A stretch of 64,000 nucleotides of DNA, from contig JACKFD010000001.1 of assembly GCA_020632655.1 (NCBI GenBank), positions 611,492 through 675,491 on the forward strand, read 5' to 3'. This document shows positions 1-64,000 of this stretch, piece by piece; within the stretch, counting starts at the first letter, position 1, and the number at the start of each line of letters is the position of its first letter. This DNA comes from Spirochaetaceae bacterium. GTDB taxonomy: Bacteria; Myxococcota_A; UBA9160; UBA4427. A program made the position numbers and the translations under genes. The notes under the pieces are model-generated. The model ran no database searches, was not told the origin of the DNA, and was given only the letters and a program-made list of their open reading frames with translations.

Positions 1-1
1 C

Positions 2-748
2 GTCACGGGCCCCACCGGTTCGGGCAAGACGACGACGCTCTACTCCGCCCTCTCCGAGCTCAACAAGACGAGCGAGAACCTCTCGACCGCCGAGGACCCC
101 GTGGAGTTCAACCTCGGAGGCATCAACCAGGTCCAGATGCACGAGGACATCGGACTGAACTTCGCCGCCGCCCTCCGATCCTTCCTGCGTCAGGACCCGG
201 ACATCATCATGGTGGGCGAGATCCGGGACTTCGAGACGGCGGAGATCGCGGTCAAGGCCGCGCTCACGGGTCACATGGTGCTCTCGACGCTGCATACGAA
301 CGATGCGCCGTCGACGATCAACCGTCTGCTCAACATGGGCATCGAGCCCTTCCTGGTCGCCTCTGCCGTCAACTGCATCGTGGCCCAGCGACTCGCTCGC
401 CGGATCTGCTCCGAGTGTGTGGCCGACGATCCCGAGGTCGAGTTCCAGCAGGTCGTCGACGCCGGACTGCGCGAGGAAGAGGCGCGCTCGTTCAAGGCGA
501 AGCGTGGTCAGGGCTGCAGCAACTGCTCGGACACGGGATTCAAGGGCCGCGTCGCGATCTACGAGGTGATGGTGATGACGGACCAGCTCAAGGAGTTCGT
601 GCTGAACGGAGCCTCGAGCGCCGAGGTCAAGCGGGAGGCCATCCGGGGCGGGATGGTCACGCTCCGGCGGAGCGCGCTCAACAAGATGCTCGAGGGCGTC
701 ACGACGATCTCGGAAGTGTTCCGGGTCAGCGCCTCGGATTCGATCTAG
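2..748 (+). CDS. pilB: Type IV pilus assembly ATPase PilB (GspE family), C-terminal part; the 5' end lies outside the window
   Basis: The frame is open from base 2 and begins inside Walker A ([13 protein letters not shown]). It continues with IIMVGEIRD (Walker B/Asp box), LSTLHTND (His box) and the tetracysteine CSEC...CSNC motif typical of GspE/PilB. It is followed directly by pilT and pilC. Confidence 0.9.
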
Positions 749-763
749 GAAAGGGTCGACCAC

Positions 764-1873
764 TTGGCCAACATGCATCAGCTCCTGAAGGCGATGATCG
801 AGAAGGGCGCGAGCGACCTTCACATCACGACCGGTTCGCCGCCGCAGCTGCGGATCGACGGCAAGCTGCACCCGCTCAAGATGCCGCCCCTCTCTCCCCA
901 GGAGACGAAGCAGCTCTGCTACTCGGTCCTGACCGACGCGCAGAAGCATCGCTTCGAGGAGACGAACGAGCTCGACCTCTCCTTCAGCGTCCAGAAGCTC
1001 TCGCGCTTCCGCGGCAACGTCTTCGTGCAGCGCGGAAACGTGGCCGGCGCCTTCCGCGCGATCCCCTTCAAGATCCTGTCCTTCGACGAGCTCGGCCTGC
1101 CGCCGGTCGTCCAGGAGCTCGCGCGCAAGCCGCGGGGGCTCATCCTCGTGACCGGCCCGACCGGCTCGGGCAAGTCGACCACCCTCGCCAGCATCATGGA
1201 TCGGATCAACCAGGAGCGGAACGAGCACATCGTCACGATCGAGGATCCGATCGAGTACCTGCACCCCCACAAGGGCTGCATCGTGAACCAACGCGAGATC
1301 GGCTCCGACACGAACTCGTTCAAGGCGGCTCTGAAGTACATCCTCCGCCAGGACCCCGACGTCGTCCTGATCGGCGAGCTTCGGGATCTCGAGACGATCG
1401 AGGCGGCCCTGACGGTCGCCGAGACCGGACATCTGGCCTTCGCGACGCTCCACACGAACTCCGCCGTCCAGACGATCAACCGCATCGTCGACGTCTTCCC
1501 GCCCTATCAGCAGTCGCAGATCCGCCAGCAGCTCTCGTTCGTGCTGGAGGCGGTCATGTGCCAGACGCTCCTGCCGCGGGCGAACGGCCCGGGTCGGGCG
1601 CTCGCCCTCGAGATCATGGTCCCGAACTCGGCGATCCGTGCGCTGATGCGCGACGACAAGATCCACCAGATCTACTCGTCGATGCAGATGGGGCAGGGCA
1701 AGTCGGGCATGCAGACCATGAACCAGAGCCTCGCGCAGCTGGTGACGCGTCGGTTGGTCGACCCGGAGACCGCGAAGGGGCGCAGCCCGGACATCGAGGA
1801 GCTGCAGCAGCTCGTGGCCAAGGGCCCGGACGCCGCGAGTGCCGCCGGCGGCCGTCGCCGCGGTCCTGCCTGA
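764..1873 (+). CDS. pilT: Twitching-motility retraction ATPase PilT
   Basis: The N-terminus MANMHQLLKAMIEKGASDLHITTGSPPQLRIDG is PilT-like. Walker A is GPTGSGKST, and LIGELRD and ATLHTN motifs are present. TTG start with an AGGAAAGG Shine-Dalgarno upstream. Confidence 0.95.
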   Translation: MANMHQLLKAMIEKGASDLHITTGSPPQLRIDGKLHPLKMPPLSPQETKQLCYSVLTDAQKHRFEETNELDLSFSVQKLSRFRGNVFVQRGNVAGAFRAIPFKILSFDELGLPPVVQELARKPRGLILVTGPTGSGKSTTLASIMDRINQERNEHIVTIEDPIEYLHPHKGCIVNQREIGSDTNSFKAALKYILRQDPDVVLIGELRDLETIEAALTVAETGHLAFATLHTNSAVQTINRIVDVFPPYQQSQIRQQLSFVLEAVMCQTLLPRANGPGRALALEIMVPNSAIRALMRDDKIHQIYSSMQMGQGKSGMQTMNQSLAQLVTRRLVDPETAKGRSPDIEELQQLVAKGPDAASAAGGRRRGPA

Positions 1874-1931
1874 ATCGCAGATTGAGCCGGCCCGGGCCGC
1901 CGACCGCGCCTCGGACCAGGGAGAGGGATGG

Positions 1932-3143
1932 ATGCCGATCTACGTCTGGAATGCGAAGTCGCGATCGGGCGACAAGAAGTCGGGAGAGCTCGAGGCATCG
2001 AGTCCCGAGGCGGTGGCGCTGCATCTGAAGAACATGGGCCTCACCCCCGGCAAGGTGAAGGAGAAGCCCAAGGACATCAGCGAGATCTTCCCCTTCCTGG
2101 CGCCGAAGGTGACGATCAAGGATCTCGTCGTCTTCACGCGTCAGTTCGCGGTGATGGTCGACGCCGGTCTTCCCCTCGTTCAGTGCCTCGGCATCCTCGG
2201 GGACCAGCAGGACAATACGACGTTCAAGGGCGTGCTCCGTGCGGTCAAGGCGGACGTCGAGTCGGGCTCGACCTTCGCCGAGGCGCTCGGGCGCCATCCG
2301 AAGGTCTTCGATGATCTCTTCGTGAACCTGATCGCCGCCGGCGAGGTGGGCGGCATCCTCGACACGATCCTGAACCGGCTGGCGGTCCAGCTCGAGAAGC
2401 AGGAGAAGCTCCGCAAGCAGCTCAAGGGGGCGATGGTCTATCCGGCGACGGTCTCCGTCATCGCCGTCGCGTGTATCGTGCTCCTGCTCGTGAAGGTGAT
2501 CCCCGTCTTCGAGCAGATGTTCGTCGACTTCGGCGGCACCCTGCCCGGGCCGACGCAGATGGTGATCGACCTCTCGAAGTGGCTGCAGGCCTACATCATG
2601 TATCTGATGGCCGGTGTGACGGCGGTGGTCGTTTCGTACACGCAGGCGCGGGCACGAAGCACGCAGTTCCGGTACCAGACCGACAAGCTCATGCTGAACC
2701 TGCCCATCTTCGGGAACATCATCAAGAAGGTCGCGGTCGCGCGCTTCACGCGGACCCTCGGCACGATGATCTCGAGTGGCGTGCCGATCCTGGACGGCCT
2801 CGACATCGTGGCGAAGACCGCGGGCAACATGGTGATCGAGGAGGAGCTGCAGCAGACGCGCCAGTCCATCTCCGAGGGCAAGACGATCGCCGAGCCGCTC
2901 CAGGGGTCGAAGATCTTCCCGGGCATGATGGTGCAGATGGTCTCCGTCGGTGAGGAGACGGGCTCGATGGAGGCGATGCTCACGAAGATCGCCGACTTCT
3001 ACGACGACGAGGTGGATACGGCGGTGGCGGGTCTGACGTCGATGCTCGAGCCGATCATGATGGTCTTCATGGGTGGCTCGATCGGTACGATCCTGATCGC
3101 CATGTACCTGCCGATCTTCACGATCGCCGACACGATCAGCTGA
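1932..3143 (+). CDS. pilC: Type IV pilus platform protein PilC (GspF family)
   Basis: Two GspF-type repeats (FTRQFAVMVDAGLPL... and FTRTLGTMISSGVPIL...) and three TM segments. I prefer the ATG at 1932 (MPIYVWNAK...) with GGGAGAGGG upstream. The track ORF starts at 1839 and would overlap the pilT tail. Confidence 0.9.
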   Translation: MPIYVWNAKSRSGDKKSGELEASSPEAVALHLKNMGLTPGKVKEKPKDISEIFPFLAPKVTIKDLVVFTRQFAVMVDAGLPLVQCLGILGDQQDNTTFKGVLRAVKADVESGSTFAEALGRHPKVFDDLFVNLIAAGEVGGILDTILNRLAVQLEKQEKLRKQLKGAMVYPATVSVIAVACIVLLLVKVIPVFEQMFVDFGGTLPGPTQMVIDLSKWLQAYIMYLMAGVTAVVVSYTQARARSTQFRYQTDKLMLNLPIFGNIIKKVAVARFTRTLGTMISSGVPILDGLDIVAKTAGNMVIEEELQQTRQSISEGKTIAEPLQGSKIFPGMMVQMVSVGEETGSMEAMLTKIADFYDDEVDTAVAGLTSMLEPIMMVFMGGSIGTILIAMYLPIFTIADTIS

Positions 3144-3162
3144 TACGAGGTACGGCGCGCAC

Positions 3163-4911
3163 GTGGAGGGGGCCGTCGTGGCGGGGGAGGCCTCGGGCCA
3201 GGAGGACGATGCGCAGGCGCGCACGCGGCTGGGCTGGCTCCTCGCCGCCCGGCTGCTGCTCGCCGGGCTGAGTCTCGGTCTCGCGGTCACGCTCGATCGG
3301 ATCGAGGGGGCGCACGACGACCCCGCGGTCTGGGGCGTCTATTGGACGGTCGCCGCAACCTTCTTCGCCACGATCGTGGGCGCGCTCAGCCTGCCGCGGA
3401 CCTCGAATCCGCATCGCTTCGCCACGATCCAGGTGGCTTGCGACGTGGGCGTCGTGACGGGGCTCGTCTACTTCTCCGGTGCCGGCGAGTCGGTCTTCAC
3501 CTTCCTGTACGCGTTGGTCGTGCTCTACGGGGCGCTCTTCCTGGACCGCACGGGCGTCGTGTTGAGCGCAGCGCTCGCGGCGCTGGGATACGGCTTCGTC
3601 GTGTTCGGAACCGAGCTGGGCTGGCTGCCGGCGACGGGGGTGGAGACGCGGTCGCGGCCGCTGGCCGTGCTCGTCGCCTACTGGGGTTTCCACGCCGGCG
3701 CGCTGCTCATGCTCGGGATGCTCGCCAACACGCTCTCGGCCGAGCTGCGACGGACCGGCGCGGCGCTCGACCGGCGCACCTCGGACCTGCGGCGTCTCCG
3801 GGATCTGCATCTGCGAACCGTCGAGAGCATCGGGAGTGGCCTCCTCACGATCGACGGTGAGGGCTCCATCACCTCGTTCAATCCCGAGGCCGAGCGGATC
3901 ACCGGCATCCCCGCCGCGGAGGCGGAGGGTCGTCGGCTGGTCGAGCTGCTGCCCGGTTCGGCAGAGATCCTGGGTCGCGGCCGGCGGGGCGGAGGGGGTG
4001 AGGCCGCGATCGGTCGCGATCGCATCGCCTACCGCAACCGGAGGGGCGAGGACCTCTTCCTGGGGCTCGCGGCCTCGCGCCTGCGCGGGGACGAGGGTGA
4101 CGAGATGGGCCACGTGGTCATCTTCCAGGACGTGACCGCGGTCGTCTCGATGGAGCAGGAGCTGCGGCAATCCGAGCGACTCGCCGCCGTGGGCGAGATG
4201 GCCGCGCGCATCGCCCACGAGATCCGGAATCCCCTGGCCGCGATCTCGGGCTCCGTGCAGATCCTCCAGACCGGCGAGCTCGAGCAGGACGAGGAGTCCG
4301 AGCGGGCCCGATTGATGCGCATCGTCGTGCGCGAGGTCGACCGGCTCAATCGCCTGATCGGGGACTTCCTCCGCTATTCCCGGCCCGCCCCCCTCAAGCT
4401 CGAGAGCGTACGGCTCGCCGGGCTGATCGAGGAGATCGTCGAGATGGGGCATGCGCCGGCGGCGGAGGGCCTCGAGATCCGACTGGACCTCGATCCGGAC
4501 GTCCGGGTCGAGGCCGACGCGGCGCAGCTGACGGCCGTCGTCTGGAACCTCTGGAACAACGCCATGCAGGCGATGGCGGGGCAGGGGCTGTTGACCGTGC
4601 GGGTCGCTCGCCTCGCGGGGGATCTTCCTCAAGAGCAGGCGCTGGCGGACCGTAACGGACCGGGTGGAGAGGCCTCTGCGCCGCGCTTCACCGCCATGCT
4701 CGAGATCCAGGACTCGGGTCCCGGGATTCCCGAGGACGCGTTGGAGATGATCTTCGAGCCCTTCTTCACGACGAAGCGGGATGGGACGGGACTGGGACTG
4801 GCGACGGTGCAGCGAATCGTGGAGCAACACGGAGGCTCGATCCAGGCCGCGAATGTCGTGGACGGGGGCAGCTGCTTCCGCATCCTGCTGCGTGGGACGG
4901 AGAGCGCCTGA
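3163..4911 (+). CDS. pilS: PilS-like sensor histidine kinase (multi-TM N-terminus, PAS, HisKA, HATPase)
   Basis: Several N-terminal TM helices. H-box AHEIRNPLAAISG, N-box WNLWNNAMQA, G1 DSGPGIP, G2 GTGLGLA. The stop overlaps the pilR start (ATGA-type junction at 4909-4913). Confidence 0.8.
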   Translation: MEGAVVAGEASGQEDDAQARTRLGWLLAARLLLAGLSLGLAVTLDRIEGAHDDPAVWGVYWTVAATFFATIVGALSLPRTSNPHRFATIQVACDVGVVTGLVYFSGAGESVFTFLYALVVLYGALFLDRTGVVLSAALAALGYGFVVFGTELGWLPATGVETRSRPLAVLVAYWGFHAGALLMLGMLANTLSAELRRTGAALDRRTSDLRRLRDLHLRTVESIGSGLLTIDGEGSITSFNPEAERITGIPAAEAEGRRLVELLPGSAEILGRGRRGGGGEAAIGRDRIAYRNRRGEDLFLGLAASRLRGDEGDEMGHVVIFQDVTAVVSMEQELRQSERLAAVGEMAARIAHEIRNPLAAISGSVQILQTGELEQDEESERARLMRIVVREVDRLNRLIGDFLRYSRPAPLKLESVRLAGLIEEIVEMGHAPAAEGLEIRLDLDPDVRVEADAAQLTAVVWNLWNNAMQAMAGQGLLTVRVARLAGDLPQEQALADRNGPGGEASAPRFTAMLEIQDSGPGIPEDALEMIFEPFFTTKRDGTGLGLATVQRIVEQHGGSIQAANVVDGGSCFRILLRGTESA

Positions 4912-6302
4912 TGGCTGCCAAGGACGCTCGCATCCTCGTCGTCGACGACGAGCGGAGCATGCAGGAGTTCCTCGAGATCTTCCTGCGACGCGAGGGCTAC
5001 GGTGTCGTGACGGCCTCCGACGTCGATGCTGCGCTCGCCCATCTCGAGCACGACGACATCGACCTCGTGATCACGGACATGCAGATGCCGGGCAAGACCG
5101 GCCTGGACCTGATCCTCGAGGGCCGAGAGGTGTCTCCCGAGACCGTGATGATCGTCGTGACGGCCTTCGGCACGACCGACAGCGCGATCGCCGCCATGAA
5201 GGAAGGCGCCTACGACTACCTGACGAAGCCCTTCAAGGTCGACGAGCTGCGCATCGTGATCGAGAAGGCGCTCGAGAAGAAGGTCCTCGCGAGGGAGAAC
5301 CGTCGCCTCCGGCAGGAGCTGCGCAGCCAGTCCCGGGATCGCAACATCATCGGGCACAGCCGCGCGATGCAGGAGGTCTACGACCTGATCGCGCAGGTCG
5401 CCGAGACGAAGACGAACGTGCTCGTCTACGGCGAGAGCGGTACGGGCAAGGAGCTGGTGGCCCGTGCCATCCACGACCAGAGCGACCGGCACGACCGTCC
5501 GTTCGTCGCGATCAATTGTGGCGCGATTCCCGAGAACCTCCTCGAGAGCGAGCTCTTCGGTCACGTGAAGGGTGCCTTCACGGGCGCCGTTCAGACGAAG
5601 GAGGGTCTCTTCGAGACGGCATCGGGTGGGACGCTCTTCCTGGACGAGATCGGCGAGATCTCGCTGCCGCTGCAGGTGAAGCTGCTGCGTGCGCTGCAGG
5701 AGAAGACCATCCGTCGCGTGGGCGACACGGTCGATCGGAAGGTCGACGTCCGGATCGTGTCGGCGACGAATCGACGGCTCGAGGACGAGATCGCGGCGGG
5801 TCGCTTCCGCGAGGACGTCTACTACCGGCTGAACGTCATCCAGCTGACGCTCCCGCCCTTGCGTGAACGCCTCGAGGACATCCCGCTGCTGACGCAGCAC
5901 TTCATCCGCCGATTCAACGACGAGCTCGGCAAGAGCGTCGAGGGCATGACGCCCGAGGCTTGCGACCGGCTCGCCCACTACGGGTTTCCGGGGAACGTGC
6001 GCGAGCTCGAGAACCTGATCGAGCGCGCCGTCGCGCTCGCTCGTGGCTCCGTGATCGACTGCGACCTGCTTCCGCCGACGCTGACCGAGGATCGTGCGGG
6101 CCGGGTGGAGCCGAGGATCTCGCAGGATGGCGTGGATCTCGAGCGGATGGTCGCGGACTACGAACGCTCGCTGCTGCTCGAGGCGCTCTCGCTGACCGGA
6201 GGCGTCAAGAAGAAGGCGGCGCGACTGCTCGGCATCACGTTCCGCTCGTTCCGCTATCGGCTCGAGAAGCTCGGCGTGGACGACGGCCGCTCGGACGACT
6301 GA
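4911..6302 (+). CDS. pilR: PilR-like sigma-54-dependent response regulator (REC-AAA+-Fis HTH)
   Basis: REC domain with VVDDE and DLVITDMQMPGKTG. AAA+ Walker A GESGTGKE, an intact GAFTGA motif, GGTLFLDEI, and a C-terminal Fis-type HTH (AARLLGITFRSFRYRL). Confidence 0.87.
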   Translation: MAAKDARILVVDDERSMQEFLEIFLRREGYGVVTASDVDAALAHLEHDDIDLVITDMQMPGKTGLDLILEGREVSPETVMIVVTAFGTTDSAIAAMKEGAYDYLTKPFKVDELRIVIEKALEKKVLARENRRLRQELRSQSRDRNIIGHSRAMQEVYDLIAQVAETKTNVLVYGESGTGKELVARAIHDQSDRHDRPFVAINCGAIPENLLESELFGHVKGAFTGAVQTKEGLFETASGGTLFLDEIGEISLPLQVKLLRALQEKTIRRVGDTVDRKVDVRIVSATNRRLEDEIAAGRFREDVYYRLNVIQLTLPPLRERLEDIPLLTQHFIRRFNDELGKSVEGMTPEACDRLAHYGFPGNVRELENLIERAVALARGSVIDCDLLPPTLTEDRAGRVEPRISQDGVDLERMVADYERSLLLEALSLTGGVKKKAARLLGITFRSFRYRLEKLGVDDGRSDD

Positions 6303-6318
6303 GACGACCTTCGCTCGC

Positions 6319-7710
6319 TCAGTCGCGGATCCCGTATTCCTTCAGCTTGTAGAGCAGGGCACGGTGGCTGATCTCGAGCAGCCGTGCCGCATGCGTGCGG
6401 TTGCCGCCGGTTCGCGCGAGGGCGCGACGGATCAGGCCCGTCTCGAAGCGCCGTCTCGCGCGTCGCAGGCCGAGGTCGGCGTCGTCCGCTCCGACCTCGC
6501 CGTCGGTGGACGGGTGCGCAGCGTGCTCGCCGACGCGCCCGATCGCCCGGGCGACGGCTCCGGCATCGAGGGGACCGTCGGGGCCCGCGATCGAGGCTGC
6601 GCGCTCCACGACGTTCACGAGCTCTCGTAGGTTGCCCGGCCAGTCGTAGGCAACGAGCAGCTCGAGGGCCTCGTCGGAGAGGCTTCTTGCCGGGGCGCTG
6701 CGCGCATTCGTCGCGTGGGAGAGCTGGGCGTAGACGAGCAGGGGGATGTCGTCGCGTCGTGCGCGGAGCGGCGGCACGTCGAGCCGCGCGGCGGCGAGAC
6801 GATCGAGCAGATCCACCTGGATTCCATCGAGGTGCCGCTCTGCTCCGGGGCCATGACGCGTCGAGGCGAGCAGTCGCACGTCGACCGTGCGCGCCTTGTC
6901 CGGCATGTCGCGCGGGCTCGTCGCTGCGTCGGAGAGCACCTCGAGCAGGCGTTGCAGGACGCCGTCGGGCAGCGCCGTGACCTCGTCCAGGAAGAGCGTT
7001 CCGCCCGCGGCGCGTTCGATCAGACCCGCGCGGTGCGGTCCGGGTACGTCACCGCCTGTGCCGTGTGCTGCGGCGAAGAGCTCGTGCTCGAGTCGCGTCG
7101 GGTCCGTCGCGCACGGGACGACTACGAAGGGAGACCGGCGACGCGAGGACTGCGCATGGAGTGCGCGCGCAATCGTCTCCTTGCCGACGCCGGCCTCGCC
7201 GGTGATCAGCACGGGCACGTCGAGTCCGGCGACGCGTTCCAGACGCTCGAGCAGCTCGATCATGCCGTCCGAGGCGGCGACGATCGTCCGCTCCCCGAGG
7301 AGTCGCTCGACGTCGCGATCCGCCAGCGCGAGGCCGTGGAGGAGGTGTCGTCGCGCACGTGCGCGGTCGAGGACGAGCAGCACCTCCTCCGCCAGGAAGG
7401 GCGCGAGCAGGAGTTCGGTGGCGAAGGTCTCCTTGCGGAGGGCCCGCAGGCTCTCCGGGCCTCGGTCGCCCAGCAGGACGACCGAGATCTCGGGCTGCCG
7501 CCGAAGCGCCTGCGGAAGCAGGGGCAGCCCGTCGAGTCCTCGCGCGCCGGGCTCGCAGAAGAGGACGTCGAAGGGGCGGCGGTCGAGCGGGGGCACGGCC
7601 GCGGGACCGGGGAGTGCCTCCACGACCTCGTGCCCCTCGGCCAAGAGGGGGCCGGCCACGCGCCGTCGGACGTCGGGGTCTTCGTGGACGATGAGGATGC
7701 GGTCGGGCAC
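6319..7710 (-). CDS. Atypical bacterial enhancer-binding-protein-like regulator (pseudo-receiver, AAA+ without GAFTGA, Fis HTH)
   Basis: Walker A GEAGVGKE, Walker B GGTLFLDEV, C-terminal HTH AARLLEISHRALLYKLKEYGI. The position of GAFTGA reads HGTGGD. The receiver-like N-terminus has E at the phospho-acceptor position (DVLFCEPG). The GTG start at 7710 (VPDRILIVHEDPD) is my choice; the track ORF extends to 7926 through Arg-rich sequence. Confidence 0.75.
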   Translation of the reverse strand: MPDRILIVHEDPDVRRRVAGPLLAEGHEVVEALPGPAAVPPLDRRPFDVLFCEPGARGLDGLPLLPQALRRQPEISVVLLGDRGPESLRALRKETFATELLLAPFLAEEVLLVLDRARARRHLLHGLALADRDVERLLGERTIVAASDGMIELLERLERVAGLDVPVLITGEAGVGKETIARALHAQSSRRRSPFVVVPCATDPTRLEHELFAAAHGTGGDVPGPHRAGLIERAAGGTLFLDEVTALPDGVLQRLLEVLSDAATSPRDMPDKARTVDVRLLASTRHGPGAERHLDGIQVDLLDRLAAARLDVPPLRARRDDIPLLVYAQLSHATNARSAPARSLSDEALELLVAYDWPGNLRELVNVVERAASIAGPDGPLDAGAVARAIGRVGEHAAHPSTDGEVGADDADLGLRRARRRFETGLIRRALARTGGNRTHAARLLEISHRALLYKLKEYGIRD

Positions 7711-7999
7711 GCGGGGCCTCGAGTGGGGCGCACCCACGATCGGGTGGGGACACCGACGGCTTCGGCCGGATCTCCGGCCTCCTGCGCTCGATCGGTGTGC
7801 GGCGCGCCGGGCTGAAGGGGCATGCGTGCCGCGGAACCCCCTCAAATCGTCCGCCCGATTGCCATGCGACTGCATGCGGATCAGATGTGATCCGCCGCAC
7901 AACGAAGCCGCGTCCGGCCGCCTCAAGTCCCTGAAACAGCGATCCGATACCCCAACGGTCGGACCCGGCCAGAGCGGATCGGGTCACGGAGGACGATCG

Positions 8000-8257
8000 G
8001 TGGCCAGCAATCAGGTTCAGAGGTTTCGAGAGAACCTCATGATGAGCAAGGCGGAGCTCGCGCGGAAGGCGGGGCTCTCGACGTTGACGATCGACCGGGT
8101 CGAGGCCGGCAGACCCTGCCGTCTCGACACCAAGCGGAAGATCCTGCTCGCCCTCGGTCTCAAGGTCTCCGACAAGGATCGGGTATTCGGCTCGACCGAT
8201 ACACCGAGCGACGCGGCCGCCGCCGCTGGTTCGGGCTTCTCGGGCTACCGGCAATAG
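8000..8257 (+). CDS. Small XRE-family helix-turn-helix protein
   Basis: The 3' part of a long spurious track ORF. GTG at 8000 is preceded by GGAGG. The HTH_3-like segment is MSKAELARKAGLSTLTIDRVEAGR. Confidence 0.6.
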   Translation: MASNQVQRFRENLMMSKAELARKAGLSTLTIDRVEAGRPCRLDTKRKILLALGLKVSDKDRVFGSTDTPSDAAAAAGSGFSGYRQ

Positions 8258-8279
8258 GTTCGCGGAGGAAACCGTCGGA

Positions 8280-9359
8280 ATGAAGTTCCATCTACCGGGA
8301 TTCGGCAAGGCCTCGGTCATCGGGCTCGACATCGGATCGAGCTCGATCAAGGTCGTCGAGATCGCACAGAAGAGCAGGGACAAGGGCTTCGACCTGCGCG
8401 GGCTGGGTCGAGCCGCGCTTCCGCCGGAAGCGATCGTCCAGGGCGCGTTCCTCAATTCGAGCGCGATCGTCGACGCGATTCGCGACGCGATCGAGGATGG
8501 CCGCATCAAGGGCAAGGACGTCGCCGCGTCCGTGTCGGGCCACTCGGTCATCGTGAAGCGGGTCTCGCTCCCGCAGATGAGCCGGGAGGAGCTCGAGGAC
8601 CAGATCCAGTGGGAGGCGGAGCAGTACATCCCGTTCGACGTGAACGAGGTGAACCTCGACTTCCAGATCCTGGACGCGAACGAAGACGAGGGACAGATGG
8701 ACGTCCTGCTCGTCGCGGCCAAGAAGGATCTGATCGACGACTACGTGCAGGTCATCACGGAGGCGGGCCTGAATCCCGTGGCGATCGACGTCGCCGGCTT
8801 CGCCGTCCAGAACGCCTACGAGCTGAACTACGACCCCGAGCCGGATGCCGTGACGGCGCTCGTCAACATCGGGGGCCAGGTGGTCAACATCAACGTCATC
8901 CGGAACGGGATCCCCGCCTTCACGCGGGACATCATGACCGGCGGCGCCCAGTACACCGAGGAGATCCAGAAGGCCCTCTCGGTCTCCTTCGACGAGGCGG
9001 AGCGGATCAAGATCGGCAGCTCCGGCGATGATCAGGTCCAGGACGTGATCCCGCAGGAGGTCGATCAGGCGATGCGGAACGTCTCCGAGGCGGTGATCGG
9101 GGAGATCTCCCGGTCGCTCGACTTCTTCATGGCCACCACCACCGATGCGCGGATCAGCAAGGTGCTGCTCTCGGGCGGCGGCTCGAAGATCAGCGGCCTG
9201 GCCGCGGCCTTCAAGGAGCGGACCGGACTCGAGACGGAGGCGATGAACCCGCTGGCCCACATGCTTCCGAGCAAGGGCTTCGATCCACAGCTCCTCGAGG
9301 ATCTCGGACCGCAGCTCGCCGTCGGGATCGGGCTCGCGTCGCGGAGGATCGACCGATGA
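8280..9359 (+). CDS. pilM: Type IV pilus assembly protein PilM (actin-like ATPase fold)
   Basis: The N-terminus VIGLDIGSSSIKVVE and overall length (359 aa) fit PilM. It is followed by pilNOPQ with overlapping or tight junctions. Confidence 0.92.
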   Translation: MKFHLPGFGKASVIGLDIGSSSIKVVEIAQKSRDKGFDLRGLGRAALPPEAIVQGAFLNSSAIVDAIRDAIEDGRIKGKDVAASVSGHSVIVKRVSLPQMSREELEDQIQWEAEQYIPFDVNEVNLDFQILDANEDEGQMDVLLVAAKKDLIDDYVQVITEAGLNPVAIDVAGFAVQNAYELNYDPEPDAVTALVNIGGQVVNINVIRNGIPAFTRDIMTGGAQYTEEIQKALSVSFDEAERIKIGSSGDDQVQDVIPQEVDQAMRNVSEAVIGEISRSLDFFMATTTDARISKVLLSGGGSKISGLAAAFKERTGLETEAMNPLAHMLPSKGFDPQLLEDLGPQLAVGIGLASRRIDR

Positions 9360-9928
9360 TGATGGAAATCAATCTCCTCCCGCATCGCGAGGCGCGCCGC
9401 GCCGCGGATCTCCGGGAGAGCGTGGCCGTCCTGGTGCTGGGCCTGATCCTCGTGGGTGCGGGCATCTTCTTCGCGGACAAGAGCCTCCGCTCGGATCTCT
9501 CGACGACGGAGTCGATGATTGCCCAGCTCGAGGCCGACATCAAAAGGTACGAGCCTCAGCAGAAGCTCGTCGCCAAGTTCAAGCAGCAGAAGCGCAAGCT
9601 CCAGGACAAGCTCGACGTGATCGACAGTCTCGAAGCGGCGCGGACGGGGCCGGTTCGCGTGCTCGACGAGCTCTCCGAGACCGTACCCGAGCGGCTCTGG
9701 CTGACGTCGATGTCCGCGAAGGGCAAGGCCCTCACGCTCGAGGGGCAGAGCCTGGATACGGGCGTGGTCGCCGACTTCCTCCGCGGTCTGAATGCGTCGC
9801 CCTACTTCAAGAACGTGGACCTCGACAAGACCACGGGTGGCGCCGTCGTGAACGGCGTGCGCCTCGTCAACTTCGTGATCCGCGCGGACATGGCGTCGCC
9901 GGTCGAGTCGAAGGAAGCCTCTTCGTAG
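9356..9928 (+). CDS. pilN: Type IV pilus assembly protein PilN
   Basis: The INLLPHRE N-terminal motif, a single TM, then a coiled-coil and ferredoxin-like part. The start overlaps the pilM stop. Confidence 0.85.
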   Translation: MMMEINLLPHREARRAADLRESVAVLVLGLILVGAGIFFADKSLRSDLSTTESMIAQLEADIKRYEPQQKLVAKFKQQKRKLQDKLDVIDSLEAARTGPVRVLDELSETVPERLWLTSMSAKGKALTLEGQSLDTGVVADFLRGLNASPYFKNVDLDKTTGGAVVNGVRLVNFVIRADMASPVESKEASS

Positions 9929-9952
9929 GCCGCCGTTTAAGGGAGAATCACC

Positions 9953-10546
9953 TTGGAACTCAACGTCGATTTCGACGAGAAGCTCGAGCAGCTGGCGAAG
10001 GTTCCGAAGCCGATCCGGCTCGCGGTCGTCTCGGCCGTCCTCGTGGCGATCGCCGTGGGCTACTGGTTCCTCGCGTACCAGCCCGCGCTGAGCGAGAAGA
10101 CGGTCCTGACGGCGAAGGCCCAGGAGCTCCAGAGGGAGCTGAACAACGCCCGAGCCGTCGCAGCGAAAGGCCCGGCCTTCGAGGCGGAGATCGCGGGTCT
10201 CGAACGCGACCTCGAGCTCGCCCTGAAGCAGCTCCCGAACCGCAAGCAGTTCGAGGACCTGCTCCAGGACATCAGCACGGCGGGCAAGAAGGTCGGTGTG
10301 ACGATCAAGTCCATCGATCGTGCGGCGGAGGTGCCGCGGGACTTCTATGCGGAAGTCCCCTTCGATCTCGAGATCGAGGGCTCCTATCACGACCTCGCGC
10401 GATTCTTCGAGATGGTCGCCGCCCTGCCACGCATCGTGAACATCGGAGCGCTGGACATCGACGTCGCCTCCGAGAACCAGACGGCGACGCGCCTCAAGGT
10501 GAGCGGGAAGGCCAAGACCTACCGCTTCCTGAGCGACGAGGCCTGA
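9953..10546 (+). CDS. pilO: Type IV pilus assembly protein PilO
   Basis: Single TM, coiled-coil, PilO-like C-terminus, and position between pilN and pilP. TTG start with GGGAGA upstream. Confidence 0.8.
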   Translation: MELNVDFDEKLEQLAKVPKPIRLAVVSAVLVAIAVGYWFLAYQPALSEKTVLTAKAQELQRELNNARAVAAKGPAFEAEIAGLERDLELALKQLPNRKQFEDLLQDISTAGKKVGVTIKSIDRAAEVPRDFYAEVPFDLEIEGSYHDLARFFEMVAALPRIVNIGALDIDVASENQTATRLKVSGKAKTYRFLSDEA

Positions 10547-10583
10547 GGTCATGAGGGTGGGAGCCGAGGAGCGGGGAGCTTTT

Positions 10584-11168
10584 ATGGGCATGAGACGGAC
10601 GTCGATCCTCCTGCTCGCGACCTTCGTCGTCTTGACGGCGGGCTGTGGCGAGGAAGACAACACGGGAGCCCCGACGAAGGCCGACTTCGCGGCCGAGCGC
10701 AAGGCGCTCGGGAAGGGCGGCAAGGCGCTCGCCAGGAAGTCGGACGAGAAGACGGGCCGCGACCAGGGCAAGGGCAAGTCGGGCGATCCGGTCGCCAGCA
10801 CGGGCTACGCGCAGGTCGAGCAGGACTACTTCTACGATGCTCGTGACAAGCGCGACCCGTTCCGCTCGTTCCGATTCGTGGAGGAGGATCCCGAAGAGAA
10901 GAACTTCGGGCCGCTCGGAGAGTTCGAGGTGGGTCAGCTCGAGCTCTCCGCCGTGATCTGGGACGCGACGAATCCGCGGGCCCTGATCCTCGATCCGGGC
11001 GGTCGCTCGTACATCATTCGCGAGGGCTCCGCGATCGGGAAGAACAACGGTCAGGTCATTCACATTGGCGACAACCTCGTCCTCGTCAAGGAAACCTACG
11101 AGAACTTCGCAGGTGAGCGGACGACGAAGGACGTGGAGTTGCGGATTCGTTTGAGCCAGGGAGGGTGA
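10584..11168 (+). CDS. pilP: Type IV pilus assembly lipoprotein PilP
   Basis: Signal peptide with lipobox LTAGC and an RDPFRSF motif typical of PilP. The track ORF starts at 10551; I prefer ATG 10584 (MGMRRTSILLL). Confidence 0.75.
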   Translation: MGMRRTSILLLATFVVLTAGCGEEDNTGAPTKADFAAERKALGKGGKALARKSDEKTGRDQGKGKSGDPVASTGYAQVEQDYFYDARDKRDPFRSFRFVEEDPEEKNFGPLGEFEVGQLELSAVIWDATNPRALILDPGGRSYIIREGSAIGKNNGQVIHIGDNLVLVKETYENFAGERTTKDVELRIRLSQGG

Positions 11169-14100
11169 GCTCGATGGTCGATCCGAGATTCGGATGGCTC
11201 GATAGGTGGATCCAGGGCGTGATCGTGGCGAGCGTCGCCGGGATCGTCGCACTGGGTTGTGCTTCGCCGCAGACGCCTGCTGGAGGGGCGTCGGACGAGA
11301 TGGCTCAGACGCTCGAGGGGGTCTCGGTCGCCCGAGAGGGCGAGGGCAGCGTCGTGCGGCTCGAGGGACTCGTGGACCCGATCTACTCGGTCACGAGCTC
11401 CGACGACGGCGACGTCGTCGTCGTGGAACTGGTGGGGGTGTCCGGCCCGGCCGCGACGAGCCTGATGGGTGAGATGGAGAAGACCCAGCAGGTTGCCGCG
11501 TATGATGGCGTCGTGGACCTGGTCACGATCTCGAGCTTCGACGACGAGGGTGGCGAGACGCCGCTCACGCGAGTCGAAGTCGTGCTCGCGGCGGCCGGGG
11601 AGGCCACGGTCTCGTCGACCGGCTCGGCCCTCGAGATTGCGATCCGACCCGCGACGGCGATGGAGTCCGGCGAGACGGCCTTCCTCGACGAGGACGCCGA
11701 GCTCGAAGAAGACCTCGACGAGGACGTCGAATCGATGGATTCCGACGTGACGCCCTGGAGCGAGGAGCTGGGCTTCGATGCGGAGTCGGGATTCGACGCC
11801 GCACCGGTCGCGAGCTCGACGGTCGCGCCGGCCCCGGCGGCGACGGAGCTCTCGAAGGTGTCGACGAGCCGTCACGGCGACGGCGTGCTGGTGTCGCTGG
11901 AAGCCGACGGGAACATCGGCAGCCTCGAGGCCTTCACGCTCTCGAATCCGGCGCGACTGGTGATCGATCTCCCCGGGCTCGTGATGGGGCCCGGTGCGAA
12001 GACGGTCGAGGTGGGCTCCGCGCTCGTCGAGCGTGTTCGGGTCGGCGCCCACTCCGGCAAGGTCCGGATCGTCGTCGACGGTGGCGCCGAGGCCGGAGAG
12101 TTCGAGGGGCGCCAGGTCATGCCCGGAGCGACGGGTGTCTGGGTGGCGATCGGTGAGGGCGCCGAGCTCGCGGATGCGATGAGCGCGGCCCTCGCGGCCT
12201 CGGAGTCGGCCTGGGCGGCGCGTGCGCCGGCAGGGTCGTCGGTGGCAGACGACGAGGAGCTCGAAGCGTTCGAGGCGCTCGTCGCCGAAGACGCAGACGC
12301 AGACGCAGGAGACGAGATGCTCACGGGCGGCGCCACCTTCGAGGAGGCGCCGGCGGCCCCGTCGGCGATGCCGGCGGAGCCTGCTCTGCCGCTCGCCGAG
12401 GTCTACGGTCTTCACTACGAGCGCACGGAAGGCATGGACCGCACGGCGATCCTGTCGGACGACACGATCGCCTACGAGACGAGTGAGCCCGACGCGACGA
12501 CGCTGGTCGTACGGATCCCGAACGCTCGGATCTCGCAGGAGGCGTCGGATCGGATCTTCCCGAAGACGGGGGGGCCGGTCTCGCTGATCCATGCGTTCCA
12601 GCAGCCCGAGGTGGACGTGCCGGAGGTGCGGGTGGTCTTCACGCGCGCACCGGGACAGAAGCCCGTGATCAGCCGGCGTGGCTCGATGCTCTTCGTCGAC
12701 TTCGAGGATCGGGGCGTCGCGGCGGCGCCGCCGCCGGCCTTCCCGAACGCGGGCGGCGAGGCGTCGCTCGCGTCGACCATGCCCACGGCCGAGAGCCTGG
12801 CGACGCGGTCGGCACCGACTTCGGCCGAGGGGGCGGAGCTCGCCTTCGCGACCGGGGGCTCGATGGACGCGGGTGGAGCCACGGGATTCGGCATGGCCGA
12901 GGAGGAGACCTTCTCCACCGCGCCGATGGGGCTGGATCCGGCGGCGGCCGTCGCTGCGATGCCTGCGGCCGCGGATACGGCGGCCGTCTGGACGCCTCCC
13001 TCGGCGCCCGCCGTGCCGGCGGCCGTGGAGGTGCCGGCGGCGATCGAGGTGCTCGAGGAGGGCGGTCTGATCGACGGCAAGGAGTACCGGGGGCGACGCG
13101 TCTCCCTCGACTTCAAGGACGTCGCGATCGCCGACGTGCTCCGTCTGATCGCCGAGGTGAGCGACCTCAACATCATCGCCGGGGACGAGGTCTCCGGGAA
13201 GGTGACGATCCGCCTGGTGGAGGTGCCCTGGGACCAGGCCCTCGACGTGATCCTCATGACCAAGGGCCTGGGCTTCGTGCGGGTCGGCAACGTCCTGCGC
13301 ATCGCGCCGGCCGACGTGCTCAAGGCCGAGGAGGAGGTCCGCCTCCAGGAGCGCCGGAACAAGGAGAAGCTCGAAGATCTCGAGGTCAAGCTCCTCCCGG
13401 TGAACTACGCGTCCGTGAAGGACACGGAGAGCCTGGTCAAGCGGCTGCTCTCGGCCCGCGGCACGGTCAACCTCGACGAGCGCACGAACACCCTCATCAT
13501 CAAGGACATCAGCTCCGTGATCGACGAGGCCAGCGCGCTCATCGCGGCGATCGACACGCAGACGCCGCAGGTCATGATCGAGGCCAAGATCGTCGAGGCG
13601 AACCTCGACTTCTCCCGCGAGCTCGGCTCGGTCTGGGGGGTCCAGACGAACCAGTTCGTCGACCCCTTCAACCAGACCGGTCTGCGCCAGGACCTCGGCA
13701 GCGAGGATCTGACCTTCGTCGACCAGAACAGCCTGGCCTTCGCCAACCCGATCACCTCCGTGCCCACGGGCCTCATGACCCTCGGCGCCCTGATCCTCGA
13801 TCAGGACTTCCGGGTCGATGCCCAGATCCAGGCGGCGGAGTCCTCGGGTGACGGCAAGGTCGTGTCGAGCCCGCGCATCGTGACCCTCGACAACCGGGAG
13901 GCGAAGATCGAGCAGGGTGTCTCGATTCCCTTCCAGACCTTCGAGGGTGGCGATGCCAAGCTCGAGTTCGTGGACGCCGTGCTCTCGCTGATCGTCACGC
14001 CGCACATCACGGCGGACGAGAGCATCATCATGGAGATCGAGGTGACTCGGAACGCGCCGGACGATTCGGTCCAGACGCCGACCGGCTCGCCCGCGATCGC

Positions 14101-14329
14101 CAAGAACGCGGCGGAGACGGAGACGCTCGTGAAGGACGGTCAGACGCTGGTGCTCGGTGGCATCTACACCATCGTCAAGAGCCAGCGGCAGAGCCGGGTT
14201 CCCTATCTGCACCGGATTCCGGTGATCGGGAACGCCTTCAAGAACAACGAGGTCACCGACAATCGCAAGGAGCTGCTGGTCTTCGTGACGCCGCGCATCG
14301 TGCGGCTGCCGGAGATGGCGCGCAACTAG
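11165..14329 (+). CDS. pilQ: Type IV pilus secretin PilQ with multiple N-terminal AMIN-like domains
   Basis: C-terminal secretin core (VSSPRIVTLDNREAKIEQGVSIPF..., VLGGIY...VPYLHRIPVIGNAFK). Three AMIN-like beta-rich modules are separated by acidic/Ala-Pro low-complexity linkers. The start overlaps the pilP stop. Confidence 0.92.
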   Translation: MSSMVDPRFGWLDRWIQGVIVASVAGIVALGCASPQTPAGGASDEMAQTLEGVSVAREGEGSVVRLEGLVDPIYSVTSSDDGDVVVVELVGVSGPAATSLMGEMEKTQQVAAYDGVVDLVTISSFDDEGGETPLTRVEVVLAAAGEATVSSTGSALEIAIRPATAMESGETAFLDEDAELEEDLDEDVESMDSDVTPWSEELGFDAESGFDAAPVASSTVAPAPAATELSKVSTSRHGDGVLVSLEADGNIGSLEAFTLSNPARLVIDLPGLVMGPGAKTVEVGSALVERVRVGAHSGKVRIVVDGGAEAGEFEGRQVMPGATGVWVAIGEGAELADAMSAALAASESAWAARAPAGSSVADDEELEAFEALVAEDADADAGDEMLTGGATFEEAPAAPSAMPAEPALPLAEVYGLHYERTEGMDRTAILSDDTIAYETSEPDATTLVVRIPNARISQEASDRIFPKTGGPVSLIHAFQQPEVDVPEVRVVFTRAPGQKPVISRRGSMLFVDFEDRGVAAAPPPAFPNAGGEASLASTMPTAESLATRSAPTSAEGAELAFATGGSMDAGGATGFGMAEEETFSTAPMGLDPAAAVAAMPAAADTAAVWTPPSAPAVPAAVEVPAAIEVLEEGGLIDGKEYRGRRVSLDFKDVAIADVLRLIAEVSDLNIIAGDEVSGKVTIRLVEVPWDQALDVILMTKGLGFVRVGNVLRIAPADVLKAEEEVRLQERRNKEKLEDLEVKLLPVNYASVKDTESLVKRLLSARGTVNLDERTNTLIIKDISSVIDEASALIAAIDTQTPQVMIEAKIVEANLDFSRELGSVWGVQTNQFVDPFNQTGLRQDLGSEDLTFVDQNSLAFANPITSVPTGLMTLGALILDQDFRVDAQIQAAESSGDGKVVSSPRIVTLDNREAKIEQGVSIPFQTFEGGDAKLEFVDAVLSLIVTPHITADESIIMEIEVTRNAPDDSVQTPTGSPAIAKNAAETETLVKDGQTLVLGGIYTIVKSQRQSRVPYLHRIPVIGNAFKNNEVTDNRKELLVFVTPRIVRLPEMARN

Positions 14330-14384
14330 CCGGGCGAACCGGCAATCGGGATCCAGCGAGGTCCCGACCGGCGGCCCGAAGGAC

Positions 14385-14415
14385 GGGGGGAGCTTGATGC
14401 TCCCCCCGTTTTTCT
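14385..14415 (+). terminator. Rho-independent terminator after pilQ
   Basis: Perfect 9-bp GC stem GGGGGGAGC / GCTCCCCCC with a TTGAT loop, followed by GTTTTTCT. Confidence 0.65.
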
Positions 14416-14427
14416 ATACTGCCGCCC

Positions 14428-16170
14428 GTGTCGAAGAAGAGACCCGTCTTCCTGGTGGGCATGATGGGGGCGGGCAAGTCGACGGTCGGGCCGGCGCTCG
14501 CCGCTCGTCTCGGTCGGCGTTTCTTCGATTCGGACGAAGAGATCGAGCGGCGGGCCGGGCGGTCGATTCCGGCGATCTTCGAGGACGAGGGCGAGTCGGG
14601 GTTCCGGGCGCGCGAGGTCGCGGCGATCGGGTCGCTGGCCGAGCACGAGGACGGAGCGGTCGTGATCGCACTCGGCGGCGGTGCGATCGTCCAGCCCGGC
14701 GCGCTCGAGCGACTGCGCGCCCGGGGCGAGATCGTCCTGCTCGAGGCGGACGCCGCCGTGCTGGCGCGCCGGGTCGGGGCGGGGAGCGGGCGACCGCTGC
14801 TCGCCGGCCTGTCCGCGAGAGCGCGGGCCGAACGCATCGAGGCGCTGCTCGCGGAGCGCCGCCCCTGGTACGAGGCCGCCGACCATCGCGTCGACGCCGA
14901 CGCGGGGGTCGACGAGGTGGTCGACCGGATCGTGGCGGCGCTGCGACGCGATTCCGGGTCGGGGAACGGAGCACGACGAAGCATGAGCGAGTCAGGAGCC
15001 AGGGCGCCGAAGCGCGCGGCCAGGACGGGATCGAAGGGGGCCCCTGCGTCCGCGCGTCCGTCCAAACGAAGCGCGAAGGGCGAGGGACGGGTCCACGCCC
15101 GCGTCCCCGTCGCCCTGGCCGATCGCAGCTACGCCATCGAGCTCGGTCAGGACTGGCTGACGACGATCGGGCGAAGGATCGGAGATCTGCTCGCGTGCGA
15201 GCGCATCGCGCTCGTCACCGTACCGACCGTCGCCCGGCGCTATGCGCCCCGGCTGTCGAAGGGCCTCACCGCGAGCGGCGCCCGTGTCGGGCGCATCGTC
15301 GTGCCCGACGGAGATGCGACGAAGAACCCGCGCGAGCTCGCGCGACTCTGGGACCGCTTCCTGGACCTGGGCCTCGATCGGCACTCGGCGGTCGTGACCC
15401 TCGGCGGCGGCGTCGTCGGCGACCTGGGGGGCTTCGCGGCGGCGACCTTCCTGCGCGGCATTCCCTTCGTGCAGGTACCGACGACGGTGCTCGCCATGGT
15501 CGACGCCTCGATCGGCGGCAAGACGGGCATCAACCTCGCCCGGGGCAAGAACCTGGTCGGCGCCTTCCATCAGCCCCGCGGCGTCTTCATCGACATCGAC
15601 ACCCTGCGCTCGCTGCCCCGACGCGAGCGGGCGGCCGGGGCGGCGGAGCTGATCAAGGCGGCGGCGATCTGGGACGCCGAGCTCTTCGCGTGGCTCGAAT
15701 CGGAGATCGAGGCGTTCCTCGACCTGGAGCCTTCCGTGGTGCTGCACGCGTTGGAACGCGGCTGTGCGATCAAGGCCGAGGTCGTCGCGCGGGACGAGCG
15801 GGAGGGGGGGCTGCGGCGCCTGCTCAACTTCGGCCATACGCTGGCCCACGCGATCGAGACCCACGCCCGCTACCGCGGCATCCTGCACGGCGAGGCCGTC
15901 TCGATCGGCATGGTCTTCGCGGCGGAGCGCTCCGAGGCCCTCGGTCTCTCGCCGGCCGGCACCCGGGATCGCCTGGCGGCGCTGCTCGAGCGGGCGGGTC
16001 TCCCCACGCGAGCGCCGGATCGCCCGCGACGTGCTTATCTATCCGCGATTGCCGTCGATAAGAAGAAGCAAGGCGGCAACATCCACTTCGTCGTCCTGAA
16101 GGGCATCGGCAACGCCGGCACGGTCTCGCTCTCGCCTCGAGAGATCCTGCCGCCGGGTTGGAAGCCCTGA
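14428..16170 (+). CDS. aroKB: Fused shikimate kinase / 3-dehydroquinate synthase (AroK-AroB)
   Basis: N-terminus GMMGAGKSTVG...FFDSDEEIE (AroK). C-terminus GGGVVGDLGGFAAATFLRGIPFVQVPTTVLAMVDASIGGKTGINL (AroB). One uninterrupted ORF joined by a ~50-aa basic Ser/Ala/Arg/Lys linker. Confidence 0.9.
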   Translation: MSKKRPVFLVGMMGAGKSTVGPALAARLGRRFFDSDEEIERRAGRSIPAIFEDEGESGFRAREVAAIGSLAEHEDGAVVIALGGGAIVQPGALERLRARGEIVLLEADAAVLARRVGAGSGRPLLAGLSARARAERIEALLAERRPWYEAADHRVDADAGVDEVVDRIVAALRRDSGSGNGARRSMSESGARAPKRAARTGSKGAPASARPSKRSAKGEGRVHARVPVALADRSYAIELGQDWLTTIGRRIGDLLACERIALVTVPTVARRYAPRLSKGLTASGARVGRIVVPDGDATKNPRELARLWDRFLDLGLDRHSAVVTLGGGVVGDLGGFAAATFLRGIPFVQVPTTVLAMVDASIGGKTGINLARGKNLVGAFHQPRGVFIDIDTLRSLPRRERAAGAAELIKAAAIWDAELFAWLESEIEAFLDLEPSVVLHALERGCAIKAEVVARDEREGGLRRLLNFGHTLAHAIETHARYRGILHGEAVSIGMVFAAERSEALGLSPAGTRDRLAALLERAGLPTRAPDRPRRAYLSAIAVDKKKQGGNIHFVVLKGIGNAGTVSLSPREILPPGWKP

Positions 16171-16250
16171 TCGCCGTCTCGCGAGCGGGGCGAGCGGGAC
16201 GCGGGGTGGGCGCAGAGCCGAGCGGGGGGAACGTGGAGCCTGGACACTCG

Positions 16251-16949
16251 ATGCTGACGCGCCGGGAGCGGTTGGAGCGGATCGCGATGGCCGAGCGCGA
16301 TCGTCGCGCCGGACGAGTCGGTCTGGCCATCGCCGCGATCGGCGAGCCCGCCGAGTGGGCGGCGCGTGCGGTGCTCGCGCTGGCGCATCTTCCGGTCGGA
16401 GCCGGCGAGGAGGCCCGGCGCATCCTCGAGGAAGGACTCGATCGCTGGGCGGCCGACCTCGGATTGGCCCCGCTCGACGCCGCACCGGTATCCGCGACGC
16501 CGATGGCGCCGGAGGCGGTGCCCAGCGCGGTCGCCGCGGCGCGACCCGCCGCGGCCGCCGATCTGCACGATGCGATCGAGGTCGACGAGCTCGAGCGGGC
16601 CTTCGCCGAGGCCGAGGCCGAGGTCGAGGCCATGCACGACGTGAACTCGGTGGCCGCACGCGTGTTGATGGACGAGCCCTTCGGATTGATGGAGCTGGGG
16701 GCGGACGAGCCGGCGGCGGGCGGCGGGGTCTCGCTGCACGACGTCGAGCCGATCGCGGACCTCGACCTCGTCCCGGACGTCCTGCCGATGGACGCGGCCG
16801 TCGTCGAGGAGTCGGTCCATCGACGTGCCGCCCGGGAAGAGCAGGCCGTCGGACGGGGCGCGGAGCGCGGTCCGCGAGCCGACGTGATCGCGACGCTCGA
16901 GCGCTGGCTCGGCAATCTCGAACGGCGCAGGGCGAGGAGGGCGCAATGA
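16251..16949 (+). CDS. Hypothetical acidic protein (no recognisable domain)
   Basis: ORF with a GC-rich third position. ATG at 16251. Its stop overlaps the start of the next gene (ATGA). No motif recognised. Confidence 0.5.
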   Translation: MLTRRERLERIAMAERDRRAGRVGLAIAAIGEPAEWAARAVLALAHLPVGAGEEARRILEEGLDRWAADLGLAPLDAAPVSATPMAPEAVPSAVAAARPAAAADLHDAIEVDELERAFAEAEAEVEAMHDVNSVAARVLMDEPFGLMELGADEPAAGGGVSLHDVEPIADLDLVPDVLPMDAAVVEESVHRRAAREEQAVGRGAERGPRADVIATLERWLGNLERRRARRAQ

Positions 16950-17329
16950 GCTTCGAGCGGTTGCTGCAGAAGATCGTCGACGAGGCGGGGGGTGGACTCG
17001 GTGCGGCGCTGATGGGGCTGGACGGGATTCCCGTGGCCCAGGTCTCGCGCAGGGACGACGGCGACGCGGGCGGGGATCCGCTCGAGGGCGACGTCACGAG
17101 CGCGGGCATCGAGTTCGGGCGCATCCTCGCGGACATGACCAAGGCTTCGGACTCGCTCGGGACCGGCCTGCTGCGGGAGGCGGTCGTCTCCCTCGCGCGG
17201 GTCACGCTCGTCTTCCACACGGTCGACGACGAGCTGATGCTCGTGCTCGCCCTCCGGCCCGATGGCAATCTCGGCAAGGCGCGCTACCTCATCCGCCGCA
17301 ATCTCCTCGAGATCCGCGCCGAGCTCTAG
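16946..17329 (+). CDS. Roadblock/LC7 domain protein, MglC/MglB-like
   Basis: 127 aa. The pattern GGLGAALMGLDGIPVA...LREAVVSLARVTLVFHTVDDELMLVLAL is typical of the Roadblock/LC7 fold. It lies next to the pil genes, as I recall for M. xanthus mglC. Confidence 0.7.
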   Translation: MSFERLLQKIVDEAGGGLGAALMGLDGIPVAQVSRRDDGDAGGDPLEGDVTSAGIEFGRILADMTKASDSLGTGLLREAVVSLARVTLVFHTVDDELMLVLALRPDGNLGKARYLIRRNLLEIRAEL

Positions 17330-17374
17330 CCGCGTGGTCCGGATCGCGAGCGCAGCCACGCGGAGGGGTGTCGC

Positions 17375-17824
17375 GTGCGGATTCTCGTGATCCACGGACC
17401 GAACCTCAATCTGCTCGGACGCCGGGAGCCCGACGTCTACGGCAAGCAGACCCTCGCGGACATCGACGCGGACCTCGCGGCGGCCGCCGCCGAGCTCGAC
17501 GTATCGCTCGATGTCTTCCAGTCGAACCACGAGGGCGAGCTGATCGATCGGATCCAGCAGGCCATGGGCGTGGCCGACGGCATCCTCATCAATCCGGGCG
17601 GCTACACCCACTCGAGCGTCGCCTTGCGGGATGCGCTGGCCGCGACGGCGCTGCCGATCGTCGAGGTGCATCTCTCGAACGTCTTCGCGCGCGAGCCCTT
17701 CCGCCATCACTCCTACGTCTCGCCGATCGCGCTGGGCGTGGTCTCGGGGCTGGGCGCCCGGGGCTATCGCTACGGGCTCGATGCGCTCGTGCGGCACGCG
17801 CGAGGCGCGCAGAGCCGGGCCTGA
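17375..17824 (+). CDS. aroQ: Type II 3-dehydroquinate dehydratase
   Basis: [23 protein letters not shown]...[16 protein letters not shown]...VEVHLSN, the canonical AroQ motifs. Confidence 0.93.
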
Positions 17825-18019
17825 AGCCGCCCTCGGCGATTCGCGTTATCGGTGGTGTAGAGGCCTTCGCATCCCCCTGGGAGCAGGCTTTCGGGCGTCC
17901 CCCGAACCCCACGCCGAAGTCTCAAGGGGCCTCCTGGCTCGCCGATAGGGATGGGCGAGGGGCACTTCGGACGACGCTGGTCCCTCGCCCGTCCGTCGCG
18001 TCGCCGTGCTGAGGGATCA

Positions 18020-21000
18020 TTGGCGCTCAACAAGCGAAAAGTATTGGATGCTGCGCGCAAGTTCGCGCAGAAGGGCGCCAAGGCGAAGGCCCTGAAGGAG
18101 TACCAGAAGCTCCTCCAGGCGGATCCCCGGGATGCGAAGCTCCTGCTCGAGGTGGGCGACGCCTATCGACGCTGGGGCCAGGCCGAGGAGGCCATCGCCC
18201 AGTACAGCAAGGTCGCCCAGCAGTACCGTCAGGACGGCTTCGACGCGCGCGCCGTCGCGGTCTTCAAGCAGATCCTGAATCTCGATCCCAAACACTATTC
18301 TGCGTATGTCTCCCTGGCCGAGCTCTACCAGCGCATGGGCCTCGACTCCGAGGCGATCAGTGCGCTGCAGACCGCCGCCGACGGCTATCACAAGGAAGGT
18401 CGCAAGACCGACGCCCTCGAGCTGCTGCGCCAGATGGCGGCCCTCGACCCGACCAACACGACGAGCCGGCTCAAGGTCGCCGAGCTCTTGCGTCAGGAGG
18501 GCATGACGCAGGAGGCACTGGTCGAGTACCAGGCGGTCGCCGAGGAGCTCGAGAGTCAGCAGGAGCGCGACCAGCTCATCACGGTCCTCGAGCGGATCCT
18601 CGAGACGAAGCCCGACCATCTGCCTTCACTCACGTCGCTCGTTCGCCAGCTCGTCGCCGCCGGTGCCTACGATCGCGCCGAGCCCCTCGCGGTCCGTGCG
18701 TTGAATGCCTCGGCGGATCCCACGCAATACGAGCTGTTGATCGACCTCTATGCCCGCTCGGGTGACGAGCAGAAGCTCGCGGACGCGACGCGGGGGCTGG
18801 CGAAGCTGTATCGCGACCGCGGCGACGAGGACAAGGCGCGCGAGCTCCTGCAGCGCCTCCCGGTTCCGGAGATGGGATCGGGCTCCCGGCTCGCGGTCGA
18901 CGTCTCGGAGATGGAGGATCCGGAGGTCTCCGAGCACGAGCTGCTCGCGGACGAGCCCTTCCTGGCGCTCGACGACGACCTCGGCGCGGGCGGACTGACC
19001 CTCGGCGGCGACGACGACATCGAGCTGACCCTCGAGGCCGACGACGAGATCCCGCTCGAGACCGAAGCGCCGCCGGCTGCTCGGCCAAAGGCCGCGGCGT
19101 CCGCGAAGCCTGCGAAGGGCGGGGCTGCCGCGAAGGCCGAGACCCTGCCCGAAGGCGATCCCGATCAGCTGCTCGCCGAGGCCAACGTCTATCTGCGCTA
19201 CGGCAAGTCCACGCAGGCGATCGCGAGCCTGCGCGGCATCCTCGCGCAGGACCCCGATCATCGCGGCGCCCTCGAGAAGCTCGGCGAGGCCTATGCCGAC
19301 GCGGGACGCGGGGCCGAGGCCGTCGACGTGTGGACGCGTGCGGCGCAACAGGTGTTCGAGCTGGGCGATGGCGAGGCGCTGTCGATCCTGCGTGATCGGA
19401 TCGCGGCGATCGATCCCGCGGCGGCGGCGGCGATCCCGGACTGTGACGCAGGAGGGCGCGGCGGCGCGGACGCGTCGGATGCGATGGAGGACGAGCCCGG
19501 GCTGGACCTCGACGTCGAGGTCGACCTCGAGGAGTCCGTCGATCCGGCGTCGATCGAGGACACGGAGGTCGACGCGGGCGGATTCGAGCTCGACCTCGAC
19601 GACGGGATGGACTTCGACGACGAGCTCGGCCCGGTCGAGACCGGTCGGACCGGTCTCGTGGACGAGACGGCGCAGGTCTTCGACGACGACTCGGTCGGCG
19701 GCGACGCCTCCTTCGAGCTCGAGATCGACTTCGACGAGGACGAGACCGAGGACGACGACGCTGCCACCTCCGACGACGACGGCTCGATCGAGATCGAGCT
19801 CGAGGGCTTCGACTCGAACGAGGAGGCCCTCGCCGAGAGTGGCCCGCAGAGCACGACGAGCGCCGCGCGGATCGCCGAGGAGCTGGAAGAAGCCGAGTTC
19901 TACATCGCCCAGGACATGTACGACGAGGCCGAGGGCGTGCTCCAGCGCATCCTCGAGCTCGCACCGAACCACCCGAGCGCGATGCTCCGGCTGGGCGAGA
20001 TCGCCGCGGCGCGCGGCAACGCGCCGGACCGGGCCGTGCCCGAGATGGAGCCGCTGGCCGCGGAGGCGACCTCGGGCGGATTCGACATCTCGGCCCGCTT
20101 CGAGGAAGAGGACGAGACGCTCACCGCCTCGCCGGACGAGCTCGACGACGACGACGACGATGCCGGATTCTCGGTCGAGGTCGACTTCGACGACGACGAT
20201 GAGGACGAGAGCGAAGATTCGCTGCGACCTGCGCCTCCGTCATTCTCCGCTGACGAATCGGACGACGACTCGCAGGACTGGGATTCCTCGACGGCGGAGC
20301 TGACGGCGCCGACCGAGCCGGCCGTCGCCGGCGCGCAGGCCGATGTCCCGGTCGGGCTCGGCGACCCGAGCGAGACCTTCGATCTACGCGAGGCGCTCGC
20401 GGACGTCCTCTCCGACGACGATCAGCCCGCTCGGGAGGCCGCGACGAGTGGCGTGCTCTCGACGGTCGAGGACGGCTTCGAGTCGATCTTCTCGGACTTC
20501 AAGAAGGGCGTGAGTGCGACGCTCGAGGAAGGCGACTACGACACGCGCTACGACCTCGGCATCGCCTATCGCGAGATGGAGCTCTTCGAGGACGCGATCG
20601 CCGAGTTCCGCGTCTGCCTCGACTCGCCGGCGCGCCGCTTCGACAGCCTCTACCTGATGGGGCTCTGCGCGCGGGATCTCGGCCGCTTCGACGACGCCGT
20701 GAACCACCTCGAGCAGGCCCTCGCGCTGCCGGAGCTGCCGGAGGACAGGATGGCCGGTGTCTACTTCGACCTGTCGATCGCGCAGGAAGGTGCGGGCGAT
20801 CTCGGTCGCGCTCGGGCCATGATCGAACGGGTGCTCGAGCTCGAGCCCGGCTTCCCCGGCGCATCGGAGCGCCGCGCCGCGCTCGCGTCCGGATCCGGTG
20901 CCGCGGAGCCGCAGCTCGCCACGCCGGCCGACGAGTTCGAGTCCTTCGACGAGCTCTTCGACGACGCCGGGGACGACTCGGCCAGCGCACCCGTCATGGA

Positions 21001-21142
21001 GGCGGGCGAGACCTTCGAGTCCTTCGACGACGTGCTGAGCGAGGCCGAGGCAGTGCTCGAGCAGGCCGACGCGGAGGGCGAAGACTCGTCGTCCGGCGAG
21101 ACCGGTCGTCGCGGCGGCCGCAAGAAGATCTCCTTCGTCTGA
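18020..21142 (+). CDS. Large TPR-repeat protein with acidic low-complexity spacers (SgmX-like)
   Basis: Several TPR blocks: N-terminal ~200 aa, central (ANVYLRYGKSTQAIASLRGILAQDPDH), (AEFYIAQDMYDEAEGVLQRILELAPNH), and C-terminal (DLGIAYREMELFEDAIAEF...). They are separated by poly-Asp/Glu stretches. TTG at 18020 with GAGGGA upstream. Confidence 0.7.
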   Translation: MALNKRKVLDAARKFAQKGAKAKALKEYQKLLQADPRDAKLLLEVGDAYRRWGQAEEAIAQYSKVAQQYRQDGFDARAVAVFKQILNLDPKHYSAYVSLAELYQRMGLDSEAISALQTAADGYHKEGRKTDALELLRQMAALDPTNTTSRLKVAELLRQEGMTQEALVEYQAVAEELESQQERDQLITVLERILETKPDHLPSLTSLVRQLVAAGAYDRAEPLAVRALNASADPTQYELLIDLYARSGDEQKLADATRGLAKLYRDRGDEDKARELLQRLPVPEMGSGSRLAVDVSEMEDPEVSEHELLADEPFLALDDDLGAGGLTLGGDDDIELTLEADDEIPLETEAPPAARPKAAASAKPAKGGAAAKAETLPEGDPDQLLAEANVYLRYGKSTQAIASLRGILAQDPDHRGALEKLGEAYADAGRGAEAVDVWTRAAQQVFELGDGEALSILRDRIAAIDPAAAAAIPDCDAGGRGGADASDAMEDEPGLDLDVEVDLEESVDPASIEDTEVDAGGFELDLDDGMDFDDELGPVETGRTGLVDETAQVFDDDSVGGDASFELEIDFDEDETEDDDAATSDDDGSIEIELEGFDSNEEALAESGPQSTTSAARIAEELEEAEFYIAQDMYDEAEGVLQRILELAPNHPSAMLRLGEIAAARGNAPDRAVPEMEPLAAEATSGGFDISARFEEEDETLTASPDELDDDDDDAGFSVEVDFDDDDEDESEDSLRPAPPSFSADESDDDSQDWDSSTAELTAPTEPAVAGAQADVPVGLGDPSETFDLREALADVLSDDDQPAREAATSGVLSTVEDGFESIFSDFKKGVSATLEEGDYDTRYDLGIAYREMELFEDAIAEFRVCLDSPARRFDSLYLMGLCARDLGRFDDAVNHLEQALALPELPEDRMAGVYFDLSIAQEGAGDLGRARAMIERVLELEPGFPGASERRAALASGSGAAEPQLATPADEFESFDELFDDAGDDSASAPVMEAGETFESFDDVLSEAEAVLEQADAEGEDSSSGETGRRGGRKKISFV

Positions 21143-21184
21143 CCCACGACTTCCGCCCCCGCTCCCGGCCCCGAGGAGGCAGCC

Positions 21185-22837
21185 TTGGAACACCTGCAGC
21201 ATTTCGGACTGTCCCAGGATCCGTTCAGCAACGAGCCGGACGTCCGTGTCTTCTTCCCGAGCGGCGCGCATCGCGACGCCCAGCGCCGGGTCGAGCGGGG
21301 GCTGCGCCAGCACAAGGGCCTGACGCTGCTGATGGGCGAGGGCGGGATGGGCAAGACGCTCCTCGCCCGGCGCGTGCTCGAGGCGCTCGAGGACGAGGTC
21401 TTCGAGGCGACGCTGCTCGTCGTGCTGCCCGGGGCCGCGGATGCGACCGGGATCCTGCAGCGCTTCGCCCGCCAGCTGGGCGCGGACGAGCCCGCCAACG
21501 ATCGAGCGGCGCTGCTCGGGCAGATCTACGAGCAGCTCGCGATCGTGCGCGAGGACGGCCGCCACGCCGTGCTGATGATCGACGATGCCCAGATCATGAC
21601 GCCCGCCACGCTCGCCGAGCTGGGCGGGCTCCTGAGCCTCGAGTACGAGGAGCGGCGGCTGCTCTCCATGCTGCTGGTCGGGTCGCCCGAGCTCGATGCG
21701 CTCGTGCAGCGGGATCCCGGGATGCTGGCGCGGGTCGACGTCCGGGTGCGGCTGCAGGCGCTCGATCTCGACGGGACGACCGCCTACCTCACGCATCGGC
21801 TCGGCTCGGCCAAGGGCGATCCCAGCCTGCTGCCGACGGCAGCGATCCAGGCACTGCATAAATTCGGGCGTGGGCGTCCGCGGCTCCTCAACACCCTCGC
21901 GGACAATGCTCTCTTCGAGGCCTACCTCGCCGGGCGGCACGCGATCGATCCGCACGACGTCGAGCGCGCGGCGGCGGATCTCGGCGTCGGCGTGGGAGTC
22001 GGGGTCGACCCGGGTGCGGGCTTCGCGGAGCGCGGTGCTGCCGCGACCGTCGCGTCCGCGACGACGGTTTCGGCAGCGATGGGCGCGGCGCCGATCGCGT
22101 TGCCCGAGTGCGAGCCGGAGACCCTGCTGCAGCTCGACGAGCCGGCGACGGGGGCCGGGCCGAGGCTCGGATTCGACGATCCGGCCCTGGAGTCGGCGAC
22201 GGCGCTGAAGCTCGACGAGCCCGCGCTCGAGCGGGAGACCGTGCTGCAGCTGGAGGAGCCGTCGCTCGAGCCGGAGACCGTGCTGCAGCTGGAGGAGCCG
22301 TCGCTCGAGCCGGAGACCGTGCTGCAGCTGGAGACGCCGATGGCGGAGCTCGAGCTGACGTCCGAGGTCGATCTCGCCCTCGACGAGTCCGGGGTCGAGC
22401 CGCTCGACCTCGACGATGGGCTCGAGGAGACCTTCGAGGCGCATGCGCGCAGTGGACGCCCGGCGCCGCCGCCGAGCCTGGCGGAGCAGACCCAGCCGGA
22501 TCCGTTCGAGGACATGCTGGACTTCGATCTCGGCGCGTCGGACGAGGACGGGGGGGCGGCCGGGCCGGAGGATGCGGATGGCTTCGCCGCGAGCTTCGAG
22601 GCAGACCTTGAAGACGAGGCTGGCGTGGAGCTCTCGTTCGGCGTGGACGAGACCGAGGACCTGGCGGCACTCGAGGAGCCGGACGACGGGACCGACGAGG
22701 TGCCCGCGCTGTCGCTCGAGCTCGACGGCGAAGACGAAGGCCTCGACTTCGCGCTCGCCGAGGCGGAGCTCGCTCCGCTCGAGGCGGGCGACGCGGATGC
22801 GCTCGACGATGCGTTCGTGGAGCTGCTCGAGGAGTAG
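21185..22837 (+). CDS. ExeA/MshM-like AAA ATPase with an acidic repeat-containing C-terminal half
   Basis: The N-terminus HFGLSQDPFSNEPD is ExeA-like. Walker A GEGGMGKT, Walker B VLMIDDAQ. The C-terminal ~250 aa are acidic and contain ETVLQLEEPSLEP repeats. Confidence 0.75.
   Translation: MEHLQHFGLSQDPFSNEPDVRVFFPSGAHRDAQRRVERGLRQHKGLTLLMGEGGMGKTLLARRVLEALEDEVFEATLLVVLPGAADATGILQRFARQLGADEPANDRAALLGQIYEQLAIVREDGRHAVLMIDDAQIMTPATLAELGGLLSLEYEERRLLSMLLVGSPELDALVQRDPGMLARVDVRVRLQALDLDGTTAYLTHRLGSAKGDPSLLPTAAIQALHKFGRGRPRLLNTLADNALFEAYLAGRHAIDPHDVERAAADLGVGVGVGVDPGAGFAERGAAATVASATTVSAAMGAAPIALPECEPETLLQLDEPATGAGPRLGFDDPALESATALKLDEPALERETVLQLEEPSLEPETVLQLEEPSLEPETVLQLETPMAELELTSEVDLALDESGVEPLDLDDGLEETFEAHARSGRPAPPPSLAEQTQPDPFEDMLDFDLGASDEDGGAAGPEDADGFAASFEADLEDEAGVELSFGVDETEDLAALEEPDDGTDEVPALSLELDGEDEGLDFALAEAELAPLEAGDADALDDAFVELLEE
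22235..22333 (+). repeat. Perfect 39-bp tandem repeat (2.5 copies) inside the ExeA-like gene
   Basis: GAGACCGTGCTGCAGCTGGAGGAGCCGTCGCTCGAGCCG at 22235-22273 and 22274-22312, then 21 bp of a third copy. It is in frame (13 aa per unit). Confidence 0.9.
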
Positions 22838-22985
22838 GGGCGGGCGTGGAAGGCGGACGGGCCTCTCGTGCCCGTCGCCGGGCTGGCCGACGTGTGCGTC
22901 GGGCCCGTCGCGCCATGGGCCTGTACCCGGGCCCGGAGCGCGCTTGCGGAGGGCCGGTCGGCATCTGCTAGGATCCGCGCCGGAT

Positions 22986-23061
22986 GCGCGAGTAGCTCAG
23001 TTGGTAGAGCATCAGCTTCCCAAGCTGAGGGTCGCGAGTTCGAGCCTCGTCTCGCGCTCCA
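22986..23061 (+). tRNA. tRNA-Gly (anticodon CCC)
   Basis: Cloverleaf folded by hand: acceptor GCGCGAG/CTCGCGC, D arm GCTC-AGTTGGTA-GAGC, anticodon arm TCAGC-TTCCCAA-GCTGA, T arm GCGAG-TTCGAGC-CTCGT, and an encoded CCA. Confidence 0.9.
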
Positions 23062-23079
23062 ATCTTTTCAAGCATTTAC

Positions 23080-23107
23080 GGCCTCGCCCGGACGATCGGG
23101 CGGGGCC
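23080..23107. terminator. GC-rich hairpin between tRNA-Gly and the 3' end of mprF (possible bidirectional terminator)
   Basis: GGCCTCGCCCG - GACGAT - CGGGCGGGGCC (one G.U pair), followed by GTTTG on the plus strand. Confidence 0.4.
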
Positions 23108-23205
23108 GTTTGCCTTGGAGTCAGGCAAGAAGTCAGACGGCCGGCCCTGGCCGGACGGGTGGCTCGCCAGAGCCGGCCCGGCCATCGCGCTCCAGCCCCT
23201 CCTCC

Positions 23206-25839
23206 TTACCGACCCACCAGCCCCACCAGTCCCCCCGACACGAGCGACGCGATCCGCGCGAGCACGAGCGGCGCCGAGAGCGCACCGGGTGACGCGAGAT
23301 AGCGCGGCGCCCACTCGGGATCGAACTTGTCCTTGAAGGCGCGCAGCCCCTGGAAGTTGTAGAAGTGCTCGCCGTGTCGGAAGAGCAGGGCGCCTACGCG
23401 GTGCCAGGTCGGGGCGAGTCGATGGCCCTCGAGGCCGGCGAGGGGGGCCATGCCGAGGCTGAAGTGATGGTGGCCTTCCCGCTGGCCCCAGAGCATCAGC
23501 TCCGTGAAGAGGAAGTCCATCACGCCAGGCGGCGCTTCCGAGCCGTAGCGCATCAGATCGATCGAGAGCTCGCCCTTCGCCTCGCTCGACCAGATGTTCG
23601 CGAAGGCGACGATCTCGTCCTGCTGGCGGACGATGGCGACCGGCAGACGGCAGAGGTAGTCGCGATCGAAGCGGCCGAGGGAGAAGCGCTTCTCGCGTGT
23701 GCGCTTGCCGACGAGCCAGTCGTTCGACAGGGACTCGAGGCGATCGAGGATTGCGGGGACGGCCGGGGGCGCGACGAGCTCGAAGGCGTAGCCGTCGCGG
23801 AGCAGCCGGTTTCGCGAGGCGCGTAGGCCCTTTCGGGCGCGGCCTTCGAGCGAGAACGTCGCGAGGGGGACGCGTCCCTCCTCGCCGATCTTGCGCAGGT
23901 CGAGTCCGAGGTCGAGATAGAGGGGAAGGTTCTCCTCGGAGACCTCGTAGAAGGCGGCTCGGCCGCCGTGATGGTCCGCGAGCTCGAGGAAGCGCCAGGC
24001 GAGCTCCTGGCCCTCGGCGGGGTCGCCGACCGGATCGCCCATCGCGACCCATGTCCTTCCCCGCACGCCGTACATGAGGAACGCGCGTCCCGTATCGCCG
24101 AATAACAGCTCCTTGTCGCCGAGCAGGGCGAGGTAGCCACCGACCGTCGGCGAGGACGCGACGATCGCCTGGGCGCGGTCGAGATCCGCCGGGCTCGGCG
24201 GGGCGGGCACGCGCCGTGCCGGTCGAAGCAGTCGCAGCGAGCCGAGGGCGGCGAGGGCGAGCGCCGCCGTGAACGTGGCGCGCAGGGCGCGCGGCGCCTC
24301 CGCCGAGTGGGCGAACTGCCACCAGAGCTCGTGCGAGTACTCGACGTGTCGGAAGGCGAGCTCGAGCGTTGCAACGGTGCCGCTCATGGCGACGAGGGCG
24401 GCCATCCACCAGCCTGCCGAGAGGGGCTGATCGAGCAGCGAGCTCCGACGATGGAAATAGCGTCGACACGGCCAGAGCAGCAGCGCCATGCCGGTGAGCA
24501 CGCTCGCCTCCTCCCAGTCGAGTCCCTTCGCGAGCGAGAGGATCGCGCCGGCGCCCAGCAGGACGAGCGTGCCGACCCAGCCCGCGTCGAGACGTTGGCG
24601 GAGGGCATGGGAGAGGAAGAGCAGACCCACGCCGGCGAGGCTGCCGGCGAGCTTCGAGACCTCGAGCAGCGGTAGGGGCACGGCGCGTCGCAGCCAGTGG
24701 AGACGCTCGGGGAGCTCCGGCGTGGCGCCCGAGACGAGCAGCACGACGCCCGACAGGAAGATCGTGACCGCGAAGAAGCGCGGGACGATCGCGGTCAAGA
24801 GGTCCTGGACGCGCGCGCCCGTGCCCTGGAGGAGCGCCCGATGACGTCTCAGCTCGTAGCCGGCGAGCAGGGCGAGAGCGAGCACGAAGGGCAACAGGTA
24901 GTAGACGACGCGATAGGCGACGGCCGTGGCGAGCACCTCGTCCCCGGCCAGCCAGGGCTTCAGCAGCAGGACCATCGTCGTCTCGAACACGCCGAGCCCG
25001 CCCGGCACGTGGGAGACGAGGCCGATCACCTGGGCGACGAGGAAGGCCGAGAGGACCGTGACGAAGCCCGCCTCGGAGGTCTCGGGCAGCAGCACGTAGA
25101 AGACCGAGGCGGCGAGCAGCCAGTCGACGGACGACACGGTCACCTGCGCGGCGGCGAGGCCCGGCGACGGGGCCGGGATCCGGATGCCATGCAGGGAGAA
25201 GGGGGTGCGACGTCGCAGGACGAGGACCGCGTAGCCGAGGATCGCTCCGATCAGGACGAGGCCGAGGGCGCGGCTGTCCGCGAGGGGGAGTCCCGGGATC
25301 GCCAGGCGGATCGGATCGAAGGTGTGGAGCACTCCACCGAGCGCGAGGAATCCCGTCCAGAACGTGAGCGACGTGAAGACGATCACGCGGGTCACGTCCT
25401 CGGAGCGCATCCCCCAGCCCGAGAGCATGCGAAAGCGGACGGCGCTCCCGCCGAAGATCGAGAGCCCGACGTTGTGGCTGAAGACGTAGGCGACGAAGGA
25501 GGCGAGGGCGACGCGGGGATAGGGGAGCTGCCGTCCCACGTAGCGGAGTGCGAGCACGTCGTAGCCGGTGAGGGCAAGGTAGCCACACGCGGTCAGGACC
25601 ATGGCGAGTGCGAGCCGCGTCGGGGGAAGCGCGCGGAGATGCTCGCGGACGTCCGCGAGGTCGTGGATGCGGAACTCGTGGCGCAGCATCGCCGCCGCGA
25701 CCAGCACGAGGCCCAGGCCCGCGACCGGTCCCGCGACGGCCAGCAGGCGCTCGCGCAGGGCCCCACCCGCGTCGCGAGCGACCGGCGCGACGTCTCCCTC
25801 GGTCGTCACCATCCGCCTCCCGTCGCGCTCGGACTGCAT
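23206..25839 (-). CDS. mprF: Bifunctional lysyl-phosphatidylglycerol flippase/synthetase MprF-like
   Basis: About 14 TM helices in the N-terminal ~520 aa, plus a C-terminal aminoacyl-PG synthase (DUF2156-type) domain (...FYEVSEENLPLYLDLGL..., FSLGMAPLAGL, FKDKFDPEW). The true start may be M10 (25812). Confidence 0.85.
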   Translation of the reverse strand: MQSERDGRRMVTTEGDVAPVARDAGGALRERLLAVAGPVAGLGLVLVAAAMLRHEFRIHDLADVREHLRALPPTRLALAMVLTACGYLALTGYDVLALRYVGRQLPYPRVALASFVAYVFSHNVGLSIFGGSAVRFRMLSGWGMRSEDVTRVIVFTSLTFWTGFLALGGVLHTFDPIRLAIPGLPLADSRALGLVLIGAILGYAVLVLRRRTPFSLHGIRIPAPSPGLAAAQVTVSSVDWLLAASVFYVLLPETSEAGFVTVLSAFLVAQVIGLVSHVPGGLGVFETTMVLLLKPWLAGDEVLATAVAYRVVYYLLPFVLALALLAGYELRRHRALLQGTGARVQDLLTAIVPRFFAVTIFLSGVVLLVSGATPELPERLHWLRRAVPLPLLEVSKLAGSLAGVGLLFLSHALRQRLDAGWVGTLVLLGAGAILSLAKGLDWEEASVLTGMALLLWPCRRYFHRRSSLLDQPLSAGWWMAALVAMSGTVATLELAFRHVEYSHELWWQFAHSAEAPRALRATFTAALALAALGSLRLLRPARRVPAPPSPADLDRAQAIVASSPTVGGYLALLGDKELLFGDTGRAFLMYGVRGRTWVAMGDPVGDPAEGQELAWRFLELADHHGGRAAFYEVSEENLPLYLDLGLDLRKIGEEGRVPLATFSLEGRARKGLRASRNRLLRDGYAFELVAPPAVPAILDRLESLSNDWLVGKRTREKRFSLGRFDRDYLCRLPVAIVRQQDEIVAFANIWSSEAKGELSIDLMRYGSEAPPGVMDFLFTELMLWGQREGHHHFSLGMAPLAGLEGHRLAPTWHRVGALLFRHGEHFYNFQGLRAFKDKFDPEWAPRYLASPGALSAPLVLARIASLVSGGLVGLVGR

Positions 25840-25976
25840 CGCCTCGCTGCGACCCCCTTCCGCCGCCGACGCCCGGTCGAGCCTGGCCTAATCTCGCACG
25901 GGGTGCGCGCGGGCGGTGTTCCCAAGGCCTGAGGGCTCCCGCCCATGTCGCCCTCCTTGCCACCGGAGGTGACGGA

Positions 25977-26315
25977 TTGTCTGGTCAGGGTGTCCTGCCG
26001 AGTCGTCGGGTCTTCTTCATCCGCCTCGCACGCCAGGCTTTGCTGAGCGGGGCGATCGTCGCGTTCTCGCTCGCGCTGGGGGCTGCGGGGTATCACGAGT
26101 TCGTGGGTCTTCCATGGCTGGATGCGACCTTGAACGCCTCGATGATCCTGACCGGCATGGGCCCGGTCGCGCCGCTCGAGACGCCCGCCGCGAAGCTCTT
26201 CGGCATCTTCTACTCCCTGTTCTCGGGCGTCGCCTTCCTGGGCTTCGCGACGGTTCTGATCGCGCCCGTCGCACAGCGGTTCCTGCATCGTCTGCATCTC
26301 GACATGGCGGATTGA
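25977..26315 (+). CDS. Small 2-TM pore-loop (KcsA-like Ion_trans_2) membrane protein with a non-canonical filter
   Basis: 112 aa with a TM1 - pore helix - ILTGMGPV - TM2 layout that aligns to KcsA WWSVETATTVGYGDLYPVT. TTG start preceded by GGAGG. Confidence 0.5.
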   Translation: MSGQGVLPSRRVFFIRLARQALLSGAIVAFSLALGAAGYHEFVGLPWLDATLNASMILTGMGPVAPLETPAAKLFGIFYSLFSGVAFLGFATVLIAPVAQRFLHRLHLDMAD

Positions 26316-26418
26316 CGGTCGATCGGGGCGTCGCCCGGCTCGGAGCCCGGGCGCAACCATACAGACCCTTGCGCGGCCCGGGTGTCCGTCCTTCCATCCC
26401 GCGCGAACGCCACGCCCC

Positions 26419-27651
26419 ATGGAGCCCTTGCGCATGTCCGAGGTCATCCTGATCAATCTGACCGGTCCCGATCGGCCCGGCATCACCCGGGACCTGTCGG
26501 CGATCCTGGCGCGGCACGACGTGCGGGTGCTCGACATCGGCCAGGCGGTCATCCACGACACGCTCACCCTCGGCATCCTGGTCGAGGTGCCGCCGGAGTC
26601 GGAGTCGCATCCGGTCCTGAAGGACGTGCTCTTCAAGGCCCACGAGTGGAATCTGCAGGCGCGCTTCACGCCGGTCGCGATCGAGGACTACGAGCGCTGG
26701 GTCTCGGCCCAGGGACAGCCCCGCTACATCATGACGCTGATCGGGACGCGTCTGACCGCGCGGCATCTCGAGGGCCTCGGGGCGATCGCGACGCGGCACG
26801 GCCTCAACATCGACAACATCACGCGCCTGTCGGGCCGGATCTCGATGCGGACGCCGGCGGCCGAGCCCCGGGCGTGCATCGAGCTCTCGCTGCGCGGCAC
26901 GCCCGACGATGCCTCGGCGATGCGCCGGGAGCTGCTCGAGCTGGCCCAGGACCTCGAGGTGGACGTCGCCTTCCAGGTCGACGACGTCTACCGGCGCAAT
27001 CGTCGGCTGGTCGCCTTCGACATGGACTCGACGCTGATCCAGACCGAGGTGATCGACGAGCTGGCGCGGCGGGCCGGCGTCGGGGAGGCGGTCGCGGCGA
27101 TCACCGAGGCGGCGATGAACGGCGAGCTCGACTTCCAGCAGAGCCTGCGACAGCGTGTGGCCCAGCTCGAGGGGCTGCCGGCGCGGGTGCTGGAGGAGGT
27201 GGCCGAGACCTTGCCCCTCACGCCGGGGGCCGAGCGGCTGATCCGGACGCTGCGCTCCCTCGACTACCGCACGGCGATCCTCTCCGGCGGCTTCACGTTC
27301 TTCGGCGCGCATCTGCAGAAGCGCCTCGGCATCGACTACGTGCATGCCAACGAGCTCGAGATCGAGGACGGTCGGCTGACCGGGCGCGTCGTCGGCGAGA
27401 TCGTCGATGGGGCCCGCAAGGCGGCGCTGCTGCGCGAGCTGGCGCGCCGCGAGGGCGTGCGGCTGGCGCAGACGATCGCGGTCGGCGACGGCGCGAACGA
27501 CCTGCCCATGCTCGACGCGGCCGGACTCGGCATCGCCTTCCACGCCAAGCCCCGGGTGCGCGCGGAGGCGGAGCAGGTCATCTCGAACCTCGGCCTCGAC
27601 GGCATCCTCTACCTGCTCGGCATGAGCGACCGGGAGGTGCAGCAGGCCTGA
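26419..27651 (+). CDS. serB: Phosphoserine phosphatase SerB with two N-terminal ACT domains
   Basis: HAD motifs FDMDSTLIQTE, SGGF and GDGANDLPML. Two ACT-like modules are upstream (INLTGPDRPGITRDLS...). Confidence 0.88.
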   Translation: MEPLRMSEVILINLTGPDRPGITRDLSAILARHDVRVLDIGQAVIHDTLTLGILVEVPPESESHPVLKDVLFKAHEWNLQARFTPVAIEDYERWVSAQGQPRYIMTLIGTRLTARHLEGLGAIATRHGLNIDNITRLSGRISMRTPAAEPRACIELSLRGTPDDASAMRRELLELAQDLEVDVAFQVDDVYRRNRRLVAFDMDSTLIQTEVIDELARRAGVGEAVAAITEAAMNGELDFQQSLRQRVAQLEGLPARVLEEVAETLPLTPGAERLIRTLRSLDYRTAILSGGFTFFGAHLQKRLGIDYVHANELEIEDGRLTGRVVGEIVDGARKAALLRELARREGVRLAQTIAVGDGANDLPMLDAAGLGIAFHAKPRVRAEAEQVISNLGLDGILYLLGMSDREVQQA

Positions 27652-27741
27652 CGCGAGGGCGCCCGGCGTCGGGCATCGACGACCGGTGTGGGCGGCGTGG
27701 CCGATGCGTGGCCGGCGGGAAGATGCGACGATGGGCCGCCG

Positions 27742-29031
27742 ATGCCGACCGCCGACCGTCCCCAGGAGCCCGCGCACCCCGTCCGAACGAGTGGCTTCCG
27801 GCGGGCGACCGAGCCGCTCTCCAATCCGCGATTCCGGAACGTCTTCTTCGGCAACATCGCCTTCTTCCTGGCCCTCGGCGGCCAGGGCGTCGTCCGTCCC
27901 TGGCTCGCGTTCCAGCTGACCGGCGACGAGTTCGACCTCGGCCTGATGGGGGCGGCCGTGGCACTCCCGATGCTCCTGCTCTCACCTTTCGGGGGCGTGC
28001 TGGCCGATCGCGTGGAGCGTCGCGGCCTGATGATGATGGCCCAGACGATCGCGCTGGCGAGCGAGGCCGGCGTGCTCGGTCTGATCCTCGCGGACCGCAT
28101 CGAGTTCTGGCATCTGGTCGTGTCGTCCGTGCTGGTGGGCTGCTGCTTCCCGCTCGTGATGCCGACGCGCAATGCCGTGATCGTACACATCGTCGGCAAG
28201 CGCGCGACGGGCCCCGCCATGAGCCTGAACATGGCGGGCTACAACGTGACCCGCGTCGTCGGCCCCGCGACGGCGGGCTTCCTGATCCCCGTCGTCGGCG
28301 TGGCGGGGGTCTACGCGATGGCCGTCGCGCTCTACGTCGTGGCCATCGCCCTCACCGCCGGAATCGGACGGCTGCCTCCGCCGCCCGGCGTGACCGACCG
28401 CTCGGCCCGGCACAACCTGCTCGAGGGCTTCCAGTACGTCGGCGCGAACCGCCTCGTGCTCGTGCTGCTCGCGCTCGGCCTCGTGCCGATGGTGCTGGCG
28501 ATGCCGGTCCAGCAGCTGCTGGTCGTCTTTGCAGAGAACGTCTGGAAGACCGGGGCGCCCGGGACGGGGCAGCTCTTCGCGGCGATGGGCGTGGGCGCCG
28601 TGATGGGCTCCTTCTGGATGGCGACCCGACCTCCGGACGCGGGGCGGCTCAAGATGATGATGATCAGCGTCGTGGCCTTCGGGGGCTTCGTCGTGCTCTT
28701 CGCGACGAGTCCCCGCTTCGGGCCGGCGCTCGCGCTGCTGGTGGCGGCAAATGTCTTCCAGAGTGCTTTCAGTACGCTCAACAACGTCGCGATCCAGCTC
28801 GTGATTCCGGACTCCCATCGAGGTCGCATCTCGAGCTTCCTGACGATGTCCGCGTCGCTCCCCTTGCTGGGAAGCCTGCCGGTCGCGGCGCTCGCGAAGG
28901 CGGTCGGGGCGCCGATCGCGGTGAGCGCGGCGTCGGCGCTCGCGGTCGTGCTGGCGCTCGTCTTCTACGCCGCGAGCGGGGAGCTGCGGCAGCTCGATCG
29001 GCGGATCCGGCGGGCGATGCGGGATCATTGA
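27742..29031 (+). CDS. MFS transporter
   Basis: 12 predicted TM segments with an MFS-like loop motif (GGVLADRVERR). The start is uncertain (the track ORF begins at 27688). Confidence 0.8.
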   Translation: MPTADRPQEPAHPVRTSGFRRATEPLSNPRFRNVFFGNIAFFLALGGQGVVRPWLAFQLTGDEFDLGLMGAAVALPMLLLSPFGGVLADRVERRGLMMMAQTIALASEAGVLGLILADRIEFWHLVVSSVLVGCCFPLVMPTRNAVIVHIVGKRATGPAMSLNMAGYNVTRVVGPATAGFLIPVVGVAGVYAMAVALYVVAIALTAGIGRLPPPPGVTDRSARHNLLEGFQYVGANRLVLVLLALGLVPMVLAMPVQQLLVVFAENVWKTGAPGTGQLFAAMGVGAVMGSFWMATRPPDAGRLKMMMISVVAFGGFVVLFATSPRFGPALALLVAANVFQSAFSTLNNVAIQLVIPDSHRGRISSFLTMSASLPLLGSLPVAALAKAVGAPIAVSAASALAVVLALVFYAASGELRQLDRRIRRAMRDH

Positions 29032-29098
29032 GGCCGGGCTTCTCGCGTGTGCCCGGCGGAGCGCCGGACGCAGCGGGCCCAGAGGGCGGGGAGGGGGC

Positions 29099-29719
29099 AT
29101 GGTCATCACGATCTCTCGCGAGTATCTGGCGGGGGCGGCGGCGGTGGCGGAGCGGATCGCGGCGGGCCTCGGCTGGACCGTGGTCGACGACGCCTTCATC
29201 GAGGCCGTCGCCGAGCGTTCCGGCTACACCCCCGAAGAGGTGCGCAGCCTCGAGGAGAGCGTGCCGACCTTCATGGAGCGCTTCGCGAAGTCGTCGGCGC
29301 TCTCCCTGCCCGAGTTCCTGGCCGCCGCGCCGAACGCGATCGAAGGGCCCGACTCCGAGCGGCTGGCGAGCGTGTCGCGGGAGCTCGTGAAGGAGGTCGG
29401 CCGCCGCGAGCGCATCGTCATGGTCGGGCGCGCCGCCGCCGCCGTGCTCGCCCGGGAGCACGACGCGATCCACGTGCGGCTGGTCGCCTCGCTCGCACAT
29501 CGCGTGCAGATCGCGATGAAGGTCCTCGACCTCGATCACGCCCATGCGAGACGTGCCGTCGTCGAGCGGGACACGAACCGCGCCCGCTACCACCGCGAGT
29601 ACTTCGACCGCGACTGGAGCGATCCGCTCAACTACCACATGGTGCTGAATACGGAGCTGCTCGGGACGGATCACGCGGCGGATCTCGTCGTGGCCCACGC
29701 CCGCTCCCTCGGCTGGTAG
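29099..29719 (+). CDS. Cytidylate-kinase-like family protein (P-loop degenerate)
   Basis: The N-terminus ITISREY... is characteristic of the cytidylate_kin2-type family, but the expected GSGG(R/K) reads LAGAA. Confidence 0.6.
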   Translation: MVITISREYLAGAAAVAERIAAGLGWTVVDDAFIEAVAERSGYTPEEVRSLEESVPTFMERFAKSSALSLPEFLAAAPNAIEGPDSERLASVSRELVKEVGRRERIVMVGRAAAAVLAREHDAIHVRLVASLAHRVQIAMKVLDLDHAHARRAVVERDTNRARYHREYFDRDWSDPLNYHMVLNTELLGTDHAADLVVAHARSLGW

Positions 29720-29777
29720 TCGGGCTTCGGTTCTCGCGCACGGATCGCGGCCGAATGCCGGGCGGGCGTGCCGCGGG

Positions 29778-31313
29778 TCAGTCCCGAAGCGAGAGGCCCT
29801 GCCGCAAGGGCTCCCGCCGCGGCAGCACGAGCGCGCCGAGATAGCCGACGACGAACATCGCCAGGTTGCCGAAGATCGCCGCGTAGTAGAGATCGAAGGG
29901 GGCGGGCACGGCGACCGGCAGGAAGCCCGTCGTCCAGAGCGTGTAGACCAGCGTCGCCGCGATGCCGCACCAGACCGCCCGCGCGTCGCCCCGGCGCGTG
30001 AGGAAGCCCATCAGGTAGATCCCGAGCAGTCCACCACCGAGGACGGCCGTCAGCCGGATCGAGATGTCCTGCAGGCTCGGCCCCTCCGCCGTGAGCATCC
30101 ACACCGCCCCGCCCAGCATCGCGAGGGAGGCGACGCCGCCCGCGAGCCAGGCGACGTGCAGGTAGTGCCGGTCGTCGGCGTCCTTCACCCAATGTCGCTT
30201 GTAGAGGTCGACGAGGAAGACCGTCGAGATCGCGTTGATGCTCGAGTCGAGGGACGACATGCCGGCGGCCAGCGCCGCGGCGATCACGAGACCGGCCACG
30301 CCGGGAGGGAGATGGCCGAGGACGAAGAAGGGGACGATGCCCTCGGGCTTCGCGGCGCCCTCGAGCATGGCCCGCGCCTCGGGCGCCGGGAAGACCTCGA
30401 AGAACGCGAAGAGCGCCGTGCCGAGGAACATGTAGAAGAGCCAGGTCGGCACGCCGACCAGCACGTTCGTCCACATCGCCCGCCGCGCCTCGGCGAGCGA
30501 CGGCGCCGCGCAGTAGCGCTGGACCGCGTGCTGCCCCGTCGCGTAGTCGGTCAGGAAGAAGTTGAAGCTCATCAAAAGCATCAACGGAATCGTCTTCTGC
30601 GAGAAATCGATGGCCCAGCTCGCGCGCACGAGTCGGCCGCCCTCGAGGTCGCCGAGGGCGAACTTGTCGTGGGCCGCCGCGATCTCGAAGACCTGCCCGA
30701 GCCCGCCCGGCAGGAGCGAGACGATCGTGGCGAGGCAGATCAGGCTGCCGCCGATCAGCACGAGGGTCTGGATCACGTCGGTCCAGATCACCGCGTCGAT
30801 CCCGCCGGCGATCGTGTAGAGCGCGACGAAGCAGCCGGCGACGAGGATGCAGAGCGTCTCGTCGAGGCCGGTGAGCTCGTGCAGCATGAGCGCGACGAGG
30901 TAGAGGATGAAGCTCACCCGCAAGAGCTGGGCCGCGATGTAGGTGATGGCGCCGTAGGCGCGGACCGAAGGGCCGAAGCGATGCTCGAGGTATTCGTAGG
31001 CGGTCATCGCCCGGTCGCGCCGGAAGAAGGGGATCACGAGCCAGGCCGCGACGGCGGCCGCGGCGGGCATGAAGAGGTAGGGCAGGAAGCGCAGCCAGTA
31101 GGTCTTGTAGGCGTCGGCGGGCAGGGCGATGAAGGTGATCGAGCTGATCGCCGTGCCGACCATCGAGAGTCCGATCGCCCAGCCGGGGATGCGCCGGCCG
31201 CCGACGAAATACTCCTCCGTGTCCCGGTTGCGGCGGGCGAAGTACGCGCCCATCGCCGCCATGCCCGCGAGGTAGACCGCGATCGCGAGCCAGTCGAGGG
31301 GATGCAGGCTCAT
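29778..31313 (-). CDS. Sodium:solute symporter (SSS family)
   Basis: EEYFVGGRRIPGWAIGLSMVGTAISSITFIALPADAY and ~13 TM segments. ATG at 31313 (MSLHPLDWLAIAVY). The track ORF extends upstream through non-membrane Arg-rich sequence. Confidence 0.85.
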   Translation of the reverse strand: MSLHPLDWLAIAVYLAGMAAMGAYFARRNRDTEEYFVGGRRIPGWAIGLSMVGTAISSITFIALPADAYKTYWLRFLPYLFMPAAAAVAAWLVIPFFRRDRAMTAYEYLEHRFGPSVRAYGAITYIAAQLLRVSFILYLVALMLHELTGLDETLCILVAGCFVALYTIAGGIDAVIWTDVIQTLVLIGGSLICLATIVSLLPGGLGQVFEIAAAHDKFALGDLEGGRLVRASWAIDFSQKTIPLMLLMSFNFFLTDYATGQHAVQRYCAAPSLAEARRAMWTNVLVGVPTWLFYMFLGTALFAFFEVFPAPEARAMLEGAAKPEGIVPFFVLGHLPPGVAGLVIAAALAAGMSSLDSSINAISTVFLVDLYKRHWVKDADDRHYLHVAWLAGGVASLAMLGGAVWMLTAEGPSLQDISIRLTAVLGGGLLGIYLMGFLTRRGDARAVWCGIAATLVYTLWTTGFLPVAVPAPFDLYYAAIFGNLAMFVVGYLGALVLPRREPLRQGLSLRD

Positions 31314-31356
31314 CGACGGTCCGCCGCGAGGCAGTCGAGGGGATGCAGGCTCATCG
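31291..31356. repeat. 25-bp perfect direct repeat (two copies, 41 bp apart)
   Basis: CAGTCGAGGGGATGCAGGCTCATCG at 31291-31315 and at 31332-31356. Confidence 0.9.
31310..31354 (-). promoter_or_regulatory. 14-codon upstream ORF (MSLHPLDCLAADRR) bridging sir2 and the symporter by two ATGA overlaps
   Basis: Its ATG overlaps the sir2 TGA (31351-31354). Its TGA overlaps the symporter ATG (31310-31313). Its first 7 codons duplicate the symporter's first 7 codons. Confidence 0.4.
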
Positions 31357-32142
31357 CGCTTCCGGCACGAGCCTCGGCAGGATCTCGCTGATCGAGCCCC
31401 GCAGCAGGGCGTCGGCGAGGGCATCCATCTCCGTCGCGTCCCCGTTCACGATCACGATCCGTGCGCCGCACTCCTTCGCGAGGGGCACCATGCCCGCGAT
31501 GGGGTAGACGGCCAGGGTCGTCCCGATCGCGAGCAGCAGGTCGCAGGCCTCGGCGGCGCGCTGGGCGCGGGCGAGGTCGCGGGCGACGAGCCCCTGGCCG
31601 AAGGAGATCGTCGCCGACTTGAGGATCCCGCCGCAGGTCCGGCAGGGCGGATCGTCCTCGCCGCCGCGCACCCGCGCGAGCGCGCGTTCCATCGGCGCGC
31701 GCTCGCCGCAGCCGAGACACTCGACCTCCTGCAGCGTGCCGTGGATCTCCACGACGCGCGCCGCGTCCTGTCCCGCGGCCTGGTGAAGTCCGTCGACGTT
31801 CTGCGTGACGAGGGTGTCGAGACGGCCGAGGCGCTCGAGGTCGACGAGGGCGCGATGGCCCGGGTTGGGCTGCCGGCGCTCGGCCTCGGTCGCAAGGCGC
31901 CATTGCCAGGCGCGGCGGCGGGTCTCGGGGTCCGTGACGTAGACCTGGAGCGTCGCCATCTTCTCGGCCTCGGGGTTGCGCGTCCAGAGGCCCTTCGGCC
32001 CGCGGAAGTCCGGGATGCCCGAGTCCGTCGAGATGCCGGCGCCGGTCAGCGCCACGACGTGCCGGGCCTCCGCGATCCAGCCGCGTACGGCGTCGATGCG
32101 TTCGGCGAGGTCCGCGTCGAGGGGGCCATCGCCCGAGATCAT
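31351..32142 (-). CDS. cobB: NAD-dependent protein deacylase, Sir2/CobB family
   Basis: GAGISTDSGIPDFRG, TQNVDGLH, catalytic HG, and a Zn ribbon CLGCG...CRTCGG. I prefer the start at M18 of the track ORF (MISGDGPL). Confidence 0.85.
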   Translation of the reverse strand: MISGDGPLDADLAERIDAVRGWIAEARHVVALTGAGISTDSGIPDFRGPKGLWTRNPEAEKMATLQVYVTDPETRRRAWQWRLATEAERRQPNPGHRALVDLERLGRLDTLVTQNVDGLHQAAGQDAARVVEIHGTLQEVECLGCGERAPMERALARVRGGEDDPPCRTCGGILKSATISFGQGLVARDLARAQRAAEACDLLLAIGTTLAVYPIAGMVPLAKECGARIVIVNGDATEMDALADALLRGSISEILPRLVPEAR

Positions 32143-32173
32143 CCTGCTCCTCCGGTCGGTCCTGGGTCGTGGC

Positions 32174-33226
32174 CTAGCAGCAGCTCGTGCCACTGCCGGT
32201 CCGCTGATCGTGCCAATGTCCGAGGTCGACGAAGAGGCCCTGCTCGGCGGCGGCCCGGAGCGCCCGCTCGGGCTCGATCACGAAGGGCCCCTCCCGCACG
32301 ACCTCGAGGGTCGCGCGCTCGCCCGGGGCGAGCACGATCTCGCGATCGCCGTCGAAGGCGAGCAGACCAGGACCGGTCCAGACGACGCTCGCCCCGAGCT
32401 CGATGCGCTCGACGGCGTCGATGCCGACGGTCTGGTAGAGCCCGGGGGAGATCGGTGCGCGGAGCGACTTGCCCGAGGTCTCCGGCCGGGGCTCGGGGCG
32501 CGTGCGGACCTCGACGCCGAAGTCGTCCTCCGCGCCGCAGGGCAGGAGCAGACCACCGACGGGCGACAATCCGACGCTGGCCGGCTCGGCCCGGGCCAGC
32601 AGGATGCGCGACAGCTTCTGCGGGTCGGCCTGCAGCAGACTGCCCGGGTGATCGTCGACGAGCAGGGCGGCGTCGATCAGGGCGATCGACTCGCGGCCGT
32701 CCTCGCAGCGCACCCGCACGCGCTTCGCCCGCCGCCCGGCGCGATCGCGCGCCAGCCGTCCGGACGCGACGAGACCGGCCGCAGCGCCGGCGATCGTGGC
32801 CTCGACGTGGAACGGAAAGACGTTGTTGGTGCCGGTCGAGAGGGGCAGCAGCGCGACATCCGGCCAGACCTGCGCGATCGCGCGGCTCGTGCCATCGCCC
32901 CCGAGCGCCACGATCGCGCCGCAGCCCGCCTCGTGCATGGCGAGGGCGGCCGTCTGGCTGTCTCGGCCGCGGCCGGTCAGCGGGCCCTCGAGGATCTCGA
33001 TCCCGACGTCGAGGGCGAGCCCATCCGTCGCCTGGGCCGTGATGCGGAACGCGTCGCGCGAGAGCAGGATGCGCCGGACGCCGGCGGCCGCGGCGCCGAC
33101 CACGATGCGCGTGACCTGGTTGCGCTTGTCCTCGATCGTCGAGGTGCCGGCGCGCGCGAAGAGACGACGGGTGTCGCGTCCGGAGTGCGGGTTCACGATG
33201 AGGCCGAGCGTGCCCTGCGCTTGCAT
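32174..33226 (-). CDS. ATP-NAD kinase-like (AcoX-type) family protein
   Basis: LGLIVNPHSGRD and ALGGDGTSRAI (GGDGT) motifs of the NAD kinase/DAG-kinase fold, ~350 aa. ATG at 33226 (MQAQGTLG). Confidence 0.7.
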   Translation of the reverse strand: MQAQGTLGLIVNPHSGRDTRRLFARAGTSTIEDKRNQVTRIVVGAAAAGVRRILLSRDAFRITAQATDGLALDVGIEILEGPLTGRGRDSQTAALAMHEAGCGAIVALGGDGTSRAIAQVWPDVALLPLSTGTNNVFPFHVEATIAGAAAGLVASGRLARDRAGRRAKRVRVRCEDGRESIALIDAALLVDDHPGSLLQADPQKLSRILLARAEPASVGLSPVGGLLLPCGAEDDFGVEVRTRPEPRPETSGKSLRAPISPGLYQTVGIDAVERIELGASVVWTGPGLLAFDGDREIVLAPGERATLEVVREGPFVIEPERALRAAAEQGLFVDLGHWHDQRTGSGTSCC

Positions 33227-33514
33227 GGCGCAACGATATGACGTGCCCGCGACGAAGGCGAGGGAAGACCGCGCGATCGCATCGGGGACGGGCCCGGGCG
33301 CACCTGCACGGAACGCCCCAGGCGGCGCGTCGACGTGGCGCTCGTTTGCGACTTCGCGCGTCGGCAACGCGCGATCCGCTCAAGCGCAGACCGCGCGCAG
33401 GCCGATGCAGCCAGGGCCGGCCTTGCGTGCGTTCTGCGCGCGCGTGCTCGTTGCGGGCGTGCCCTTCCGGGTGGACGGAGGCGGGCGCGACGGCTCTCCG
33501 GCGAGGAGGAAGCG

Positions 33515-35035
33515 GTGTCGAGATCCGGCGAGTCGGCGACCGACGGCGCCCCCGGACGCAGGCGTGGCGCCATGCGAAGGGCGGGGGGCCTGCTGCTCCT
33601 CGGGCTCGCGGTGGGCGGGGTCGTCGCGCTGGCGGTCCGCGACGTCGAGTCGCGCCGGATCGCTCACGCGGAGCGGGCCGCGCGTGCGCTCGCCGGCCGC
33701 GCGGAGGTCGCGCGGCGGCTCTTCGCGAGCGAGGATGCGCGGCTCGTCTCCGAGCTCGCCCGGGTGCGGGTGGAGCTGCGGGACCAGGCGCTCTGGCCGG
33801 GTCTCGAAGGGCTGCTCGACGAGTCCGGACGGCTCGACACGCGCGGGGTGGGCGGGCGGAGGCTGCACGCGCTCCTGTCCCAGGCCCTCGAGCAGGACGA
33901 TCGTCTGGTGGGCTTCGATCTCGTCGTCGCCGGACACGGCGGGCTCGTCTCGCTGCGCTTCCCGGACGAGGGCGGCGTGGATGGGCGGCCGGGCGCCGAC
34001 AGCGAGGGGACGGATCCGGCCCGCCTTCGCGAGGGACGTGCGAAGGCGCTCTGGTACGGGGACGAGGTCTCGCGCGCGGTCGCGTCGAACGGTCGGGCGG
34101 TCGAGCGCGGCGAGGTCGGCTTCGAAGGCGCGGGCGACGTCGAGCGCGCGATGCTCGGAATGGCGATCGGTCTGCATGCGCCGGGCGAGCTCGTGCAGGG
34201 CGCCTTGCGGGCGCGGATCGACGTGGGCCGCATCGCAGCTGGATTCGAAAGGCTCGCGGGCCCGGGCGATGCGCTCGCGGTCGTGCTGCTCGACGGGCGG
34301 CGGGTGGATGCGGCCGGCCGCCTGCCCGGCAGTGCGCCGGACCCCCGGCTGGCCGCGTGGGCGGCCCGCGTCGCTGGTCCGACGGCGGGGGAGTCGAGCT
34401 TCGAGGACGAGGGACGCCTCGTTCATGCCTCGCCGCTCACCACCGCGGACGGCGGCATCGCGCATCTGTTGCTGCTGCAGGAGACGCCCTCGGCCGCGAC
34501 CGGGGCCGCCGCCTGGCTGGCCTCGCCCTGGCCGATCGTGCTCGCCGTGCTCGTGGGCGTCGCGCTGGTGGCAAGTGCGCTGATGCTGCGGCCGGCGTCC
34601 GCGGCCGGGACGGTCGCCGGGTCGGCCGGTGTCGGGGCGGACGACGGGATCCGTGTCGCGCCGCGCGACTTCGTGCTGCGGGAGTGGCTGGCGGACGTGC
34701 GGGGCTGCCTCGAGCGCGAGGCCGCCACCCGGGGCCTGGTGCTCGACCTGCGCTGCGAGCGATCGCTCCCGTCGGAGCTCGTCCAGGATCCGGCCTGGCT
34801 CGGCGGGCTGATCGTGGCGATGGGGCGCGAGGCGCTCGACGCGACGACCCTCGACGGGGTCACGCTCGAGGTGGCGGAGGAGCAGGGCCGCGCGCTCTGC
34901 TTCGAGCTGCACGCCGGCGAGGCGAGGCTCTCGCCGGTCGCGGGCATGCAGGAGGTGGCCGAGCGGATCGGCGCCCGGCTCGAGTCGCGTCGCGGTGGTC
35001 GCATGGCGCTGGTGCTGCCGGGCGCGCTCGCCTGA
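33515..35035 (+). CDS. Membrane sensor with a degenerate histidine-kinase ATPase-like C-terminus (pseudo-HK)
   Basis: TM1 (LLLLGLAVGGVVALAV), a ~370-aa extracytoplasmic region, TM2 (WPIVLAVLVGVALVASALML), then an HATPase_c-like ~130 aa. There is no DHp/H-box, and the N-box and G1-box residues are missing. GTG at 33515 is preceded by AGGAGGA. Confidence 0.55.
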   Translation: MSRSGESATDGAPGRRRGAMRRAGGLLLLGLAVGGVVALAVRDVESRRIAHAERAARALAGRAEVARRLFASEDARLVSELARVRVELRDQALWPGLEGLLDESGRLDTRGVGGRRLHALLSQALEQDDRLVGFDLVVAGHGGLVSLRFPDEGGVDGRPGADSEGTDPARLREGRAKALWYGDEVSRAVASNGRAVERGEVGFEGAGDVERAMLGMAIGLHAPGELVQGALRARIDVGRIAAGFERLAGPGDALAVVLLDGRRVDAAGRLPGSAPDPRLAAWAARVAGPTAGESSFEDEGRLVHASPLTTADGGIAHLLLLQETPSAATGAAAWLASPWPIVLAVLVGVALVASALMLRPASAAGTVAGSAGVGADDGIRVAPRDFVLREWLADVRGCLEREAATRGLVLDLRCERSLPSELVQDPAWLGGLIVAMGREALDATTLDGVTLEVAEEQGRALCFELHAGEARLSPVAGMQEVAERIGARLESRRGGRMALVLPGALA

Positions 35036-35103
35036 AATCCGCGGTGCGCGCGGATCGACCCGGCGGGCCGATGGCCGCGCGACGCGTCGCCGAAGGACTC
35101 TCG

Positions 35104-38040
35104 TCAGCTCCGTCGGCTGGCCGCGGGCCAGGGCTGACCGACCTGCTCGGGCGTCTGGACCTGTGCATCGAGTGCGAAGAGGCCGACGCCATGGCGTGCC
35201 GTCAGGTGTTCGGTGAGTGTGCGACTCTCGTCGATCGCCATGATGGATTCGAGCAGGCGCATCGACTCCGGGTCCTCCGGCGACAACGCGAAGCCCCGCG
35301 CCGGTCCCACCACCAGATCGACGAGATGGCCCATTCCGCCGAGCACGATCGGCTCGAATCGCTCGAGGAGTCGATCGGCGGGCTCCGGCTCGTGTCGGCT
35401 CGCACCGCCGTCGTCGCCGCGATGCGGGATCACGCAGAGCCCGTCCGCCGCGATCAGCGAGTCCGGCAACACGGACCAGAGCTCCTCGAGGCGGATCAGC
35501 GTCGAGGCCGAGAGCTGGAGCGGCCCGGATCCCACCCGCCCGGCGAAGAGCAGGAGCGCGCCCCCGCGCATCGCCGTCTCGCAGTGATCGAGGATGCGAT
35601 CGAGCTCCGGCTGACCTTCCAGGGCGTCGCTCAGCAGGATCGCGTGGCAGGGAGCGTCGGCGCGCCAGACGTCGAGGTCGCCGGTCACGACCTCGATGAT
35701 CTCGCCGAGCCCGGCGAGCTCGATCTTCTGGCGTCGCGCGTCGGCGCAGGCCGGGTCGCGATCGAGCACCTCGAGCCGGACCGATTCCCGCCCGAGCGCG
35801 TGCAGCGCCTGGACGAGGCGTACCTCCGCCTCCGGCAGGCTCCCGCCGAGGCTGCGTAGATAGACGAACTCGGGGCCCGGCGTGCCGAGCCAGACTTCGA
35901 GCCGTTCCGCCAGGTAGGCGTGGACGGAGACCAGCTCCGGCTGACCGGCGATCTCCCCGAAGCATCGATCGCGCCAGCTGGACAGGATCGGCGGGATGCG
36001 GGCCGGCGCCGCGAGGATCGGCTCGGCCGGCGGCGTGTCCGGCGTCGCGTCGCGTTCGATCGGCGCATCGTCGAGCGTCTCGGTCACGTCCACGTCGAAG
36101 TCGTCGTCGCACGCGTTCTGCGCGTGCGGCGCGGCGGACGTCACGTCCTCCGCCGCGGGCTTCGCGTCGTCGATCGGCTTCGTCTCGGGCGCTCGCACCG
36201 GCGCGTCGACGGGCGGCCGGGCCGGCATCGATTCGGGTCCGGGCAGCGACTTCGACGCGCCGACCGAGGCGCTCCCGGCGCGGTCGTCGGCGTCGTCGTC
36301 CGGCTCGGGCGCGGCGTCCGTCGCATCGACCGCCGCGGGCGTCGGCGCCGGGCTCGGGGCGCGCGGCGTGCGCGCGGGCCGGGTGCGCGAGGTCGGATGG
36401 ACGAGCGTGCGCTGGGAGACCGGTCGCATCGGGTCGCTGCGGGCGGGGCTCGGCGGCGCGAGCGAGATCTCGCCGATCCCACGTCCCATCGCCTGCTCGA
36501 TCCGGCCGAGCGTCTCGGTCAGGGTCGCGATGCGCACCTCGCGCCGCTCGACCCGGGCCTGCAGCTGTTCGAGGTCGAGCTGACGACGCTCGAGCTCCGT
36601 CTCGAGGGACTCGGTGCGATGGCCGACCTGGTCGAGTCGTTCGCGCAGGTCGAGGATCTGCGCGTCCCGCGTGGCGAGTCCCCGGCGCATGACGGCGAGA
36701 TGCTCCTCGCGGGCGGTGATCTCGAGGTCGCGCGCGGAGAGGGTCTCCTCGAGTGCGGCCTGTGTGCTGCGCAGCTCGTTGTTCTCCGCCTGCAGGCGGG
36801 CGGCGAGGGCGAGCACCTCGCGGTGCTGCTCGAGGGCCTCGGCGAGCTGTCCGTCGTGATCCTCGAGCCGGGCCTCGAGCTCGGCGGCGCGATCGGCGTG
36901 GTGGTCGATCTCGTGCTGGCGATCCTCGATGCGCGCCTGTGCGATCGCGAGGTCGGTCTCGGTCGCCGACAGCCGGCTGGCGAGTCGGGCCTGATCCTCG
37001 AGCGCGTCCTCGAGCCGACCGCGGAGACCGACGACCTCGGCACGCAGCGCGCGTTCGCCCTCCGGAAGCGGGATCAGCGCGCCGCGGGCCGCCTTCAGCG
37101 AGGCCTCGAGCTTCTCGGCGCGACCCTGGGCCTGGACGAGCTGGCCGCTGGTCGCGGCGAGCTGGTCGATCAGCTGGTCGCGCTCGATGCCCAGGGTGTC
37201 GATCTCGCTGCGCAGGCGCTCCTCGATCTTGTCGAGCTCCGCACGCGGGATGGCGTCGGGATCACGCTTTGCCGCTGCGGCACGCAGATCCTCGACCTCC
37301 GATCCGCTCGCCTCGACGGCTGCCAGGAGCGACGCGCAGCGCGTGCGGAGTGCTTCGACCTCGGCGCGCAGCGCAGCCACTTCGGGCGCGCTCGTCCCCG
37401 AGCCGGCGGGCTCGGCGTGGGTCGCCGCGATGGCCTCCCGCGCGAGGACCTCGTCCGCCCGCTCGGAGAGCGTGGTCTGCATGCCCTCCTTGGCGGGGCG
37501 CGGCGCGACCTCCTCCCACTCGCGCGCGTCGGCGTCTTCGCTGGCCTCGGCCGGCGCCGCCATCGGCGCTTCGACCCGGGGCGGTTCGGCCGGCGCGGTC
37601 TCGGCAATGGCCCTGGCGTCGTCCTCGTCCTCGTCTTCCCGATCCGTCGGCGCGTCGGCCGCATCGGACTTCGCTTCGTGTACGTCTTCGGCTTCGTCGT
37701 CGGATGCCGCGTCGACCTCGTCGTCGGCCGCCCGGTCCTCGCCGTCCTCGTCATCCGCGTCGTCTGCTTCATCCCCGTCGTCGTCGAATGCGGACGCGTC
37801 CGCGCTCTGGAGCTCCGCCTCGGGCTCCTTCTTCGAGGCGGTCCTGGCGGGCGGCGGCGCCTCTTCCTCGTCCTCGGCCGAGTCGGCTCCGGGGCTCCCG
37901 TCGCTGCCGAAGCCCATCTGCCGCGCGAAGTCGAGCTCCTCCGCGGACAGGGTCGACGTGTCGACCCGGAACGAGTTGTCCAGGCCGGGTCCGTCGTCGC
38001 CGTCGGTCCCTTCGTGCTGGTCGTGGTCGGCGTCGGACAT
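35104..38040 (-). CDS. Large acidic / coiled-coil protein with a C-terminal class-I SAM-methyltransferase-like domain
   Basis: ~980 aa. An N-terminal ~220 aa that is very Asp/Glu-rich. ~300 aa of heptad-like coiled coil (LRAEVEALR...LEQLQARVERREVRIATL). A Pro/Ala linker. A C-terminal Rossmann-like pattern: YLRSLGGSLPE / RLEVLDRD / VVTGDLDVW...HAILLSDALE / MRGGALLLFA. Confidence 0.6.
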   Translation of the reverse strand: MSDADHDQHEGTDGDDGPGLDNSFRVDTSTLSAEELDFARQMGFGSDGSPGADSAEDEEEAPPPARTASKKEPEAELQSADASAFDDDGDEADDADDEDGEDRAADDEVDAASDDEAEDVHEAKSDAADAPTDREDEDEDDARAIAETAPAEPPRVEAPMAAPAEASEDADAREWEEVAPRPAKEGMQTTLSERADEVLAREAIAATHAEPAGSGTSAPEVAALRAEVEALRTRCASLLAAVEASGSEVEDLRAAAAKRDPDAIPRAELDKIEERLRSEIDTLGIERDQLIDQLAATSGQLVQAQGRAEKLEASLKAARGALIPLPEGERALRAEVVGLRGRLEDALEDQARLASRLSATETDLAIAQARIEDRQHEIDHHADRAAELEARLEDHDGQLAEALEQHREVLALAARLQAENNELRSTQAALEETLSARDLEITAREEHLAVMRRGLATRDAQILDLRERLDQVGHRTESLETELERRQLDLEQLQARVERREVRIATLTETLGRIEQAMGRGIGEISLAPPSPARSDPMRPVSQRTLVHPTSRTRPARTPRAPSPAPTPAAVDATDAAPEPDDDADDRAGSASVGASKSLPGPESMPARPPVDAPVRAPETKPIDDAKPAAEDVTSAAPHAQNACDDDFDVDVTETLDDAPIERDATPDTPPAEPILAAPARIPPILSSWRDRCFGEIAGQPELVSVHAYLAERLEVWLGTPGPEFVYLRSLGGSLPEAEVRLVQALHALGRESVRLEVLDRDPACADARRQKIELAGLGEIIEVVTGDLDVWRADAPCHAILLSDALEGQPELDRILDHCETAMRGGALLLFAGRVGSGPLQLSASTLIRLEELWSVLPDSLIAADGLCVIPHRGDDGGASRHEPEPADRLLERFEPIVLGGMGHLVDLVVGPARGFALSPEDPESMRLLESIMAIDESRTLTEHLTARHGVGLFALDAQVQTPEQVGQPWPAASRRS

Positions 38041-38218
38041 GGATGTGTCCCGCAGGCGGGGTTCCCTCCGGCCTTGCGCATCGGTTGCGGTCGGGAGCGG
38101 CTTGACGCGCGACTGGGTCCCGGCGCACAAAGCGAGGCTTCGCCCGACCGCGGATCGGGTGAATCACGGAGACATTCGTCGGGTGTTAGTCGAGGTCTCG
38201 TCGTGGGGCGAGCGCGGG

Positions 38219-39724
38219 CTAGGCGCGGCCGACCTGCGGTCGGCGGCGGGGCGGTCCGCTCGCGATGCGATCGGCCATGCTGCGCACCATGCGTACGGCG
38301 ACGGCGGGGTTGCAGGTCACGAGCTGCTCGAGCTCGGCCTCGTTGAAGAGGCAGCACCACGTGATGCCCCGTGCGCGAAGCGTCGCGTGCCGTCGCGCTC
38401 CGGTGAGCGTGGAGATCGCTCCGAGGAAGGTGCCTTCGCGCGTCTCGACGGCGACGGCTCGATCGTCGATCTCGACCTCCACCGCGCCACGCAGCAGGAG
38501 CACCGTGTGCTGGGCGGCGTCGTTCACGTTCGCGATCGTCTCGCCGTCGGCGTACTTCACGAAGTAGCGGTCGAAGCCCGGACCGCGGCAGATCGAGGCC
38601 CAGAGCGGGTCGACCAGGGTGTCGATGATCCGCGCGATCTCGCCGGGATCGGCCTGACTGCGGCGGGCCGACGCGATCGTGGCCGTGTCGAGACCGAAGC
38701 CGCTCGCGATCGCGCGGATGCGGGCGAGCACCTCGCCCGTGCCGCCCGGTCGCCGGCTCGGGTCGATGTAGAGCAGGCCCATCACGATCTCTTCGAGCGG
38801 CGGCGGGCAGTCGAGGGCGACGTCGGAGAGGTTCTTCAAGCCGAAGATGTTGCCCTGCTCGCGGGTGCGCAGGACGTCGTGACGCTTGTTGAGGTCGATG
38901 CCCGTGAAGAGCGCCCAGGCGGTCGCCCCCACGCCCCAGAGATCCGTACGGAGATCGAAGTTCTGGACCTTGGCGGTCGCCTGCTCCGGCGCGCGGTAGC
39001 CATGGGTGCCGAGCCCGATCGAGAGTCGCCCCTGATGCAGCAGGCCCTTCGACATGCGCGAGGAGTGGGAGACGCCGAAGTCCGTGAGGACGTAGCCACC
39101 ATTGCCGTCGAGCAGCACGTTCGAAGGCTTGACGTCGAGGTGCAGGATCGAGGCGCGATGGGCGGCGCCGAGGGCCTGCATGAGGTCGGAGAGCAGACGC
39201 CAGGTCTGCTCGGCCGAGAGACGTCCCAGGAAGGGCCAGGCATCGGCGAGACTGCCGGCCGGGAAGTACTGGATCGCGGCGAAGGTCGTGTCGCCGTCGA
39301 TGCTCCAGTCGTAGAGCTTGGGGATCCGGTCGTGGTGTACGGCGAGCAGCGCCGCCAGCTCACGCTTCAGCGAGTTCCGCGCCTGCGGATCGTCGGGGCG
39401 CGCCATGACCTTCAGGGCCACGAGCTTGGGCGGACGACCATCGCTCCCGTCGCCGCTCGAGTCGAGGCAGCGCGCCAGGAAGACCGAGCCGAAGCCCCCG
39501 CGTCCGAGGCGTCGCAGCAATCGGTAGCGGTAGCGGGCCTTGAGCTCGTCGCCGGGCTGCAGGGCGCGCAGGCCCGACGGGCTCTCCTGACTCTGGCCGC
39601 CGGCGGTCGCCGTGCAGTCGAGCGTGCGATCCTCTCCCACCGCATCGGGCTCGGCCTCGAGCACGATCGTCCGGGACGCTCCGCTATGGGAACGACGACG
39701 ATTGGAACCGGAAGGGGCGCCCAA
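38219..39724 (-). CDS. Ser/Thr protein kinase fused to a C-terminal cyclic-nucleotide-binding domain
   Basis: G-loop LGRGGFGSV, VALKV Lys, catalytic loop HLDVKPSNVLL (non-RD), DFG, GYRAPE. The C-terminal cNMP-binding beta-barrel is FVKYADGETIANVNDAAQHTVLLLRGAVEVE...FLGAISTLTG.RRHATLRA. Confidence 0.85.
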   Translation of the reverse strand: MGAPSGSNRRRSHSGASRTIVLEAEPDAVGEDRTLDCTATAGGQSQESPSGLRALQPGDELKARYRYRLLRRLGRGGFGSVFLARCLDSSGDGSDGRPPKLVALKVMARPDDPQARNSLKRELAALLAVHHDRIPKLYDWSIDGDTTFAAIQYFPAGSLADAWPFLGRLSAEQTWRLLSDLMQALGAAHRASILHLDVKPSNVLLDGNGGYVLTDFGVSHSSRMSKGLLHQGRLSIGLGTHGYRAPEQATAKVQNFDLRTDLWGVGATAWALFTGIDLNKRHDVLRTREQGNIFGLKNLSDVALDCPPPLEEIVMGLLYIDPSRRPGGTGEVLARIRAIASGFGLDTATIASARRSQADPGEIARIIDTLVDPLWASICRGPGFDRYFVKYADGETIANVNDAAQHTVLLLRGAVEVEIDDRAVAVETREGTFLGAISTLTGARRHATLRARGITWCCLFNEAELEQLVTCNPAVAVRMVRSMADRIASGPPRRRPQVGRA

Positions 39725-39828
39725 GGGGTCTCCGTCCGCGGGCCGTCGGGCGGGCCTGCGTGTCGAGACGCCTTATCGGTCGCGGATGGGGGAAGCCGCA
39801 GGGCATTCGCGAGCGGCTGCTGCGGCGT

Positions 39829-40158
39829 TCAGGAGGGCTTGCCGTCGTCCTGCTGCTTGCTTGCCTCCGCCTGCTCCTCGCGGAACTCCTTGATGCCGCG
39901 CGGAACGAGCCAGAGACAGATCGGGATCATGATGCCGAACATGATCCGGTTGAAGCCCTGGTGCTCGAGCATGTCGGGGTCGGTCGTCAGGAAGCCGTCG
40001 TACCCGAACCAGAGCGCGAAGGCGACCAGCAGCACGGGCAGGAAGAGTGGATGGTAGAGCGGGTTGGGCGGCGGGCCCCGTCGCTCGGCGCGCTCCGAGG
40101 CACGGGGATCGCGTTCCGGCGGCGGGGCGGATTGGTCCTGCGACATGCGCCCGAGCAT
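39829..40158 (-). CDS. Small 2-TM membrane protein, hypothetical
   Basis: 109 aa with two hydrophobic helices (LFLPVLLVAFALWFGY; IMFGIMIPICLWLV) and GC-rich third positions. It lies upstream of, and co-oriented with, the kinase gene. Confidence 0.5.
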   Translation of the reverse strand: MLGRMSQDQSAPPPERDPRASERAERRGPPPNPLYHPLFLPVLLVAFALWFGYDGFLTTDPDMLEHQGFNRIMFGIMIPICLWLVPRGIKEFREEQAEASKQQDDGKPS

Positions 40159-40251
40159 AGCGCCGTCGCGCGCCGCCGAGCCATGCTTCGCTGCTTGCCG
40201 CCACGCGAGCCGGGTGTCACGTTCCGCGCGGTGACTGCGACCGGAGGTTCC

Positions 40252-40746
40252 TTGTCGAAGCCGAGCGACTACATCACCCGTGCGGGCTTTCTCTCGCTCC
40301 GCTCCGAGCTCGACTGGCTGTGGAAGGAGGAGCGTCCGAAGGTGACCGAGGCGGTCGCGACCGCTGCCGCCCTCGGTGATCGGTCCGAGAACGCGGACTA
40401 CATCTACGGCAAGAAGCGGCTGCGCGAGATCGATCGCCGCATCCGCTTCCTGACCAAGCGCCTCGACGAGCTCCAGGTGGTGGATCCCGGACCGCGACAG
40501 GATCCCGACCGGGTCTACTTCGGCGCCCGGGTCACGCTCGAGGACGAGGAGGGGGCGACGGTCCGCTATCAGCTCGTCGGGCCCGACGAGTTCGACGCCG
40601 CGGCGGGGCGCATCAGCGTCGACTCCCCGGTCGGCCGTGCGCTGATGGGGCGTCGGCTCGGGGACGAGGTCGTCGTCCGCCGGCCGCGGGGCGAGATCGT
40701 CTACTCGATCGAGGCGATCGACTACGACGAACGGGAGATGCGCTGA
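40252..40746 (+). CDS. greB: Transcription elongation factor GreB
   Basis: ITRAGFLSLRSELDWLWKEERPKVTEAVATAAALGDRSENADYIYGKKRLREIDRRIRFL closely parallels E. coli GreB. TTG at 40252 after GGAGG (alternative GTG at 40231). Confidence 0.85.
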   Translation: MSKPSDYITRAGFLSLRSELDWLWKEERPKVTEAVATAAALGDRSENADYIYGKKRLREIDRRIRFLTKRLDELQVVDPGPRQDPDRVYFGARVTLEDEEGATVRYQLVGPDEFDAAAGRISVDSPVGRALMGRRLGDEVVVRRPRGEIVYSIEAIDYDEREMR

Positions 40747-40798
40747 GCGGGCACGCCGGGGACGGCGCGCGCTCGGGGCATCGTGGTAGGCTCGCGCC

Positions 40799-41389
40799 GT
40801 GTCGGACGCGTCGCTCTGGATCTTCGGCTACGGCTCGCTCGTCTGGCGTCCGGCCTTTGCCCATCGCCGCGCGGTGCCCGCCTCGATCGAGGGCTGGGCC
40901 CGGCGTTTCTGGCAGGGATCGACGGACCATCGCGGCCTGCCCGACCGCCCCGGCCGCGTCGTCACGCTCCTGCCCCGGGCGCATCCGATGCTCTCGCGCT
41001 GTCCCCACCCGCCGGAGCCCTGTTGGGGTACGGCCTACGAGGTCGAGGCGGCGGCCGCCGACGCCGTGCTGGCCGGGCTCGACCATCGCGAGCGCGGGGG
41101 CTACGCGCGCCTCGAGATCGAGATCCGCCTCACAGGGCACCCACCGCGGACCGTGCCGGGCCTGGTCTACGTCGCGACACCCGAGAATCCGGAGTTCCTC
41201 GGTCCCGCGAGCCCCGAGGCCATCGCCCGACAGATCGCGACGGCCCGGGGGCCGAGCGGCGCGAACCCGGAGTACGTCTTCGAGCTGGCGCGAAGCCTGA
41301 GGGCGATGGCGGCGCCGGATGGCCACGTCTTCGAGGTCGAGGCAGCGCTGCTCCGGGTGCTCGGGGAGGCGGACGGCCCGCGCGGTTGA
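40799..41389 (+). CDS. ChaC-like gamma-glutamylcyclotransferase
   Basis: The LWIFGYGSLVWRP N-terminal motif and ...GRVVTL...AYEV...ERGGY... pattern of the ChaC family. Confidence 0.8.
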   Translation: MSDASLWIFGYGSLVWRPAFAHRRAVPASIEGWARRFWQGSTDHRGLPDRPGRVVTLLPRAHPMLSRCPHPPEPCWGTAYEVEAAAADAVLAGLDHRERGGYARLEIEIRLTGHPPRTVPGLVYVATPENPEFLGPASPEAIARQIATARGPSGANPEYVFELARSLRAMAAPDGHVFEVEAALLRVLGEADGPRG

Positions 41390-41430
41390 GCGGGCCGGAT
41401 GGGGGATTCAGGCGGGGAGCCGGGGGGACG

Positions 41431-42402
41431 ATGGACCGGGGCATGCTGCTCGATCTCGCCTTCCTGATCCTGCTCGTGGGGCTCGCCGCGCTCGGAGCGT
41501 GGCGGGGTGCCATCCCGAGTGGCTCGGGCCTGCTCGCCATGATCGCCGGCTACGCCGGGGCGATCGTGGCCGCCAGCCTGGGCGCGGGCTGGGTTGCGGA
41601 GACGCTGGTCGTCTCGCCGTGGATCGCGCCGGCGATCGCGGGCACGATCGGCTTCGCGGTCGCCTACCTGGTGGCGAGCGCGGCGGCGGACGTCGCGGTC
41701 GCCTGGGATCGGGCGCGGGTCGAGCGCGGTGGACGCGGCGCCGTCGACCGCGGATTCGGAGGGCTCTTCGGGCTCGCGCGCGGCGCGCTGCTCGTGGTGC
41801 TGCTCGCGATCGGCACGAGCTGGCTCGACGCCGCCCGGGATCTCGGGGTCGTCGAGGGTCTCTCGGGCGTGCCGGAGACCGACGGGTCGAGCGTGGCGCG
41901 GGCCTCTGGCGATCTCGTCGAGGCGGCGGTCTCGACGGCGCTCGCCGATGCGGGGCCGGCGGCCGAGGTCGCGGCGCGCATCACCGCCCGGCCCGGTCGC
42001 ACGCTCGGCAGCATGCAGGGGCTGCTCGAGGACGAGCGCTTCTCGGGACTCTTCGAGGACGCGATGGTCTGGACCCTGATCCAGAACGGGTCGATCGACT
42101 ACGCCATGAATCGCGCCTCGGTCCGGTCGATCGTGAACGATCCCGAGATGCGAGGGCGATTCGCCGATCTCGGTCTCGTCGGCGAGGCCGCGCGCGAGGA
42201 TCCGGCGGCGTTTCGCGAGGCGATGTCCGGCGTGCTCGCGGAGGTCGGGCCGCGGGTCGCGCGGCTGCACCAGGACGAGGAGCTGAAGGCGCTGGCGACC
42301 GATCCCGAGATCGTCGAGCTCGTCCAGGCCGGAGACACCCTTGCCCTGATGGGTCATCCCCGGATCCAGCGAATCGTCGCCCGCCTGTCGAGCGACCTCT
42401 AG
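41431..42402 (+). CDS. CvpA-family membrane protein with a soluble C-terminal extension
   Basis: N-terminal 4 TM helices in the CvpA arrangement (LLDLAFLILLVGLAALGAWRG...). ATG at 41431. Confidence 0.65.
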   Translation: MDRGMLLDLAFLILLVGLAALGAWRGAIPSGSGLLAMIAGYAGAIVAASLGAGWVAETLVVSPWIAPAIAGTIGFAVAYLVASAAADVAVAWDRARVERGGRGAVDRGFGGLFGLARGALLVVLLAIGTSWLDAARDLGVVEGLSGVPETDGSSVARASGDLVEAAVSTALADAGPAAEVAARITARPGRTLGSMQGLLEDERFSGLFEDAMVWTLIQNGSIDYAMNRASVRSIVNDPEMRGRFADLGLVGEAAREDPAAFREAMSGVLAEVGPRVARLHQDEELKALATDPEIVELVQAGDTLALMGHPRIQRIVARLSSDL

Positions 42403-42492
42403 AACGACGGGCTGGCCACGCGTCCGAGTGGAGCACGCGGCGCGACCGCTCGATTCGGCGATGGCCCGGCGAGGACACACCGACAACACAGA

Positions 42493-42525
42493 GAGCCCGC
42501 GAACCGGCCGGGGCCGGGCGGGCTC
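42493..42525. terminator. GC-rich hairpin between convergent cvpA and the small ORF/sulfotransferase unit
   Basis: GAGCCCGC ...17 nt... GCGGGCTC with no clear U-tract. Confidence 0.35.
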
Positions 42526-42558
42526 GAGATCCGGCTCGTGCCGACTCGCCGGACGCGC

Positions 42559-42732
42559 CTAGAAGAGCGGCCGGTCGTCGCCGTCCGGCGCGTAGGCCGA
42601 GATCTCACAGCAGAGCGAGATCTCCTGCGCGGACGGTCGCTCGAAGCGGGCCGTGCCGGGGCGGCTCGGGTCGGGTCGGTTCGGGTTCGCGGCGCCGAAG
42701 GACGTCGCGGGTCGCTGGATGCGTTCTTCCAT
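42559..42732 (-). CDS. 57-codon small ORF downstream of the sulfotransferase (candidate modified peptide)
   Basis: MEERIQRPATSFGAANPNRPDPSRPGTARFERPSAQEISLCCEISAYAPDGDDRPLF. About 90% G/C in the third codon position, like the real genes here. It sits 59 bp after the sulfotransferase stop on the same strand, and a hairpin follows. No clear SD, and no homology that I can assert. Confidence 0.35.
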   Translation of the reverse strand: MEERIQRPATSFGAANPNRPDPSRPGTARFERPSAQEISLCCEISAYAPDGDDRPLF

Positions 42733-42791
42733 GACGCGGGGATATAGCACAGCACCGGCGTCGCCCGGCCAGTCCACCGACTCCGCTCGGG

Positions 42792-43817
42792 TCAGCGCAG
42801 CAGGACGTCGCAGACCTCGCGCAGCTTCCGCACCAGCCGGCCGAGGGCGTTGTCCGGGCGGATCCGGCGCCGCACCGCCACGAGCAGCCGTCGCTCGAGG
42901 GCGTAGCGGGTGAGCGGGGGGCGGGGGGCGCGGCGACCGCCCAGGTCGATCGCATCGAGCTCCGCCGCGATGCCCGCGCGCTCGAAGCCCCAGGTCTCGA
43001 GGTCCTCGTCGGCCAGCCGCGCGAGGATCGCTCGGTAGAGCGCCACGCGTTCCGGCCGGCCGGTCGCTGCCCGTGCCCATTTCGACAGGCTGGCCGTCGT
43101 CGGGCGCGTCTCGCGGGAGACGTTGGTCGGGTCGCCGAGTCCGCGGGTCGACTCGCCGCGTGCGTCCGGGGCCTCGCCGTAGTCGACCATGCCCGCGGAC
43201 TCCTCGATGCCCAGGAAGGCGCAGAGCTCCCGGGCATGGCGCTCGGGCTCGCGCACGAGCGCCTCGTAGCGGATCGCGTGGATCGGCACCGGCCGGGTGC
43301 GCAGGAAGCGCGCGATCGCCGGGACGTAGCGCTCGAGCAGCGGATTGTGCTCGTGCGCGACGGCGTCGTCGCCGTCGAAGAAGGAGTCGACGTAGGAGGA
43401 CCAGACGGCCATCGGATGTCGCGTCAGCACGACGTAGCGCGCCTGCGGATAGAGGCGCGCCAGGAAGTCGAGCGAGAGTGCGTAGGCCGGCGTCTTGTCG
43501 AGCAGGAGGGACGCATCGTCTCCTCCGGCCGCGCGTCGGAGGCCCGCGTAGATCGCGTCCGTGTACGCGCGCAGCGCGTCGAGGTAGGCCGCCTCGCCGC
43601 CGGGCAGGGCGGCGACCAGCGCCCGCGCGGCCGTGCGCGTGATGACGGGATCGTAGGGGGCGCGCTCGACGCTCTCGAAGTAGCCGAGGTGCGCGATGGG
43701 CGTGATCAGGTGCGGCTCTTCGGGCGCGACGATCGCCGGGTGCGCGCCGAGCATGCGGCTCAGCATCGTCGAGCCCGAGCGCGGCGATCCGATCAGAAAG
43801 ACGAGCCGATCCTGCAT
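42792..43817 (-). CDS. Sulfotransferase family protein (TPST/RaxST-like, Sulfotransfer_3-type)
   Basis: The 5'-PSB motif VFLIGSPRSGSTMLSRMLGAHP resembles the tyrosylprotein sulfotransferase GxPRSGTTL motif. A 3'-PB-like region RYVVLTRHP is present. ATG at 43817 (MQDRLVFLIG). Confidence 0.8.
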   Translation of the reverse strand: MQDRLVFLIGSPRSGSTMLSRMLGAHPAIVAPEEPHLITPIAHLGYFESVERAPYDPVITRTAARALVAALPGGEAAYLDALRAYTDAIYAGLRRAAGGDDASLLLDKTPAYALSLDFLARLYPQARYVVLTRHPMAVWSSYVDSFFDGDDAVAHEHNPLLERYVPAIARFLRTRPVPIHAIRYEALVREPERHARELCAFLGIEESAGMVDYGEAPDARGESTRGLGDPTNVSRETRPTTASLSKWARAATGRPERVALYRAILARLADEDLETWGFERAGIAAELDAIDLGGRRAPRPPLTRYALERRLLVAVRRRIRPDNALGRLVRKLREVCDVLLR

Positions 43818-43940
43818 CACGTGCCCTGCGCTCCCCGAGTCGTGTCGGGCGCCGCGCCGGCGCCGCGCCGCCATCGCGGCGGGCTCGCGGGCCGGGACGA
43901 ACGCCGCGGAGCGCGCGAGGATAACAGCGTGCGAGGAGGG

Positions 43941-44780
43941 CTACAGCGTCTGGCTCGCGAGGCCCAGGGTCTGCGCCATGCGCTGGGCGTGGACGCGGAG
44001 CAGGGCGACGCCGAGGCGATGACCCAGCCAGGGCTTCATGCTGCGCAGGTGCCGGAAGGAGGCCTGGTCGATCTCGAGCAGGCGGACGGGCGTGTTCGCG
44101 ACCGCAGACTCCGCGTGGGGCAGATCCGCCAGCAGCGGAAGGCCGCCGAAGAGATCGCCGACCGAGAGCTGGCAGAGGGGCTGCTCGATCGCATTCCGGA
44201 TGCGCACCTGCAGCGTGATGCTGCCCTCGGTGATCAGGAAGATCGAGTCGTTCATCTCACCGTGCGTGCCCTGCCGGTAGATCGTGTCGCCGGCGTTCAT
44301 CGTGCGGAAGCGCGTGACCTGGGCGAGGCCCATCGCCTCCTCGAGTCCCAGCTCGTGCAGCGCCGTCCGCTCGTAGAGGAATCGCGCGAGCTTCTTGCCC
44401 GAGTCGAGGACCTGGTCCCAGACCGCCTCGAGCTGCTCGGGATGCGGTCGCTCGAAGGAGATGCCGGTCAGGACGAGGTCGTCGCTCGGGTCGGAGCGCT
44501 GCCAGCAGCCGACGGCATCGATCGCGAGGCGCTGGCTCGGCAGGCCGAGAATGACGCGCTGGATCGATTTGATGGCGAAGGGGGATTGAGTCGCGATGCA
44601 CGCGCCGCCGATGCTCAGGTCGCGGGTGCGGCCGTGCAGGGCGCCCGAGAAGTCGCTCGTGTAGATCTCGACCGGCACGTCCGTCCCGACGCGGGGATTC
44701 GAGCGGACCTCGAGGGGGTCGACGGGCGGGGCAGCGGCCCGGGGCGAGGGAGAGCGGGGATCGGAGTCGGACGGGGTCAT
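43941..44780 (-). CDS. PilZ domain + cyclic-nucleotide-binding domain protein
   Basis: The N-terminus has RSNPR (RxxxR) and DLSIGG (DxSxxG) PilZ c-di-GMP motifs. The C-terminus has a cNMP-binding barrel (FRTMNAGDTIYRQGTHGEMNDSIFLITEGSITLQV...GDLFGGLPLL). Confidence 0.75.
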   Translation of the reverse strand: MTPSDSDPRSPSPRAAAPPVDPLEVRSNPRVGTDVPVEIYTSDFSGALHGRTRDLSIGGACIATQSPFAIKSIQRVILGLPSQRLAIDAVGCWQRSDPSDDLVLTGISFERPHPEQLEAVWDQVLDSGKKLARFLYERTALHELGLEEAMGLAQVTRFRTMNAGDTIYRQGTHGEMNDSIFLITEGSITLQVRIRNAIEQPLCQLSVGDLFGGLPLLADLPHAESAVANTPVRLLEIDQASFRHLRSMKPWLGHRLGVALLRVHAQRMAQTLGLASQTL

Positions 44781-44883
44781 ATACTCGGCGCCTCGATGGG
44801 GCCGTTTCGGTCGGGGTGCAATGGGACTTGAACGCTCCAGCCCGACGCGAGCGGGCCGCGCGGGCGCCGTGGTCGGAGGGGCG

Positions 44884-45795
44884 ATGGACGACGCGACGGG
44901 CGCGGCGGCAAAGGCCGGAGTGGAAGTGGGGGGATCGCCCGGGATGCGACGGAACGGACTCGAGCTCGCGGTCGTCGTCGTGACGCTCGTGCTCTGGATC
45001 CCGGGGCTGCGCGTGCTGGCCGGCGTGTATGGCGAGGTCGAGTGGGCGTCCCACGGCTTCCTCGTACCGATCGTCGCGCTCTGGGCGGCGACGGCCCATC
45101 GCGCCGCCCTGGCCGATCGGCCGGCCCGGCCGCTGCGAGGCGGCGTGGCGCTCCTGGGTGCGCTCGTCCTCGCCTATCTCGCGGCGCTGCTCTTCGGTAA
45201 TCCGAGCGTGATCGGCCTGGTCGGCGTCGCGACCGTGGTCGGTCTGGTGGCGGCGCTGCGGGGGCTCGCGTGGGTGCGCACGCTCGCCTTTCCGCTCGCC
45301 TATCTGCTCTTCATGGTCCCTCTGCCGACGGCCTGGATCACGCCCGTCATCGTCCGGCTCCAGCTGCTCGTGAGCAGCGTCGCCGTCGCGTTGCTGCGGG
45401 CCTTCGACGTGGCGATCCATCGCGACGGCAACGTGCTGACGCTGCCCGGGGACGTCACGCTCTTCGTGGCGGAGGCCTGCAGCGGCATCACGTCCCTCGT
45501 CACGCTGCTCCCGATCGGCGTCTTCATCGCCTACTTCACGGAGTCCGTGCCCTGGCGACGCGTCGCGCTGGTCGCGGCGGTCGTCCCGATCGCGCTGCTC
45601 GGCAACCTGATCCGGGTGGTGCTGACGGTGGCCCTCGCGATGCGGGTCGACGTCGCCTTCGCGACGACCGGACCCGTGCACGAGTGGGCCGGCGTCGCGA
45701 CCTACGTGCTGGGCTGTCTGTGTCTGCTCGCGGTCGGCGCGGGGCTGCGACGGCTGGGCGGCGGGGCGCGCTCGGACGCCGGCGTTCCGGCATGA
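44884..45795 (+). CDS. Exosortase-family transpeptidase (subtype undetermined)
   Basis: A polytopic membrane protein with the exosortase signature residues: FVAEACSG (catalytic Cys), GNLIRV (Arg) and VHEWAG (His). ATG at 44884 follows GGAGG; the track ORF begins at 44821. Confidence 0.8.
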   Translation: MDDATGAAAKAGVEVGGSPGMRRNGLELAVVVVTLVLWIPGLRVLAGVYGEVEWASHGFLVPIVALWAATAHRAALADRPARPLRGGVALLGALVLAYLAALLFGNPSVIGLVGVATVVGLVAALRGLAWVRTLAFPLAYLLFMVPLPTAWITPVIVRLQLLVSSVAVALLRAFDVAIHRDGNVLTLPGDVTLFVAEACSGITSLVTLLPIGVFIAYFTESVPWRRVALVAAVVPIALLGNLIRVVLTVALAMRVDVAFATTGPVHEWAGVATYVLGCLCLLAVGAGLRRLGGGARSDAGVPA

Positions 45796-46934
45796 CGGGC
45801 TCGGGGGCAGGGGGCGGGCCGCTCGAGGAGCGCATCCGCCGCGTGGGGCTCGTGCTCGGTCTGGACGCGATCGGCTTCGCGCCGGCGCGTCCGAGCGCGC
45901 GTACCCGATTCCTGCGTGAGTGGGTCGCGCGTGGGCACGCCGGCGGGATGGACTGGATCGCCCGCCGGCTCGAGGAGCGCATCGATCCGCGCCTCGTGCT
46001 CGAGGGGGCGGAGTCGATCGTGGTGGGCGCGCTCGTCTGTGCGCCGCCGCCGGCCCGCCTCGAGGACGGGTCGGGGCCACCGGGGTCGGGTCGCACGGAC
46101 GATCGCACCGAGCCCCGGGGTCGGGTCGCCCGTTATGCCGGAGGGGACGACTACCACGAGGTGCTGCTCGAGCGGCTTCGGGCCGTCGAGGCGGCGCTGT
46201 CCGGTCTGGCCGGGCGGGCGGTGCGCACGCGCTGCTATGTCGACACGGGGCCGGTCCTCGAACGCGCCGCCGCCGAGGCGGCCGGTCTGGGCTGGATCGG
46301 CCGCAACAGCTGCCTGATCCATCCCGAGCTCGGCTCGCATCTCATGCTCGGCGTGATCCTGACGGACCTGCCGCTCACGACCGATGCGGCCGTTGCGGAC
46401 CATTGCGGGACCTGCCGCGCCTGCCTCGACGCCTGTCCGACCGACGCCTTTCCCGAGCCCTACGTGCTCGATGCCACGCGCTGCCTCTCCTACACGACGA
46501 TCGAGCATCGCGGCGCGATCCCCGAGCCCCTGCGCGCGGCCCAGGGCGCCCACGTCTTCGGCTGCGACGTCTGCCAGGACGTCTGCCCCTGGAACCGCAG
46601 CCGTCCGCGCGTGCCGCTCGCCGATCCGCTCGGCCTGCGCGCCCGCCTGCGTGCGCGCGCCGCGTGGCAGGCGCCGACCCTCGCCTGGCTCCTCGACCTC
46701 GAGCCGGATGCGTTCGCGGAGCAGGCGCGTCACACCGCGCTGCGCCGCGCCGGCCATCGTGGCCTCGTGCGGAACGCCCTCGTCGCGGCGGGCAACGCGG
46801 CGGACCCCACGCTGCGCGACGCCGTGGCGCGGCACGCTCGAAGCGCGGACCCGCTTCTGCGCGAGCACGCCGAGTGGGCGCTCGCCCGGATCGACGCGGG
46901 CGCGCCTGCCGCGTCCGCGTCGGATCCCGCCTGA
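45792..46934 (+). CDS. queG: Epoxyqueuosine reductase QueG
   Basis: Two 4Fe-4S motifs (CGTCRACLDACP; CDVCQDVCPWN), CLSYTTIEHRG, and C-terminal HEAT-like repeats. The ATG overlaps the exosortase stop (ATGA). Confidence 0.88.
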   Translation: MTGSGAGGGPLEERIRRVGLVLGLDAIGFAPARPSARTRFLREWVARGHAGGMDWIARRLEERIDPRLVLEGAESIVVGALVCAPPPARLEDGSGPPGSGRTDDRTEPRGRVARYAGGDDYHEVLLERLRAVEAALSGLAGRAVRTRCYVDTGPVLERAAAEAAGLGWIGRNSCLIHPELGSHLMLGVILTDLPLTTDAAVADHCGTCRACLDACPTDAFPEPYVLDATRCLSYTTIEHRGAIPEPLRAAQGAHVFGCDVCQDVCPWNRSRPRVPLADPLGLRARLRARAAWQAPTLAWLLDLEPDAFAEQARHTALRRAGHRGLVRNALVAAGNAADPTLRDAVARHARSADPLLREHAEWALARIDAGAPAASASDPA

Positions 46935-47507
46935 TCAGCGGGAGGCGGGTCGGCGCGCGAGCAGCCGCGCCGTATGCGCCGGCCGCGCCTCGGCGGTCGG
47001 CCCTTCGGTGTAGTCGAGGATCTCGAGGCCGGGGAAGGCGCGCGCGAGCTCACCCGGGCCCAGCAGGAACGCATCGCGACCGGGGCCCCAGCCGAGTGCG
47101 CGCTGGTCGAGGGTGAAGGTCTCGTAGAGGAGCAGACCGCCCGGGGCGAGCAGGGCCTCGATCGCGGGGAAGAGCGGTCGGTGGAGGTAGCGGAACACGA
47201 GCACGGCGCCGAAGCCGCCGGGTCGCAGGGGCGGCGCCCCGCGACCCTCGAGATCTGCGGCGACGGGAAGCAGTCGCCCGCCGCGCGTCGGCACGACCTG
47301 CGTGAGCGTCGCGAGCGCCTCGCGATCCCGGTCGAGCGCGACGACCGGCAGCCCGAGATCGGCCGCCGGCACCGCGTGGCGGCCGTGACCGCAGGCGAGG
47401 TCGAGGATCGGACCGAGCGCCGCGGCCCGCCGGATCCGTTCGACCTGCGCCGTGAAGTGCGGCGAGGGCGCGCCGAGGGCGGCGCGGCGCTCAGCGTCCC
47501 GGGACAC
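46935..47507 (-). CDS. Class I SAM-dependent methyltransferase
   Basis: Motif I ILDLACGHGRH, post-I VVALDRD, motif III APGGLLLYETF. Confidence 0.75.
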   Translation of the reverse strand: MSRDAERRAALGAPSPHFTAQVERIRRAAALGPILDLACGHGRHAVPAADLGLPVVALDRDREALATLTQVVPTRGGRLLPVAADLEGRGAPPLRPGGFGAVLVFRYLHRPLFPAIEALLAPGGLLLYETFTLDQRALGWGPGRDAFLLGPGELARAFPGLEILDYTEGPTAEARPAHTARLLARRPASR

Positions 47508-48297
47508 GACCCAGCCACCCGGCCATCCGCGCCGGATGGTCCGTCACGATCCCGTCGACGCCGATCGCGAGCAGTGCCTCGATCTCGTCGAGGTCGTCGA
47601 TCGTCCAGACGTGCACCTCGACGCCTTCGCGATGGGCGTGCTCGACGAGGGCTGGCGTCACGAGCGGGCGGCCGGCGAAGACGGGTGGGATCTGGAGCGC
47701 CATCACGTCGTCGGGCATCGGCCCCTGTCCGAGGGCGCTGGCGATCGTCGCCACGATCTCGCCGAGGCAGGCGCCGACAGCGGGCCGAGCGGCGTGCTGT
47801 GCGAGCGCCCTGCGCAGCAGCCCCATGACGTCGTCCTCGCCCGCCGTGACGAGGGTGCGATCCGAACGGTCGAACCCGGCGATCAGGTCGAGGGTCCGTT
47901 CGATCGCCGCCGCATCGGCGCACTTGATCTCGAGGTTGAAGCGCGCGTCCGGGAAGGCTGCGAAGGCCTCTTCGAGCGAGGGGATGTGAAGGCCCCGTCC
48001 ACGAAAGGGGGTCGCCCCGTCCGGGTCCTCGAATCGATGGCCCGCATCGAGTCGGCGGAGGGTCTCGAACGCGAGCTCGCCGGCGCAGCCACAGCCGTCG
48101 CTCACGCGATCGACGTCGGGATCGTGGAGCAGGATCGGCACCCCGTCGCGAGTCACGTGGACGTCGCTCTCGAGGATCTGCGCCCCGGCTTCGAGGGCCG
48201 TCGCGAAGGAGAGCAGCGTGTTCTCCGGACAGACGCCGGCCGCCCCGCGATGCCCGATCACGACGGGGCGCTCGACGTCGAAGAAGGGGTGGGCCAT
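47491..48297 (-). CDS. Glycerophosphodiester phosphodiesterase
   Basis: VIGHRGAAGVCPENTLLSF, ILESDVHVTRDG, and a C-terminal VHVWTIDD...GVDGIVTDHP. I prefer the start at M15 of the track ORF. Confidence 0.85.
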   Translation of the reverse strand: MAHPFFDVERPVVIGHRGAAGVCPENTLLSFATALEAGAQILESDVHVTRDGVPILLHDPDVDRVSDGCGCAGELAFETLRRLDAGHRFEDPDGATPFRGRGLHIPSLEEAFAAFPDARFNLEIKCADAAAIERTLDLIAGFDRSDRTLVTAGEDDVMGLLRRALAQHAARPAVGACLGEIVATIASALGQGPMPDDVMALQIPPVFAGRPLVTPALVEHAHREGVEVHVWTIDDLDEIEALLAIGVDGIVTDHPARMAGWLGRVPGR

Positions 48298-48362
48298 CGG
48301 CCGGAAGCTATCCCATCGTTGCCAGCCGGGCCGAGTCACCCCTGCGCTATCGTGCGCGCCGC

Positions 48363-48875
48363 ATGAGCGTGCTGACCCGCGACGTGATCCTCGACGAGCT
48401 CGATCGGGGTCGGATCCGCATCGATCCCCTGGATCGCAGCCAGGTCGGCGTCGCCTCGATCGATCTGACGCTCGGCCGCGAGATCCGACAGATCGTCGAC
48501 GACGGCACGCCGATCCGCGTCGAGGACGAGACGGACTACCGCGACCACACGCGCGTGCTCCCCCTCGATCGCCCCTACCGCCTCGACCCGGGCGTCACGA
48601 TCCACGGCATCACGGCGGAGCACGTGACATTGCCCGACGACCTGTGCGGGTTCCTCGAAGGTCGCAGTCGATTCGCACGGCTCGGGCTCATGATCCACGT
48701 GACCTCGGCCTTCGTGCAGCCGGGCGTCTCGAACCGACAGGTGCTCGAGATGAGCAACGTCTCGAGTCGCGCTCTCGAGATCGTGGCCGGCGTGCGCATC
48801 TGCCAGCTCGTGTTGATGCGGACCGACGGCCGCGCCGTCTACCGCGGTCGCTTCCAGGACCAGCGGGAGATCTAG
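48363..48875 (+). CDS. dcd: dCTP deaminase
   Basis: IDLTLG, GFLEGRSRFARLGLMIH and AFVQPGVSNRQVLEMSN motifs of the Dcd/dUTPase superfamily. Confidence 0.85.
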   Translation: MSVLTRDVILDELDRGRIRIDPLDRSQVGVASIDLTLGREIRQIVDDGTPIRVEDETDYRDHTRVLPLDRPYRLDPGVTIHGITAEHVTLPDDLCGFLEGRSRFARLGLMIHVTSAFVQPGVSNRQVLEMSNVSSRALEIVAGVRICQLVLMRTDGRAVYRGRFQDQREI

Positions 48876-48886
48876 CCCTGCGCGCG

Positions 48887-49327
48887 GTGGTCCAGCGCGT
48901 CACCGAGGCCCGCATCGACGTCGACGGGGCGTGCGTCGCGCGGATGGGGCCGGGGCTGCTCGTGTTGGTCGGTGTCTCGAAGCGTGACGCGATGGCGGAT
49001 GCCGACGAGCTGGCGCGCAAGCTCGTCGGGCTGCGGATCTTCGAGGACGAGACCGGGCGCATGAATCGCTCGCTCGTCGAGACCGGAGGCACGCTCGGGC
49101 TGGTGTCGCAGTTCACCTTGCTCGCCGACGCGCGCAAGGGCCGTCGGCCCGGCTTTGCCGACGCGGCGGACGCCGATCAGGCGCGACCGCTCTTCGATGC
49201 GGTGGTAGAGAGCGCGGCGCAGCTTTCCGTGCCGGTCGTCACAGGTCGCTTCGGCGCGACGATGCGCGTCGCCCTCGTGAACGACGGCCCGGTCACCCTC
49301 CTGCTCGATACCGAGCGCCGCTTCTGA
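48887..49327 (+). CDS. dtd: D-aminoacyl-tRNA deacylase
   Basis: VVQRVTEARIDVDG..GPGLLVLVGV...SQFTLLADARKGRRPGF parallels E. coli Dtd. The GTG at 48887 gives ~146 aa. Confidence 0.85.
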   Translation: MVQRVTEARIDVDGACVARMGPGLLVLVGVSKRDAMADADELARKLVGLRIFEDETGRMNRSLVETGGTLGLVSQFTLLADARKGRRPGFADAADADQARPLFDAVVESAAQLSVPVVTGRFGATMRVALVNDGPVTLLLDTERRF

Positions 49328-49508
49328 TCGATTCGCAAGCAGGGTGGCGCTGGTTCGAGCCGCACGAAACGCCGCTCGAACCGGGCTCCGCTTGCCGACC
49401 TCTCAGGATCCGTCACACTCCCGCGTCGGGGGTTCGTGAGAGGGCGTGCATGGCCGGATCCGTTCGGGTCCGGTCCCTTGCGCGCATCGTGAGAGAGGTT
49501 GGACGACC

Positions 49509-50054
49509 ATGATCAGGAATGAACTTCGATCGGGCTTGCGCCCGAAGGGCGGATCTTCGTCCCGCGCCGCATCCGAGACGGGGCTCGCGCGGCGGGACCG
49601 ACGCTTCGGTCGCGCCGTGCTTACGGGTGTCACGGCGCTCGCCGTCGCGGCGGCGCCGACCAGCGCGCTCGCCGGCGAGAAGGCAGCCGAGGTCGGACGC
49701 GAGAGCGGGCTCGGCGCCGCGGCGGCCGTCTCGTCGTTGGTCTACGCGCCGGTCAAGCTCGTGTACGCGACGGGCGGGCTGATCGTCGGGGCCTTCGCCT
49801 GGGCCTTCACGGCCGGGGACAACAACGTCGCGGGCAAGGTCTTCACGCGCTCGCTGCGCGGCACCTATGTGATCACGCCGGAGATCCTGCGCGGCGAGGA
49901 GCGCCTCGAGTTCATCGGGCGCGACGTGGACTCGCCGACGGCCCCGACCGCCGCCGTCGCCGCGGCCCGCGCGTCGCAGCCGGCGTCGCCGCCGGCCTAC
50001 GAGTCGGGCTCGGAGTCGGACTACGACTCGAGCTACGACGACATGGGCTGGTAG
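49509..50054 (+). CDS. Hypothetical exported/membrane protein with a Tat-like signal and an acidic Tyr-rich tail
   Basis: RRDRRFGRAVLTGVTALAVAAAPTSALA resembles a twin-arginine signal. There is a hydrophobic segment, and the C-terminus is YESGSESDYDSSYDDMGW. Confidence 0.5.
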   Translation: MIRNELRSGLRPKGGSSSRAASETGLARRDRRFGRAVLTGVTALAVAAAPTSALAGEKAAEVGRESGLGAAAAVSSLVYAPVKLVYATGGLIVGAFAWAFTAGDNNVAGKVFTRSLRGTYVITPEILRGEERLEFIGRDVDSPTAPTAAVAAARASQPASPPAYESGSESDYDSSYDDMGW

Positions 50055-50222
50055 TCCTCGCCGGACGGACGGCGCGATCGGGTCTTCCGATCGCGTGATG
50101 CCGTTCGTGCGATTCGCGGAGTGAAGGTCGATCCATGCAGGTGGCGCCGGGCCCGGACCGGCGCCGCCCGTGGGGTCGGCTGGCGCGGAGCGGGCCGAGC
50201 CGCCAGAATCGGGCGCCATCCG

Positions 50223-50996
50223 ATGTCGGAGTTCGTCGCACAGATTCCGCTGGCCTTCGCGTCGGGGCTGATCTCGGTCTTCTCGCCCTGCGTGATGCCG
50301 TTGATGCCCGCCTACCTCTCCCTGATCTCGGGCGTCTCCGTGCGCGAGCTCGGCGAGGGCCAGGGCGACCGGGCCCAGCGTCAGCGCGTGATGGACGCCT
50401 GCCTCGGCTTCGTCGCAGGCTTCTCTACCGTCTTCATCGTGCTCGGCGCCTCGGCCTTCGCGCTCGGTCGGGTGCTGCGCGTCTGGCACGTCGAGCTCTT
50501 CGGCTTCCCGATCGGGATCGCCCAGCTCGCCGGCGTCGTGATCGTCGTCTTCGGGCTGCACATGACGGGCCTGCTGCGGATCGGTTGGCTGCTGCGCGAC
50601 ACGCGGCTCCAGCTCGACATGGGACCGCCCGGCTTCCTGGGCGCCTTCACGGTCGGCGCGGGCTTCGGCTTCGGCTGGTCGCCCTGCATCGGTCCGATCC
50701 TCGGCGCGGTGCTCACTCTCGCCGGCAGTCGCGAGACGGTCTTCGAAGGGATCACGCTGCTCGCGGTCTACTCGATGGGCCTCGGCATCCCCTTCCTCGT
50801 CGCCGGCTGGAGCATCGACCACTTCTTCAACGCCTTCGCCCGCATCAAGAGGCACTTCCGCACGCTCGAGATCGTGTCGGGCCTGCTGCTGGTGGGCGTG
50901 GGGCTCTTGCTGGTCACGAATCGCCTCGCCTGGTTCAACACGCATCTGACCTTCCTGAGCGACTTCGTCGTGGCGGCGGAGGAGATGCTGCAGTGA
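50223..50996 (+). CDS. ccdA: Cytochrome c biogenesis thiol:disulfide transfer protein CcdA (DsbD-like)
   Basis: SPCVMPLMPAYLS and WSPCIGPILG Cys motifs with 6 TM segments. Confidence 0.85.
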   Translation: MSEFVAQIPLAFASGLISVFSPCVMPLMPAYLSLISGVSVRELGEGQGDRAQRQRVMDACLGFVAGFSTVFIVLGASAFALGRVLRVWHVELFGFPIGIAQLAGVVIVVFGLHMTGLLRIGWLLRDTRLQLDMGPPGFLGAFTVGAGFGFGWSPCIGPILGAVLTLAGSRETVFEGITLLAVYSMGLGIPFLVAGWSIDHFFNAFARIKRHFRTLEIVSGLLLVGVGLLLVTNRLAWFNTHLTFLSDFVVAAEEMLQ

Positions 50997-51583
50997 TCGC
51001 CGTGCGCGGAGCGCGGACCCCGGCGCGGCGGCAGCGGAGCTGGCTCCGCGTCGCGCCGCTGCTGGCGGTCCTGGTCCTGGCGTGCCTGGAGGGGCAGGAG
51101 GGCGCGGAGGGGCCTCGCGTACCGGCGCCGTCCTTCCGCTTGCCGCGGCTGGACGGGGGGGCGGTCGAGCTCTCGGCGCTGCGCGGCAAGGTCGTGGTGC
51201 TCGACTTCTGGGCGACCTGGTGTGCACCCTGCGAGGTGCAGATGCCGGTCCTCGACACGCTGTGGACGGAGCAGGGGGGCGCACAGCTCGAGGTGATCGG
51301 TGTCTCGGTCGACACCCGTCCGGCCTCCGAGGTGGCGGATTGGGTGTCGGAGCGCGGCTTCGCCTACCCGATCGCCCTGGCCGATCAGACGCTGGCCATG
51401 GACTACGGGGTGCGGGGCTTCCCGTCGGTCGTGATCGTCGATGCCGACGGGCGGATCGCGGATCGGCATACCGGCGTGTGGAGTCGGGCGGAGCTCGATG
51501 AGGCGATCGCGCGGGCGCGTCGTCGGCCCGAGTCCGCGGCATCCGGAGCGGCGGCGTCCGATCCTTCGCCGTCTTCGCACTAG
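50993..51583 (+). CDS. TlpA/ResA-like periplasmic thioredoxin
   Basis: FWATWCAPC active site and a signal anchor. The GTG overlaps the ccdA stop. Confidence 0.85.
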   Translation: MIAVRGARTPARRQRSWLRVAPLLAVLVLACLEGQEGAEGPRVPAPSFRLPRLDGGAVELSALRGKVVVLDFWATWCAPCEVQMPVLDTLWTEQGGAQLEVIGVSVDTRPASEVADWVSERGFAYPIALADQTLAMDYGVRGFPSVVIVDADGRIADRHTGVWSRAELDEAIARARRRPESAASGAAASDPSPSSH

Positions 51584-51871
51584 ATTGCCCGTTCGCTTCC
51601 TGGGCTTGCACGCCGACCGGGCCGATCTGCGCGGCTCGGGTCGCGGCAGGGGATTGGCTCTCCTCGGCGGCGATGCGTCCGCTCGCGAACGCGAATCGGC
51701 GGCGACCCACCCGCGCCGCAAGCTTGAGATCGGTCCAGGATGGGTCGTTCTCTCCTCGGCGGGGCACTCGGTTGCAGGAAACGTAGATGCCGGCGGTGGC
51801 GATCGAAGGCGAAGTCTGCGAGGTCGCCAGAGTCGATCCGCATCGCATTAGGCAGGTCCGTGGGACGAAGA

Positions 51872-52942
51872 TCAGTCCTCCACGCACCAGACCGGCTTCG
51901 GGATCGAGCAGAAGGTCGCGCCCGAGAGCCACGCCCCGAGCTTGGGCTCGACGGGTGTCCCGAAGGCGTCGGTTGGACCGGTCTGCCAGCTCTGATGCAG
52001 TCCCGCGACGGTGCCCAGGGCTTCCTGCGAGTTCGTCCATGCGCTGCAGTTCGCCTCGCCCTCGTCCCCGAAGCCCTGCGCCTCGAAGCCCGTCCGGATC
52101 CAGCCGAGGGTCGCGGTGGTGGAGAACGAGGGCGGGCCCTCGCCGCTGTCGCCGGCGGTCTGGCCGAGCAAGTGGTCGTAGGCGAGGTCGGTCGGATCGA
52201 GCACCTCCCAGATCGACGCCATGTGGAAGCCCAGAGTACAGGCGCCGAGGGCGTCGCCGCCCGGGAAGAGGTTGCGGGTCAGGTAGAAGCGCCGCTCGCC
52301 GCGCCGGCTGCAGGAGCCGTCGAGACAGACGTTGCCTGCGCTCGCGCTTCCGCCGACGACGGCGCGCGCTTCGGCCTCGGCGAGACCGGTCGAGCCGACG
52401 ACGTTGTGCGCGTAGAGGCTGCCGCTGCCGAGCGAGAGGCCGTGCTCCCCGACCGAGTCGACGCGATTGGCGATCGCCTGGCTCGACGCCGCGAGCGCGA
52501 TGCCGCTCGCGCCGCAGCTGCGTATGGACACGTCCGCGACGCGCGAGAAGGAGAAGAGCCGAATGCAGTCGCCGGAGAAGCCGACGACGCGTCCGTTCTC
52601 GACGCTCGACGCTGCGCCCCCGCCGAGCGTCCATGCGACGCCGGCCGCCTGCCCGGTCGGACAATCGAACACGGAGCACGAAGAGGGGCCCCGGATCGCG
52701 TGGCCGTTCAGGTCGAGATGGACCTCGTTCGCGGCGAGCACGATGGCCGGCACGTCCCCGTCGACGACGAGGTCACCCGTCAATCGATAGGCACCGGGAC
52801 TCGTGATCAGATAGGGGAAGCCGCCCGCCTCCTCGACCACGGTCTGGTTGATCTCGAGCTGACCGGTCTGGGCTCGCGCCCCGGTCGAGAGACCGGTGAG
52901 CAGGATCGATAGGAGAAGTCCGCCGACGAAGAGCACACGCAT
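51872..52942 (-). CDS. Secreted protein: parallel beta-helix-like N-terminal part + Cys-containing endostatin/DUF1554-like C-terminal domain
   Basis: Signal peptide MRVLFVGGLLLSILLTGLSTGARAQ. Repetitive G/S/V beta-helix-like turns. The C-terminus RRFYLT...GACTLGFHMASIWE...ANCSAWTN...ATFCSIPKPVWCVED resembles the endostatin/C-type-lectin-like Cys pattern. Confidence 0.55.
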   Translation of the reverse strand: MRVLFVGGLLLSILLTGLSTGARAQTGQLEINQTVVEEAGGFPYLITSPGAYRLTGDLVVDGDVPAIVLAANEVHLDLNGHAIRGPSSCSVFDCPTGQAAGVAWTLGGGAASSVENGRVVGFSGDCIRLFSFSRVADVSIRSCGASGIALAASSQAIANRVDSVGEHGLSLGSGSLYAHNVVGSTGLAEAEARAVVGGSASAGNVCLDGSCSRRGERRFYLTRNLFPGGDALGACTLGFHMASIWEVLDPTDLAYDHLLGQTAGDSGEGPPSFSTTATLGWIRTGFEAQGFGDEGEANCSAWTNSQEALGTVAGLHQSWQTGPTDAFGTPVEPKLGAWLSGATFCSIPKPVWCVED

Positions 52943-53547
52943 GTCAATCCTCCGGGTTCGATCCCGAGCATCGAACGGCGCGGTGACCGCCACCGTGAAT
53001 CGCTTCACACGGGACCGTGAATCCCGCCGCGTCGAAGAGACAGCTGGACTCGCCATTCTCTTCCGCTGGCGGAAGCGCTGCTCGAAGCGCTCATCCGCCA
53101 GGATCAGATCGATGGCCCCGACCTCGCGGTCTCCCGCGGCCGATCCCGTCTCGGGATCCCGCCAGGTCGCGAGGGGCGGCGCAGGTCTTCCCTCGACGCC
53201 TCCGGCTCCGAGATCTTCTCGCCCACGGATCGCCTCGCAGACATCGGGTCGACCGCCCGATCCGGGGCGGTCGCCGGACGGAGCGGGTGCGATGTCGACG
53301 AGGCATGAGGCACGCGGTGCTCCGTCTTCGACCGGGGGCGAGGACGCCGCCGAAGCGGCGCTCCGCGTCGTCCATCGGCGGGCGACGCCCGATGCGTGCG
53401 TCCGGTCGGCAGCCCGTGGGCAGCGCGGCCGCTCGCGAGGCCTCTCTGCGCGTCCCGCCGCCTCAAGTCGTCCCGGCCCCCGGTCGAAGACGGAGCACGT
53501 CGTGCCCCGGGGTCGGACCCGCCGGGCCGAGACGGTGGGGGAGACAC

Positions 53548-54195
53548 GTGTCGGGCGGCGTCGAGACGACCCAACTCCAGGTGAACCGCTCCTACCAGCG
53601 CGTCTTCGCGGATGGCGAGACCATCTTCGACGAGGGCGACGAGGGGCTCGACCTCTACGTGATCCAATCCGGTCGTGTGGAGATCAGTCGGAGTGGTGCG
53701 GGACCCGAGGACGCGAGGCGACTCGTCGCGCGGCTGGGCCCGGGTGATTTCTTCGGCGAGATGAGCGTGGTGCTCGGAGAGCACCGCACGGCCCGCGCCG
53801 TCGCCCTCGGCGAGACCACGCTCCTCGAGCTCGACGGCGAGACCCTCGAGACGATGTGCATGGAGCAGCCGGAGATCGCCATCCGGATGATCCAGCGTCT
53901 CGCCACGCGCCTGATCACGGCCGAACGCAAGCTCGCCGCCCTCGGGCTCGACGAGCTGGTGGGACCGCTGGTCCGCTACCTCGTGTCCTTGATGGACGAG
54001 TCGGGCGACGAGCTACGCGTCGAGACCTCGCTCCGTCAGCTCTCCGTCGGCAGCGAGCTCTCGCTCGTCGAGACGCACGAGGCGCTGCACCAGCTGATGG
54101 ACCAGAAGCTGGTGCGACTGGACGGACAGGCGCTGATCGCGCCCGATCGCGCGGCGCTCGCGTCCGCCCTGACCCGACTCGCCCGCGCCAGCTGA
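53548..54195 (+). CDS. Crp/Fnr-like cyclic-nucleotide-binding regulator
   Basis: cNMP barrel (FADGETIFDEGDEGLDLYVIQSGRVEI...GDFFGEMSVVLGEHRTARAVA) and a C-terminal winged-helix-like segment. GTG at 53548. Confidence 0.75.
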   Translation: MSGGVETTQLQVNRSYQRVFADGETIFDEGDEGLDLYVIQSGRVEISRSGAGPEDARRLVARLGPGDFFGEMSVVLGEHRTARAVALGETTLLELDGETLETMCMEQPEIAIRMIQRLATRLITAERKLAALGLDELVGPLVRYLVSLMDESGDELRVETSLRQLSVGSELSLVETHEALHQLMDQKLVRLDGQALIAPDRAALASALTRLARAS

Positions 54196-54285
54196 GCCGG
54201 GCGCGGGCCCGACGACCCGTGCGGCGCTTTGGCCAGCGTCCTGCGCCTCAGGTAGCGTCCCGCCGTTCCGTCGAGCGGGGGGCGC

Positions 54286-56694
54286 GTGGCACGAGCGGCC
54301 ACCAGGATCGCAGCGTGGCTCGTGGCCATCGGATGCCTCGTGGCGCACGCTGCGGGGGCGGCTCCGCGCGCGTCGATCGATGCGCCCTTCGAGATCACGG
54401 CCGACGTGATCCGCTACGACGACGAGCAGGAGCTCTACGTCGCCGAACGGCACGTGCGCGTCGTGCAGGCCGACCGAAGCCTGAAGGCGCGTTGGGTGGC
54501 GTTCAGCACCGCCACCCGGATCGGCGTGGCCGAGGGCGACGTCGACCTGGTCGATGGTCCGGATCGGCTCCAGGCCGACTTCATGGTCTTCGACATCGAT
54601 TCGCTCCAGGGCATGCTCTTCCAGGGCGAGTTCGATTCCGGGAGCGAAGGCTTCCGCGTGCGCGCCCGCGAGATGATCCGCACCGGGCGCGACACCTTCC
54701 GCGTGCGGAAGGGCGTGTTCTCCACCTGTCGTTGCGAGCCGGGCAAGCGGCTGCCGTGGCAGATCCGCTCGTCGCGCGCCGACGTCGAGGTCGGCGGCTA
54801 CGGCACGGTCCGCAACTCGACCTTCGAGGTGCTGGGCGTACCCGTGCTCTGGATCCCCTGGGCGTTCTTCCCGGTCAAGAGCGAACGCGAGACCGGACTC
54901 CTGCTCCCGGAGTTCGCCTTCGGCGGGCGGGGTGGCCCGAATTTCGGATTGCCCTTCTTCTGGGCCGCCCATCCGCAGGTGAACCTGACGCTCACGCCCC
55001 GCTACTTCACCCAGCGTGGCTACAAGCAGGATGCCGAGCTCGAGTACGTCTTCGGCGAGCGTTCCGAGGGCCGGCTCTTCGTCGCCGGGCTGCGGGATCG
55101 ACAGGAGGCGCCGGGCGACAGCTACGACGAGAACCGCTGGGCCGTGCTCTGGGACCACGACCATTGGCTGCCGGGGGACCTGCGCTGGCACACGGATCTG
55201 AACCTGGTCTCGGACAACCTCTACTCCGACGACTTCCTCGAGATGAACCAGTTCCGCGCCTTCCGCTTCATCGAATCGACCACGAACGTCGCGCGCAGCT
55301 TCGGATCCTCGGGCGGCTATGGGGCGATGATCGGTGCGCGTTATGCCGACGATGCGCAGGGGCCGACGTTCCGGGATCGGGACGAGTACATCCTGCAGCG
55401 CTTCGCGGAGGCGCGCGGCGACGTGCAGCCGGGCACACTGCCGAGGCCGCTGGGTCTCGACCTCCGGGTCGACAGCGAGCTCGTCTATTTCGGCTGGCTG
55501 CGCGGGCCGATCTCGGAGCGGCTCACGATGGAGGACCCCGGCACGCCGCTGCTCACCTCCTTCCGCCGGGTCGACGATGGGCGCTTCTTCGACATCGGCT
55601 TCGACGGGCGATTGATCGGCGGGACGACCGGCGGACAGGGTGATGGCATCTACCAGCCGGGCGAGCCCCTCGACGAGCAGGGCACGCGGCTGCTGCTGCA
55701 TCCGCGGCTGGCAAGGCCCTTCCATCTGGGCCGCGTCGTCGAGGTGGTACCCGAGGTGGGCTGGCAGCAGGCGCTCTACCAGAGCAATCGGCACGACTTC
55801 TCGGAGCGCGGGCTGCTGACGGGTCGCCTCGAGATGCGCGGTCGCCTCGAACGCGACTTCGCCTTCGGCGATGGGGGTCGTGCGCTGCGGCACGTCATCG
55901 AGCCCCGGCTGGGCTGGGCCCTCGTGTCCCATCGCCGCCAGCGCAGCAATCCGATGTTCGTCCCGCGCGGCTCGATCGAGCAGCTGCGCCTGCGCACGCT
56001 CAGCCTCGAGAACGTCACCCGCAATCCGTCGGATCGGACCGAGAGCGCGAACCAGATCGTCTTCGCGCTCGGACAGCGCTTCTTCTCCCGCAGTCACGCC
56101 GGCGCCGTGCCCCGCTTGCGGGCGGATGTCGTCACGGCGATCGACTGGGACTTCGCCGAGAGCGAGGGGCTCGGGAACCTGGTCCTCGAGAGCCGGCTCT
56201 TCCCGATCGGCCCGCTCTCCTCACGTCTGCGCGGCGTCTTCGATCCGGAGTCGGCGCTGGTCGAGGCGGGCGAGGCCGAGCTGGAGCTGCAGCTGCCGTC
56301 GCCTTTCGCATGGCTGCGGCATGCGACCCTCGCGAGTCGCTATCGCTACCTGCGGCGGGCGCCGCAATTCTTCGAGAGCTTCCGGGGTGAGACCGGACAG
56401 CCGCGCAACGGCGACGCCGTGCTGAACCAGATCGACGTGACGAGCCGCGTCGAGCTCGCCGCGCGGATCCGTCTCAGCTACTCGACCGTCTACTCGATCA
56501 ACGCCGGCAAGTTCCTGCGCAACCGCGGCGGCGTCGAGTACGCCTCGAAGTGCCGCTGCTGGGGGATCGGCGTCTTCGTGCAGCAGGAGCTCCGGCAGGG
56601 CTGGGGGGGCGGCCTCGAGCTGCGCTTCCTCGGGCTCGGGGACGACTCGACCAACCTCTTCGATACGGGATTCGGAGCGGGTGTGAACCTGTGA
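54286..56694 (+). CDS. lptD: LPS-assembly outer membrane protein LptD
   Basis: Signal peptide, an OstA-like N-terminal domain (ITADVIRYDDEQELYVAERHVRV), and a large C-terminal beta-barrel with aromatic-rich strands. 802 aa. Confidence 0.85.
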   Translation: MARAATRIAAWLVAIGCLVAHAAGAAPRASIDAPFEITADVIRYDDEQELYVAERHVRVVQADRSLKARWVAFSTATRIGVAEGDVDLVDGPDRLQADFMVFDIDSLQGMLFQGEFDSGSEGFRVRAREMIRTGRDTFRVRKGVFSTCRCEPGKRLPWQIRSSRADVEVGGYGTVRNSTFEVLGVPVLWIPWAFFPVKSERETGLLLPEFAFGGRGGPNFGLPFFWAAHPQVNLTLTPRYFTQRGYKQDAELEYVFGERSEGRLFVAGLRDRQEAPGDSYDENRWAVLWDHDHWLPGDLRWHTDLNLVSDNLYSDDFLEMNQFRAFRFIESTTNVARSFGSSGGYGAMIGARYADDAQGPTFRDRDEYILQRFAEARGDVQPGTLPRPLGLDLRVDSELVYFGWLRGPISERLTMEDPGTPLLTSFRRVDDGRFFDIGFDGRLIGGTTGGQGDGIYQPGEPLDEQGTRLLLHPRLARPFHLGRVVEVVPEVGWQQALYQSNRHDFSERGLLTGRLEMRGRLERDFAFGDGGRALRHVIEPRLGWALVSHRRQRSNPMFVPRGSIEQLRLRTLSLENVTRNPSDRTESANQIVFALGQRFFSRSHAGAVPRLRADVVTAIDWDFAESEGLGNLVLESRLFPIGPLSSRLRGVFDPESALVEAGEAELELQLPSPFAWLRHATLASRYRYLRRAPQFFESFRGETGQPRNGDAVLNQIDVTSRVELAARIRLSYSTVYSINAGKFLRNRGGVEYASKCRCWGIGVFVQQELRQGWGGGLELRFLGLGDDSTNLFDTGFGAGVNL

Positions 56695-56837
56695 GGCGCC
56701 CGGGCGGGCGGCGCCGGGGCATCAGGCTGCGCCCCGCCTTGCTCGGCCTCCCTCAAGGGCCTAAAGTCAAAGGGATTTTCGCCGCCCCCAATGGCCGGCC
56801 GAGCGCCGCAGCGCGTCTCGTCGGCCAAGAGACCACC

Positions 56838-58325
56838 GTGCTCCGCACATCGCCCGAGCAGTTCGAGACGCTCGCCCGCCAGGGAAAGCACGTCCCCGTC
56901 GTGCGGGAGATCCTGGCCGATCTCGACACCCCGCTCTCGCTCTTCCGCAAGATCGACGATGGCCGGACGGCCTTCCTGCTCGAGTCCGTCGAGGGCGGCG
57001 AGAAGTGGGCCCGGTACAGCTTCCTCGGCGTCGGCGCGCGGGCGTGCTTCCGGGCCCGGGGGCGTCGGGTCGAGTGGATCGAGAACGGCGCCTGCGAATC
57101 GATCGAGGCGACGGGGGATCCGCTCGAGGTGCTGCGCGAGCGGCTGCGGGCCTTCGAGGCCGTGACGCCCGAGGACCCCGAGCTGCCGCGCTTCGTCGGC
57201 GGCGCCGTCGGCATGATCGGCTACGACTGGGTCCGTTTCGTGGAGGCGATCCCCGATACGAATCCGGACCGGGTCGGTCTGCCCGATGCCTTCTTCGTGC
57301 TGCCCGAGCACGTGCTCGTCTACGACAACGTGCGACACACGGCGCTCGTCGTCGTGCATGCCAGCGTCGAGCCGGGCGCCTCGGCCCGGGCCGCCTATGA
57401 CGAGGCCTGCGAGAGGATCGAGCGGATGGTCGAGCGCATCCGCACGCCGCTCGCCGCCGAGCCGCGCCGGCCCGCGGTGCACGCGCCGATGGACGTGGTG
57501 CGCAGCATGAGCGAGTCGGAGTTCCACGACGTCGTCAAGCGCGCCAAGGAATACATCGAGGCGGGCGACATCTTCCAGGTCGTGCTCGCCCAGCAATTCC
57601 AGCTGCCGCTCCAGGTCGACGCCTTCTCGATCTACCGGCATCTGCGTGTGATCAACCCGAGTCCCTACATGTTCTTCATCCGCATGGACGACGCGGTGAT
57701 GGTGGGCTCCTCGCCGGAGATCCTGGTGCGGCTCGAAGGCGATCGGATCGACGTGCGACCGATCGCGGGCACGCGCTGGCGCGGGGAGACGCCCGAGGAG
57801 GACAAGCAGCTCGAGCGGGACCTGCTCGCCGACCCGAAGGAGCGCGCCGAGCACCTGATGCTCGTCGACCTCGGCCGCAACGACGTCGGTCGCGTGGCGC
57901 GGATCGGCAGCGTCGAGGTCGACGAGTACGCCGTCGTCGAGCGTTACTCCCACGTCATGCACATCGTCTCGAACGTGCATGGCGAGCTGCGCCCCGGCCT
58001 CGACTGGCTCGACGTGCTGCGCGCGACCTTTCCCGCCGGCACCCTGTCCGGCGCGCCGAAGGTCCGCGCGATGGAGATCATCGACGAGCTCGAGACCGTG
58101 CGACGCGGCTTCTTCGGCGGCTGCGCGGGCTACCTCGACTACTCGGGCAACATGGACATGGCGATCACGATCCGCACGATGGTCGCGAAGGACGGGCGGA
58201 TCACGCTCCAGGCCGGCGCCGGGGTCGTGGCGGACTCCGTGCCCGAGTACGAGTTCCAGGAGACCATCAACAAGGCCCGGGCCGTGCTCACGGCCATCGA
58301 CCTCGCTCGCGAGGGGATGGACTGA
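56838..58325 (+). CDS. trpE: Anthranilate synthase component I
   Basis: LLESVEGGEKWARYSF, and the C-terminal chorismate-binding motifs GTLSGAPKVRAMEII and GGCAGYLDYSGNMD. Confidence 0.92.
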   Translation: MLRTSPEQFETLARQGKHVPVVREILADLDTPLSLFRKIDDGRTAFLLESVEGGEKWARYSFLGVGARACFRARGRRVEWIENGACESIEATGDPLEVLRERLRAFEAVTPEDPELPRFVGGAVGMIGYDWVRFVEAIPDTNPDRVGLPDAFFVLPEHVLVYDNVRHTALVVVHASVEPGASARAAYDEACERIERMVERIRTPLAAEPRRPAVHAPMDVVRSMSESEFHDVVKRAKEYIEAGDIFQVVLAQQFQLPLQVDAFSIYRHLRVINPSPYMFFIRMDDAVMVGSSPEILVRLEGDRIDVRPIAGTRWRGETPEEDKQLERDLLADPKERAEHLMLVDLGRNDVGRVARIGSVEVDEYAVVERYSHVMHIVSNVHGELRPGLDWLDVLRATFPAGTLSGAPKVRAMEIIDELETVRRGFFGGCAGYLDYSGNMDMAITIRTMVAKDGRITLQAGAGVVADSVPEYEFQETINKARAVLTAIDLAREGMD

Positions 58326-58352
58326 GGACGACCGGAGGCGATTGGGAAGACG

Positions 58353-58943
58353 ATGCGCCTGTTGATGATCGACAACTACGACTCGTTCACGTACAACCTC
58401 GTGCAGTACCTGGGCGAGCTCGGGGCGGAGGTCGACGTCGTGCGCAACGACGCGGCCAGCGTCGACGCGCTGCTCGAGCGGGCCTGCGACGGGCTGGTCG
58501 TGTCGCCCGGGCCCGGCACGCCGGACGACGCCGGCGTCTCGGTCGAGTCGATCCGCCGCTTCGGCGAGGCGGGCATTCCGGTCTTCGGCGTGTGCCTCGG
58601 TCACCAGTCGATCGGTCGCGCCTTCGGCGGTCGGATCGTGCGCGCCCGCTCGATCATGCACGGCAAGCTCTCGACCATCACCCACGATGGTCGGGGCGTC
58701 TTCGAGGGCATCCGGCAGGGCTTCGAGGCGACCCGCTACCACTCCCTCGTGATCGAGGAGGCGAGCCTGCCCGACGTGCTCGAGATCTCCGCCCGGACGG
58801 ACGATCGGGAGATCATGGGCGTGCGCCACGTGTCGCTCCCGATCGAGGGCGTCCAGTTCCATCCCGAGTCGATCATGACCGGGGAGGGGAAGGCACTGCT
58901 CGGGAACTTCCTGGCCCGCTGTCGCGCCGGGGCGGGGCGATGA
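58353..58943 (+). CDS. trpG: Anthranilate synthase component II (glutamine amidotransferase)
   Basis: MIDNYDSFTYNLVQYL, GVCLGHQ (catalytic Cys), QFHPES. Confidence 0.92.
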   Translation: MRLLMIDNYDSFTYNLVQYLGELGAEVDVVRNDAASVDALLERACDGLVVSPGPGTPDDAGVSVESIRRFGEAGIPVFGVCLGHQSIGRAFGGRIVRARSIMHGKLSTITHDGRGVFEGIRQGFEATRYHSLVIEEASLPDVLEISARTDDREIMGVRHVSLPIEGVQFHPESIMTGEGKALLGNFLARCRAGAGR

Positions 58944-60031
58944 GCGAGCTCCGGCGGGCGATCGCCGACGTCGTCGCGGGCCGCGTCCTCGATCCCGAGT
59001 GCCTCGGGCGGGCCTTCGGCGAGATCATGGACGGGGAGGCGTCGCCGGCGGCGGCCGCGGGCCTGCTGGTCGCGCTGCGCATGCGCGGCGAGACCGTCGA
59101 CGAGATCGTCGCCGTGGCGAAGGCGCTCCGGGCGCGGGCGACGACCGTCCGCGTGCGCGACCCACGTGTGATCGACACCTGCGGCACGGGCGGGTCGGGG
59201 CTCGACACCTTCAACGTCTCGACGACGGCGGCCTTGGTCGTCGCGGGATGCGGCGTCTCCGTCGCCAAGCATGGCAACCGGGCGGCCACGAGCCGGGCCG
59301 GCAGCTTCGACGTGCTCGAGGCGCTGGGCATCCGGATCGACCTGCCGATCGAGACCTGCGGTCGGATCCTTGACGAGATCGGGATCGCGCCCTTCTTCGC
59401 GCGCACGGCCCATCCCGCCTTCCGACACGTGGCTCCGGTGCGTGCAGAGCTCGGCGTGCGCACGCTGCTCAACTGCCTCGGTCCGCTGCTCTCCCCCGTC
59501 GGTGCGCGCTACCAGGTCGTCGGCGTCTACTCACCGGACCTCGTCGAGCCGCTCGCCGGTGCGCTGGCGCGACTCGGGGCGGAGCGGGCGCTCGTCGTCC
59601 ACGGCGAGGATGGGATGGACGAGCTGACGACGACCGGTCGCAGCCGGGCGGCGCTCGTGGGCGACGGTCGTGTCGCGGCCTTCGAGGTCGATCCCGCGGC
59701 ACTCGGACTGGAACGTTCGACGCTCGCGGCCCTCGCCGGCGGCGGACCCGCAGAGAATGCCGCGATCCTGCGCCGGCTGCTCGATGGCGAACGCGGCCCG
59801 CGCCGGGACATCGTCCTGCTGAACGCGGCGGCCGCGCTCTGGGTCGTCGAAGCGGTCGATTCGCTCGAGGCCGGACTCGTCCGGGCCGCACGCAGCATCG
59901 ACGAAGGCGCAGCGCGCGCGAAGCTCGAGGCGCTGGTCCGCGCCACGGCCGAGGCCGGCGCGCGACTCGATGCCGGCGCCCAGGCGAGCGACGGAAACGC
60001 GTCCCTGCGCGCGGAGGCGCGGCCGGCATGA
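58940..60031 (+). CDS. trpD: Anthranilate phosphoribosyltransferase
   Basis: DTCGTGGSGLDTFNVST and KHGNRA motifs. The ATG overlaps the trpG stop. Confidence 0.92.
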   Translation: MSELRRAIADVVAGRVLDPECLGRAFGEIMDGEASPAAAAGLLVALRMRGETVDEIVAVAKALRARATTVRVRDPRVIDTCGTGGSGLDTFNVSTTAALVVAGCGVSVAKHGNRAATSRAGSFDVLEALGIRIDLPIETCGRILDEIGIAPFFARTAHPAFRHVAPVRAELGVRTLLNCLGPLLSPVGARYQVVGVYSPDLVEPLAGALARLGAERALVVHGEDGMDELTTTGRSRAALVGDGRVAAFEVDPAALGLERSTLAALAGGGPAENAAILRRLLDGERGPRRDIVLLNAAAALWVVEAVDSLEAGLVRAARSIDEGAARAKLEALVRATAEAGARLDAGAQASDGNASLRAEARPA

Positions 60032-60828
60032 CGATCCTGGACGAGATCCTCGCCCACAAGCGCGTCGAGCTCGAAGCGGCGCGGGCGCGCGAGAGCGACC
60101 ACGTGCTGGCCGCTCGCGCCGCGGCCGTCGACGGCCGACCCCGCGGCTTCCGGCAGGCGCTCGCCGAGGCCGCGGGCATCGCCGTCATCGCCGAGATCAA
60201 GCGGCGCTCGCCCAGCAAGGGGCTGATCCGCGAGGACTTCGATCCGGTCGCGATCGCGCGGTCCTACGTCGAGGCGGGGGCGGCCTGCCTCTCCGTGTTG
60301 ACCGACGAGCGCTTCTTCGGGGGCTCGCTCGAGATCCTCGCGAAGGTGCGCGCGGCGGTCGATCGGCCCTTGTTGCGCAAGGACTTCGTGATCGACGCCT
60401 ACCAGATCGACGAGGCTCGCGTGGTGGGGGCCGACTGCGTGCTGCTGATCGTCGCGGCGCTCGACGACGTCGAGCTGACTCGCCTCCATGCGTATGCGAG
60501 GGCACGCGGTCTCGACGTCCTCGTCGAGGTACACGACGAAGGGGAGCTCGATCGCGCACTCGCGGTGGATGCCGACCTCGTGGGCGTGAACAACCGCGAT
60601 CTCCGCACCTTCGAGGTGGACCTCGCGACGACGGAGCGGATCGCTGCGCGACTCGCCGCGAGTGGCCGCGCCGACGACGTGCTGCTCGTCGCGGAGAGCG
60701 GCATTCGGGACGCCGCGGACGTGGCCCGGCTCGCCCGGGCCGGCGCCGCCGGCTTTCTCGTGGGAGAATCCCTGATGCGCCAGCCCGATCCGGGGCGGGC
60801 GCTCGAAGCGCTACGGAGGCCATCGTGA
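60028..60828 (+). CDS. trpC: Indole-3-glycerol-phosphate synthase
   Basis: IAEIKRRSPSKG, LSVLTDERFFGG, KDFVIDAYQI. The start overlaps the trpD stop. Confidence 0.92.
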   Translation: MTILDEILAHKRVELEAARARESDHVLAARAAAVDGRPRGFRQALAEAAGIAVIAEIKRRSPSKGLIREDFDPVAIARSYVEAGAACLSVLTDERFFGGSLEILAKVRAAVDRPLLRKDFVIDAYQIDEARVVGADCVLLIVAALDDVELTRLHAYARARGLDVLVEVHDEGELDRALAVDADLVGVNNRDLRTFEVDLATTERIAARLAASGRADDVLLVAESGIRDAADVARLARAGAAGFLVGESLMRQPDPGRALEALRRPS

Positions 60829-61487
60829 CGGGAAGCGTCCGGATCAAGATCTGTGGAGTGATGACGCCCGAGGATGCCGTGGCCGCGGTCGAGGCGGGCG
60901 CGGATCTGATCGGCATCAACTTCGTTTCGGGCTCGCCCCGCGAGGTGGACCCGAAGCTCGCCCTCGAGATCTGTCAGGCGGTCGAGGGCTATGAGGTCGA
61001 GCGGGTGGCGCTCTTCCGCGACGCCGCCTGGGACAAGATCGACGGCATCCTGCGGCGCGTGCCCTTCGAGCGCGTCCAGTTCCACGGCGACGAGACGGAG
61101 GAGGAGGTCGAGGCGGTCGACCTGCCGACGATCAAGGCGATCCGCGGCGCGGATCAGGAGGCGGCCGAGACCTACCCGGGATCGATCCTGCTCCTCGACC
61201 ACCCCCATCAGGGCGGAGGCCAGGGCCAGGCCTGGGACTGGCGCGAGGCCGAGTCGCTGATCGCAAACGGCTACGACGTGATCATCGCCGGCGGCCTCAC
61301 ACCCGAGAACGTGGCGAGCGCACTGGCGGACGTGGGCGAGATCCCGCCGTGGGGTGTCGACGTCGCGACGGGCATCGAGGGGCCCGGTCGTCGCAAGGAT
61401 CCGCAGAAGATGCGCGCCTTCGTCGAGGCGGTGCGTCGACGCGAGGAAGCGATCGAGGCGGCGAAGGAGTCGGGGGAGGGCGCTTGA
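60825..61487 (+). CDS. trpF: Phosphoribosylanthranilate isomerase
   Basis: IKICGV...GADLIGINF...QFHGDE...LLDH...AGGLTPENV. The GTG overlaps the trpC stop. Confidence 0.88.
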
Positions 61488-62689
61488 AGAGCGAAGCCGA
61501 CGAGCGGGGCATGTTCGGTCAGTACGGCGGCCGCTTCGTCCCCGAGATGTTGATCAGTGCACTCGACGAGCTGGTCGAGGCGTCCGAGCGGATCCTCGCG
61601 GATCCCGCCTTCCGGGCGGAGCTCGACGCGTTGTTGCGGGACTACGCCGGCCGGCCCACGCCGCTCACCTACGCGAAGCGTCTGACCGAGCAGCTCGGCG
61701 GGGCGAAGGTCTACCTCAAGCGCGAGGACCTCGCGCATACCGGTGCGCACAAGATCAACAACGTGCTGGGGCAGGCGCTGCTCGCCCGGTACATGGGCAA
61801 GACGCGGATCATCGCCGAGACCGGCGCCGGTCAGCACGGCGTGGCGTCGGCGACGGCGGCCGCGCTGCTCGGCCTCGAGTGCGACGTCTACATGGGCGCC
61901 GAGGACGTGCGGCGGCAGGCCTTGAACGTGTTCCGGATGGAGCTGCTCGGCGCGCGCTGCATCCCGGTCACGAGCGGGTCGCAGACGCTCAAGGACGCGA
62001 TCAACGAGGCGATGCGCGATTGGGTCACGAACGTCGAGCACACCTACTACTGCATCGGCTCCGTGATGGGGCCGCATCCCTATCCGACGATGGTGCGGAA
62101 CTTCCAGCGCGTGATCGGGCTCGAGGCCCGCAGCCAGATCCTCGCGGTCGAGGGGCGGCTGCCCGACGTGCTGGTCGCCTGCGTGGGTGGCGGATCGAAT
62201 GCGATCGGACTCTTCCATCCCTTCGTCGAGGACGAGGGCGTGCGGATGATCGGCGTCGAGCCCGGCGGCGAGGGCCTGCAGTCGGGCCGCCATGGTGCCA
62301 CGATCACGGCGGGGGTCCCGGGGATCTTCCACGGCAAGCGCACGCTCGTGCTCTCGGACGACGACGGACAGATCTTCCCGGCGCACTCGATCTCGGCGGG
62401 CCTCGACTATCCCGGCGTCGGGCCGGAGCATGCCCATCTCAAGGACATCGGTCGCGCCGAGTACGTCGTGGCGACCGACGACGAGGCGCTCGAAGCCTTC
62501 CAGCGCCTGTCGCGCACGGAGGGCATCATCCCGGCGCTCGAGAGCTCGCACGCGATCGCCCACGTCCTGAAGCTGGCGCCGACCCTGCCGAAGGACGCGA
62601 TCGTGCTGGTGAACCTCTCGGGCCGGGGCGACAAGGACGTCGACGAGGTGCGCTCGATCCTCGCCGCCCGCGAGCGCGAGGCGCACTGA
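61484..62689 (+). CDS. trpB: Tryptophan synthase beta chain
   Basis: [26 protein letters not shown] (PLP Lys), [11 protein letters not shown] at 61484 overlaps the trpF stop (alternative ATG at 61511). Confidence 0.93.
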
Positions 62690-62791
62690 CACGATGCGCG
62701 GGCGGGCGCTCGGCTCGCCCGGATCACGCGGCGCGTCCCTCTACGGACGTGCAGGGGCGGTCGATCACGACTCGGCCGGGGAGTTCCAGAC

Positions 62792-63589
62792 TTGGGTCGC
62801 ATCCACGATCACTTCGAGAAGCTGCGCGCGAAGGGCGAGAAGGCGCTCGTCCCCTTCCTGACTGCCGGCGATCCCGATCTCGAGACGACCGAGGCCCTCG
62901 TGCTGGCGATGGTCGAGGCGGGCGCGGACGTGATCGAGCTCGGCGTGCCCTTCTCCGACCCGACGGCCGAGGGGCCGACGATCCAGCGGTCGAGCGCGCG
63001 AGCCCTGGCGCGGGGGACCAGCCTGCGTGCGATCCTGCGGCTCGTGGATCGGCTGCGACCGAAGGTCGACGTGCCCCTCGTCCTGATGGGCTACGCCAAC
63101 CCGATCCATGCCATGGGCGGGAAGGCCTTCGCGACGGCGGCGGCCGAGGTCGGCGTCGACGGCATCATCATCCCGGACCTGACACCGGAGGACGGCAAGC
63201 CCTGGCTCGACCCCTGCCGCGAGGCCGGGATCGATCCGATCCTGCTCGCCTCGCCCACCACGCGCCCCGAGCGGCTGGCGATGCTCGTCCGCGAGACTCG
63301 CGGATTCCTCTACTACGTGTCGCTACAGGGGGTGACGGGCGCCCGATCGGCGCTCGCCCGGGGCATCGAGGAGAAGGTCCGCCTCGCGCAGTCCCTCGGC
63401 GACGTTCCGGTCTGCGTCGGCTTCGGTGTCGGGACGCCCGAGCATGCCGCGACGATCGGCGCCTTCGCCGACGGCGTCGTGGTCGGCAGCGCGATCGTCG
63501 ATCGCATCGAGGCTGCGGCGTCGAAGGAGGCCGCGGTCGAGGACGTCGCGCGCTTCGTCGCCTCGCTCAAGGCGCCGCTTCGCGGCTGA
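62792..63589 (+). CDS. trpA: Tryptophan synthase alpha chain
   Basis: ALVPFLTAGDPD, IELGVPFSDPTAEGPTIQ, GFGVGTPE. Confidence 0.92.
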   Translation: MGRIHDHFEKLRAKGEKALVPFLTAGDPDLETTEALVLAMVEAGADVIELGVPFSDPTAEGPTIQRSSARALARGTSLRAILRLVDRLRPKVDVPLVLMGYANPIHAMGGKAFATAAAEVGVDGIIIPDLTPEDGKPWLDPCREAGIDPILLASPTTRPERLAMLVRETRGFLYYVSLQGVTGARSALARGIEEKVRLAQSLGDVPVCVGFGVGTPEHAATIGAFADGVVVGSAIVDRIEAAASKEAAVEDVARFVASLKAPLRG

Positions 63590-64000
63590 TCCGCCCGCCG
63601 ACGAGCGGTCGGCCGAGCAGTCGTTCGACGAGGGTCTCGACCTGGGCTCGGGTCTCCTCGGGCGTGCCCGAGTTGTCGATCACGTGGTCCGCCATGGCGC
63701 GCTTCTCGTCGATCGGAAGCTGGGCGGCGATCCGGCGCTCGGCCTCGCCGCGCTCGCAGCCGTCCCGCTTCATCGTCCGCTCGACCTGGACCTCGGGCTC
63801 GACCCAGACGCAGACCGTCGCGTCGTAGTGCATGAGCGCGCCGCTCCCGCGCCCGCTCTTCCGCCCCTCGAAGAGCAGCGGAATGTCGAGCACGACGAGC
63901 GGCTCGCCGGCCGCGACCGCCGCCTCGGCCCGGCGCATCATCTCGGCGATCACGGGCGGGTGCACGATCTCGCCGAGGCGGGCCCGGGCCGTCTCGTCGC
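63567..64000 (-). CDS. coaE: Dephospho-CoA kinase, C-terminal part (N-terminus outside the window)
   Basis: IVHPPVIAEM...LVVLDIPLLFE...DATVCVWV..EVQVERTMKRDG....AERRIAAQLP motifs. The frame remains open to the window edge. The 3' end overlaps trpA by 23 bp (convergent). Confidence 0.8.
   Translation of the reverse strand, partial: DETARARLGEIVHPPVIAEMMRRAEAAVAAGEPLVVLDIPLLFEGRKSGRGSGALMHYDATVCVWVEPEVQVERTMKRDGCERGEAERRIAAQLPIDEKRAMADHVIDNSGTPEETRAQVETLVERLLGRPLVGGRISREAAP

Follow-up and report, generated by a model that had tools for sequence, protein, structure and literature searches.

A cyclic-nucleotide-binding-domain kinase and a coiled-coil methyltransferase-fold protein in uncultured Myxococcota: probably two separable gene pairs rather than one module

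Introduction

The question raised by this locus is whether neighbouring genes for a small membrane protein, a Ser/Thr kinase and a very large coiled-coil protein constitute a single signalling module. The window, which is the whole 64,000-nucleotide stretch of DNA analysed here, is derived from the 73% GC genome of an uncultured marine myxobacterium. An initial annotation of the window proposed a three-gene module of co-oriented minus-strand genes, and the ORF listing confirmed all three as real: a 109-aa protein with two transmembrane (TM) segments, a Hanks kinase with an HLD catalytic loop and a 978-aa protein, with gaps of 104 nt between the small-protein gene and the kinase and 178 nt between the kinase and the large gene. 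The surroundings, syntenic throughout the clade, include GreA, ChaC, CvpA, sulfotransferase, PilZ-cNMP, NAD-kinase-like and SIR2 genes; a sulfotransferase and an exosortase gene lie within 6 kb.

The reading which we favour, at a probability of about 0.55, is that the locus comprises two separable gene pairs, which are neighbours in a single clade of uncultured Myxococcota of mostly marine origin. The 2-TM protein and the kinase would make up pair A, and the 978-aa protein and a membrane protein encoded convergently to it would make up pair B.

Results

The kinase and its small membrane neighbor

Four features describe the first pair.

39829..40158, minus strand: small 2-TM membrane protein, 109 aa (ORF, hydropathy, conserved upstream partner of the kinase)
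38219..39724, minus strand: Hanks kinase with C-terminal cNMP domain, 501 aa (Pfam, 15-orthologue alignment)
38744..39526, minus strand: kinase catalytic domain, residues 67-327 (Pfam Pkinase, invariant catalytic residues)
38318..38560, minus strand: cyclic-nucleotide-binding domain, residues 389-469, with atypical phosphate-binding cassette (Pfam, alignment to solved CNBDs)

The kinase had been described as a non-RD enzyme ending in a cyclic-nucleotide-binding barrel, and both domains scored above their Pfam cut-offs: Pkinase at 105.7 bits (cut-off 31.7, E=3.4e-30) and cNMP_binding at 39.1 bits (cut-off 27.5, E=7.7e-10). Residues K105, E122, H195-L196-D197, N202, D215-F216-G217 and A245-P246-E247 were invariant in the alignment of 15 orthologues, and as the catalytic loop reads HLD the kinase is non-RD. 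The best solved relatives of the catalytic domain (CIPK, Aurora, StkP and PknB, E about 1e-17) were ordinary protein kinases. At least 120 homologues were listed, with identities of 63-100% and nearly all with both domains, and the orthologue group was confined to metagenome-assembled genomes (MAGs) of uncultured Myxococcota.

The cNMP domain aligned to the SthK CNBD, PKA-R, PKG and CAP. Its cassette reads FLGAISTLTGARRHATLRA, against a canonical FGE....PR(S/T)AT..A; the phosphate-binding Arg (R445) was invariant in the orthologues, and the ribose-binding Glu is replaced by Ala436. Gating of the kinase by a cyclic nucleotide is plausible because the Arg is kept, but it is made less certain by the change from Glu to Ala, in view of which the domain could conceivably bind a ligand other than cAMP or cGMP, or nothing. 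Any control of the kinase by ligand would operate through this altered cassette.

With respect to known kinases, the combination of a Ser/Thr kinase domain with a cyclic-nucleotide-binding beta-barrel resembles PKG and PKA with its R subunit, the cassette retains the Arg and the following Ala-Thr, and the PKA-R and PKG domains were among the best solved matches to the kinase C-terminus. In contrast to the N-terminal tandem domains of PKG and PKA, the domain here is single and C-terminal and has Ala for the ribose-binding Glu, and the kinase is bacterial, non-RD, paired with a 2-TM protein and nearest to the solved kinases named above rather than to AGC kinases. All Hanks motifs are shared with kinases of the PknB/StkP type, from which the present kinase differs in having neither a TM segment of its own nor a PASTA-type sensor. 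Bacterial precedents for the domain combination include Myxococcales PP2C phosphatases with a C-terminal cNMP domain (PMC2887360), a cAMP-sensing EAL phosphodiesterase as a cNMP-domain enzyme fusion (PMC6717892) and a survey of the Planctomycetota kinome in which the cNMP-binding domain was among those associated with Ser/Thr kinases (PMC11032199). No experimentally characterized bacterial kinase with such a domain was found in the literature searched.

The 109-aa protein has, as claimed, two hydrophobic segments by hydropathy (at approximately residues 33-57 and 68-90). Identity to the product of the gene preceding the kinase in three related loci (L001, L002 and L004) was 40-64%, and a motif, HPLFLPVLL..LWFxYDGF..DPxMLEH..FNR, recurred in relatives. 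Of the 22 kinase loci having upstream sequence, 18 had the small protein there by HMM, including some in which the kinase was just 62-70% identical. Searches of Pfam, NCBIfam, PADLOC and PHROGs gave no significant match. In pair A, a soluble non-RD Hanks Ser/Thr kinase with intact catalytic residues would be joined by a 2-TM protein, which probably tethers it to the membrane or regulates it there.

The large protein and its convergent membrane partner

The second pair, together with the interval preceding the large gene, comprises the following features.

35104..38040, minus strand: large protein, 978 aa plus stop, with N-terminal motif, acidic disorder, coiled coil, Pro/Ala linker and methyltransferase-fold domain
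37906..37983, minus strand: N-terminal linear motif, residues 20-45, LDxSFxVDxxxLxxxExDFAxxMGFG
37444..37524, minus strand: second motif, residues 173-199, at the end of the acidic region, WEEIxPRxAxxGxQxxLxxRAD (10-orthologue alignment)
36451..37443, minus strand: coiled-coil rod, ~330 residues, residues ~200-530, with heptad-type periodicity
35971..36450, minus strand: variable Pro/Ala-rich linker, residues ~531-690
35107..36021, minus strand: class-I methyltransferase-fold domain, 305 aa, with eroded motif I (AlphaFold2, Foldseek, phmmer)
38064..38107, minus strand: conserved non-coding block in the interval between kinase and large gene, CGTCAAG-N14-GCAACCGATGCGCA-N5-GGAGGG
33572..35035, plus strand: convergent membrane protein, 487 aa plus stop: TM, ~340-aa ectodomain, TM, ~120-aa degenerate histidine-kinase ATPase-like domain

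The large ORF extends from a TTG (35104-38130, 1008 aa), while alignment with the orthologues places the start at the ATG at 38040, for a length of 978 aa. Its GC3 of 0.87-0.95 in all segments is that expected of coding sequence at 73% GC. Ten orthologues had identical architecture, with conserved and variable blocks, and the four parts described for a protein of ~980 aa were borne out with some revision. The acidic region is not the almost pure Asp/Glu/Ala sequence that had been described, its composition being 33% Asp+Glu and 20% Ala; the motif at residues 20-45 was kept across the 10 orthologues but its acidic flanks were not. The coiled coil was present but longer than first described. Its hydrophobic periodicity at 3.5 residues stood at z = 4-8 against shuffles, residues ~330-525 lacked Pro, and the rod resembled coiled-coil proteins only (e.g., the SMC coiled-coil arm, E=1e-8). 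Blocks within it were very strongly conserved (PLPEGERALRAEVxGLRxRL and RLQAENNELRSxQAALEETLxARDLEIxAREEHL). The linker was Pro/Ala-rich as claimed (19% Pro, 18% Ala) and varied in length and sequence among orthologues. Taken together, the protein would be an elongated scaffold, with two short N-terminal motifs set in acidic disorder and a rod of roughly 50 nm if continuous.

Against Pfam and NCBIfam no family matched the large protein beyond coiled-coil noise, and no Pfam match was recorded for its homologues from contig look-ups; a word-index search retrieved three fragments of large proteins but not the large proteins themselves. Because neither has a Pfam or NCBIfam model, the large protein, as had been supposed, and its convergent partner are undescribed families.

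This partner did not form part of the module as first proposed. Weak hints of HATPase_c and dCache_1 in it all fell below the family cut-offs (E 0.002-0.06), and a profile search of the PDB placed histidine kinases at the top at E about 0.002 (7p8e, 0.0016; 7z8n, 0.0022; RetS, 0.25). The predicted structure was of low confidence (pLDDT 41). The partner shares with RetS-like degenerate sensors a location in the membrane, a sensor-like domain outside the cytoplasm and a C-terminus which aligns with the histidine-kinase ATPase; it differs from them in that none of the H-box/DHp, N-box Asn, G1 and G2 boxes was recognizable and receiver domains were absent. From its sequence the protein looks like a sensor, whose ectodomain is Cache-like and whose tail resembles a degenerate histidine-kinase ATPase. 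We infer that the members of each pair interact physically.

Distribution of the two pairs among relatives

In the window and in all 14 of the 14 kinase-clade loci having the large gene, the partner was homologous and convergent with it. When an HMM built from the clade's partners alone was searched against 10,314 ORFs from 97 loci, the only matches outside the kinase clade were in L094 (3e-31) and L095 (2.6e-10). In both of these the large gene and partner were convergent, with no cNMP-domain kinase in the sequence examined. Large-protein homologues were also present in two other lineages (L091 and L097), again with no such kinase in the sequence examined and with the partner absent from the short flanks examined. 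Conversely, the kinase/small-protein pair was found without the large protein in eight loci (L004, L010, L013, L014 and L016-L019). A neighbor-joining tree places the kinase of L010 within the clade, and both the large gene and its partner are missing from that locus; pair B was lost together in this relative.

It is possible, though we consider it unlikely, that the locus nevertheless works as a single module, as the initial annotation proposed, with the kinase responding to cAMP or cGMP by phosphorylating the coiled-coil scaffold, and perhaps with the membrane partner as a fourth member. The kinase and large gene were syntenic in relatives: 13 related loci had them in the order and orientation of the window. 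Throughout the clade they were always on one strand, 138-249 nt apart, even where the domain of the large protein had diverged to about 40% identity. The intact kinase and its recognizable cNMP domain are consistent with such a module, as are the disordered regions of the large protein, which contain 12-15% Ser+Thr, and its conserved motifs, which could be docking sites. However, the entire neighbourhood is syntenic in this clade, so the adjacency of kinase and large gene weighs little; the kinase also persists in eight loci that lack the large protein, and the large protein has homologues with no cNMP-domain kinase in the sequence examined. The large protein pairs more consistently with the convergent membrane protein than with the kinase, and the kinase looks equally conserved with or without it (HMM scores of about 930 in both sets of loci). 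In addition, the intergenic block was kept in 10 of 10 aligned orthologous intergenic regions, upstream of the large gene, which suggests that this gene is regulated separately from the kinase. The block had no match in Rfam and a weak structure signal (-7.8 kcal/mol, 2 covarying pairs).

The C-terminal methyltransferase-fold domain

The C-terminal segment of the large protein had been described as a Rossmann-type region of ~190 aa with a degraded SAM loop. The fold was upheld, but the domain is larger (~305 aa, nt 35107-36021). Its AlphaFold2 model had a pLDDT of 93.8 and a pTM of 0.92, and Foldseek returned 483 PDB matches at E<=1e-3, of which the top ones were all SAM methyltransferases (E down to 2e-8). 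An exhaustive single-sequence phmmer search gave 75 matches; the distant ones were canonical methyltransferases which pass Pfam cut-offs in the homologous region, while the domain itself had no Pfam methyltransferase match at E<=0.1. The domain would therefore descend from a genuine family of class-I SAM methyltransferases. This parent family is widespread and canonical, and often fused to glycosyltransferases and sulfotransferases. It is annotated merely as "class I SAM-dependent methyltransferase" (Pfam Methyltransf_25/31/12/11/23). Its stand-alone members are homologous to the domain over the whole ~300 aa, including the C-terminal extension, and have an identical predicted fold; the domain here is distinguished by the ~670 residues of disorder and coiled coil to whose C-terminal end it is fused, and by the loss or replacement of family motifs. 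The parental SLGxGNxDxE has become SLGGSLPEAE, IGRNGHxRWPEAL has become VGSGPLQLSAS, RAQD is deleted and FVDRxFGPNFDP is replaced by VVGPARGFALSP. In place of the second glycine of motif I the window protein has Ser, and its relatives have Asp, Glu, Ala or Arg. The loop first noted as LRSLGGSLPE is indeed altered, but orthologues keep SLGGSLPDAE, which indicates a fixed variant and not random decay.

Because the second motif-I glycine and the conserved motifs of the parent family have been lost, the domain most likely serves for binding or recognition and not as an enzyme, and catalysis would have been lost. Several positions that contact SAM survive, namely S57, G59, D115 and an acidic residue, D87, with which strand 2 ends, and the domain may still bind SAM or even catalyse.

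An active methyltransferase with a divergent motif I, in which the coiled coil positions the domain or sets a distance as in WbdD and the target is a membrane glycan, lipid or protein defined by the convergent membrane protein, appears improbable. The catalytic ancestry of the family, the retained SAM-contact positions, clear purifying selection (41 invariant positions in 9 diverse members) and the nearby sulfotransferase and exosortase genes are in its favour. So is the precedent of WbdD, which regulates O-antigen chain length in E. coli O9a and in which a methyltransferase fold of class I is joined to a eukaryote-like kinase fold and an extended coiled coil (PMC3482155). Weighing more heavily are the failure of every Pfam methyltransferase model to detect the domain and the replaced glycine and family motifs. 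The likeness to WbdD is also limited. WbdD is one polypeptide, in the order methyltransferase-kinase-coiled coil, with both enzymes active, whereas here the parts are divided between separate proteins, in a different domain order and with eroded methyltransferase motifs. WbdD phosphorylates a sugar and lies in an O-antigen cluster; the kinase here resembles protein kinases and carries a cNMP domain, WbdD was absent among the 60 PDB matches listed, and the locus has no adjacent glycan-assembly genes, glycosyltransferase or Wzm/Wzt transporter.

Discussion

An anti-phage defence island, with a mad6-, PD-T4-6- or PglW-like kinase and a methyltransferase-like partner, is very improbable. The matches of the kinase to PADLOC mad6 and PD-T4-6 (E 5e-43 to 1e-16) and to NCBIfam MAD6 and PglW span the generic kinase domain only and score far under the NCBIfam cut-offs (99.8 vs 460; 57 vs 990). 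In PADLOC the large protein gave weak matches limited to the coiled-coil region, and neither the small protein nor the membrane partner gave any; other defence components are absent. Nor does the kinase resemble a mobile defence gene, since in 17 related MAG loci it is 59-88% conserved and its housekeeping synteny is stable.

The gene-neighbourhood pattern demonstrated here instead favors two separable pairs. A single acquisition of pair B at the base of the clade would have placed it next to the kinase, with the NAD-kinase-like gene on its other side. As the pairs are separable among relatives, a direct link from kinase to rod is only possible. With kinase and large gene always close together on one strand despite divergence, a functional link between pair A and pair B may exist, and there may be crosstalk between them, in which the kinase could phosphorylate the scaffold.

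Organization of the locus

Three open reading frames on the minus strand, which the initial annotation had described as co-oriented with short gaps, were recovered as such; they span 35104-40158 with gaps of 104 and 178 nt. A divergent greA gene lies upstream and a convergent membrane protein, here called the partner, lies downstream.

Genes of the locus
39829-40158, minus strand: small protein, 109 aa
38219-39724, minus strand: kinase, 501 aa
35104-38130, minus strand: large protein, 1008 aa when read from a TTG
33572-35035, plus strand: partner, with a transmembrane segment, an ectodomain of ~340 aa, a second transmembrane segment and, at the C-terminus, a domain of ~120 aa that is highly conserved

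For the large protein, an ATG at 38040 matches the starts of the aligned orthologues and gives a product of 978 aa. The small protein carries two hydrophobic segments (approximately residues 33-57 and 68-90) and a strongly conserved core (HPLFLPVLL..LWFxYDGF..DPxMLEH..FNR); searches of Pfam, NCBIfam, PADLOC and PHROGs gave it no significant match.

Scans for sigma-70-type promoters and intrinsic terminators between 34800 and 40500 gave nothing above shuffled expectation, and no Rfam family was found in 34900-40400. The spacer between the kinase and large genes measures 138-249 nt in relatives, and in all 10 aligned orthologous loci it contains a conserved non-coding block (38064-38107, minus strand; CGTCAAG-N14-GCAACCGATGCGCA-N5-GGAGGG) located 25-70 nt upstream of the ATG of the large gene. 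This block may be the large gene's own promoter or operator. Since RNAalifold returned no more than a weak structure for it, the block is not classed as an RNA element.

The kinase and its cyclic nucleotide-binding domain

The kinase was matched by Pfam Pkinase PF00069 at 105.7 bits (cut-off 31.7) over residues 67-327. The residues K105, E122, D197, N202, D215-F-G and A245-P-E are all present and invariant in 15 orthologues, and the same motifs are conserved in an alignment of 117 homologues. The catalytic loop, H195-L196-D197, is likewise invariant in the 15 orthologues and is missing the arginine that precedes the catalytic Asp in RD kinases, a residue which marks the kinase subclass dependent on activation-loop phosphorylation. 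Because K105, E122, HLD, N202, DFG and APE are invariant, the protein is predicted to be a catalytically intact non-RD Hanks kinase, in agreement with its earlier assignment as a Hanks-type kinase with a non-RD HLD loop.

The cyclic nucleotide-binding domain at the C-terminus, which had been proposed from the sequence, was detected by Pfam cNMP_binding PF00027 over residues 389-469 (39.1 bits, cut-off 27.5), and it aligns to the cNMP-binding domains of SthK, PKA-R, PKG and CAP. Its phosphate-binding cassette reads FLGAISTLTGARRHATLRA. Within this cassette R445, invariant in the orthologues, aligns with the Arg of PR(S/T)A in SthK and PKA-R which contacts the cyclic phosphate, and the canonical Gly-Glu is replaced by G435-A436, with the Ala at least 90% conserved among orthologues. 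The cassette Glu binds the ribose 2'-OH; Epac proteins which are without this Glu still bind cAMP, so the replacement of Glu by Ala is compatible with ligand binding. Two other proteins with a cNMP_binding domain are encoded less than 16 kb from the kinase: a PilZ and cNMP_binding fusion with a degenerate cassette (43944-44780, minus strand), syntenic in the related loci L001, L002 and L096, and a 397-aa protein whose cassette is the canonical FGE...RTA (52999-54189, plus strand).

With respect to PKG and PKA, both of the AGC family, the regulatory cNMP domain or domains are N-terminal in those kinases, whereas the kinase studied here has one, at its C-terminus. Among the matches listed, the solved kinase domains nearest to it are those of CIPK23/24, Aurora, StkP and PknB (E ~1e-17), all of them ordinary protein kinases. 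The kinase does not classify with the PKG/PKA type. PP2C phosphatases carrying a cNMP-binding domain have been described in Myxococcales (PMC2887360), and a survey of the Planctomycetota kinome counts the cNMP-binding domain as one of several that occur in association with Ser/Thr kinases (PMC11032199). Our literature search returned such surveys and analogous fusions, and no characterized bacterial kinase with a cNMP-binding domain.

The large protein: N-terminal region and rod

No curated family in Pfam or NCBIfam matched the large protein beyond coiled-coil noise. The best such match, the SMC model TIGR02168, reached 33.4 bits where the cut-off is 567. An SMC or Rad50 identity was rejected, as the similarity is confined to the coiled-coil arm and the ABC-type ATPase head and hinge were not found. 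A search of PDB sequences with the N-terminal 560 residues gave no match. One architecture was common to all 10 aligned orthologues.

Architecture of the large protein in the alignment of 10 orthologues, from N- to C-terminus
Conserved N-terminal motif: LDxSFxVDxxxLxxxExDFAxxMGFG
Acidic region: variable among the orthologues; 33% Asp+Glu and 20% Ala in the window
Second motif: WEEIxPRxAxxGxQxxLxxRAD
Coiled coil with near-invariant blocks: residues ~200-530
Pro/Ala linker: variable
C-terminal domain: conserved; nt 35107-36021

Across residues ~200-530 a hydrophobic periodicity of 3.5 residues was measured at z = 4-8 above shuffles, and residues ~330-525 are free of Pro. Since GC3 is 0.87-0.95 in every segment, the large open reading frame is supported as coding throughout.

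The methyltransferase-fold domain

The C-terminal domain of the large protein had no PDB sequence match, no Pfam family at E<=0.1 and no match among the methyltransferase profiles of NCBIfam. When 1.84 billion representative proteins were searched exhaustively with phmmer, only 75 relatives were found. The best of these are proteins of 650-1000 aa with the domain at their C-terminus, and the weakest are canonical methyltransferases (E 1e-4 to 1e-10), with Methyltransf_25/12 models matching 30 of 46. When the homologous segments of canonical members were re-scanned, two of three scored above the Pfam cut-offs. As judged from these searches, the homology of the domain to methyltransferases is only transitive, through its canonical relatives.

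An AlphaFold2 model built from a 30-sequence alignment reached a pLDDT of 93.8 and a pTM of 0.92, and Foldseek returned 483 PDB matches at E<=1e-3, of which the top 50 were all class-I SAM methyltransferases, including TTHA0223, sarcosine/dimethylglycine methyltransferase, DnrK, RebM and TleD. TM-scores were only 0.3-0.45 because of a family-specific extension. The model and the Foldseek matches together place the domain in the Rossmann-like alpha/beta class-I methyltransferase fold, and alignment to the canonical relatives showed their motifs to be replaced or deleted, which bears out the earlier reading of this region as a degenerate methyltransferase.

Motifs of canonical relatives and their counterparts in the window
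SLGxGNxDxE: SLGGSLPEAE (second motif-I Gly replaced by Ser, first Gly kept)
IGRNGHxRWPEAL: VGSGPLQLSAS
Block containing RAQD: deleted
FVDRxFGPNFDP: VVGPARGFALSP

The motif I signature (GxG, or SLGxGN in the parent family) is thus SLGGSL in the window, and the second Gly position is occupied by Gly, Asp, Glu, Ala or Arg in relatives of the kinase clade, that is, those with a kinase closely similar to the one studied here. Positions of the SAM-contact type are kept at S57, G59, D87 and D115. D87 (VLDRDP), at the end of strand 2 where an acidic residue makes the ribose contact, aligns with the Glu of the canonical CLELNP; 15 of 16 clade members have an acidic residue there. The domain has likely lost catalysis, to judge from these replacements.

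A word-index homologue search with the domain gave only three fragmentary matches, one of them a chimeric assembly product; with a mixed alignment, canonical stand-alone methyltransferases dominated and no new members of the coiled-coil subfamily were retrieved. The last ~88 residues of the large protein (window 35107-35370) recur at 100% identity in the ENA protein P0003 (219 aa), whose N-terminus is unrelated and NAD-binding-like; a chimera of assembly or gene calling is the most likely origin of P0003. A second database protein, P0134 (L096 7001-10459, 1152 aa), in which the domain seemed to lie mid-protein, was rejected as a gene-call artefact that runs from the domain into the antisense strand of the partner gene. 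It stems from the long antisense open reading frames of high-GC DNA, and the window (GC ~73%) has many such spurious frames.

The convergent partner

In the window, as in each kinase-clade locus carrying the large protein, a gene of the partner family lies tail-to-tail with the large gene. The partner encoded in the window had no Pfam match. Within the family, dCache_1 was detected below threshold (E 0.006-0.06), as was HATPase_c on the homologue from L095 (16.9 bits against a cut-off of 26.4, E 0.0087). A PDB profile search placed histidine kinases at the top, also below threshold (E ~0.002; RetS 0.25). This profile similarity is weak: HATPase_c stays under its cut-off, the N, G1, G2 and H boxes are not recognizable in the alignment, and no DHp His was found, so the partner does not classify as a sensor histidine kinase. 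Single-sequence structure prediction gave a pLDDT of 41, too low for the model to be of use.

An HMM built from clade members only was searched against 10,314 ORFs from 97 loci. It recovered the partner of L094 over nearly its full length (3e-31) and that of L095 over the C-terminal domain (2.6e-10), and nothing else outside the kinase clade.

Gene neighborhoods in related genomes

Homologues of the kinase numbered at least 120, with 63-100% identity among the matches listed, and most came from metagenomes. Taking one genome per GTDB species, 17 orthologous kinase loci were obtained, all from MAGs and most labeled Myxococcota or Deltaproteobacteria. Neighborhoods were surveyed by HMM scans of 31 relevant loci plus the window, and by inspection of flanks.

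Of the 22 kinase loci with upstream sequence, 18 have the small protein ahead of the kinase, and in some of these the identity of the kinase is no more than 62-70%. The large protein comes after the kinase solely in the clade with kinase identity of at least 81% to that of the window (L001, L002/3, L006-L009, L020, L085, L086, L088, L089 and L096), and is absent from all loci of 59-70% kinase identity with enough flank (L004, L013, L014 and L016-L019). In several of these the position after the kinase is held by other genes, namely an LMW phosphatase (L004) or by an SDR and a POT transporter (L013 and L017). In L010, whose kinase is 82% identical, an NAD-kinase-like gene directly follows the kinase and both the large protein and the partner are absent. 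As the L010 kinase is nested inside the clade (neighbor-joining tree, no bootstrap), the large protein and partner appear to have been lost together. The stretch separating the kinase from the NAD-kinase-like gene (window 33368-38218) varies in content while the flanking genes stay syntenic, and so resembles a local hotspot at which genes are gained and lost.

The surroundings of distant homologues of the large protein were also inspected. In L094 a divergent che operon lies upstream of the homologue, the partner lies downstream and no kinase is present in the sequence covered; this operon (L094 1-6637, outside the kinase clade) encodes CheA, CheW, CheB, CheR, a response regulator, HDOD and CheX. 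In L095 a divergent response regulator is upstream and the partner again downstream. These arrangements may hint that the large protein and its partner associate with different signaling systems in different lineages. L090 carries a homologue with the partner and the NAD-kinase-like gene. In L091 and L097 (60% GC) an aminotransferase lies upstream of the homologue, and neither partner nor kinase was found in the short flanks.

Beyond the locus itself, conserved genes in the window include those for GreA, ChaC, CvpA (Colicin_V), a sulfotransferase, PilZ-cNMP and the exosortase EpsH (40201-45792), and for an NAD-kinase/DAGK-like protein and SIR2 (31354-33367). Functions in the cell envelope are hinted at nearby by the sulfotransferase and the exosortase.

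Interpretation

The evidence is best accounted for by two separable, adjacent pairs. The first would consist of the 2-TM protein and the kinase with its cNMP domain, and the second of the coiled-coil methyltransferase-fold protein and the sensor-like membrane protein, the latter pair having entered in a single insertion that separated the kinase from the NAD-kinase-like gene. The large protein and partner are undescribed families with no family model; they are divergent and probably non-catalytic, and combine derivatives of known folds in an arrangement that is new.

Crosstalk between the pairs, in which the kinase would phosphorylate the large protein as a scaffold, had been proposed in the initial annotation as part of a three-gene module. 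It is possible; the only evidence for it is the adjacency of the genes, inside a clade in which the whole neighborhood is syntenic. A more elaborate version, which we regard as improbable, joins all four genes in one membrane-associated signaling assembly composed largely of pseudo-enzymes. In it, a sensor of the Cache type whose histidine-kinase ATPase domain is dead would recruit a coiled-coil rod of ~50 nm bearing a dead methyltransferase domain, and the cyclic nucleotide-gated non-RD kinase, tethered by the 2-TM protein, would phosphorylate the disordered regions of the rod. Were it true, this would be a bacterial signaling architecture without described counterpart.

We rank lower an active, positioned methyltransferase resembling WbdD (PMC3482155). 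A glycan chain terminator of the WbdD type is a single polypeptide in which an active methyltransferase and a sugar kinase are combined with a coiled coil, and its gene lies in an ABC-transporter-dependent glycan cluster. In the window these parts are on separate proteins and in a different order, so that they do not form a WbdD-type protein; moreover, the methyltransferase motifs are eroded, the kinase belongs to the protein-kinase type, and the vicinity has no glycosyltransferase or Wzm/Wzt genes. An anti-phage defense system was rejected, similarity in NCBIfam and PADLOC being limited to the generic kinase domain, as was a phage origin, with no PHROGs match for the large protein, small protein or partner.

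For the two-pair reading, it was the patterns of gain and loss and the contexts outside the clade that altered which genes seem grouped, and conserved adjacency within one clade proved to say little about whether genes form a functional module. As the organisms are uncultured and the genes are linked to no phenotype or process, the finding has limited immediate impact. Together, the large protein and the partner illustrate the reuse of methyltransferase and histidine-kinase ATPase folds as apparently non-catalytic scaffold modules. If the C-terminal domain of the kinase binds cyclic nucleotide, the protein would represent a bacterial PKG-like solution, with the sensor on the same chain as the kinase, that has an origin independent of the AGC kinases of eukaryotes and differs from them in its domain order and non-RD loop.

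Follow-up and report, generated by a model that had tools for sequence, protein, structure and literature searches.

The 57-codon open reading frame (ORF) located downstream of a sulfotransferase gene in the 64-kb stretch of DNA analysed here (the window) is a genuine, conserved and transcribed gene. With a probability of approximately 0.6, it is an independent gene encoding a divergent PqqA-family precursor peptide, and the conserved core of its product, judged by alignment and profile comparison, is homologous to PqqA. The TPST-like sulfotransferase is a frequent, not an obligatory, neighbour of the peptide gene, and a functional link between the two is putative. The features discussed below are listed in Table 1.

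Table 1. Positions in the window of the peptide gene, its parts and the adjoining elements
Feature	Position	Strand	Remarks
Probable PqqA-family precursor peptide gene, 57 aa	42559-42732	minus	Conservation, dN/dS, gene callers, RNA contigs
Conserved core, F30-F57	42562-42645	minus	Aligns with PqqA from W-x-x-P through E-X3-Y to the C-terminal tail
Glu43 codon	42604-42606	minus	Core E-X3-Y
Tyr47 codon	42592-42594	minus	Core E-X3-Y
Variable N-terminal extension, residues 1-29	42646-42732	minus	Indel-rich, poorly conserved in alignments A1, A2 and A4
TGCTATAT, extended -10-like promoter motif	42742-42749	minus	17 nt before the A of the ATG
GC-rich hairpin, GAGCCCGCCCGGC...GCGGGCUC	42493-42525	minus	After the peptide gene
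Sulfotransferase gene	42792-43817	minus	341 aa, protein starts MQDRLVFLIGSPRSGSTMLSRMLGAHP; Sulfotransfer_3

The peptide gene and its transcript

The ATG of the small ORF lies 59 nt past the stop codon of the sulfotransferase gene on the same strand, as an earlier note on this DNA had described, and the encoded product is MEERIQRPATSFGAANPNRPDPSRPGTARFERPSAQEISLCCEISAYAPDGDDRPLF. The GC contents of its three codon positions are 0.655, 0.586 and 0.897, and the third-position value agrees with those of the neighbouring real genes (0.89-0.925), bearing out the earlier estimate of approximately 90%. The ORF was also predicted as a gene by independent gene callers. It recurs in approximately 95 related high-GC loci of the Myxococcota type, and in 13 of 16 informative genome loci it is found directly downstream of the sulfotransferase orthologue. 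Within the 28-codon core, 26 third positions were variable, compared with 10 first and 11 second positions, giving a dN/dS of approximately 0.14. A search with the peptide profile yielded 1109 clusters at 90% identity, all annotated as 'hypothetical protein', and there was no second copy of the peptide in the window.

RNA contigs covering the peptide gene were found in three metatranscriptomes (X17, X25 and X26), and contigs covering the enzyme gene in X17 only; all of these are assembled low-depth contigs that possibly include DNA. The earlier note had named a lack of conservation beside orthologous sulfotransferases, or drift without codon-level constraint, as grounds for dismissing the ORF. 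Since the ORF is real, constrained, usually adjacent to the enzyme gene and represented in RNA, the opposite was found.

A chance ORF in a high-GC genome was ruled out by the third-position GC content, the synteny and the dN/dS. The wider reading, in which the region encodes an unmodified small protein or holds a chance or regulatory ORF between convergent genes, is highly improbable. The product is indeed short and has no Pfam match above threshold, and no modifying enzyme is demonstrably linked to it, but purifying selection acts on the 28-residue core, the family is large, and the homology to PqqA described below spans exactly the residues that are modified there. Moreover, no Rfam RNA family was detected in the region, and nothing relevant was returned for the spacer or the 3' region.

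The signals around the gene suggest a transcription unit of its own. A -10-like motif, TGCTATA, is conserved 15-17 nt ahead of the peptide ATG, whether or not the sulfotransferase gene lies upstream. TGCTA was present in 75 of 91 loci, in 69 of them 15-17 nt upstream of the start codon, against a background of 3.9% in random 200-nt windows. TGCTATA itself occurs once in the 64-kb window (0.15 occurrences expected). TGCTATAT is probably the promoter of a peptide mRNA with little or no leader. A scan for canonical sigma-70 promoters and intrinsic terminators gave no calls; the hairpin went uncalled because it has no T-run. The hairpin itself was found exactly where the earlier note had placed it, with a predicted folding energy of -49.1 kcal/mol (z = -2.25) for its 91-nt context. 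RNA contigs end at 42515 (X25), 42516 (X43) and 42531 (X26), and loci L004-L006 and L008 carry a canonical hairpin with a T-run at the same place. The hairpin is probably the transcript end, and it may act in the same way for the convergent cvpA-like gene.

The two-gene transcript proposed in the earlier note is unlikely, because the peptide gene keeps its own conserved motif irrespective of the enzyme, and because in two of the three metatranscriptomes its RNA contigs do not include the enzyme gene. In being a short unit with strong signals of its own and a hairpin behind it, the gene presumably resembles pqqA of methylotrophs.

Homology of the peptide core to PqqA

The C-terminal 28 residues follow the pattern [F/Y/W]-x-x-P-x8-C-E-I-S/T-x-Y-A-P-D-x3-P-L-F, in which P33, L40, C42, E43, S45, Y47, A48, P49, P55, L56 and F57 are invariant. 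Specifically, E43 and Y47 were found in 13 of 13 and in 27 of 27 aligned members. Aligned by hhalign, the core matched PqqA with a probability of 97.2% (E = 3.9e-11); on the PqqA side the alignment comprised seven sequences, five of them presumably accurate. A profile built from the sulfotransferase-linked peptides was also searched against 1.84 billion proteins and retrieved P0310 (E = 3.9e-4) and P0317 (E = 8.1e-4), both encoded directly upstream of PqqB-PqqC-PqqD-PqqE.

PqqA was the sole Pfam or NCBIfam family to match the peptide family at all, in each case below threshold. PF08042 matched 2 of 13 members (best 0.044) in one set and 5 of 27 (best 8.4e-7) in another, the latter count taking in bona fide PqqAs, and TIGR02107 reached 0.074. 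Family members score under the curated PqqA threshold (for example, 14.9 bits for P0289 against a cutoff of 21.1), and the window peptide itself had no match to PF08042 at E <= 10.

PqqA (PF08042, TIGR02107) and the window peptide are both small, and in both an aromatic-x-x-Pro motif leads into a hydrophobic stretch and an invariant Glu-X3-Tyr. The bona fide PqqA P0310 additionally shares with the family the Cys before the Glu and a YAP..GDRPLF tail. Unlike PqqA, members of the family measure 43-60 aa, with approximately 20-30 variable residues ahead of the core, score under the curated thresholds, and are usually preceded by a TPST-like sulfotransferase gene and followed by DUF502 or CvpA. 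The homology of the core identifies the conserved Tyr, together with the acidic residue at -4 from it, as the Glu-X3-Tyr pair of PqqA.

PqqE cross-links the Glu and the Tyr of this pair in PqqA. We propose that the gene is transcribed from its own TGCTATAT promoter-like element, at a start site placed by the motif, to the hairpin, yielding a short and probably leaderless mRNA for a 57-aa product composed of the variable extension and the PqqA-like core. By homology and from what is known of the PQQ pathway, a PqqD-type chaperone would bind the core, and a PqqE-type radical-SAM enzyme would cross-link Glu43 to Tyr47. Excision of the core and its oxidation would follow, giving PQQ or a PQQ-like product. 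The gene upstream, for a sulfotransferase of the TPST/CurM fold, shares a variable syntenic slot with the peptide gene.

No description of PqqA-like peptides with sulfotransferases, or of pqqA in Myxococcota, was found in the literature. The PqqA-like assignment changes how PQQ capacity would be scored across an environmental Myxococcota clade (activated sludge, marine and soil).

Several other matches of the profile searches were set aside. P0319 comes from a low-GC marine context without pqq genes and is probably a marginal or spurious match, P0278, a eukaryotic repeat protein, is a spurious match, and P0299, P0302 and P0316 lie on short contigs from which nothing further was learned.

Genomic neighbourhood and PQQ pathway genes

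In the tblastn searches, PqqB, PqqC, PqqD and PqqE had no match in the 64-kb window or in approximately 100 related loci (585 kb in total), and no pqqB, pqqC, pqqD or pqqE lies within 6-10 kb of the peptide gene in these loci. Likewise, tblastn of the window and all loci detected no radical SAM or PqqD near the peptide gene, and none of the 38 window ORFs that passed the GC3 filter, an incomplete ORF list, contains a CxxxCxxC motif. The maturation enzymes, if existing, would thus be unlinked, since none lies in the window or within 6-10 kb of the related loci. A search with a PqqC profile led back to relatives of its two query lineages and no others; the few named matches were Acidobacteriaceae.

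This distribution counts against the PqqA reading, as canonical pqqA adjoins pqqB. Further points against it are that the window peptide is not matched by PF08042 and its relatives stay under the gathering threshold, that an N-terminal extension of approximately 29 residues is atypical for PqqA, and that a TPST-like enzyme is encoded so often just upstream. For the PQQ pathway it would be an unusual arrangement if pqqA were unlinked, bore a promoter-like motif of its own and encoded a long N-terminal extension.

A PQQ-dependent dehydrogenase gene (PF01011 matches of 4e-26 and 2e-19) follows the peptide gene by 19-106 nt on the same strand in L047, L068, L081 and L098. The four dehydrogenases are 74-94% identical and the association is confined to one sub-lineage, which limits its weight in favour of PqqA.

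An alternative is that the PqqA-like peptide is the substrate of an unlinked radical-SAM or other maturase and gives rise to a non-PQQ cross-linked cofactor or ribosomally synthesised peptide (RiPP), with the sulfotransferase unrelated to it. It would account for the lack of linkage to pqqBCDE in all of the approximately 100 loci, for scores under the PqqA model thresholds, for the long extension, the invariant Cys42 and the conserved PLF C-terminus, and for the conserved neighbours: a DUF502 membrane protein gene is tightly coupled to the peptide gene in 27 loci, with gaps of 8-13 nt, and an M50/CBS peptidase gene lies directly upstream of it in 17 loci. However, the bona fide PqqA P0310 likewise has a Cys preceding the Glu and ends in a PLF tail, and the dehydrogenase gene follows the peptide gene in one sub-lineage. 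Moreover, no homologue of PqqA is described in a role other than that in PQQ formation, and according to Haft et al. all detectable PqqA homologues then known were PQQ precursors (PMC3531188). We regard this alternative as unlikely, and a divergent PqqA precursor remains the preferred reading.

The peptide gene and the sulfotransferase gene proved separable. Among the 59 informative peptide loci, the enzyme gene is adjacent in 37, is separated from the peptide gene by an M50/CBS peptidase gene in 11 and is missing in 11; in other words, 48 loci have it on the same strand as the first or second gene upstream. At least 11 loci carry the peptide with no enzyme gene within 1.5 kb or more, and two of the 16 genome loci (L016 and L017) carry the enzyme with no peptide. 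Meanwhile, the pair is kept despite different flanks in L010, L013, L014, L026 and L106.

The order of the syntenic slot is QueG and exosortase, then GH1, sulfotransferase, M50 peptidase or PilZ, then the peptide, then DUF502 and CvpA. In the window, the neighbours are PilZ/cNMP, exosortase, QueG, CvpA, ChaC and GreB. By inspection, the C-terminus of the peptide is not of the PEP-CTERM type, and the candidate role of exosortase substrate was rejected. GH1 beta-glucosidase, M50 peptidase and PilZ genes fill the sulfotransferase's slot equally often, so the adjacency of the enzyme is weak evidence. Conserved synteny within one clade accounts for it at least as well as a shared pathway does.

The sulfotransferase and the question of sulfation

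By its sequence and its structural model, the 341-aa upstream protein is a PAPS-dependent sulfotransferase of the Sulfotransfer_3/TPST/CurM-ST fold (PF13469, 4.9e-34). The 5'-PSB loop G10-T17 (G10-PRSGST17), P32-E-E-P-H36, D107-K-T-P110, R133 and S141 are invariant in 33 orthologues, and judged by these motifs the enzyme is catalytically intact.

The earlier note had likened its PAPS-binding motif to the TPST/RaxST branch. A place in a TPST/CurM-ST branch holds, and the fold points first to TPST. Foldseek with the AlphaFold model (pLDDT 77) ranked TPST1 and TPST2 (PDB 5wrj, 3ap1) first (3e-9, TM 0.5-0.65), followed by OLS and CurM ST, and the window enzyme shares with the two TPSTs the 5'-PSB loop, the 3'-PB Arg/Ser and the catalytic Glu region. 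By sequence, however, it is nearer to the CurM/OLS acyl-ACP sulfotransferases: among solved structures, PDB matches were obtained with 4gox, 4gbm and TPST1/2, at 8e-18 for OLS ST, 1.5e-14 for CurM ST and approximately 5e-10 for TPST1. Identity to TPST1/TPST2 is just 18-25%, and unlike them the window enzyme is bacterial and cytoplasmic and carries approximately 90 additional residues at the C-terminus, a conserved helical region ending in CDVLLR.

The 'activating' sulfotransferase domains of CurM and OLS (PDB 4gbm, 4gox) have in common with it a P-E-x-H motif (PELH in CurM/OLS, EEPH in the window enzyme) and DK(S/T)P. These are polyketide synthase domains acting on beta-hydroxyacyl-ACP, whereas the window enzyme is free-standing, and no PKS, ACP or thioesterase was found near it. 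The NCBIfam model of the carbohydrate sulfotransferase NoeE gave a weak and partial match.

The TPST-like enzyme might O-sulfate the peptide encoded next to it, at the invariant Tyr47 (or at a Ser/Thr), which would make the pair a new class of sulfated RiPP on a PqqA-like scaffold. TPSTs are the nearest structural relatives of the enzyme and its catalytic motifs are invariant; its gene usually lies close to the peptide gene, in differing surroundings, and its orthogroup is seldom encountered away from it. A functional link is therefore plausible. Furthermore, Tyr47 has acidic residues around it (E at -4; D at +3, +5 and +6), and sulfatase genes adjoin the peptide gene in L028, L029, L063 and L080.

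On the other hand, the peptide gene carries its own promoter-like motif and is itself conserved unchanged in the at least 11 loci where the enzyme is missing, L016 and L017 retain the enzyme on its own, other genes take the slot as often, and the enzyme is closer in sequence to acyl-ACP sulfotransferases. The invariant Glu-X3-Tyr and the W/F/Y-x-x-P can be explained by PqqD/PqqE recognition instead. Of the earlier claim of a Tyr in an acidic context, the conserved Tyr with acidic neighbours stood, but as the PqqA Glu-X3-Tyr pair it is not specific to sulfation, because a bona fide PqqA encoded in a pqqABCDE operon, with no sulfotransferase nearby, has the same YAP..GD.PLF tail. A Tyr in an acidic context beside a sulfotransferase is insufficient evidence for a sulfation substrate. 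Taken with the comparison to RaxX below, sulfation of the peptide seems quite unlikely.

The RaxX/RaxST system of Xanthomonas, a sulfonatyrotide RiPP, likewise combines a sulfotransferase with an adjoining small peptide gene and a Tyr near acidic residues (PMC11143521, bioRxiv 10.1101/442517). In contrast to it, the window pair has no adjoining PCAT/ABC exporter of the peptidase-containing RaxA/RaxB type, and the peptide contains no double-Gly motif that could act as a leader-cleavage site; both absences had been reported correctly in the earlier note. The two window genes also have separate promoter signals and each is found without the other, and the peptide is a PqqA homologue. The string GAANPNRPDPSRPG, which had been compared with the RaxX/PSY core, lies within the variable, indel-rich N-terminal extension and is not conserved even in close orthologues. 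The similarity to RaxX/PSY was accordingly rejected, the conserved core being PqqA-like.

Sulfation of RiPPs is very rare, being known for RaxX, some methanobactins, conopeptides and two lanthipeptides (PMC11143521). If Tyr47 were sulfated, the peptide would represent only the second type of bacterial Tyr-sulfated RiPP after RaxX. More broadly, a Myxococcota-type clade with more than 1000 peptide clusters carries a PqqA-like peptide gene that is never linked to pqqBCDE and mostly comes right after a gene for a TPST-fold sulfotransferase. If the clade lacks pqqBCDE, or if the neighbouring enzyme acts on Tyr47 or a core Ser, the locus would belong to a new ribosomal peptide or cofactor pathway, either sulfated or built on a re-purposed PqqA scaffold; we consider such a pathway doubtful.

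In L081, a second sulfotransferase gene lies upstream of the peptide gene. Its product is 22% identical to the window enzyme and belongs to a different subfamily, and its position was taken as a coincidence.

Conservation of the small ORF downstream of the sulfotransferase

The sulfotransferase gene, the 57-codon ORF behind it, the third-position GC content of about 90% and the hairpin that follows were all found as the earlier note had described them, as judged by coordinates, GC3 and folding. The GC content of the window is 70.6%, and sequencing-run look-ups pointed to activated sludge and wastewater as the habitat of the organism. GC by codon position in the small ORF was 0.655/0.586/0.897, and neighbouring genes showed the same pattern (GC3 of 0.89-0.925). 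The peptide was single-copy, no second copy being found in the window.

Features of the window and of related loci (L numbers)
Feature	Position	Strand	Remark
Sulfotransferase	42792-43817	-	341 aa, N-terminus MQDRLVFLIGSPRSGSTMLSRMLGAHP; Pfam Sulfotransfer_3 4.9e-34, Sulfotransfer_1 6e-9
Small ORF (peptide gene)	42559-42732	-	57 codons; ATG at 42732, 59 nt past the enzyme stop codon
Promoter-like motif TGCTATAT	42742-42749	-	sole TGCTATA in 64 kb vs 0.15 expected
Inverted repeat	42493-42525		strong hairpin on folding; without T-run
RNA contig, X17	42430-42716		covers peptide gene
RNA contig, X25	42515-42679		covers peptide gene; deepest genuine piece in X25
RNA contig, X26	42531-42700		covers peptide gene
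CvpA	41431-42402		convergent; follows the peptide in place of DUF502
Exosortase	44821-45795	+	EpsH family
QueG	~45795-46934	+	epoxyqueuosine reductase
Large ORFs	35104-38130; 38219-39724	-; -	978 aa; 487 aa
Putative type IV pilus block	~100-14300	+	by eye; shikimate-pathway genes follow
PQQ-dependent dehydrogenase	L047:776-1483; L068:6208-6921; L081:2507-4672; L098:312-1442		directly downstream of peptide
Sulfatase (PF00884)	L028:4605-6182 and 6945-7781; L029:1550-3127; L063:782-2359; L080:1583-1855		convergent to peptide gene, just past it
Second Sulfotransfer_3 protein; short-chain dehydrogenase	L081:1-1398; ~1295-2302		upstream of the peptide/PQQ-dehydrogenase pair
M50 peptidase with CBS domains	L029:149-1255		directly upstream of peptide; 16 other loci (cluster c4)
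DUF502 membrane protein	L114:826-1512; L050:640-1386		8-13 nt past peptide stop; 25 other loci (cluster c1)

A scan with the enzyme as query, using one genome per species, returned 18 loci, including 16 informative orthologue loci (52-78% identity). The small ORF lay directly downstream of the enzyme in 13 of these 16 and 1.2 kb downstream, past an M50-like ORF, in one (L013); in the other two (L016 and L017), the enzyme orthologue was present and the small ORF absent. In the alignment, the N-terminal half of the peptide varied in sequence and length, and the last 28 residues (the core, F30-F57) were nearly invariant. Across the 13 loci, codon positions 1, 2 and 3 were variable in 10, 11 and 26 of the 28 core codons, with a mean dN of 0.13 against a mean dS of 0.93; for the last 17 codons, the values were 0.07 and 0.76. 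Conservation beside orthologous sulfotransferases, as the earlier note had envisaged, was thus borne out, and the small ORF is a gene. That it is a chance ORF, or encodes a small protein that stays unmodified, is hardly tenable.

A 57-aa product at this position also appears in gene-caller lists. The peptide profile matched 1109 clusters (90% identity) among 5.8 billion proteins; of those listed, none carried a Pfam domain, and the named ones were all 'hypothetical protein'. Against 1.84 billion clusters at 50% identity, a profile of this kind picked up 82 representatives. In two database entries, P0260 (65 aa) and P0304 (120 aa), the peptide is fused to an upstream ORF, with N-termini resembling ribosomal protein S21 or polysaccharide deacetylase; these are probably gene-calling read-throughs, revealing further genomic contexts of the peptide.

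Relationship of the peptide to PqqA

Member alignments gave the core consensus [F/Y/W]-E/Q-x-P-x-x-x-x-I-x-L-x-C-E-I-S/T-A/S-Y-A-P-D-x-x-x-P-L-F-COOH. In a permissive-threshold Pfam and NCBIfam scan of the members, PqqA, the precursor peptide of the cofactor PQQ, was the only biologically coherent family: PF08042 matched 2 of 13 members (0.044) and, in a set of 27, 5 members (best value 8.4e-7), TIGR02107 (NCBIfam PqqA) scored 0.074, and no sulfotransferase-linked member reached the PqqA gathering score. Two weaker profile matches were bona fide PqqAs. Behind P0310 (MWQKPTAIEMSCGCEINMYAPAEGDRPLF) lie PqqB, PqqC, PqqD and a radical-SAM PqqE; P0317 (..KTWNRPDFQEVSLGCEINCYAPAEL), on an Acidobacteriaceae-like contig, precedes PqqB-C-D-E with a SPASM domain. 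P0310 has even the YAP..GDRPLF tail in common with the peptide. A profile-profile comparison of the sulfotransferase-linked peptides with a PqqA set of 2 database sequences and 5 textbook sequences gave 97.2% probability (E = 3.9e-11) and paired F30-F57 with the whole PqqA core.

Glu43 and Tyr47 were invariant, and we take them to be the Glu-X3-Tyr pair cross-linked by PqqE in the PQQ pathway. The earlier note had regarded a Tyr flanked by acidic residues as a possible sulfation site; the Tyr is there, but because the core is homologous to PqqA, it is the PqqA tyrosine. The string likened to RaxX/PSY sits in the unconserved N-terminal region. By function and homology, PqqA is the nearest known relative of the peptide, which shares its defining motif and is homologous to it at the profile level but, unlike PqqA, falls below the curated HMM threshold and is not linked to pqqBCDE.

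The best explanation, with a probability of about 0.6, is that the small ORF is a gene with its own transcription, encoding a divergent precursor of the PqqA family. On this reading, presumed unlinked PqqD/PqqE-type enzymes would mature the product to PQQ or a close relative, and the sulfotransferase would be a neighbour peculiar to the clade, in a slot of variable synteny. No PqqB, PqqC, PqqD or PqqE homologues were found in the window or related loci, a search space of 585 kb. A PqqA-like scaffold yielding a product other than PQQ is unlikely, if still worth considering; according to the TIGRFAMs curators, all detectable PqqA homologues then known were PQQ precursors (PMC3531188). In four loci, a PQQ-dependent dehydrogenase (PF01011, 4e-26 and 2e-19) starts 19-106 nt after the peptide gene on the same strand. 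These loci belong to one sub-lineage without the usual synteny, and the dehydrogenases are orthologous (74-94% mutual identity), so the link counts as one lineage-level association.

Transcription and gene neighbourhood

Of 91 loci, 75 carried TGCTA(T/G/A)NN ahead of the peptide core, and 69 of the 75 had it at a distance of 15-17 nt from the ATG, irrespective of the upstream gene; TGCTA occurred in 3.9% of random 200-nt windows. The TGn, TATA-rich hexamer and spacing fit an extended -10 promoter starting transcription at or just before the ATG, which suggests that the peptide mRNA is leaderless, with a predicted start. Canonical hairpins with a T-run lie right after the peptide gene in L004-L006 and L008; a terminator scan made no call at the window hairpin. 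Three wastewater metatranscriptomes (X17, X25 and X26) had RNA contigs over the peptide gene, only X17 covered the enzyme gene, and none of the three had a contig bridging the spacer 42717-42808; these assembled contigs are of low depth, with possible DNA carry-over. The two-gene transcript proposed earlier is thus disfavoured: the motif, the terminator-type hairpins and the RNA coverage argue for a separate short transcript of the peptide gene. Just 3' of the window hairpin, at 42490-42491, the X17 contig departs from the window sequence at two neighbouring positions (A>G, G>A), presumably strain variation.

Searching metagenomes for the peptide motif yielded 80 further loci, all high-GC, whose ORFs were clustered and the representatives annotated with Pfam. 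They share one variable syntenic block. It opens with QueG and exosortase, which are encoded on the opposite strand; then come, in order, GH1 beta-glucosidase (optional), the sulfotransferase, an M50/CBS peptidase or, as in the window, a PilZ/cNMP protein, the peptide, DUF502 (optional) and a convergent CvpA. The enzyme was directly upstream of the peptide in 37 loci and upstream with an M50 gene in between in 11; the peptide occurred without the enzyme in 11 loci with at least 1.5 kb upstream available, the enzyme orthologue without the peptide in 2, and 36 loci were too short to tell. Several short loci had exosortase or GH1 in the enzyme's place. Peptide sequences were alike with and without the enzyme.

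The M50 (site-2-protease-like) peptidase is a conceivable trimming protease for the peptide. The sub-lineage with sulfatases also has the sulfotransferase-M50-peptide order; the proximity may be fortuitous, or the enzymes may act as a pair in sulfation and desulfation.

The sulfotransferase and other genes of the window

Enzyme relatives number in the thousands, the best 120 being orthologues (72-100% identity). By sequence, the nearest solved structures were OLS (8e-18) and CurM (1.5e-14), sulfotransferases of the polyketide 'activating' type, followed by TPST1 (~5e-10) and TPST2 (1e-7). With an AlphaFold model (pLDDT 77, pTM 0.79), Foldseek ranked TPST1/2 first (3e-9, TM up to 0.65), ahead of OLS and CurM ST. 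In NCBIfam, the only match was NoeE, partial and far under threshold. The PAPS-binding and catalytic motifs were invariant in 33 orthologues, so the enzyme is probably active. Placement in the TPST/RaxST branch was broadly right but does not by itself identify the substrate as a peptide, and the acceptor is not readable from the enzyme sequence.

Sulfation of the peptide by the adjacent enzyme would agree with their frequent adjacency and the TPST-like fold; however, the two genes are separable, the peptide gene has an independent promoter signal, and PqqA homology already accounts for every conserved residue, which makes sulfation improbable. RiPP sulfation is known only for RaxX, some methanobactins, conopeptides and two lanthipeptides (PMC11143521), and our literature searches found no account of a PqqA-like peptide with a sulfotransferase as its partner. 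A RaxX/RaxST-type system was rejected, since the locus, unlike that system, has no conserved RaxX core and no exporter, and its genes are separable. We regard the peptide as representing an extended subfamily of PqqA that lacks annotation, has no linkage to pqqBCDE and occurs widely within one clade, beside a TPST-like neighbour.

The second Sulfotransfer_3 protein of L081 is distant from the window enzyme (22% identity). The window exosortase is XrtA/XrtW-like yet under subfamily cutoffs; its coupling to QueG is kept throughout the clade, and neither PEP-CTERM nor EPS genes lie near the pair. The two large ORFs have coding-type GC3 and no recorded Pfam match. In the putative pilus block, PilB/PilT/PilC-like genes for ATPases and platform were recognised on inspection, together with a two-component pair and a PilM-Q-like set.
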